27,711 bases of DNA from a virus. Positions 1-27,711 of the stretch are shown here, one piece after another. Both the position numbers and the translations under genes were made by a program. The notes below the pieces were generated by a model. The model was not told the DNA's origin, did no database searches, and saw only the letters and a list, made by a program, of their open reading frames with translations. Where the stretch lies: UHGV virus genome UHGV-0119636. The stretch is one strand, 5' to 3'. Numbering within the stretch: position 1 is the first letter of the stretch; each line of letters begins with the position of its first letter.

Positions 1-1854
1 GCTTTTAATCGCTTCAAAATTTACCATTTTATCTTCTCCTTTCGTCGGTAAACCAGAGCTAATCGTTGCGATGGGCAAATCATTACACTTTGTAAGTTTT
101 CTTCGTAATGAGCTTTTACCCGTGAACACTTTCACTTCGATGTGGTCGTCATAAATACGACTCAGTTTTTTCACATCTCCCGTATAAATATAATGAAGAT
201 GAATACCTCCACCACTTTTGCTTAACTCAGCATATGTTGGAGGCCATTTACTAGCTGCTTCAAGATTCTTCTCGAAACATTTATTACCATTCTCGTCCTT
301 AATATCAAAGTCAATAACTACATGATTTTCAGGGACCTTGACGTAATGAAGTTTTGATGTGTCAAGTTCTGATAGGGTAGTTGAAACTTCATCCCATGGC
401 TTCGTCGGAGTTTCTTTTGAAGTAGCATATTGAGCTGGACAATCAGAACATTCTTTATCAAAAATAGACTCCTGTTCTTCAAATATAAGCCAGCTCTCAG
501 TTTTCTCATCTCCAATAGGTTTCTCTGCTTTAACCTTTTTCTTCCCACCAATAGAGTCTTCGAAAATATCAGTCTTAAAACCGTCGTAATAACTCAGCAG
601 CTTACTTCCATCTTCTTTCTCCACCTTCTCATCAAATTCCAAAAAATAGTTTCTCAACTCGTCTTTGAATTTTGTCTTAGAAAATGGATACGGCACTTTT
701 GCTTCCTCACAGTAGTTTTTATACATCTCCCATGCTGCTTTTAGCGTAGTACCATCTTCTTTCTTGAAGACACTGAATGAATCACATACGAAGTTATAAA
801 AGTCATTAGAAGCCATAAGCATGTCCTTCGGAGCGTAAGTATCGTAATACTCTGGATCTTCTTTAAAGACTTGTAAACAATGATATGCGATTGCTCCCAA
901 CTCAAAATCAACCTGTTTGGTCAATCTACGATATTCTCGAATCGGTATCTTGTTTCCAGTAGGACGAACGTCAATCAAACGCCTTAGTAAACCAGACTTA
1001 GCATCAGTGATCTTAACAGGTGTGTTTGTACCCATAAATAAAAAACATTTGAATCTTGTTTCATATTGTCCTTTAAATTTTTCATTCATGGTCATTATCT
1101 CGTGTGAAATCACCGAGTTTAAGCGCGTATTATCTTCGATTTTTGATAAATCACCATCATGTTGTATCGCTACAAGAGGGTTATTCTTAAACGGTTCCAG
1201 AGCGAAAACATTATTCGGATTACCCAAAGCTTTTGCGTCAAAAGAACAACAATATCCTTCAAATAATTTCTCGATAATATTTATGATAGTTGATTTACCA
1301 GTACCACCAGCTCCGTAAAGCACCAGGAACTTTTGAAGTATTTTTGATTCCCCAGATACAACGGAGCCGATAGCCCATTCTATTTTACGTCGTTCTTCTT
1401 CGGAATATAGAGTACCGATGAGTTTATCCCATGCAGAAATATCGCCAGGTTCGAGAGGATACGGGAGTCTCTTGCTTGCGAAATTCTCTCTGCTTAATTC
1501 TGTGTTTGAAAATATAAGTTCATCATCGAGTACAGCAAAGTTATCACGCATCTGTTTCTGACAATATTTATGGAACTTATCGATTGAGCCACTGTCAGCA
1601 TCCCACATATACTTAATTACAGGAGTACCTTCAAGACGTCCTTCATTTTCAGCGACATATCTATCAAGTTCTCTATCTACAAGACGGGTTACATCGTCTT
1701 CATCTGTACTCCACATCTTTCGATCTTCATCCCAGATAGCGTAAAAGTCCCTACCTCGAATCATGAGATCTTTAGATTTCAACATTTTGAACTTAGGAGA
1801 AACATCAACACTGCTTTTATTCGTCTTCGTTGATACTGTCATGAAGTCCAACAT
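1..1854 (-). CDS. Replication protein, P-loop NTPase with primase-polymerase-like motifs (partial, continues beyond window start)
   Basis: Open minus-strand frame runs from ATG at 1854 off the left edge (618 codons). Walker A motif LYGAGGTGKST; later VIDFDIKDE and SGGGIHLHY resemble primase-polymerase catalytic motifs. SD AAGGAGG lies 11 nt upstream of the ATG. Confidence 0.7.
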   Translation of the reverse strand, partial: MLDFMTVSTKTNKSSVDVSPKFKMLKSKDLMIRGRDFYAIWDEDRKMWSTDEDDVTRLVDRELDRYVAENEGRLEGTPVIKYMWDADSGSIDKFHKYCQKQMRDNFAVLDDELIFSNTELSRENFASKRLPYPLEPGDISAWDKLIGTLYSEEERRKIEWAIGSVVSGESKILQKFLVLYGAGGTGKSTIINIIEKLFEGYCCSFDAKALGNPNNVFALEPFKNNPLVAIQHDGDLSKIEDNTRLNSVISHEIMTMNEKFKGQYETRFKCFLFMGTNTPVKITDAKSGLLRRLIDVRPTGNKIPIREYRRLTKQVDFELGAIAYHCLQVFKEDPEYYDTYAPKDMLMASNDFYNFVCDSFSVFKKEDGTTLKAAWEMYKNYCEEAKVPYPFSKTKFKDELRNYFLEFDEKVEKEDGSKLLSYYDGFKTDIFEDSIGGKKKVKAEKPIGDEKTESWLIFEEQESIFDKECSDCPAQYATSKETPTKPWDEVSTTLSELDTSKLHYVKVPENHVVIDFDIKDENGNKCFEKNLEAASKWPPTYAELSKSGGGIHLHYIYTGDVKKLSRIYDDHIEVKVFTGKSSLRRKLTKCNDLPIATISSGLPTKGEDKMVNFEAIKS

Positions 1855-2065
1855 TCATCTTATGGCCTCCTTTCATTTTTTTAATATATGATTCTAATGT
1901 TTCATAGCACCAGTCATAAAAATTATGGTAAGTAAAAACAAAATCCGAGCCGCTTTTTATGCGAACTCGGACACTATCTTTACCGTTGGGGAACCAGTCT
2001 TCTACATGAATTGCAATTTCCGGAAATTGTTTGCTAAATTGTTTATATACATCTTCGTGCTTCAT
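1817..2065 (-). CDS. Hypothetical protein, 82 aa
   Basis: ORF with SD AGAGGT upstream; its 3' end overlaps the start of the NTPase gene in another frame. Confidence 0.5.
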   Translation of the reverse strand: MKHEDVYKQFSKQFPEIAIHVEDWFPNGKDSVRVRIKSGSDFVFTYHNFYDWCYETLESYIKKMKGGHKMNVGLHDSINEDE

Positions 2066-2074
2066 ATCTTACCT

Positions 2075-2629
2075 CTAAACAAAAGTATCTAAATACCATA
2101 ACATTTGAATCCAGATTTCAAATTTACGTAAGTCATGATCGCAATTCTTAACTCTGAATAATCCACCGCGGCCGTCGGGTTCATATTCACGTTTGAGAAA
2201 TGTGTTGATCACTTCTCTAACATACTTTTTATCAAACCTGGAATCATACATACCGCCCAAACCGAGATTTACGATCATCTTCCAGAACCATTGTCCTGTT
2301 CTATCGCCGACACTCGGATCGTCCATAATATCTTCGCAACGAATTGCAAGAGCTATTATCATTTCTAGGATACTACATGGACGAGATAACATATCGACGA
2401 TAACTTCTCGGCTTTCAGGGCTGTATATTTCATAAGCAAACCGACTTCTCAGATTTTCTCCGTCAGTTTCTCTGTTCTCATCTTTTGGGATGCTGTATCT
2501 GAATTCAATCTCATGTAAATATTCCAAAAGCTTTTTATATGAATTTGCTTTGGCATATCTACCACTGCATACCAGATTATACATCCACTCGAAATATTCT
2601 ATCTCAATTTCAGTCCTCGTCACCGCCAA
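2075..2629 (-). CDS. Hypothetical protein, about 184 aa
   Basis: ORF track; the listed start is TTG, a GTG two codons in has better SD spacing. Start uncertain. Confidence 0.5.
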   Translation of the reverse strand: MAVTRTEIEIEYFEWMYNLVCSGRYAKANSYKKLLEYLHEIEFRYSIPKDENRETDGENLRSRFAYEIYSPESREVIVDMLSRPCSILEMIIALAIRCEDIMDDPSVGDRTGQWFWKMIVNLGLGGMYDSRFDKKYVREVINTFLKREYEPDGRGGLFRVKNCDHDLRKFEIWIQMLWYLDTFV

Positions 2630-3203
2630 CTACCTCGCTGTAACTTCCGTAATCTCTAAGGATTTCGTAATATGACTTAAAATTAGGATTTTTGATATAC
2701 ACAGTATCGTCTTCATACTCTCCGAAATGGGAAGCGAAATCCTCTCCTACCATCTCGTCAATATTACCAATTATTCTGTCACGTTCATCCGCGAGCACTC
2801 CATCACCTTCATAATATGTCAGAGTGATCATCGGATAATCCTGCTCCCATGTCTCTTCTGGAGCAATTACTTCAGGTCCGCCCATGTCATCTGCTTCCTC
2901 CTTTTCTTTCTCTTTCATAGCCTGCTCGTTAATATAACCGAGCTCCTGTACTTTATCTCTGATTTCCTGAACAGTAAGTTTATCCGGATTTTCAATACCA
3001 TCTTTTAAACCTTCCGTTAAAGCCTCTCCAACTTTTTTACAAGCTTTGCTCTCAGAATAGCGATCCCTAAGGAATTCATTCTCTTCGGTTTTGTCAGCAA
3101 TGATCTGCTCGTACTTGGTTTTAACTAACTTCCATGTTACTACCGAACCGATTGCACCTCCAGCTAAGAATATCATTCCTTTAATTAATAAATTCTTGTT
3201 CAT
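2610..3203 (-). CDS. Membrane-anchored acidic protein, 197 aa
   Basis: Strong SD GAAAGGAGA before ATG; N-terminal hydrophobic helix IFLAGGAIGSVVTW, then a strongly acidic remainder. Confidence 0.6.
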   Translation of the reverse strand: MNKNLLIKGMIFLAGGAIGSVVTWKLVKTKYEQIIADKTEENEFLRDRYSESKACKKVGEALTEGLKDGIENPDKLTVQEIRDKVQELGYINEQAMKEKEKEEADDMGGPEVIAPEETWEQDYPMITLTYYEGDGVLADERDRIIGNIDEMVGEDFASHFGEYEDDTVYIKNPNFKSYYEILRDYGSYSEVVGGDED

Positions 3204-3215
3204 TTGTTTCTCCTT

Positions 3216-3413
3216 TCACTCAGAGTATATAAGTTCGTACTCACCGCTATCATTTTGTTCCTCGTTTGGATCAGTCTTTACCGATAACACCGTCACTGCT
3301 AGTCCACCGAATAACAGTGAAATACTCATAAGAATCCCTCCTGCGATATGACGTCTTTTCTTTGTATTTAACGAATGGTCTATCATTGATAGAATTCTTC
3401 CGAGCTTCTCCAC
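3216..3413 (-). CDS. Small membrane protein, 65 aa, GTG start
   Basis: SD AAGGGAG upstream of GTG; hydrophobic segment GGILMSISLLFGGLAVTVL. Confidence 0.45.
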   Translation of the reverse strand: MEKLGRILSMIDHSLNTKKRRHIAGGILMSISLLFGGLAVTVLSVKTDPNEEQNDSGEYELIYSE

Positions 3414-3432
3414 TTATATCTCTCCCTTTGTT

Positions 3433-3561
3433 TTATTTAGTTGCTGTTGTAGTTTTTAAAATATGCGAATTCCCCTCAATAGGATGAGTAAGAATCATAA
3501 GTCCACTGACAAAACAAATCCCAGCAATAGTGGCAAACGTAATTGATAACTTTTCTTTCAC
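3433..3561 (-). CDS. Possible small membrane protein, 42 aa, GTG start
   Basis: Found by hand, below the ORF-track size cut-off; weak SD AAAGGA; hydrophobic core FATIAGICFVSGLMIL. Confidence 0.3.
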   Translation of the reverse strand: MKEKLSITFATIAGICFVSGLMILTHPIEGNSHILKTTTATK

Positions 3562-3809
3562 GTTAAGTCAGTCCTTTCATTCTTTTCGAACGGATTTGGT
3601 TGCAACGCTAAAACAAAGTAGTCATCGACGATTTTAGCACCTTTTACTTTGCCGATTTCAATCATTGCTTTAACTGTTGCAGTTCCACAATTCCATCTCA
3701 CAGCTGCTTTTTCTGCTGAGATAAATAACGGCGTAAGATTCTGACTGAATAACTCTTTGTCTTCCAAACCGTTCTCCAAAATATAAATGATTAACTCTCT
3801 ACCGGTCAT
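3558..3809 (-). CDS. Hypothetical protein, 83 aa
   Basis: ORF track; start overlaps the stop of the upstream small ORF (ATGA). Confidence 0.5.
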   Translation of the reverse strand: MTGRELIIYILENGLEDKELFSQNLTPLFISAEKAAVRWNCGTATVKAMIEIGKVKGAKIVDDYFVLALQPNPFEKNERTDLT

Positions 3810-3961
3810 AAATCTCTCTCCATTTTTGATATATACTCTTCAGGAAATATGGAATCGATAGACTTCAAGATGTCATTTAGATCATCTTCATCCATCGGTT
3901 CACTTAGAGTACAGGCTACTGCAATTTTTAAGTTATTGAGTCTTTCTCGTAAATCGGTCAT
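3806..3961 (-). CDS. Possible small acidic protein, 51 aa
   Basis: Found by hand; SD AAGGAG 6 nt upstream of ATG; stop overlaps next start. Confidence 0.35.
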   Translation of the reverse strand: MTDLRERLNNLKIAVACTLSEPMDEDDLNDILKSIDSIFPEEYISKMERDL

Positions 3962-4064
3962 TCAATTCTCCTTATACTTACCCTCAGCCTCATGCACGAA
4001 GCCAAGGGTAGTCAAACATATCTCTGTAGGGATTCCCAGACCCGAGATTATCGAGTCCTGACAT

Positions 4065-5003
4065 TCAAATCATGTTGAGAATATCCCCATCCACATTGAA
4101 ATCAAGAAGAATAGTTCTCTCATAACCGTTCACGAAGTTACGATTTGCCTCGTTGTAAGTGTTATAGATTCCGAAATCTACGAAATTATCACCTACTGGA
4201 TGTTTCTCGTCATAAATCCATCCAACAATCTGACCTGCCTGTGTACGCGGGATTCCGAGCATATCATATACTTCATTCAGGAACAGATGACCTTTCGTTT
4301 TCAACATGTCATTTGCATAACGCTGCTGATCTTTAAGGAACATTAGATTGAATTCAGGATCTTTAGTCCATCCTGTACATCCATCATCGAAGAATTTAGC
4401 ATAATCGCTGTAACTGTCGAGAGTTGCTACATTTGCTGTTTTCTTAACAGTAGTTTCTGTACCATCTTCATTTACAACAGTCTCTTCGATTTCTTTTGCT
4501 TTGATGTTGTACTTCAGTTCTTTATCAAGCTCTTCACCAAATCTCTCAATAACACGACCACGATATTCCTTGAAGCCTTTGTCAATAGTTGCATAAGCGG
4601 CTGCAAGTGCTAAGTTACGTTTACGAAGAATATGATGACCACTAAGAATAGCAGCGATAGAAACTGTTCCAAGGATTACTGCTGGAGCATAAAGTTTTGC
4701 TACCTTTACGGCTGTTTGAGTATACATGATAGTTAAATCTTTCTTACCATCTTCTTCTGTGTACTCTTTACCTTCTGGAACCATATCTGGATTTTCCATA
4801 AATTCATGAATTTTCTCGATTTTTTCTTTTGGCTCAGCGAGCACCTCATCGAGTTTAGTAGTTGCTTTACATGCCATTACAGCAGAGCCAACTACACCAA
4901 CAATACCTGCGCCAACCAAGATTTCAGGGCTATGCTTTTTAAATTTAAAACCTACACGATGGAGGCTTCTAGTTACTGTGTTCATAATTTCTAATTTTGC
5001 CAT
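4065..5003 (-). CDS. Two-helix membrane protein, paralog family member A, 312 aa
   Basis: SD AAAAGGAGAG; N-terminal SPEILVGAGIVGVVGSAVMACKAT, second hydrophobic helix, RNLALAAAYA motif and conserved C-terminal domain shared with the genes at 7078-7905 and 9366-10133. Confidence 0.7.
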   Translation of the reverse strand: MAKLEIMNTVTRSLHRVGFKFKKHSPEILVGAGIVGVVGSAVMACKATTKLDEVLAEPKEKIEKIHEFMENPDMVPEGKEYTEEDGKKDLTIMYTQTAVKVAKLYAPAVILGTVSIAAILSGHHILRKRNLALAAAYATIDKGFKEYRGRVIERFGEELDKELKYNIKAKEIEETVVNEDGTETTVKKTANVATLDSYSDYAKFFDDGCTGWTKDPEFNLMFLKDQQRYANDMLKTKGHLFLNEVYDMLGIPRTQAGQIVGWIYDEKHPVGDNFVDFGIYNTYNEANRNFVNGYERTILLDFNVDGDILNMI

Positions 5004-5005
5004 GA

Positions 5006-5452
5006 TTATTTACTCTCCTTTTCTAATTCTTTACAAAATTCCATTAAACTTTTACCGCGAATAAGAATATCGTTTGGTGTTAAAACAATATCAGGTTCCT
5101 TGCTCTTATTCGGATTCTCAACATATTCAATAAGCCTATTGAGATACCACTGAGCTTTCTTTAAGTCCTCAATGCCGTTTTTCTTTTTCCAGCGACATAA
5201 ATACTTCATTGCATTACCTGTACAAAATGCTTCTAATCCGTTAAGACCATCACAAAAGGCCTCGATAACGTCGATAGTTTCGAGACCTGATTTTGACTGA
5301 TAATGATCCGGATGATTCACCATATCGTTTTTGGCAACCCATTGTGTCGGAATACAAAAAGGATCATCGCTCGTTATACAGTGTTTACAAGCTTCCGATC
5401 CCATTGTACGACCACAATTGTCACAATCATATTTGCTTTTTGTTATACTCAT
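5006..5452 (-). CDS. DUF3310-like protein with N-terminal Cys-rich zinc-ribbon
   Basis: SD GAAAGGAAAA; CDNCGRT..CKHC cluster; HPDHY...GLETIDVIEA...GNAMKYLCRWKKK...DLKKAQWYL pattern recalled as DUF3310 (family assignment from memory). Confidence 0.55.
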   Translation of the reverse strand: MSITKSKYDCDNCGRTMGSEACKHCITSDDPFCIPTQWVAKNDMVNHPDHYQSKSGLETIDVIEAFCDGLNGLEAFCTGNAMKYLCRWKKKNGIEDLKKAQWYLNRLIEYVENPNKSKEPDIVLTPNDILIRGKSLMEFCKELEKESK

Positions 5453-5462
5453 AGTTTTCCTT

Positions 5463-5771
5463 TCAAATATAATCTTTTACCTTCTTGCCAGTGTTATAAA
5501 TCTCTCGTTCGATTCCTAGACCAAAAGGTAATCTAACACTCTCTAATTCAGACAGCATTACATAACCCCATTCCCATTCAAAAAGATGACAATAACCGTA
5601 TAATAACCAGTCACCGTCATCTTGTTTTTCACCTTCTGTAATTAACCAGGTACCTGTTCCAGTTGGATTAAAATACTTAACTACTACATCAGCTTCTTCC
5701 ATCTTTCCTTCCTGAGAACCAATCGGATAATTTTCAAAAGTTTTCTCCAATTCATCGGTCATTAGTAGCAT
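5463..5771 (-). CDS. DUF2958-like protein, 102 aa
   Basis: VKYFNPTGTGTWLITE...DGDWLLYGYCHL..EWGYVMLSELESV pattern recalled as DUF2958 (from memory). Confidence 0.55.
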   Translation of the reverse strand: MLLMTDELEKTFENYPIGSQEGKMEEADVVVKYFNPTGTGTWLITEGEKQDDGDWLLYGYCHLFEWEWGYVMLSELESVRLPFGLGIEREIYNTGKKVKDYI

Positions 5772-5803
5772 CGTAACGACACATCCTTATTGTGTATTTT
5801 TAT

Positions 5804-6412
5804 TTAGTCAATTGGCATAGCTTTTGGCAACTTAAGAACATATCCATCTTTAATTCTCACAGTCTCGGCAGTACGAATGTTTGTCCATCCGTATTTGTTA
5901 CTTGTATACGGTGCTGGAAGAGCAGCCATATCATACATATCAGCTACAGTAACAAAGCCATATGTGTCTATAAGATCTACCATCTGTTCTCTTACAGCCT
6001 CACATTCACCGCGAGAATCAAACACAAGATCATCATAATCAAACCGGCCTTTTGCACGTAGACCACCATCACGTCGATCGTCTTTCTTATCGTCATAATA
6101 ACTTCGGTAAGATATCTTGTTCCCAGTCTTACGCTTATTACTTCCAGAACCGCCGTAAAGAATCATGTCGGCACCATCAGTAACAATATCCAAGATTGCT
6201 TTCTTAATTGCTGGAATCAAAACATCCAAGACAATATATGATTTAACATTAGCTGCATCTTCGGAAATGAACATGCTTGCTAATTTACGTCCTTCGTTTT
6301 TCTTCGTTTTCACTTTACCATTAACAACTTTCTGCACCCTCTTTTCTTTCGTAGGCGCTTCAGTTGCTTTTTCTTCTTTGCTCTTATGAGAATTCGGTTG
6401 ATATTCTCTCAT
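5804..6412 (-). CDS. Hypothetical protein, 202 aa, basic N-terminus
   Basis: ORF track; SD AGAGGTGA upstream of ATG. Confidence 0.6.
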   Translation of the reverse strand: MREYQPNSHKSKEEKATEAPTKEKRVQKVVNGKVKTKKNEGRKLASMFISEDAANVKSYIVLDVLIPAIKKAILDIVTDGADMILYGGSGSNKRKTGNKISYRSYYDDKKDDRRDGGLRAKGRFDYDDLVFDSRGECEAVREQMVDLIDTYGFVTVADMYDMAALPAPYTSNKYGWTNIRTAETVRIKDGYVLKLPKAMPID

Positions 6413-6426
6413 TTTCTTATCACCTC

Positions 6427-6630
6427 TTAATTAACCATTTTGATTTCACCAGGCAATGTTATCCTCACACCTGGCAATAAATTTAATTGTTTCTTAGCCT
6501 GATAAGTTAAGTTACTCCTGGCTTTTTGTTTTGATGAAGCACTTGTTTCACCCTTCCAACGATCGATCATGCATTTATCAAACGACATTACAGGACCTTC
6601 GTATGTGTATTTGTCATACTCTTCGTTCAT
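6427..6630 (-). CDS. Hypothetical protein, 67 aa
   Basis: ORF track; SD AGGAGG upstream. Confidence 0.45.
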   Translation of the reverse strand: MNEEYDKYTYEGPVMSFDKCMIDRWKGETSASSKQKARSNLTYQAKKQLNLLPGVRITLPGEIKMVN

Positions 6631-6702
6631 TGTTACCTCCTAGAAACAAAAAGAGAAGAGTCCCATAATTGAGACCCGTCTCTTTTTCGAATACTTTAAA
6701 TG

Positions 6703-7008
6703 TTATTTCTCGGCTGCTTCCTCGTCGATTTCTTCCTCGATAACGGATTCATCTTCAGGTTCATCAACCTCTTCAACCTCGACCCATTTCAGTCTTTTCT
6801 TGGCTTTCTTCTTTTTAGGCTGCTCGTCTTTCTTTTTGGATTTGATTTTCTTGTAAGCTGCTGCTCCTAATGCAACTGCTCCAGCAATCAATCCTACTGT
6901 CAGACCGATAGCCTTTCCAGATCCACCTTCTTCTACTGAATAGTCTTCCGGCTCCAGGTCAATAACCTCAACCTCGTTATCCATTACTTCGTCTTTGATT
7001 TCGCTCAT
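6703..7008 (-). CDS. Membrane protein with acidic termini, 101 aa
   Basis: ORF-track start at 7050 is the ATG inside the promoter motif; the real start is the ATG at 7008 preceded by SD AAAGGAGG. One helix GLTVGLIAGAVALGAAAY, then a lysine-rich stretch and acidic tail. Confidence 0.55.
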   Translation of the reverse strand: MSEIKDEVMDNEVEVIDLEPEDYSVEEGGSGKAIGLTVGLIAGAVALGAAAYKKIKSKKKDEQPKKKKAKKRLKWVEVEEVDEPEDESVIEEEIDEEAAEK

Positions 7009-7047
7009 AGCAAGATCCTCCTTTAAAATAATTTTAAGTATTTTCTT

Positions 7048-7074
7048 CATAAAGCACTGTGTATTTTTCGCGTA
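7048..7074 (-). promoter_or_regulatory. Conserved promoter/operator-like element, copy p
   Basis: Plus strand cataaagcactgtgtatttttcgcgta; member of the 17-copy family; about 40 nt upstream of the start at 7008. Confidence 0.5.
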
Positions 7075-7077
7075 TGA

Positions 7078-7905
7078 TTAATAGTAGCTATCGAAACCAT
7101 ATTCCGGAGGCATCAGATGATCAATAACAATACACGGTTCATTATCTTCCGTAATTTGAGCACTATATCTCACATCGATTTTGCCTTTATCGATTCTCCA
7201 ACCGATGCTATTACCAACTTCGGTATGCTTAAGACCAATTTCGTCATAGAAATCATTCAGAGAAATATACATCTCGTTACCGTTGATCATTCTCTCATTA
7301 AGAGTAAGAACAGCATTTTTAATCTTGTCGATATCCGATCTGAAATATCTGTCGGAATGACTGTCATAACACAACGTGTTACCTTTACCTGTCATGATAA
7401 TCTGAGTGTCTGCAACCGGATGTTCTTCAACTTGCTTCTTAGCGACTTTATCTCTGATGTTATTTTCCTTCTTCTCTCCGATAGTCTCTACCACTTTCTC
7501 TCTGTAGTCAGACAGTGCTGTTGTAGATAACTGATATGCTGTTGCCAATGCTGCGTTACGTCTTACATGTACGGAATTAGCACCGATAAGACAAGCGACT
7601 GACGCAATGCCAGTGATAGCTGCTGGAATATAAGGTTTCCAAGCTGCTTTTACTGTTTCGACAGGTGTGAGATTTAAAGCGTTTCTTTCGTCTTCTTCTG
7701 TGAAAATACCGCCTTCATGAGCTTCTTTCTCTTTAAACTTCTTCTCTTCCTCGATTAACTCCATAGCTTTTGGTGTTGCTTTTACTGCAAGCACAACAGT
7801 AGATATCATACCTGCGATACCAATGCCAGTAAGAATTTCCGGACTGCGTTTTTTCATTACATATTTTGCAGTGTTTAAAAATTTTGTTACATTTGGTTTG
7901 TTCAT
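7078..7905 (-). CDS. Two-helix membrane protein, paralog family member C, 275 aa
   Basis: SD GAAAGGAGA; SPEILTGIGIAGMISTVVLAVKATPKAMELIEEE N-terminus almost identical to the 9366-10133 gene; conserved C-terminal domain. Confidence 0.7.
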   Translation of the reverse strand: MNKPNVTKFLNTAKYVMKKRSPEILTGIGIAGMISTVVLAVKATPKAMELIEEEKKFKEKEAHEGGIFTEEDERNALNLTPVETVKAAWKPYIPAAITGIASVACLIGANSVHVRRNAALATAYQLSTTALSDYREKVVETIGEKKENNIRDKVAKKQVEEHPVADTQIIMTGKGNTLCYDSHSDRYFRSDIDKIKNAVLTLNERMINGNEMYISLNDFYDEIGLKHTEVGNSIGWRIDKGKIDVRYSAQITEDNEPCIVIDHLMPPEYGFDSYY

Positions 7906-7994
7906 TTTTTATCTCCTTTCATGAACAGTTAAATTGTTTTTACCAAAAATCCCACTCGGGAAAATTTTGATCTTGAAAAAATAGAAATCGAAAA

Positions 7995-8066
7995 GAAACA
8001 GTGTAGGACTCGAACCCACAACCTACAGATATAAGTCTGTTGCTCTACCAATTGAGCTAACTGTTT
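7995..8066 (-). tRNA. tRNA gene, anticodon probably UAU (Ile), with an unusual anticodon arm
   Basis: Hand fold: acceptor AAACAGT/ACTGTTT, D-arm GCTC-AATTGGTA-GAGC, T-arm GTGGG-TTCGAGT-CCTAC, 72 nt, no encoded CCA. The anticodon arm ACAGA-CUUAUA-UCUGU is 16 nt, one short of canonical. Starts 5 nt after the -10-like end of motif q. Confidence 0.65.
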
Positions 8067-8070
8067 CTTC

Positions 8071-8100
8071 TCATAATAGCGCTTGTAAATTTCGCGAATA
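8071..8100 (-). promoter_or_regulatory. Conserved promoter/operator-like element, copy q (drives the tRNA)
   Basis: Plus strand tcataatagcgcttgtaaatttcgcgaata. Confidence 0.55.
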
Positions 8101-8142
8101 TAGATCTTCAGAAACAAAAAAGAAGAACCCCGAAGGATTCTC

Positions 8143-8313
8143 CTAGACTTTCTTCTGAAGCTCAGAAACTGCTTTCTTCAACTCTTCAAACTCCTTTTCT
8201 TTTTTCTGATCTGATAATGCACCTGCTATAGCCATAATACCTGTTACTACAACACCTGCATATTTTCCGACAGACTTCAGAAGCGGATTATTGATAATAC
8301 CTTTGAATTTCAT
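8143..8313 (-). CDS. Small membrane protein, 56 aa
   Basis: Found by hand; SD GAAAGGAGA; hydrophobic YAGVVVTGIMAIAGAL; motif o lies upstream. Confidence 0.45.
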   Translation of the reverse strand: MKFKGIINNPLLKSVGKYAGVVVTGIMAIAGALSDQKKEKEFEELKKAVSELQKKV

Positions 8314-8336
8314 TTTTCTCGTCTCCTTTCTTCATT

Positions 8337-8366
8337 CCATTAAAGGAAATGTTTTTGTCGCGATAC
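8337..8366 (-). promoter_or_regulatory. Conserved promoter/operator-like element, copy o
   Basis: Plus strand ccattaaaggaaatgtttttgtcgcgatac. Confidence 0.5.
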
Positions 8367-8400
8367 CGGTTTCGCTATATCAAAATATCATCGTTTATCG

Positions 8401-8856
8401 TCACCCGTGTATGGGTAAATCCATTTTGATTTTGTCAGGATTCATAATGAGGATACTATCGCAGTCCCAGCCATACAGATCCCAATATAACTGATGATCA
8501 GCTGATAAATTTAACTCGATGGCATCATAGCCAAGTTCAATGCATTTCTCGAAATCTATCAGTGTACTTATTGATTTCCATACCGGGTCAGCAATTGTTG
8601 GAAGTTCCTTTAATTTTTCTACGGAATCTATAACGAATATATTGGCTTCCGGAAGAGTGAATATGAAACTATTTTCTTCAATACATTCACGAAAATTTTC
8701 TCTTTCACACCAGTCTTTCCAACCTAATTTGGCATCTATCGGACTAGCCCAAAGACCTCCTCTAGGTTTAACCCAGCATTGCTCATTTTGAATAGGTTTA
8801 AATAAGTTTGGATTAAAAGTTGCATGTCCGTAATGAATATAAATCTTGTCTTGCAT
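8401..8856 (-). CDS. Hypothetical protein, 151 aa
   Basis: ORF track extends to 8889, but the SD AAAGGA precedes the internal ATG at 8856 (MQDKIY...). Confidence 0.55.
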   Translation of the reverse strand: MQDKIYIHYGHATFNPNLFKPIQNEQCWVKPRGGLWASPIDAKLGWKDWCERENFRECIEENSFIFTLPEANIFVIDSVEKLKELPTIADPVWKSISTLIDFEKCIELGYDAIELNLSADHQLYWDLYGWDCDSILIMNPDKIKMDLPIHG

Positions 8857-8914
8857 ATTACTATCCTTTCGTTCAAAAACATATGTCACTTAGTAACAAA
8901 AAGAAAAGAGGCCC

Positions 8915-9118
8915 CTATTTCAGGACCTCAAATTTCTCTTTTTTATTTTTCTTGATTTTATTCTCAACGGATTCTTTCCATTGATTCGCTTTAGTTGCCA
9001 CTGCCTGTCTGACTTCTGGAATAGCAAGTGCCGAACCGACAACCGTTACTGCCGGCACAACAATCTGTCCAATCCAAAGTCTTACTTCTCTCATAGCATC
9101 AATATTTTTGCGTTTCAT
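8915..9118 (-). CDS. Small membrane protein, 67 aa
   Basis: SD AAAGGAGGA; hydrophobic IGQIVVPAVTVVGSALAI; a hairpin overlaps the stop. Confidence 0.5.
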   Translation of the reverse strand: MKRKNIDAMREVRLWIGQIVVPAVTVVGSALAIPEVRQAVATKANQWKESVENKIKKNKKEKFEVLK

Positions 9119-9150
9119 AGTTTTATCCTCCTTTAAAAATATAATCTTTT

Positions 9151-9177
9151 CATTAAAGGCGTTGTTTATTTAGCGAG
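9151..9177 (-). promoter_or_regulatory. Conserved promoter/operator-like element, copy n
   Basis: Plus strand cattaaaggcgttgtttatttagcgag. Confidence 0.5.
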
Positions 9178-9352
9178 TGTAATGGATATGCTCATTGTTT
9201 AATTCGTCGAGATGTTTAATAAAATCTAAATATCTTTTATTTCGTCTATTCTCCACAAAGTTTATAACTAACCAAGCAATCCCTACGATAGGCAAGCCAA
9301 CGAATACTAATAGAAATAGTAAGCATGTAATCATAGAAACAAGCGTATTCAT
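9170..9352 (-). CDS. Small membrane protein, 60 aa
   Basis: Internal ATG at 9352 has strong SD GAAAGGAGA; hydrophobic ITCLLFLLVFVGLPIVGIAWLVI; coupled to the upstream paralog gene. Confidence 0.5.
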   Translation of the reverse strand: MNTLVSMITCLLFLLVFVGLPIVGIAWLVINFVENRRNKRYLDFIKHLDELNNEHIHYTR

Positions 9353-9365
9353 AAATCTTCTCCTT

Positions 9366-10133
9366 TCAATACTCTTCGTAATCAATGAACGGCTCTGTGA
9401 AATCTACAATATAACATTCAATACCGTCGTCCATTTCTACTTTTGTATGGTGGAAATATAGCCAACCATCCCAGTACATTTCATACATCTGAGCTGCGGA
9501 CCAACCCATAAATTCACCGTAATCCTGTCGATCAATCTCTAGTAAATCGTAATAATCGTTTAAAGATGCACCACCGGATTGAGATAGCATTTTATTAATC
9601 TCATACTCTGCTCTCAATTGAGTTTCTTTCGTCACACGGTAATAACGTTTGGAATATTCATCGTAGAATAGTGTTTTGCCATCCTCGTATTCGTCGTCAT
9701 ATTCTTCTTTGTCTTCTTCCTCGTAATGGTCTTTTGCTACAGCAGCACGAATGAGTTTGTCTCCGTCTTCACCATATAACTTTTTAACTTTGTTTTTGTA
9801 CTCTTTGTGAGTTTGGTCTAGTAAGGCATAAGCAGATGCGATGGCTGCTTGGGAATGTTTGTTTAATAGATTCGCGCCAAATATGCAAGCTAGGGTTCCT
9901 GTTCCAATCAATAAGGAAGGAATATATGTTGGTCCTGCTACTCGAATAGTCTCCCATTTTGTTAATTCATCTCCTTTCTCTTCTTCAGCTAGTTCAATAA
10001 GTTCCATTGCTTTCGGAGTAGCTTTAACCGCCATTACAGCTGTACCTACCACTCCGGCAGCTCCTAATACTGTTAATATAGTAGAGCTGTTTTTCTTTAC
10101 GAATCTTTTCGAAACTGTTAGTAAGTCATTCAT
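9366..10133 (-). CDS. Two-helix membrane protein, paralog family member B, 255 aa
   Basis: ATG at 10133 with SD GGAG 10 nt upstream (ORF-track start at 10142 is GTG); N-terminus SSTILTVLGAAGVVGTAVMAVKATPKAMELIE; conserved C-terminal domain. Confidence 0.7.
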   Translation of the reverse strand: MNDLLTVSKRFVKKNSSTILTVLGAAGVVGTAVMAVKATPKAMELIELAEEEKGDELTKWETIRVAGPTYIPSLLIGTGTLACIFGANLLNKHSQAAIASAYALLDQTHKEYKNKVKKLYGEDGDKLIRAAVAKDHYEEEDKEEYDDEYEDGKTLFYDEYSKRYYRVTKETQLRAEYEINKMLSQSGGASLNDYYDLLEIDRQDYGEFMGWSAAQMYEMYWDGWLYFHHTKVEMDDGIECYIVDFTEPFIDYEEY

Positions 10134-10252
10134 TTCCAGCACGCTCCTTGGCGATAAATTTGGTAAAAATAAAAAGAGAAAGAAAAGAGTCAGCTTGTTG
10201 TGTAAACCAAGTCTAACTCAATTCTTTTTGTCATTATCCGAAATAACAATAT

Positions 10253-10284
10253 CCCATAACAGGTGATGTAATTTTCGCGAATCC
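10253..10284 (-). promoter_or_regulatory. Conserved promoter/operator-like element, copy c
   Basis: Plus strand cccataacaggtgatgtaattttcgcgaatcc. Confidence 0.5.
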
Positions 10285-10506
10285 CTACTGCTCAAAAAAT
10301 AAAACTACATCTACCGGATCTTTGAAGTGCTGCTCCTCCACTACTTCTTTAAATTCTTCAAATGATTCCGGTTCGTATTCTTGTAAATATAAAATCTGTT
10401 CAAGCAATCTTCCGTAAAATCCTTGAGAATTAGATAGCATTTTTACCACACCAATGACTTGTTCAACATCATAACCGTCTGCTTTCTTTTCCATAGCGTT
10501 TGCCAT
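10285..10506 (-). CDS. Small strongly acidic protein, 73 aa
   Basis: ATG at 10506 with SD AAAGGAG (track start 10515 is GTG); many Asp/Glu; no hydrophobic helix. Confidence 0.5.
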   Translation of the reverse strand: MANAMEKKADGYDVEQVIGVVKMLSNSQGFYGRLLEQILYLQEYEPESFEEFKEVVEEQHFKDPVDVVLFFEQ

Positions 10507-10682
10507 TTTGAACACTCCTTTAATTGGTTTTTGATAAAAATAAAAAGAGAATACAATGACTTCAGGGTCGGCCCAACGAAAACCGTTGCCCGGTGGGTAG
10601 CATGTTTTATTACGTTATTACGTGCCGCTACGCCTTCGTGTCTCACCACTGGATTTCCACCAGTATCTATCCATTGCTTTCT
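10507..10682 (-). other. Long GC-rich structured 5' leader between motif a and the acidic-protein gene
   Basis: About 175 nt without a convincing ORF; stem CAACG/CGTTG flanked by GGCC/CCCGG; possible 18-codon leader ORF with tandem Trp codons. Confidence 0.35.
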
Positions 10683-10714
10683 CTCATAATAGGTGATGTA
10701 ATTTTCGCGAATAG
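10683..10714 (-). promoter_or_regulatory. Conserved promoter/operator-like element, copy a
   Basis: Plus strand ctcataataggtgatgtaattttcgcgaatag. Confidence 0.5.
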
Positions 10715-10738
10715 AAAAAGAAAATGCCTAGTTTTTAA

Positions 10739-11002
10739 CTAGACAAATTCTTTAATAATTATTGTTCCACCAACTACATCGATTTTTATTTTATTCATCG
10801 CTTTCAACATACTAGCCACTTTTTGCACTGGTAACTTACTTGTGAAACCATAGAACACCAAGTCGCCCATGGTATATACATGCCCTACTGAATACTTAAC
10901 TTCAATATCGGCTGTATATTTGCCAAGGCAATCCATTGCTCCTAAATTTTTCACAACTTCGTTTTTATTCGCGCATAAAGTAATTTCATATTTAGTAAAC
11001 AT
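10739..11002 (-). CDS. Hypothetical protein, 87 aa
   Basis: SD AAGGAGG; motif b about 33 nt upstream. Confidence 0.55.
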   Translation of the reverse strand: MFTKYEITLCANKNEVVKNLGAMDCLGKYTADIEVKYSVGHVYTMGDLVFYGFTSKLPVQKVASMLKAMNKIKIDVVGGTIIIKEFV

Positions 11003-11034
11003 ATAAATTCCTCCTTATTCGATTTCATTGTTTT

Positions 11035-11067
11035 TCTCATAATAGGTGATGTAATTTTCGCGAAAAC
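11035..11067 (-). promoter_or_regulatory. Conserved promoter/operator-like element, copy b
   Basis: Plus strand tctcataataggtgatgtaattttcgcgaaaac; contains the 12-bp palindrome TTTTCGCGAAAA. Confidence 0.55.
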
Positions 11068-11085
11068 AAAAGAGAAAGGGCCCAT

Positions 11086-11223
11086 GTTACTGAGCCACTT
11101 TCGCTTTCTTATGATTTTTAACTGCTTTCTTAGAAACCTCTACTGCTTTATTCACTGCATCACTTGCCAAACTACCGACTACCAATCCGCCAGCAATCTC
11201 AATAATGTGTCTAACTAAAACAT
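11086..11223 (-). CDS. Small membrane protein, 45 aa
   Basis: Found by hand; SD AGGAGG; hydrophobic IIEIAGGLVVGSLA. Confidence 0.4.
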
Positions 11224-11258
11224 TCATTTTAGATTCCTCCTGTTAAGCAATTTATTAT

Positions 11259-11288
11259 CTTTCCATAATAGGACTTGTAATTTTCGCG
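11259..11288 (-). promoter_or_regulatory. Conserved promoter/operator-like element, copy d
   Basis: Plus strand ccataataggacttgtaattttcgcgaatt. Confidence 0.5.
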
Positions 11289-11320
11289 AATTAAAAGAAA
11301 AGACACCGTGTTTCAGGTGC

Positions 11321-11548
11321 CTAATCCTCTGAATCAACCATTTGTTCAATTTTCAGTAATACTTTCTGATCAATTTCTCCATCCGCATTGATATGAAATC
11401 GTATTTTACCATCCTTCATCTCAGCTTCTATCTCACTAATACGGATGTCTGGTTTGACTCCAATATTTTTGTATATAGCTCTAGATATAAGTTTGGCTAC
11501 CATACCTCTCATAAATCTAGTAGATAATTTAATTTTCATTTCGTCCAT
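11321..11548 (-). CDS. Hypothetical protein, 75 aa
   Basis: SD AGAAGGAGGAGG; motif e upstream. Confidence 0.55.
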   Translation of the reverse strand: MDEMKIKLSTRFMRGMVAKLISRAIYKNIGVKPDIRISEIEAEMKDGKIRFHINADGEIDQKVLLKIEQMVDSED

Positions 11549-11574
11549 AATTACCTCCTCCTTCTAGGTTGTTT

Positions 11575-11606
11575 CCTATAATAGGGGAAGTTTAAGTCGC
11601 GAAAAC
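11575..11606 (-). promoter_or_regulatory. Conserved promoter/operator-like element, copy e
   Basis: Plus strand cctataataggggaagtttaagtcgcgaaaac. Confidence 0.5.
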
Positions 11607-11634
11607 AAAAGAAAGAGCAGTGGGTGACACCGCT

Positions 11635-11742
11635 CTAACTGTTTCTCAAAAATCGAATGAGAATCCATACAAGCCATAATCCTCCGGTTGCAAATACTAA
11701 TACAAAGTCGATAAGCAATCCGAATAATCCACGCTTTTTCAT
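11635..11742 (-). CDS. Possible very small membrane peptide, 35 aa
   Basis: Found by hand; SD AAAGGAGAAG; hydrophobic GLFGLLIDFVLVFATGGLWLVWILI. Confidence 0.3.
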   Translation of the reverse strand: MKKRGLFGLLIDFVLVFATGGLWLVWILIRFLRNS

Positions 11743-11768
11743 GATTATCTTCTCCTTTCATTTTCTTT

Positions 11769-11797
11769 TCACAATAGGAGAAGTTTTTATCGCGTGC
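11769..11797 (-). promoter_or_regulatory. Conserved promoter/operator-like element, copy f
   Basis: Plus strand tcacaataggagaagtttttatcgcgtgc. Confidence 0.45.
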
Positions 11798-11845
11798 ATT
11801 ATCAGTTCCTTCAAATACAAAATAAAAGAGACCAATCGGCCTCTC

Positions 11846-11995
11846 TTACATGTTTCGTTTAGAAAGTTCTTCTGCTACCTTCTTTGCAATCTTTTCATCC
11901 AATAACTTATCTGTACTTTGTTTCCCTGCGAATGTTAATCCCGCACTAACAATAGCTGTTATAAGCTTTGCAATTCTAATTACTTTTGGTGACAT
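11846..11995 (-). CDS. Small protein, 49 aa
   Basis: Found by hand; SD AAAGGAGG; hydrophobic IAKLITAIVSAGLTFAG. Confidence 0.4.
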   Translation of the reverse strand: MSPKVIRIAKLITAIVSAGLTFAGKQSTDKLLDEKIAKKVAEELSKRNM

Positions 11996-12010
11996 AAATA
12001 TACCTCCTTT

Positions 12011-12038
12011 CTATAATAGAAGAGGTTTAAATCGCGCG
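12011..12038 (-). promoter_or_regulatory. Conserved promoter/operator-like element, copy g
   Basis: Plus strand ctataatagaagaggtttaaatcgcgcg. Confidence 0.45.
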
Positions 12039-12386
12039 TCTATCGAAGCAAGTTTCCCATCGTTCTCGCTTAACTGGCTTCATTTTCATAGTCCACATCA
12101 TTTGTCGGACCGTTACGGTGGGATATAAACCGTTCTCAGGTTCTCCCGATCTATCCTCGAAGAACTCCAGGAATCTTTCATGTAAATATAAAGTGTCTGT
12201 CAGCCACGGATCAATCTCGCCCCACCAGGTATTTTTCGTCGCTGGATCATATCGCTGCTGAATAACAGCTAGTCCTTTTCGTCCCATTTTGAATAAAGTA
12301 CATTTACTGTAAACTGGATGATCACATTCATAAGTTTCTCCGTACATCGATACATAAACTTTTGGCTTTTCGTAGTGATAACGCAT
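12027..12386 (-). CDS. Hypothetical protein, 119 aa
   Basis: SD GAAAGGA; a diverged motif-like element lies upstream (about 12411-12445). Confidence 0.6.
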   Translation of the reverse strand: MRYHYEKPKVYVSMYGETYECDHPVYSKCTLFKMGRKGLAVIQQRYDPATKNTWWGEIDPWLTDTLYLHERFLEFFEDRSGEPENGLYPTVTVRQMMWTMKMKPVKRERWETCFDRRAI

Positions 12387-12480
12387 ATTACTATTATCCT
12401 TTCTTTAACTTTAGTTATATAACTTTTGTTTAAACTCTCGCGTTAGGAAATATAAAAGAAGAAAAAAAAAGAAAAGACTA

Positions 12481-12560
12481 TGGGAATAGCGCGGGATTCG
12501 AACCCACGACGTTGAGTTTCCTCTTATTCTTCCATTAGAACTAACCGTCTTAACTATTCC
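12481..12560 (-). tRNA. tRNA-like gene with non-canonical body, possibly a Ser-type or degenerate tRNA
   Basis: Canonical T-arm GTGGG-TTCGAAT-CCCGC and 7-bp acceptor GGAATAG/CTATTCC, about 80 nt; no canonical D-arm or 17-nt anticodon arm found by hand; a GAGGAAACTC hairpin could be a variable arm. Confidence 0.45.
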
Positions 12561-12607
12561 AGAGACTTCTTCCGATATATTGCTATACGGGAATTGTTCT
12601 CTTCTTT

Positions 12608-12638
12608 TCTATAATAGGAAATGTTTATTTAGCGAAAG
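12608..12638 (-). promoter_or_regulatory. Conserved promoter/operator-like element, copy h (upstream of the tRNA-like gene)
   Basis: Plus strand tctataataggaaatgtttatttagcgaaag. Confidence 0.5.
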
Positions 12639-12679
12639 AAAATAGCCCAGGCGTTTAACCCGAGCTAATTCTCTTAAAC

Positions 12680-13048
12680 TTATTCGTTACCATTGAGTTT
12701 CTCAATAGCTTCAACCTTCCTGCTGTCAAACATCGTAGAATTTACAATACTCATCACAGCTTTGTAATATGTTTTCGGCTGATCCTTCTTGAGCAACTCT
12801 ATCGCCTGAACTTTACGACTATCAAACATGCTGCTGTTCATTATCGAAGCTACCGCACTGTCATAATCTGCTGTGCTAAATATATCCGCTAATAAATCAA
12901 CTTCATATGTGTCCTGTTTTCGTTTCTTTTCACGCAATACAACTGCCACAATTGGAATCGCAATACCAATCCCATTTGCTACATATTCTGTGATTTTCCA
13001 TAAACTCTCTTTTGTTTTCTCGCTAGTTAAAACTTCTTTGATTTTCAT
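12680..13048 (-). CDS. Membrane protein with two internal ~30-aa repeats, 122 aa
   Basis: SD AGGAGG; hydrophobic IGIAIPIVAVVL; repeats SIMNSSMFDSRKVQAIELLKKDQ and SIVNSTMFDSRKVEAIEKLNGNE. Confidence 0.6.
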   Translation of the reverse strand: MKIKEVLTSEKTKESLWKITEYVANGIGIAIPIVAVVLREKKRKQDTYEVDLLADIFSTADYDSAVASIMNSSMFDSRKVQAIELLKKDQPKTYYKAVMSIVNSTMFDSRKVEAIEKLNGNE

Positions 13049-13073
13049 ATCAATAACCTCCTATAAGTTTATT

Positions 13074-13106
13074 CTCATAACAGGCGTTGTAATAATAGCG
13101 AAAAAG
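13074..13106 (-). promoter_or_regulatory. Conserved promoter/operator-like element, copy i
   Basis: Plus strand ctcataacaggcgttgtaataatagcgaaaaag. Confidence 0.5.
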
Positions 13107-13148
13107 AAGAGCCTAAGTCATTTCGACTCAAGCCCTTCCATTTTGAAA

Positions 13149-13532
13149 TTACTTTTTTGGGAGTAACTTCTGAATGAATCCTCGACCCATTATTGTTGTG
13201 ATGGTTCCAGTCTCTTCGAATTTGATAGACTTGATTGTGCCCCAGATAGTAACCGCTGTCGGTATAACAATACCCGCTCCTGTTAAGCAATTCTTAACAA
13301 CTCGATCTTTTCGTTCATCTTTAAGCTGCTCTGCTCTTAATTCAGCATCAACATTTTGCTGATCCTTTTTAAGTTCTTGTTCAGCCTTAATTTTCTCAAG
13401 TTCGATTGCTCGATCACATAACTTTGTCAGGCCGTCTACCGTATTTTTGTACTTATCTGTACCTACTTCAAGTTTTCCTAACTCTTCGAATTCGTCCTGA
13501 ATCTCATCTTTTAATAATGTTTCAATACTCAT
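13149..13532 (-). CDS. Coiled-coil protein with C-terminal hydrophobic helix, 127 aa
   Basis: Track start 13562 is the ATG inside motif j; the real start is the ATG at 13532 after SD AAGGAGG. Confidence 0.55.
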   Translation of the reverse strand: MSIETLLKDEIQDEFEELGKLEVGTDKYKNTVDGLTKLCDRAIELEKIKAEQELKKDQQNVDAELRAEQLKDERKDRVVKNCLTGAGIVIPTAVTIWGTIKSIKFEETGTITTIMGRGFIQKLLPKK

Positions 13533-13556
13533 TTTGAACTCCTCCTTATATTCGTA

Positions 13557-13588
13557 TTTCATAATAGGGAATGTTATTTTTGCGACAG
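13557..13588 (-). promoter_or_regulatory. Conserved promoter/operator-like element, copy j
   Basis: Plus strand tttcataatagggaatgttatttttgcgacag. Confidence 0.5.
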
Positions 13589-13783
13589 ATCTACTCTAAG
13601 CATTACGTGTTTATCTTTTCGTAGCTTATATGCCTTACCACTATCTATTTCTAAAAATAAATACGGTGCTGAGTCTGGATCTGAGCTGTCTACTTTCAGT
13701 GTGCCGATTGGCTTTTTTACTAAGAGTGTCGTTGCCACAACTGCACCTATCAGCATACCTACTAATAAAAATAAAAGTTCCAC
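13574..13783 (-). CDS. Small membrane protein, 69 aa, GTG start
   Basis: SD AAAGGAGGAAG before the internal GTG at 13783 (track start 13849 has no SD); hydrophobic LLFLLVGMLIGAVVATTLLV. Confidence 0.45.
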   Translation of the reverse strand: MELLFLLVGMLIGAVVATTLLVKKPIGTLKVDSSDPDSAPYLFLEIDSGKAYKLRKDKHVMLRVDLSQK

Positions 13784-13943
13784 TACGCTACTTCCTCCTT
13801 TCTTCAATAGAATTGTTTTATCGAAAACTCCCTCCCGGGAAATTTTCACTTTAGAATTTTAATATTGTTTCCTGTCACCTATGTACGGAATATCTATTCT
13901 AGATTAGAGTTTGTTTTAATCTAGGTTAAAGAAAAAAGAGAGC

Positions 13944-14180
13944 CTAAGCCCTCTTATCTGTCATAAAACTTGGTAACTGAAGTTCTGGTTTATAAGTCAT
14001 TAACTCTGCTTCATATAGCCTCATGATAATAGCTATCTCATCTTCATGAATACTTTTTATCAACTTAAAGACTTTATCATAATCAACATCTGATTTATTC
14101 TTCATTTGACAAATATAATCCACGAGTCTGGTATACTTATCATCCGCAGTTCCTATCATTGCCGCAAATTTAACTTCCAT
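13944..14180 (-). CDS. Hypothetical protein, 78 aa
   Basis: SD AAGGAGGA; motif k upstream. Confidence 0.55.
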   Translation of the reverse strand: MEVKFAAMIGTADDKYTRLVDYICQMKNKSDVDYDKVFKLIKSIHEDEIAIIMRLYEAELMTYKPELQLPSFMTDKRA

Positions 14181-14213
14181 AATTTATCCTCCTTAAATTT
14201 AAAGTTTTATGTT

Positions 14214-14246
14214 TCTATAAAGTAGTATGTATTTTTGGCGAAAAAG
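14214..14246 (-). promoter_or_regulatory. Conserved promoter/operator-like element, copy k
   Basis: Plus strand tctataaagtagtatgtatttttggcgaaaaag. Confidence 0.45.
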
Positions 14247-14261
14247 AAAAGAAGAGACCGA

Positions 14262-14462
14262 TTAGGCCTCCTCTTTAAATAACTCAGGGTATTTCTCCAT
14301 CAGTTCTTTTCTGTCTCGTTCAATGTCTTTTTCTATATGCTCGATTTCTGCTTCCAATTTACCTGTGCTTTTACCTAAACGGTAACCCAGATAAGATCCT
14401 ACAGCATAAACCAATCCGGCATATAAACCAAAACCTAAACCAGCTTTTAAATTAGCTTTCAT
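14262..14462 (-). CDS. Small membrane protein with glycine-zipper helix, 66 aa
   Basis: SD AGGAG; GLGFGLYAGLVYAVGSYLGY; imperfect terminator hairpin overlaps the stop. Confidence 0.5.
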   Translation of the reverse strand: MKANLKAGLGFGLYAGLVYAVGSYLGYRLGKSTGKLEAEIEHIEKDIERDRKELMEKYPELFKEEA

Positions 14463-14486
14463 GATAGATCACTCCTATAATTTATT

Positions 14487-14516
14487 CTCATAATAGGCGT
14501 TGTTTTAGTCGCGATC
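14487..14516 (-). promoter_or_regulatory. Conserved promoter/operator-like element, copy l
   Basis: Plus strand ctcataataggcgttgttttagtcgcgatc. Confidence 0.5.
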
Positions 14517-14693
14517 ATCAAACGGTACTTCTATGTTTTCAATCTCGTCAGAAATAATCTCCCCGTCACCGATAAGTAGTTCTCTTTTGTTTATTTGATT
14601 AACGCTAGTTCGATATATACCCTCAGCTACTGCTAGTCCGATAAATGTACTTACTCCCCAAAGAATTCCTTTGATTAATTTATTAGTATCCAT
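14505..14693 (-). CDS. Small membrane protein, 62 aa
   Basis: Internal ATG at 14693 after AGAGGAAAA; hydrophobic GILWGVSTFIGLAVAEGI; its stop lies inside motif l. Confidence 0.45.
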   Translation of the reverse strand: MDTNKLIKGILWGVSTFIGLAVAEGIYRTSVNQINKRELLIGDGEIISDEIENIEVPFDDRD

Positions 14694-14773
14694 TTTGAAT
14701 TTTCCTCTCATGATATATTCTCTATTGGAAATCAAAAGGAAGAGTATCTGCATAGATACCCGCCTTTTTGTTT

Positions 14774-14989
14774 TTAATTATTGCTTGTGGTCCAACCCAT
14801 GTTGTTCTGTGTGAATGAGTTGTTAATGCCGTTGATAGTTCTTACTCTATCCTCGTACAATGAATTGTCGCTAATGATGCTAACTCCGAATTTCCATTTG
14901 AAGTCTGGAATTTCGTTAGCTGCTTTCATAGCTTCATCCCATTTCTCAAGGAAGACTTCTATCGCATATCCTCTCTCTACACTATCCAT
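14774..14989 (-). CDS. Hypothetical protein, 71 aa
   Basis: SD AGGAGGG; motif m upstream. Confidence 0.5.
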   Translation of the reverse strand: MDSVERGYAIEVFLEKWDEAMKAANEIPDFKWKFGVSIISDNSLYEDRVRTINGINNSFTQNNMGWTTSNN

Positions 14990-15016
14990 GTCGTTACCCT
15001 CCTTTATAATAATTTT

Positions 15017-15046
15017 CTATAAAGGAGCGTGTAATTTTCGCGAATA
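15017..15046 (-). promoter_or_regulatory. Conserved promoter/operator-like element, copy m
   Basis: Plus strand ctataaaggagcgtgtaattttcgcgaata. Confidence 0.5.
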
Positions 15047-15092
15047 TCTAATCCCGTGCATTAATCAACTTCAGATTCTCACTTCGTTCTAA

Positions 15093-15512
15093 TCAATCCC
15101 TAGCATTCGATAGCAGCCAAAAGAACCTTCTGTACCTGTCGTAATACATGTCTCTACCGCACGGAATATCTAACTTTGACCGCAGGTAAGTATACGATAA
15201 ACCCTCTGTAACCGCTTTTAAAATGTAATCGTACAAATAACGGTCTGCATCCAAAGCTATCCTCTCGATTAGATCGATTTTCTCTTTATAATAAGCTCTC
15301 AAGATTGCTCTCTTACCTGTTGGATCACCAGGCATATTGCTCGTTGGGATTTTCTCGATCATGGATAACGGTACAGAATGATCGTTAAAAGCAGCATAAG
15401 CACTCTTCCATATCGGATACTGTAAACAAAAATGTTTTAGTTCGTAATATCGATGTTTGCTAATCCAGTATTTGTTGTTCTCAGACAGCTCTGGACGTAT
15501 TCTTGTTGCCAT
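15093..15512 (-). CDS. Putative transcriptional regulator, RinA/ArpU-like, 139 aa
   Basis: Third gene of the Cro-like operon; ELKHFCLQYP and the basic C-terminus loosely recall phage RinA/ArpU activators (weak, from memory). Confidence 0.4.
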   Translation of the reverse strand: MATRIRPELSENNKYWISKHRYYELKHFCLQYPIWKSAYAAFNDHSVPLSMIEKIPTSNMPGDPTGKRAILRAYYKEKIDLIERIALDADRYLYDYILKAVTEGLSYTYLRSKLDIPCGRDMYYDRYRRFFWLLSNARD

Positions 15513-15651
15513 TTTGATTTTTCTCCTTCAATTTATTCTTCCTGCATTTATCTGCTTTCTTCATAAATTTAACAGTGGCTTTTTCCAACTTCTCTCTATC
15601 AACTTCTCCATAAACATTAACGATAGCATTCTTATAACGGTATGTTTCCAT
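15481..15651 (-). CDS. Possible small basic protein, 56 aa
   Basis: Found by hand between the Cro-like gene and the 139-aa gene; stop overlaps the next start. Confidence 0.3.
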   Translation of the reverse strand: METYRYKNAIVNVYGEVDREKLEKATVKFMKKADKCRKNKLKEKNQNGNKNTSRAV

Positions 15652-15653
15652 CA

Positions 15654-15863
15654 CTATTTACTCCGTGATAAGAATATGTCCAATGCTTCTAGGTTAGTTA
15701 ATCCAAGAACCTCTTTTAACTTAGCCGCTTCATTTACCGTAAATGCATCAAATCCATTTAGCTTACGATAAAAAGAAGATCTGTTGATGTCGATCAGATC
15801 AGCGGTCTTAGCCACGTTCAATCCCTTTTCGACTATCTTGCCTTTTAATTTATTCGCATTCAT
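15654..15863 (-). CDS. Cro-like small HTH regulator, 69 aa
   Basis: ATG at 15863 with SD GAGAGGTGA; helix-turn-helix-like LNVAKTADLIDINRSSFYRKL; divergent from the plus-strand repressor-like gene. Confidence 0.6.
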   Translation of the reverse strand: MNANKLKGKIVEKGLNVAKTADLIDINRSSFYRKLNGFDAFTVNEAAKLKEVLGLTNLEALDIFLSRSK

Positions 15864-15908
15864 GCACATCACCTCTCGCTGTATTTGTCGCTTATCTGCA
15901 ACAACACG

Positions 15909-15938
15909 AGAATATCACCAGCTTACTTTTTCTGTCAA
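15909..15938 (-). promoter_or_regulatory. Putative sigma-A-type promoter for the Cro-like operon
   Basis: On the minus strand, TTGACA (plus 15933-15938) then 18 nt then TATTCT (plus 15909-15914). Confidence 0.4.
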
Positions 15939-15987
15939 TAACTTTTTCGCATAAAACGAAAACGATTTATTCTAGAATACAATTTAT

Positions 15988-16016
15988 TTGCATATATGCG
16001 ATTTTGTGTGTATCAT
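15988..16016 (+). promoter_or_regulatory. Putative sigma-A-type promoter for the repressor-like gene
   Basis: TTGCAT, 17-nt spacer ending TGTG, then TATCAT; overlaps the palindrome GCATATATGC. Confidence 0.45.
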
Positions 16017-16088
16017 ATGGATTGATAAGAGAAGAATAAGAAAGAGTCCTAAGACTCATCTTCGCGATAGTATAAAGGAGTTAACCGA

Positions 16089-16685
16089 ATGACAATAGGA
16101 CAAAAAATAAAAGAATTACGCAATCAACTTAATATGTCGGTGGATGATCTTGCTGTGAAACTGGGTAAGAACCGTGCGACTATCTACCGCTATGAACGAG
16201 GAGATATCGAGAACCTCCCTCTCGATGTACTAGAACCATTAGCAAATGCTCTTGAGACCACACCTGGTTATTTAATGGGATGGGAAGAAACTACGAAAAA
16301 GAAAGAGCCTTCAATTATCGATGAAGTTACCATGGGTGACGTTTTTAAAGCGTTACGTCTAGGAAGTAATTTATCGATAGAGGAATTTTCGCATGAGATT
16401 GGATTATCTGCCCAAGACATAAGCAATTATGAAGCAGGAAAGACTCCTATACCTGTAAATATAATTAATCTTGTTGCTGATTTCTTTGGCATATCAATAG
16501 CGGAAATAGTTAAGGCACACAAAAACAGCGAAAATAGAACGCCTTCTGGTTTCGAAATGAAAAAGGAACGATTTGAACGTTTTAAAGTTTGGAATAAAGA
16601 GTTTGGACGAATACATTTTACTGATGAAGAAATCAATAAAATAATGGAATATACAAGGTTCTTACTTAGCCAAAGAAGACAGTAA
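16089..16685 (+). CDS. Tandem-HTH XRE-family repressor-like regulator, 198 aa
   Basis: SD AAAGGAG; two XRE-type helix-turn-helix units (residues about 1-65 and 80-140); no peptidase S24-like C-terminus seen. Confidence 0.75.
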   Translation: MTIGQKIKELRNQLNMSVDDLAVKLGKNRATIYRYERGDIENLPLDVLEPLANALETTPGYLMGWEETTKKKEPSIIDEVTMGDVFKALRLGSNLSIEEFSHEIGLSAQDISNYEAGKTPIPVNIINLVADFFGISIAEIVKAHKNSENRTPSGFEMKKERFERFKVWNKEFGRIHFTDEEINKIMEYTRFLLSQRRQ

Positions 16686-16770
16686 GTCTACATAGGTTTA
16701 CTCTATTTAAAGGAGGTGATGCCTGAATTCAGTTCATCGTAGAATTTACATCAAAGGAAAGGTGGAACCA

Positions 16771-18348
16771 ATGACAACGTTTGATATGAACAACGCTGTA
16801 GACAATGCGTTCGGTATGGACGTATATGCTATCTATCTTCGGAAAAGTCGAGCCGATGTAGAAGCAGAAAAACTTGGAGAAGGAGAAACACTAGCAAGGC
16901 ATAGAAAGATACTAACAGAACTTGCTGCTAGAAAAGGATTGTATATCGGTAAGATTTACGAGGAAATTGTATCTGGTGAAACAATCGAAGCTAGACCTGA
17001 AATACAAAAACTGATAGAAGATTGTTATAAAGGGAAATATAGAGGAATCCTAATAGTAGAAGTTACTCGTCTATCTCGTGGTAATCAAGGAGACGCTCAA
17101 AAAATACTCGACTGTCTCAAATATTCGAATAGAAACAATGGTGTATTAGTTATCACTCCTACTAAGACTTATGACGTTGCACACAGCCAAGAAGACGAAG
17201 AATATATGGAGTTTGAATTGTTTATGTCTCGTCGAGAATATAAGATGATTCAAAAGCGTATGGATCGTGGCCGTAAACAAGCAGTCGTAGAAGGAAACTT
17301 CATGGGTAGTTACCGTCCCTATGGATATGACATCTTAAAAACCAAGACCGGACGAACACTTATACCGAATGAAGATGAAGCTCCTATCGTGAAAATGATT
17401 TACGAATGGACAGTTAACGATAATTTATCTCCTTTCAAGATAGCTGAGCGTTTAACTAATATGGGTGTTCCTACTTATTATGGTGAGAAGGATTGGTCTA
17501 AAGAAACAGTTAAAACCATTTTGACGAATCAGACATACATGGGTAAAGTTCGTTGGAATGATCGAATGACTGTTAAGACTATGGTCGACGGAGAACTTAA
17601 AGCTACACGACCTCGTTCAAATCATTCCGATCACTTCATGCTATATGATGGAAAACATATGAAACACGCACTCGTCGACGAAGAAACATTCAAAGCAGCC
17701 TCCTCTCGCTTTCATAACGATAGGACAAGATCAAATCTAAAACTTGTTAATCCTCTTGCAGGACTTCTATTTTGTAAGAAATGTGGTAAATCTATGGGTT
17801 ATCAATCATATAGACATAAGAAAAACGGACCAATGGATCGATACAATCATAGACAGTCTGCTAATGGATGCAAGGTTAAGTCAGCAGTTGCTGAGGATGT
17901 TATAAAAGCTGTTATACATGCTTTGAAACTTTATATAGAAGATTTCGAATTTAAGTTAGACAACACTCCAGATGTTGACGAAAATTCAATCAATACGCAG
18001 CTCGAAGCTTTACAAAAAGAAATACGAAAATCCGAACGAAAACTTGCTAAGCTATTCGATTCTTGGGAAGATGAGAAGATAACAGATAATGAATTTGTTC
18101 AAAGGAAAGCCGTCCATAATCAGAAGATAGAAAATATAAAGAGGCAAATGGAAGAACTCGAATATTCGATACCAGAAAGAGAAGAATATGAGGATAAAAT
18201 AATATTGCTGTCTGAAGCACTTGTCGCTATCACAGACGAATCGCTTGACGCAGATATTAAGAACGAGTATCTTAAAAGAATCATTGATAGAATAGAGTTT
18301 AGTAGAGAGAATAACTCAGAGTTTATACTAGATATAGACTTATGCTAA
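16771..18348 (+). CDS. Large serine recombinase (integrase-type), about 525 aa
   Basis: ATG at 16771 after AAAGGAAAGG (track start 16762 is GTG); N-terminal YAIYLRKSR catalytic-serine region, Cys-rich zinc-ribbon CKKCGK...C, C-terminal coiled coil. Confidence 0.8.
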   Translation: MTTFDMNNAVDNAFGMDVYAIYLRKSRADVEAEKLGEGETLARHRKILTELAARKGLYIGKIYEEIVSGETIEARPEIQKLIEDCYKGKYRGILIVEVTRLSRGNQGDAQKILDCLKYSNRNNGVLVITPTKTYDVAHSQEDEEYMEFELFMSRREYKMIQKRMDRGRKQAVVEGNFMGSYRPYGYDILKTKTGRTLIPNEDEAPIVKMIYEWTVNDNLSPFKIAERLTNMGVPTYYGEKDWSKETVKTILTNQTYMGKVRWNDRMTVKTMVDGELKATRPRSNHSDHFMLYDGKHMKHALVDEETFKAASSRFHNDRTRSNLKLVNPLAGLLFCKKCGKSMGYQSYRHKKNGPMDRYNHRQSANGCKVKSAVAEDVIKAVIHALKLYIEDFEFKLDNTPDVDENSINTQLEALQKEIRKSERKLAKLFDSWEDEKITDNEFVQRKAVHNQKIENIKRQMEELEYSIPEREEYEDKIILLSEALVAITDESLDADIKNEYLKRIIDRIEFSRENNSEFILDIDLC

Positions 18349-18408
18349 ATGGTGGCTTTGCTGCCTGTAAGACCTGCACTAAAATGGTGTAGGTAACTTT
18401 TTCCCCGA

Positions 18409-18458
18409 CATATATATCATGGTTGTGTTTCTTTTATATCGCCACCATGATATATATC
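18409..18458. repeat. Inverted repeat CATATATATCATGG / CCATGATATATATG, 22-bp spacer; candidate attP or operator
   Basis: 13 of 14 bp match; sits just after the recombinase stop and before the small paralog genes; a second inverted pair TGGTGGC/GCCACCA flanks it. Confidence 0.3.
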
Positions 18459-18504
18459 ACAGGGAAACTATTCTAAACGTTGATATATCAAGGAGGAGAT
18501 ATAC

Positions 18505-18756
18505 ATGAGAATAGTATGGAAAGACAGTGCGCCTAAAACAAAACCTTGGTTGACGTTCAAATATAGAGAACATATCGTTAGCCAATATGGAGATGGATGG
18601 ATTACCGATATACCTGGTGATAACAATATCTATTTTCCGAGAGAGTGTGCTTATAATGCAATCGATAAGTCTCTAGGTGGAAAGACACGAAAAGCTAATC
18701 CTCAAAGACATAAATTAGGAATAAAAGTTATTGGTAGAAAGGACGATGTATCATGA
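18505..18756 (+). CDS. Small protein, MRIVWKDS family, copy 1, 83 aa
   Basis: Strong SD AAGGAGGAG; stop overlaps the start of copy 2 (ATGA). Confidence 0.6.
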   Translation: MRIVWKDSAPKTKPWLTFKYREHIVSQYGDGWITDIPGDNNIYFPRECAYNAIDKSLGGKTRKANPQRHKLGIKVIGRKDDVS

Positions 18757-19004
18757 GAATCGTATGGAAAGATAGTCATAAGCCAAAAGAATATGAACCT
18801 ATGAAATATCGAAATATTTACATCTTCGGTACTCCTGAAGGATGGGAAGTAAATATAAAAGGAGATAATAATCTATACAAGACTCATTACTGTGCTATGA
18901 ATGCGATTGATGATTACTTTGGAGATTTTGGAGAACGTGGTACAGAAAAACGTAAACGATATGGAATACAAATAATAGGTAAGAAAAATGATGAGACTGC
19001 ATGA
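18753..19004 (+). CDS. Small protein, MRIVWKDS family, copy 2, 83 aa
   Basis: Shares MRIVWKDS, GW, GDNN-Y, CA-NAID and GI-IG-K-D motifs with copy 1. Confidence 0.6.
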   Translation: MRIVWKDSHKPKEYEPMKYRNIYIFGTPEGWEVNIKGDNNLYKTHYCAMNAIDDYFGDFGERGTEKRKRYGIQIIGKKNDETA

Positions 19005-19012
19005 ATCTCAAA

Positions 19013-19046
19013 AGCCACTTCCTTTTCTGGAGGTGGCATATTTTTA
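19013..19046. terminator. Bidirectional intrinsic terminator between convergent genes
   Basis: Hairpin GCCACTTCC-TTTTCT-GGAGGTGGC followed by ATATTTTTAT; lies between the plus-gene stop at 19004 and the minus-gene stop at 19053. Confidence 0.6.
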
Positions 19047-19052
19047 TCTAGG

Positions 19053-19595
19053 TTAGACATTTCTATTTTCGTATGACGTAAATTTTACATTTGTGTACTC
19101 GTTAACCAAAAAGCTACATGCTTCATTAACTGTTTTAACGACGGATTCCCCTTCTATATAACTCTGATAATTCCTTCTTTGATTTTCAAATTTAAGATCA
19201 GGTTCAACCATGGTATCTACACTTAACCATATTAGTTCCGTAGTATAGTCTTCGGTAAAATATCCTTTTATAAAAACCTCTTTCTTTCCAACCGTTCCGA
19301 TTAGTTTTATAAACGACATATCATGCTTCGTCAGATTAAACGCATATCTTATTCCTTTTACATATTGCCCGCCAAGTTTCCTCGACTTAATTGTTTCATA
19401 GTAATTATCTTTATTGTTGTTCTTTTTATGCCACTCATCCGATATACAAATCCACATTAAAAGTTCGCTTAAAGTTGCAACCATGGATATGCTATTTTGT
19501 TTGTCGCTTGTGCTTAAATATTCATGAAATCTTTTATGAGATTCTCTTAATCCATGGTTTATATACATTAGCCTAAATTCTTCGACACTATTCAT
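19053..19595 (-). CDS. Hypothetical protein, about 180 aa, accessory (moron) candidate
   Basis: ATG at 19595 after SD AGGAGGA; no peptidoglycan-hydrolase motifs recognised; own promoter region with the palindrome GGAAATTTCC upstream. Confidence 0.55.
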   Translation of the reverse strand: MNSVEEFRLMYINHGLRESHKRFHEYLSTSDKQNSISMVATLSELLMWICISDEWHKKNNNKDNYYETIKSRKLGGQYVKGIRYAFNLTKHDMSFIKLIGTVGKKEVFIKGYFTEDYTTELIWLSVDTMVEPDLKFENQRRNYQSYIEGESVVKTVNEACSFLVNEYTNVKFTSYENRNV

Positions 19596-19662
19596 TATCT
19601 GCATTCCTCCTTTTATCGTAATATTCGACCATATAGGAGAAATTTCCTTTTAACCATATGAA

Positions 19663-19700
19663 GAAAAATAAAAGGGGCTGTTTTATTCGCCCCAATTATT
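19663..19700 (-). terminator. Intrinsic terminator after the lysis operon
   Basis: Stem GGGGC/GCCCC with A-tract and T-tract on either side, immediately after the stop at 19701. Confidence 0.55.
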
Positions 19701-20009
19701 TTACATCTTGTGTGAAATCTCCTCGCAATGCTTTTCCAATGATTTGATTCGTTCTTCGTGACCCTGATTTTGAATTTTCAGCTCGTCTATTTCAGATCCA
19801 TGATTCGTAACCCGAGTCTTCAAGTTATTAATCATCTCGGTCAAGAAGTTTATAGTCGCGTTGAGTTTGATTATGTTTTCGTTTAGCTTTTCGATAGGCT
19901 CATTTTTAGAATGTTCTTCCTGAGTAATATCCTTCCTCAGTTTCATATAGAAAGCGAACACTGAGCCTATGACTGTTAAGACAATGATTATAACTTGATT
20001 CTCTGCCAT
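19701..20009 (-). CDS. Membrane-anchored coiled-coil protein, 102 aa, lysis-associated
   Basis: N-terminal helix VIIIVLTVIGSVFAFY, then a coiled-coil-like remainder; start 3 nt after the holin stop. Confidence 0.55.
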   Translation of the reverse strand: MAENQVIIIVLTVIGSVFAFYMKLRKDITQEEHSKNEPIEKLNENIIKLNATINFLTEMINNLKTRVTNHGSEIDELKIQNQGHEERIKSLEKHCEEISHKM

Positions 20010-20011
20010 AG

Positions 20012-20305
20012 TTATTTTTCCTTCGCTGTATTATTATCGTCTTTCTTACCTTCTACAAATCTACTAAATCCCTGATGTAGACCTGTAGATGCCAGACCCA
20101 TAACTGCACCATATACGATGGAATCGACAGAGATGCCGCTTACTGCCGTATTCAATGCTGCGCCGACAACAGCCAGGATGACTGGAATATCGTCGTTAGG
20201 GATACGTTTTAAAAAAGTCGCATGTTTGATGATATATCCAACCACCAGACAAGCGACCATTACTACAAGTACGAAATGTTCAGTTAAAATTTTTGCGAAA
20301 TCCAT
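20012..20305 (-). CDS. Putative holin, 97 aa
   Basis: Three hydrophobic segments (FVLVVMVACLVVGYII, IPVILAVVGAAL, IVYGAVMGLASTGL) and a charged C-terminus; placed after the tail-fibre genes. Confidence 0.5.
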   Translation of the reverse strand: MDFAKILTEHFVLVVMVACLVVGYIIKHATFLKRIPNDDIPVILAVVGAALNTAVSGISVDSIVYGAVMGLASTGLHQGFSRFVEGKKDDNNTAKEK

Positions 20306-20329
20306 TTTGAATTACCTTCCTTTCTTTTA

Positions 20330-20965
20330 CTAATTAACTTTTTCCCATCCAGCAGGATATGCCTCAGGGGAGTACACGTTGTTATCGATAAGTGAAACGT
20401 ACTTCTCGTTATTGAATGTTATCTTATCTCCCTTTTTATATGCCGTCTCAGCGTTGATCGGCTGTTTAAATTCTGGATACTCAACGTTAGGATCTGAGAT
20501 TTCAACATACAAGGACGGAGAAACATCCGGCTTCCATTCTTCAGTAGATGTGAACGGATCTGACGCGACAACCTTATAGAATTTATCCTGATAGATAAAG
20601 CGATCTCCTTTGCTATATGTAACTCCCACAACATATTCCGGATACATATATCTCATAATATAAGCATCTTTGTCAGAAGCTTGTTTAAGTGTAAGATCGA
20701 ACTGCAACTCTTCAAGTTTCTTAGTTCCTTCTTCGATAGCTGCTTCTTTTTCTTTTTCTTTCAGGATATTATTGTAATGCTCTTCGTCATAAACTAGATG
20801 GTATTTCTTATCCTCTTCGTTAAGTTTCAAAGCATAACAATGTAATTTGGAAAGATCCACAACAGTATCATCGAGAATCGCACAAATATAATTATTGCGT
20901 AATTGACGAAGAGAAATGTTAGTTATCTCTCCATTGACGTTTTCCGCTTCAACATAAACATTCAT
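20330..20965 (-). CDS. Hypothetical tail/lysis-associated protein, 211 aa
   Basis: ORF track; C-terminal repeated YSKGDRFIYQDKFYKVV / YKKGDKITFNNEKYVSL units. Confidence 0.55.
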   Translation of the reverse strand: MNVYVEAENVNGEITNISLRQLRNNYICAILDDTVVDLSKLHCYALKLNEEDKKYHLVYDEEHYNNILKEKEKEAAIEEGTKKLEELQFDLTLKQASDKDAYIMRYMYPEYVVGVTYSKGDRFIYQDKFYKVVASDPFTSTEEWKPDVSPSLYVEISDPNVEYPEFKQPINAETAYKKGDKITFNNEKYVSLIDNNVYSPEAYPAGWEKVN

Positions 20966-20981
20966 TGCTCATCACCTCCCC

Positions 20982-21317
20982 TTAAACATCAACAGCCCCC
21001 GTATAGGAAGGCTGAGTTTTTAACCAATCGTATGCATTTTGAATTAGATCGCCTATAAGTAGTTTCTGAGCCTCATCCCATTCAATGCTAAGATAATCCA
21101 TGTTGGTGTATGGAAAAGATGGCTCTCCTATGATTCTACCAGCCATATAATCCTTATCGTATTGACGACCTTCTTTATCAATGTACGATTCTACAATAAT
21201 AGTAGCTCGCTGATTAATTTCTACGTTAATGGCGGCAATATGATGATAGCTTACTACTACACCATTAGCGGTTTTAATGTTTACTTCTATAGCCAAAATA
21301 TCACTCCTAAACTCCAA
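20982..21317 (-). CDS. Small tail-fibre-associated protein, 111 aa, paralog of the 23747-24028 gene
   Basis: Shares YH-I, IN-, SYID and AY-LKT-P--GA-D motifs with the 93-aa protein; follows a fibre gene. Confidence 0.6.
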   Translation of the reverse strand: MEFRSDILAIEVNIKTANGVVVSYHHIAAINVEINQRATIIVESYIDKEGRQYDKDYMAGRIIGEPSFPYTNMDYLSIEWDEAQKLLIGDLIQNAYDWLKTQPSYTGAVDV

Positions 21318-22440
21318 TTACTTGTCTAAGAACAAACCTGTTATTGGTATAAGCAACTCCATTGTTTCCCTGTCCGGTATAGTTATTTTCAACCCCACCG
21401 GTGAGTTTGCCATCAGATATGTTCAATACTTTAACACTCGCATATCCGCAAACTTCAGACATAAGCGTGAAACACCACGGTTTTCCTGAGTATGTAGAAA
21501 CAGCGCTTTTAGGCACGAAGAAGCTATGTAATCTTGTATTAGTAGCAGACCCATTATAATAGTCAGAGAATATCAATACGATTCCATGAGGTTGATTTGA
21601 TACAGGGCTACTAAAAGTTATGGTATGAGTATTACTCGGCCATAAACTTCCGGTCCATAGTGTATTATTTGTAAACCTTTCGGTAACTGAACCTCTTACA
21701 AAGCCATTATCAGCAGTAAACGTCATAGCAGTTCTGATACTGTGAGGGGAATATGAATCTGTTGGGGTCATGAGAAAATAATTTTCGCTACTCCCATCAA
21801 CTTTTCTAGCAAACATTTTTACTGTAGGACTGACTCCTCCTCTATCCCCTTTAACGCTAACATAAGAAGCCACACCATCGTGTGACTCAAAATTTGCTAA
21901 CATATCAGCAATATCTGCTCTTAATACCACGCGATACTCTCCATCATAGCGGCTAGTGTAAATTGTTTCAGTAGTTGAGGCAGCATTAGCTTCGTATGTA
22001 ATGATTGGATCATCATCATCTTCGAAATAAACGAGAACATCGTCTGTAAATGCTTCATCGTTTTCGATGACTAAAGTACCTTTTACAGTAGATATCTTAC
22101 CTCTACCGTTATTCATGGATATTACTGTATTATCTGAATTTTTCCCGAGATCTATTAACGATTCACCAAAAGTAGCCAACTCAGTAATTCCGTTTCTCAT
22201 TTCGATGTCTGTACTACTAATAAGAATATTTCTGCCAAGAGTTGATGTTCTCTTATCAGCAACCATAAGTCCATTAGCATCGAAACCGAGGAAGTTTGTA
22301 GCGGTTTTAGCAGCTTCTACAGCCTGACCATAAGGATCAATCCAGCTACTCCATGTTGAAGTTGAAGTTCCAACACGCCAATATTCTTTTCCAGTACCTT
22401 CGACTTTGGCTGTCTGTCTCGGATATTTTTGTACGGCATA
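21307..22440 (-). CDS. Tail fibre / receptor-binding protein, C-terminal segment; frame open upstream of its first ATG
   Basis: Frame is open from the TGA at 22441-22443 to the stop at 21307; the 58 codons before the first ATG (22266) are protein-like (GTGKEYWRVGTSTSTWSSW) and match the fibre repeat module. Confidence 0.55.
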   Translation of the reverse strand, partial: YAVQKYPRQTAKVEGTGKEYWRVGTSTSTWSSWIDPYGQAVEAAKTATNFLGFDANGLMVADKRTSTLGRNILISSTDIEMRNGITELATFGESLIDLGKNSDNTVISMNNGRGKISTVKGTLVIENDEAFTDDVLVYFEDDDDPIITYEANAASTTETIYTSRYDGEYRVVLRADIADMLANFESHDGVASYVSVKGDRGGVSPTVKMFARKVDGSSENYFLMTPTDSYSPHSIRTAMTFTADNGFVRGSVTERFTNNTLWTGSLWPSNTHTITFSSPVSNQPHGIVLIFSDYYNGSATNTRLHSFFVPKSAVSTYSGKPWCFTLMSEVCGYASVKVLNISDGKLTGGVENNYTGQGNNGVAYTNNRFVLRQVIGV

Positions 22441-23726
22441 TCAGTTCGTAAATGACAGTAAGTCCCTACTCCAGACAATCCTATAGTAGAACAATACTTG
22501 AATTCGGCAACTGATGTACTAGGATAATTATTTATGTAATATAGCGGCGGGTAATTCGAATTTTTGGTATCTTTTACGTCAAGTCCGTCGCCTTTTGGTC
22601 CTTGTGGTCCAGTAGGTCCTTGTGGTCCTGTTGCGCCTGTACTACCAGTTTCTCCTCGTGGTCCAGTAGGTCCTTGTGGTCCAGTGGCTCCTGTGGCTCC
22701 GGTGTTACCAGTAATACATACACCATTAGATGATGGAGTATATGATGTAGTGTTGTCTGTGTACGTTACCAGTGTTCTTCTCCAAATATACTTTCCATCA
22801 GCCCACGTAGGTTGACTCGTACTCCATGATCCACCTGTTAATGTTGTCGGGGAATTGGATGAATAGAACTGTTCTTGTGTACTTTTTATGGTAGAACCCA
22901 GTGTTACGCTCAATCCATTAGCAGTCTGTTCTAGAGTAGAGACCTCGCCTTCCAAATCTGTTACTTTCGAACTTAAACCACTGGCAGTCTGTTCTACCGT
23001 ACTAACCCTGTTTCCAAGAGAAGTAGTTTCCTGTACATTTGCTTCTATTCTGTCAGCATTTTGATCGATACTGGATTTAGCGTTTGTTAGATCTGTAGTG
23101 AGCTTCGATACATCCGAAGTTAAGCCATCAGCAGTCTGTTCAAGCGTGCTTGTCCTGACACCTAATTCATTTGTGGCGTTCACATTTGCTGTAATACGTT
23201 CTCTTTCTATGTTCAGATCAGCTTCGTACTCCGTTCTGAGGTCATTCACGGCTTCCCATGAACTATCACAAACTGGGCTTGTGTATGCATTTGACGTTGG
23301 GTTCTTATACGTAATGAGATATCTCGTCCATAAATACATACCAGTAGACCAGGTAGGCATGGAAGTTACCCATGACCCGCCTGTCTGTGTTGTTTTGGAA
23401 GTGCTTAAATAATATTGCTGAGTGATGCTATCAATGCCAGTACCAGTAGGACCCTGAGATCCTGTTGCCCCGTCGGTTCCATTCTTAGGTATGTAAGATA
23501 CTGAATATGTTGTAGATGTATCACCCTCTGTATATGTAATGACGGTTCTGCTCCACAAATACTGTCCAGGTGATACAGAGGGGATTGTCGTACTCCATGT
23601 ACCGTTTGGAGGATTTGTGCCTGACGTACCAGCCTGATAAGTTATGACTGTGGATGTAATTCCCTTGCCGTCTATTCCGTCTATAATGTCCGAGATAGTA
23701 ACCTCGGCTTTAGCTATCACAGCCAA
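22317..23726 (-). CDS. Tail fibre protein with collagen-like Gly-X-Y repeats, 469 aa in this frame
   Basis: TTG start after SD AAAGGA; GATGATGPQGPTGPRGETGSTGATGPQGPTGPQGPKGDG; repeated LEQTA-GL and GGSW-TS-PTW modules. Confidence 0.7.
   Translation of the reverse strand: MAVIAKAEVTISDIIDGIDGKGITSTVITYQAGTSGTNPPNGTWSTTIPSVSPGQYLWSRTVITYTEGDTSTTYSVSYIPKNGTDGATGSQGPTGTGIDSITQQYYLSTSKTTQTGGSWVTSMPTWSTGMYLWTRYLITYKNPTSNAYTSPVCDSSWEAVNDLRTEYEADLNIERERITANVNATNELGVRTSTLEQTADGLTSDVSKLTTDLTNAKSSIDQNADRIEANVQETTSLGNRVSTVEQTASGLSSKVTDLEGEVSTLEQTANGLSVTLGSTIKSTQEQFYSSNSPTTLTGGSWSTSQPTWADGKYIWRRTLVTYTDNTTSYTPSSNGVCITGNTGATGATGPQGPTGPRGETGSTGATGPQGPTGPQGPKGDGLDVKDTKNSNYPPLYYINNYPSTSVAEFKYCSTIGLSGVGTYCHLRTDMPYKNIRDRQPKSKVLEKNIGVLELQLQHGVAGLILMVRL
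22585..22712 (-). repeat. Collagen-like nucleotide repeats inside the fibre gene
   Basis: ggtccttgtggtccagtaggtcc occurs twice with related units between. Confidence 0.5.
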
Positions 23727-23746
23727 ATAACATCACTGTCCTTTCT

Positions 23747-24028
23747 CTAAATATCTGTAGCTCCCTCGAATTCAGGAAGTGTTTTAAGATACTCATATGC
23801 AAGTTCAATTGTCATATTAGGACTATAATCTGTCTCATAAGTCTTGCTCTTTTTATAAGCAACAGAATCGAATGTGTCTTTTTCGTCATTCCTTGCATGT
23901 TCATCAATGTATGAGAGAACCGCTATGGAATTCTGCCGATTGATTGTCGACTGAATAAATAAGATTCTATGATAGTTTGTAGTAACGCCGTCCAGTTGTT
24001 TAATAGCTTTACATAATGCCATAATCAT
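23747..24028 (-). CDS. Small tail-fibre-associated protein, 93 aa
   Basis: Paralog of the 20982-21317 gene; follows the 594-aa gene. Confidence 0.6.
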   Translation of the reverse strand: MIMALCKAIKQLDGVTTNYHRILFIQSTINRQNSIAVLSYIDEHARNDEKDTFDSVAYKKSKTYETDYSPNMTIELAYEYLKTLPEFEGATDI

Positions 24029-24036
24029 CAGTCTCC

Positions 24037-25821
24037 TTAACTAAAAGTAATCTTTCCGTCCCAATATATACCAATAGCATCATTGTTTGTTACATTTGTT
24101 GTGTTAGTAAAAACTACTTTAATATAAACACCAACTCCATATGTAGCGTACGTATCATATGAATCGGGTTTCACATAAACAGAAGCAGCCGATCCGTGTG
24201 TATACTTAGTGTTCTGCCTTAATACAAAACCGTCCAAACTGGTAGCCGTTGCAGTTGGTGATCCTATTATTGGTTTTGACATAGGAACCCAGAATGAAAT
24301 ATCTCTGCCGGAATTAGTCACATAACCAGCAGTTCGTAATGTTATCGAAATGGTATCTCCACGCGAATAATATGGTTTGTATGTACCTGGACTAGCCAAG
24401 TCACTAATACCAAATGTTATGTTATGACCATAAATATTCGTGTTGCCCGTTCTAGCATCCCAGTTTCCATACCCGACAATAGTATTACCATATTGGTTCT
24501 GAGCCTGGAATGCTTCGTGATAAGTCCCATCGGTAGCATTTTTAGCTATAATGGAATTCGGAGAATCCAGAACCACATCTTGCCTAAAATAAGCTTTATA
24601 ATTAACATCAAAAGCGTCATTTAACTCAGCTGGTTTACCAATTGATACACCTTTTCCTCCAGCTTTAAAGTCGATAGGAAATCTAGCACCACCAAGAGTT
24701 TTCTTAACCGATGTAGTACCATTCTTACTATCAGTTACTTTAATTGTGAATTCATAAGATTTATCAACGTTTAACGCATTATCTCCTACTACTACAGAAG
24801 CGCTTCCACTATTACCAGATGCAGAGATGGTTTTCGTGTTGGTCAACCATGACACAGTTACTGATGTTACCGGGTTTGATCCGGTTAACTGACTACAAGA
24901 CCAATTAAATGTAATCTTACAATAAGTTCCGGTTTCCTGTGTCGTACCGCTTGAATTACAACGAGTAACTTTCACGCTTGATATAGTTGGAGGCTTATAC
25001 GCAAGTTCCCATACAGCGTAAAGAGTAATAGCAGCATTTGAAGTATAGTTAGCTCCTGCCGCATAAGCTACAGCACCTGTCGCAGACTTAGCCCAACCTT
25101 TAAAGTTATAGTTCGTCCTGGTAGGTTTAGTAGTTGATAATTTAAGAGTTACACCGTACGTTTTCGTTTGCTGTGCAGGTGCTCCACTTCCTCCGTTAGC
25201 ATTATAAGTAACTTTGTAAGTGATAGCCTGCCATACCGCATAAAGAGTAACACTCGCATTTGCTGTATAACTTGCCCCAGCAGCATAAGCCACACCCCCA
25301 GTAGAAGATGTGGCCCAACCTTTAAATGTATATCCTGTTCTCGTAGGTTTTGTAGACGATAATGTAATGTTTGTTCCATGCCATTTTGTCTGTTGAGATG
25401 GAGCACCTGAACCTCCGTTTGCGTTATAACTAATCTTATAGGAAGTTTTAGCCGCAACCGAGATCGATCCACTGGCAGTCTTAGTTCCAGCGTAGGTTCC
25501 GCTCCATGTGAAATTCATTTCAAAGGAGAACCACAAAGCGATAGATCTTGCTGATGTTCCCTTTGTAATAGTTACGGTTCCACTTGTAATTGTCTGAGAA
25601 CTTTTACCACCTATGGAGAATGTTCCAGATTTAACAACTTTACCATCTATTTTGACACTGTAATTTTTCGCAACGCTAGAGTTAACAGTATATCCATGAG
25701 TTACCCATTTGAGTGTCCAAGAAAGTGTGGCAGTGGTTGCAGTACTACTTGACTGAGTTACTACAAGTTGAACCTGCGGACAGGATGAACTACCAAATTG
25801 TGCCGTTGTTAAAGTTGCCAT
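24037..25821 (-). CDS. Tail protein with two Listeria-Bacteroides-type repeat domains, 594 aa
   Basis: Two about 70-aa repeats (YKISYNANGGSGAP...KPTRTGYTFKGWA...LYAVWQ and YKVTYNANGGSGAP...KPTRTNYNFKGWA...LYAVWE); start overlaps the upstream stop. Confidence 0.7.
   Translation of the reverse strand: MATLTTAQFGSSSCPQVQLVVTQSSSTATTATLSWTLKWVTHGYTVNSSVAKNYSVKIDGKVVKSGTFSIGGKSSQTITSGTVTITKGTSARSIALWFSFEMNFTWSGTYAGTKTASGSISVAAKTSYKISYNANGGSGAPSQQTKWHGTNITLSSTKPTRTGYTFKGWATSSTGGVAYAAGASYTANASVTLYAVWQAITYKVTYNANGGSGAPAQQTKTYGVTLKLSTTKPTRTNYNFKGWAKSATGAVAYAAGANYTSNAAITLYAVWELAYKPPTISSVKVTRCNSSGTTQETGTYCKITFNWSCSQLTGSNPVTSVTVSWLTNTKTISASGNSGSASVVVGDNALNVDKSYEFTIKVTDSKNGTTSVKKTLGGARFPIDFKAGGKGVSIGKPAELNDAFDVNYKAYFRQDVVLDSPNSIIAKNATDGTYHEAFQAQNQYGNTIVGYGNWDARTGNTNIYGHNITFGISDLASPGTYKPYYSRGDTISITLRTAGYVTNSGRDISFWVPMSKPIIGSPTATATSLDGFVLRQNTKYTHGSAASVYVKPDSYDTYATYGVGVYIKVVFTNTTNVTNNDAIGIYWDGKITFS
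25009..25440 (-). repeat. Tandem ~210-bp direct repeat encoding the two repeat domains
   Basis: Copies at about 25009-25218 and 25228-25440 are highly similar at nucleotide level. Confidence 0.6.
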
Positions 25822-27194
25822 TATGAATCACTTCCTTTCCAAATGAGACCCATGTTACCGTTACTGCGCTCTGCAAATGCAAATCCGCCAAATGCTAATT
25901 CATCCTCAACTTCTGCTTTTCCGATTTTTAACGATTGGTTAGTTACATATGCCGGGACGGTTGTACCATCCATGAATTTTATAGCTGTATTGGTGATTAG
26001 AACTTTAAACGAACTCTCATTTCCAAGCTCAATGCACGGTTCGTCTCCATCAGTTGTGATTCGAATATAATTCGTTAACTCTTCCAAACCTGTCACAGCA
26101 TTTTCCAATGCAGTGATATCTCCACCTTGAGCGTCAATATCATTCTCCAAAGACTTTATTCCATCAATAGCATTCTGTAATTGAGTTAAAGTCTCACCCA
26201 TAGAAAATATCCATCCACTTGATGTTTGCTCTATTAACGAAGCTCCGCTACCGTCAACAACCATGGTAGATATTGAATCAGCTATCTGTGAAATCCTAGA
26301 TTCTGCTTGTTCGATACGTTCAGTCAATCTATCGGCTGCATCTTGAGCAGCATTTTCCGCTGCTTCTAAGCCATTAGATGACGCTAAATCTTCCGGAGCC
26401 GGTGTCCAGTCGGTTGCTTTGTTTCCGAGTTCGAATTTAACATTTCGAATTTTGCAACCTACCTGTGTTGGACAATATATCTCTATTTTGTTACTACTAA
26501 TCAAGTCAGTTCCTTCTTCTCCTTTATCAGCAACGGTAATGTCCAATTCTTGATGTACCCAAGTAGTTCCAACAGCCTGGATTGAATTGTTTATAGTCAT
26601 TACATATCTGGGTGTTCCGTTCGTATTATATACATTGCAAGTTGTACTTCCGTTTGGACTAACGATATCAAAACTCATTTTGACTTTTTCCCCAACGAAG
26701 TTACTCATAGGAACTGTCAGATTATAAAATTGTGAAAAAGAACCTGTATCTTGATATGTTGCTAAGACATATTCATTATTTTCATCAAATGGTAAACCAC
26801 TACGACCATCACCATCATAATCAACGTCTCTTGTTCCGAAATAGTTTCTTCCTCCTATTTCAAGTCCGTCAATCTTATTATTAGTGCTATTCGCAGTGTT
26901 CTGTGCATTAACCGCTTTGTTGTATGCCTGCTTCGCCGCTTCATACGAGCTCGATTTCGAAACTGACGAATATCTAAAATTCCCATTTGTAAATACAGTA
27001 CAATCCACGAAATATAAAGTATTAGTAGATCCAGCACTGTATGAAGGTTCCGTCAATGACCAATTACCGCCTGGCGGATTACTTGTGGGTTTGGCCGGGA
27101 TGTTGGTAGTAGACGATTGTAACAGATAATATCGAGTTACAGATTCTATATCAACGATATGGGATATTGTTATCTCGGCCTTCCCCCTAATCAT
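25821..27194 (-). CDS. Tail fibre / baseplate-associated protein, 457 aa
   Basis: SD AAGGAG; N-terminus MIRGKAEITISHIVD matches the N-terminus AKAEVTISDIIDG of the 469-aa fibre; C-terminal coiled-coil-like region. Confidence 0.65.
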   Translation of the reverse strand: MIRGKAEITISHIVDIESVTRYYLLQSSTTNIPAKPTSNPPGGNWSLTEPSYSAGSTNTLYFVDCTVFTNGNFRYSSVSKSSSYEAAKQAYNKAVNAQNTANSTNNKIDGLEIGGRNYFGTRDVDYDGDGRSGLPFDENNEYVLATYQDTGSFSQFYNLTVPMSNFVGEKVKMSFDIVSPNGSTTCNVYNTNGTPRYVMTINNSIQAVGTTWVHQELDITVADKGEEGTDLISSNKIEIYCPTQVGCKIRNVKFELGNKATDWTPAPEDLASSNGLEAAENAAQDAADRLTERIEQAESRISQIADSISTMVVDGSGASLIEQTSSGWIFSMGETLTQLQNAIDGIKSLENDIDAQGGDITALENAVTGLEELTNYIRITTDGDEPCIELGNESSFKVLITNTAIKFMDGTTVPAYVTNQSLKIGKAEVEDELAFGGFAFAERSNGNMGLIWKGSDS

Positions 27195-27204
27195 ATTAAG
27201 CTCC

Positions 27205-27711
27205 TTACTGCTCTAACTGAGCGGTATAAACTACAGAATTAGTAACCTCAGCCGCTGATACGCTCAATGTCTTACTGGTTTTAATTGCTGTAGTTGATCC
27301 CTGTTTATACCATTTAATACTTCCAAGAGATCCGCATACTCCGGCGTCCGTGATTGACTGTTCAATAGCGCCTTTAAATACATGAGCTGTTAATACAGTA
27401 GAGCCGGAATTGTTCTTAAATATAGTTCCGTTTGAGGAAGTAATGGTAATTGTAATAGCATCAGCTCCAGCATTACCCTGAGCACCTGTTGCTCCATGAG
27501 TTCCGATGATTGCTGGAGTAGAAGAAGCTGTCTGACCATTTGTATATGTAGTCTTCTGATATGACCAAATATATTTGTTTGTTGTTGTAGTTGCTGTCGG
27601 TGTAGTTGACCATCCACTTGTAGATGTAGTCACTCCACTTGATGCGGATGTTGTAAGGTAGAAAGTTTCAACCTTCGATATGCCATTACCTGTAGCACCT
27701 GTCTGACCTGT
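27205..27711 (-). CDS. Tail fibre-like protein, C-terminal part (gene continues beyond window end)
   Basis: Frame is open to the window edge; Gly-X-Y stretch TGQTGATGNG and module TSTSGWSTTPT...KYIWSYQKTTY. Confidence 0.6.
   Translation of the reverse strand, partial: TGQTGATGNGISKVETFYLTTSASSGVTTSTSGWSTTPTATTTTNKYIWSYQKTTYTNGQTASSTPAIIGTHGATGAQGNAGADAITITITSSNGTIFKNNSGSTVLTAHVFKGAIEQSITDAGVCGSLGSIKWYKQGSTTAIKTSKTLSVSAAEVTNSVVYTAQLEQ

Follow-up and report, generated by a model that had tools for sequence, protein, structure and literature searches.

A 13-base deletion interrupts a single tail-fibre gene in one metagenomic contig of a gut phage

The two overlapping reading frames in the tail-fibre region of the phage genome analyzed here (UHGV-0119636; a stretch of 27,711 nucleotides, hereafter the window) are best explained as one ordinary fibre gene of 810 residues, broken in this contig alone by a 13-base deletion, and we regard the break as a lesion or an artefact and not as programmed frameshifting (with a probability of about 0.93). 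The deletion, its private status, the intact siblings and the broken domain are all matters of direct observation. The region carries a single receptor-binding tail-fibre gene of a temperate, siphovirus-like gut phage, which in its intact form is one open reading frame of 810 codons. The encoded protein begins with N-terminal host-specificity repeats, followed by a coiled coil and a third repeat module; next come a collagen-like GXY triple-helix segment and a compact knob of about 90 residues, and a neck leads to the distal, putatively receptor-binding head. Only in this contig has a stretch of 14 nt (GATACTAGCGGAGG), located in a loop between two β-strands of the knob, given way to a single A, a change that eliminates the conserved DTSGG loop, shifts the frame by -1 and fuses AAA, A and A into an A5 run. 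The contig as written encodes a truncated product of 433 native and 36 nonsense residues, in which the knob is only half present and neither neck nor receptor-binding head follows, and the 319-aa 'gene' downstream is the 3' remnant of the fibre, opened by an internal Met and lacking a ribosome-binding site. This explanation involves no recoding.

As they stand in the contig, the frames agree in most respects with what the initial annotation had described. The upstream frame (ORF1; 22317..23726, minus strand, TTG start) encodes 469 aa and stops at 22317, and the downstream frame is open from 22440 (stop TGA at 22441-22443), ends at 21307 and presents its first start codon, an ATG at 22266, only after 58 codons. 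These 58 codons, which had been described as encoding module-like protein sequence, do represent real protein, matched by homologues at 55-69% identity over the knob domain. A coding-strand A5 run (T5 at 22426-22430 of the plus strand) lies where the two frames overlap, and translation confirms that a -1 shift there, in which one A is read twice, connects ...TDMPYK with KYPRQTAKVEGTGKEYWR..., as had been proposed. The anticipated length of the fusion (840-880 residues), on the other hand, has to be corrected, since the fused -1 product computed here has 806-807 aa and the intact siblings are called at 810 aa. The A5 tract is unremarkable in itself: the window, with a GC content of 37.5%, contains 144 A/T runs of at least 5 nt, and five A5 runs are present on the fibre coding strand alone.

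The proposal that both frames derive from one fibre gene split by a frame change is upheld by near-identical siblings, in which a single ORF is read. Four other assemblies of the same phage, 99.9-100% identical to the window, are uninterrupted at the junction and encode 810 aa where the gene is complete. In ERZ19693800 (L005/L015/L029, an 11x MEGAHIT contig), the fibre is called as 810 aa and the only differences with respect to window positions 183..27711 are one SNP (26232) and the fibre indel; the junction is also intact in ERZ1755184 (L003/L006), ERZ1755062 (L016/L019) and ERZ1755516 (L021), and a 90%-identical relative (L002; fibre P0043, 992 aa) carries TDMPYKDTSGGYPRQTAKVE in a single frame. 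The comparison of the two junction alleles (TACAAAAATATCC versus TACAAAGATACTAGCGGAGGATATCC) reveals TACAAA-GATACTAGCGGAGG-ATATCC in the siblings and in this relative and TACAAA-A-ATATCC in the window, so that 14 nt have been exchanged for 1 and the gene is 13 nt shorter, a length not divisible by three. Near relatives carry AAAGAT... at the site and have no A5, which is found in the window because the 13-nt net deletion fused AAA, A and A. The A5 run is therefore a deletion scar; it does not represent a conserved slippery site, nor does it stem from a miscounted homopolymer. The dN/dS ratios against L002 are 0.135 upstream of the break and 0.18 downstream, the latter value implying that the downstream frame was under purifying selection until recently.

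The same alignments bear on a single-base homopolymer miscount, by which a true A6 would have been sequenced as A5. Although the frame change does lie inside a homopolymer, where a sixth A would bring the frame back, an A6 allele is found nowhere, and the intact 15 nt GATACTAGCGGAGGA, encoding DTSGG, stand opposite AA in the window (22426..22427, minus strand; DNA alignments with L002, L003, L005/L006, L015/L016 and L019/L021), a difference of 13 nt and not of 1. Homopolymer errors at A5 are rare in short-read data, and the contig names indicate short-read assemblies (SPAdes and MEGAHIT), all of which makes a miscount highly improbable. Of the options contemplated in the initial annotation, a pseudogene or an error comes closest, in the form of a private, frame-breaking 13-nt net deletion that would represent either a real defective variant or an artefact of low-coverage assembly or of the library. 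A homopolymer-length error is not supported, given that the intact allele differs from the window by a change of 14 nt to 1 nt and not by A5 versus A6.

The position of the gene within the tail module, between tail/baseplate-type genes and a holin, together with its host-specificity modules, its GXY repeat and its distal head, identifies it as a tail fibre. The native N-terminal part (433 codons; 22428..23726, minus strand) aligns residue by residue with the intact P0043 and comprises three 'GGSW..P.W..G.Y.W.R' host-specificity-type modules, a coiled-coil stalk, the GXY repeat and the first half of the knob; it shows a P22 gp26 coiled-coil match, and PHROG tail-fibre/host-specificity families match residues 12-153. 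The collagen-like GXY repeat (residues 337-386, approximately; 22569..22718, minus strand) is recognized by collagen-like tail-fibre PHROGs and by Pfam Collagen (PF01391; residues 340-379, E 1.3e-6). Beyond the scar, translation of ORF1 continues into an out-of-frame tail of 36 meaningless codons (NIRDRQPKSKVLEKNIGVLELQLQHGVAGLILMVRL) and a stop (22317..22427, minus strand), over DNA that encodes conserved knob sequence in another frame in intact relatives. The C-terminal part of the fibre (372 codons and a stop, now in the -1 frame; 21307..22425, minus strand), delimited by translation and homologues, contains the remainder of the knob (YPRQTAKVEGTGKEYWRVGTSTSTWSSW...), followed by the neck (ATNFLGFDANGL...) and then by the distal receptor-binding head, and phrog_7389 (tail fibre) matches residues 683-804 of the fused fibre. 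Two small ORFs flank the gene on the same strand, one of 91-93 aa upstream (23747..24028) and one of 104-111 aa, according to gene calls, directly downstream (20982..21317). Both match phrog_5084 and are paralogues, and they may act as fibre-assembly helpers.

The deletion takes out a conserved DTSGG loop midway through the compact domain that follows the collagen repeat, here termed knob. This domain is continuous in all the homologues that cover it (32 of 32), none of which has a shorter loop, and across 34 aligned sequences the loop positions are conserved as D in 26, S/T in 27, G in 23 and G in 30. In an AlphaFold2 (AF2) model of P0002, a 39%-identical homologue and not the window protein itself, the knob is modelled with a pLDDT of 79-89 and the break maps to the loop between strands 69-75 and 87-92. 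The break thus falls inside a conserved folded domain, and the ORF downstream of it is without translation signals of its own. Among PDB structures, the P0002 model is best matched by 9j1l, the side fibre of monocin (Foldseek E 2e-6), with 23% identity and an rmsd of 2.4 over 123 aligned columns. This match probably belongs to the confident C-terminal head (pLDDT about 75-94) and, at the level of the homologue's model, it would support a receptor-binding role for the part of the fibre orphaned by the deletion.

ORF2 as given by gene callers (319 aa; 21307..22266, minus strand) starts at an internal Met of the fibre: its ATG (22266) is an internal residue, within GLMVADK, in every intact relative, and no purine-rich Shine-Dalgarno is present in the sequence upstream of it. 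ORF2 is not an independent gene. A genuine two-gene arrangement, with the fibre stalk and the receptor-binding head translated independently, has a precedent in distant relatives (about 39% identity; P0002-P0014, locus L001) that split the fibre into two genes, the downstream one endowed with a proper GGAGG ribosome-binding site and an ATG. In those relatives, however, the split precedes the collagen repeat and leaves the knob whole, whereas here the knob is cut in two. Likewise, the absence of a start codon for 58 codons and of a Shine-Dalgarno before ATG 22266, the out-of-frame sequence at the end of ORF1 and the single ORF of siblings at 99.9-100% identity make such an arrangement extremely improbable in the window. 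Two genes with a proper downstream start, which the initial annotation had set as evidence against a frame change, hence do occur, but in distant relatives only and with the boundary before the collagen repeat, not in the knob.

A short (469 aa) and a long (about 807 aa) fibre isoform would be expected if ribosomes were programmed to shift by -1, or if transcription slipped, at the A5. Such a mechanism would be in keeping with the overlap of the frames at the A run, with the restoration of homologous sequence by a -1 (or +2) shift and with the purifying selection on the downstream frame. Nevertheless, the A5 occurs in no near relative, having been created only by the deletion, and every relative encodes the region as a single ORF. 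In particular, the two-frame arrangement is absent from the four 99.9-100% assemblies, the 90%-identical relative and 32 more distant homologues; the comparison with orthologous fibres suggested at the outset has thus been run and finds near-identical and distant relatives uninterrupted. The zero frame reads CCG UAC AAA AAU AUC, in which C AAA AAU departs from the slippery heptamer X XXY YYZ at its first position, and the 136 nt from the site onwards, searched for a stimulatory RNA structure, fold no better than shuffles (MFE -27.2 kcal/mol versus a shuffle mean of -29.1; z = +0.53; 138 of 200 shuffles at least as good). Efficient slippage of RNA polymerase needs runs of about 7-9 nt or more, for which an A5 is too short, and the run here measures 5 nt. 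Finally, both products would be defective, the short one ending in half a domain and 36 nonsense residues and the long one lacking the DTSGG loop. The programmed slippage initially put forward is hence very unlikely on several counts (single-ORF relatives, no A5 in them, a deviating heptamer and an unexceptional fold). Spontaneous -1 or +2 slippage on AAAAA may still take place at a low level, with a product that would also be devoid of the conserved knob loop.

As for the origin of the deletion that breaks the single fibre gene, we place roughly even odds on an artefact or single-molecule event in a ~3x metaSPAdes assembly and on a genuine defective variant that makes up a minority of the phage or prophage. 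With cov_2.99 in its name, the window is a contig of about 3x coverage assembled by metaSPAdes. Out-of-frame deletions private to a single contig are also present in sister low-coverage SPAdes contigs (L008, 17 and 7 nt; L016, 13 nt), and MEGAHIT contigs contain none of this kind. The L008 deletions, at L005 positions 2260-2276 (17 nt) and 7449-7455 (7 nt), coincide with the ends of a MEGAHIT contig, L010 (L005 2280 and 7449), which points to thin or ambiguous read support. In the MEGAHIT contigs that carry the private SNP of the window (26232), the segment corresponding to window positions 22158-22692, including the junction, is unassembled. The deletion allele may be common in the sample behind the window. 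The 14-to-1 change is a complex deletion-insertion, which is not a typical Illumina error. Repeat slippage and an overlap join by the assembler's gap closer were considered and rejected, as the flanks match the ends of the deleted segments at chance level (2-7 of 8-20 positions for each deletion, with a microhomology of 1-2 nt).

Were the four short out-of-frame deletions real variants living side by side in one gut phage or prophage population, this population might be unusually deletion-prone or deletion-selected, which seems unlikely to us; examples would be a resident prophage whose adsorption genes are knocked out time and again, or defective particles accompanied by intact helpers. A comparable degree of doubt applies to the notion that the deletion is real and selected, in such a way that the phage or prophage repeatedly inactivates its adsorption apparatus, as in defective or domesticated gut prophage variants. 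The same fibre gene has been struck twice independently (13 nt in the window, 7 nt in L008), but these two strikes are not significant (rough P of about 0.1) because much of the compared DNA belongs to the fibre. Similarly, the 17-nt deletion of L008 affects another, neighbouring tail-region gene, yet one of the four deletions (13 nt, L016) lies in a small early-region gene and not in a tail gene. The complex nature of the change, atypical for a sequencing error, and the missing signature of an overlap join also speak for selected deletions, against which it must be weighed that every deletion is private to one ~3x run-level assembly and that those of L008 fall at contig ends of another assembly. 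Furthermore, the consecutive run accessions (ERR1293630-ERR1293632) and the 100% identical phage suggest that the runs probably stem from one sample, between the runs of which the deletions would not have been reproduced. The assembly of the window, ERZ1755778, probably derives from run ERR1293631 of PRJEB12449, whose MEGAHIT contigs have the private SNP at 26232 in common with it; PRJEB12449 corresponds to a US colorectal-cancer faecal metagenome cohort (PMC8813618).

No match to the fibre region was obtained by megablast among 50,697 phage records. When the fused protein was compared with the phage collection by tblastn, the N-terminal repeats and the collagen segment were recovered only, never the junction; Pfam has no family for the knob, neck or head, and these parts likewise match nothing in that collection. 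A search of the genome collection for the host retrieved only one distant match, in a Clostridia MAG (49% identity over the N-terminal part), and exact-pattern scans for both junction alleles in IMG/VR and GTDB genomes found nothing. Exact look-ups showed ORF1, the 810-aa protein and the fragments to be absent from the protein collection, and a search with the out-of-frame tail peptide for independent contigs bearing this lesion produced no candidates, a negative that carries no information because the collection is also without the intact protein. The 319-aa ORF2 call is already present in public protein collections as P0001.

The finding is ordinary, whether the deletion is a real variant or an artefact. 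It does carry a caution, for a frame break at a short homopolymer of a metagenome contig can mimic recoding, and it was sibling comparison that showed the homopolymer to have been made by a 13-nt deletion. Regarding annotation, the 469-aa and 319-aa calls should be treated as fragments of one 810-aa receptor-binding fibre. If the deletions in the window and its sister contigs are real, they would reflect a within-host decay of the prophage adsorption module, a modest result and not a novel one.

Among known systems, the fibres of Streptococcus thermophilus, Lactococcus (BK5-T, bIL286, bIL309) and Enterococcus phages have N-terminal modules 46-51% identical over about 120 residues (tblastn) and share the PHROG 'tail fiber; host specificity' families, as well as GXY repeats of the collagen type and a modular architecture, but the match to them is restricted to the N-terminal modules and the collagen segment. 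The likeness to the monocin (Listeria tailocin) side fibre 9j1l lies at the level of the fold, concerns one domain only and is seen through the model of the 39%-identical homologue. Programmed -1 frameshifting in the lambda G/GT tail assembly chaperone and in T7 gene 10A/10B is alike in its overlapping tail-module frames and in a -1 join at identical bases. In systems of this type, relatives retain both the slippery heptamer and the two-frame arrangement, and each of the two products has a function, whereas here the tract is absent in relatives, the heptamer does not conform, no stimulatory structure accompanies it and a folded domain is cut. The closest parallel is provided by frameshift-mutated prophage tail-fibre genes and by indels in low-coverage metagenomes, in which a short out-of-frame deletion likewise gives rise to two apparent ORFs. 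As in those prophage fibre genes, the downstream part starts from an internal Met and intact alleles persist in sibling genomes, and we see no substantive difference from them, the only unusual traits being that the change is a complex one, from 14 nt to 1 nt, and that sister low-coverage contigs have comparable private deletions.

The split gene encodes the tail fibre of a temperate phage sampled in a human gut metagenome, and the frameshift site within it is not a genuine functional element. On the minus strand, ORF1 (23726..22317) encodes 469 aa from a TTG start, and the ORF2 frame is open from 22440, directly after a TGA (22443-22441), to 21307, running for 58 codons without ATG, GTG or TTG up to its first start, an ATG at 22266. 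Window coordinates and translation confirm the proposal of the initial annotation that these overlapping frames can be joined by a -1 shift at a coding-strand A5 run (plus-strand T5, 22426-22430), which connects ...TDMPYK to KYPRQTAKVEGTGKEYWR...; the fused product, however, amounts to 806-807 aa by translation, and not to the anticipated 840-880 residues. Such tracts are commonplace here: the window has a GC content of 37.5% and 144 A/T runs of at least five nucleotides, and five A5 tracts are found in the fibre coding strand.

The N-terminal modules of the fibre match PHROG 'tail fiber protein; host specificity' families and are 46-51% identical over ~120 residues to host-range proteins of Streptococcus, Lactococcus and Enterococcus phages. 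The protein also contains a coiled coil similar to the P22 gp26 needle, a collagen-like GXY segment (PF01391), a post-collagen region that matched no Pfam family and a C-terminal part matching phrog_7389 'tail fiber protein'. Among Firmicutes phages, it joins the collagen-repeat host-specificity fibres as a new member, and its unannotated knob-neck module is common to many gut phage fibres. Neighbouring genes encode tail proteins, a holin, a serine-recombinase integrase and an HTH repressor-like protein. The large serine recombinase (16089-18348, plus strand; 525 aa as called, with Resolvase, Recombinase and Zn_ribbon_recom domains) adjoins the gene for a 198-aa HTH protein, and the presence of both indicates a temperate element, which sibling contigs of 82-95 kb suggest to be integrated in a bacterial genome. 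Two small paralogous minus-strand ORFs matching phrog_5084 (23747-24028 and 20982-21317) each sit after a large tail-module gene, coding respectively for a 594-aa Flg_new-repeat protein and the fibre, and may be dedicated assembly helpers.

A search with the post-collagen part of the fused protein returned 41 relatives. Thirteen proteins of 454-460 aa scored full-length, 12 of them spanning the whole query at 37-40% identity, and among the rest are proteins similar in the knob and neck alone (53-69% identity), which carry different heads (Gp10_C, Peptidase_S74). The stretch ...GVGTYCTLMTTVPWTDTSGGYPKQTAKVESTGKEYWRVGTS... is unbroken in all of these relatives, and the window reads ...GVGTYCHLRTDMPYK / KYPRQTAKVEGTGKEYWRVGTS..., 4-5 residues short exactly at the break (slash); hence, the frame change lies inside one conserved domain. 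In a 34-sequence alignment the loop missing from the window is conserved (D in 26, S/T in 27, G in 23 and G in 30 sequences), and is never shorter in the homologues that cover the region. An AlphaFold model of the distant homologue P0002 (knob pLDDT 79-89) places the missing residues in a loop joining strands 69-75 and 87-92; the top PDB hit for this model, the Listeria monocin side fibre 9j1l (123 aligned columns), appears to belong to the confidently modelled C-terminal head. In contig L001, from ~39% identical relatives, the fibre is naturally encoded by two genes (L001 4903-7374), but their boundary precedes the collagen repeat: the first gene encodes 364 aa with the repeats, and the second, which has a GGAGG-ATG start of its own, encodes 457 aa comprising the collagen segment, an unbroken knob, the neck and the head.

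Closer relatives locate the lesion precisely. The 992-aa protein P0043, which falls in the 90% cluster of ORF2, reads ...TDMPYKDTSGGYPRQTAKVE... in a single frame, and its contig, L002, is syntenic with the window at ~90% DNA identity; at the junction, L002 has CCGTACAAA GATACTAGCGGAGG ATATCCGAG and the window CCGTACAAA A ATATCCGAG. An 81.9-kb, 11x MEGAHIT contig from virtually the same phage (ERZ19693800; L005/L015/L029) differs from window positions 183..27711 only by a SNP at 26232 and the junction indel, and its fibre gene is called as a single 810-aa ORF. The junction is likewise intact in ERZ1755184 (L003/L006), ERZ1755062 (L016/L019) and ERZ1755516 (L021). The split therefore results from the replacement of 14 nt by one, which costs 13 nt net and is confined to the window contig. 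The A5 run is a by-product of the deletion, composed of AAA, the substituted A and the A of ATAT. A conserved slippery tract is thus ruled out, the A5 having been made by a deletion private to the window, and so is an A5-versus-A6 miscount, since the intact allele differs by 13 nt net. Among the interpretations first put forward, only that of a pseudogene or error stands, whereas intact siblings and the 13-nt loss discard programmed slippage and homopolymer miscounting. Compared with L002, dN/dS is 0.135 before the break and 0.18 after it; the latter value indicates that purifying selection acted on the downstream frame during almost the entire divergence, a pattern that fits a very recent lesion.

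P0043 (L002 4046-7024) further differs from the window fibre by six additional GXY-type residues and by an extra module of ~176 residues that separates the second N-terminal repeat from the coiled coil (window 23200-23250), a case of module exchange between fibres that are otherwise collinear. The public protein collection represents the cluster including this intact relative by the 319-aa orphan P0001 (21307-22266) and contains neither the intact 810-aa protein nor the 469-aa ORF1.

The window is a metaSPAdes contig with ~3x k-mer coverage (ERZ1755778 NODE_485_length_27711_cov_2.987), with sibling contigs from PRJEB12449, a US colorectal-cancer cohort (PMC8813618). Its first 84 nt do not align to sibling contigs and positions 85-182 show 23 mismatches and three small gaps, the remaining 27.5 kb being almost identical; positions 1-182 resemble a variant or chimeric contig end within a 1408-aa DUF5906 gene. 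Two sister SPAdes contigs from ERZ1755062, also at ~3x and otherwise 99.9-100% identical, carry private out-of-frame deletions: L008 (NODE_1978) lacks 17 nt in a 524-aa tail-region gene (L005 2260-2276) and 7 nt in the same fibre gene (window 23367-23373, L005 7449-7455), and L016 (NODE_1426) lacks 13 nt in a 127-aa early gene (window 13158-13170). Neither contains insertions or in-frame indels, and MEGAHIT contigs of the same phage show no indels. One of the latter, L010 (ERR1293632), which was probably assembled from the same reads as L008, spans L005 2280-7449, and both its ends fall 0-4 nt from the L008 deletions; the deletions thus sit at gaps in coverage or branch points of the graph, suggesting thin or ambiguous read support. 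ERR1293631 MEGAHIT contigs carrying the private SNP of the window cover 14749-19988, 19968-22158 and 22692-26280, leaving the junction in an unassembled gap (22158 to 22692). On the other hand, flanks and deleted ends share no similarity beyond 1-2 nt in any of the four deletions, and the window change is a complex deletion-insertion, both of which disfavour a simple assembler artefact. The odds between an artefact and a real defective variant are roughly even; whichever the origin, the other assemblies carry the gene in its intact 810-aa form.

Programmed -1 frameshifting, as in lambda G/GT or T7 10A/10B, resembles the window site only in its two overlapping frames, and every testable defining feature of such systems fails here. 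The zero frame reads C AAA AAU, departing from the X XXY YYZ heptamer, and efficient RNA-polymerase slippage requires runs much longer than five A's. The 136-nt segment that begins at the site is no more stably folded than shuffled sequence (z = +0.53; 138/200 shuffles at least as stable), no Shine-Dalgarno sequence was found before the ORF2 ATG, and the corresponding Met is an internal residue (GLMVADK) in every intact relative. A short isoform would finish with only half of a domain and 36 nonsense residues, and a long one would be devoid of the conserved loop, so that either would be damaged. The closest known counterparts are ordinary frameshift lesions in structural genes of prophages, or indel errors in low-coverage assemblies.
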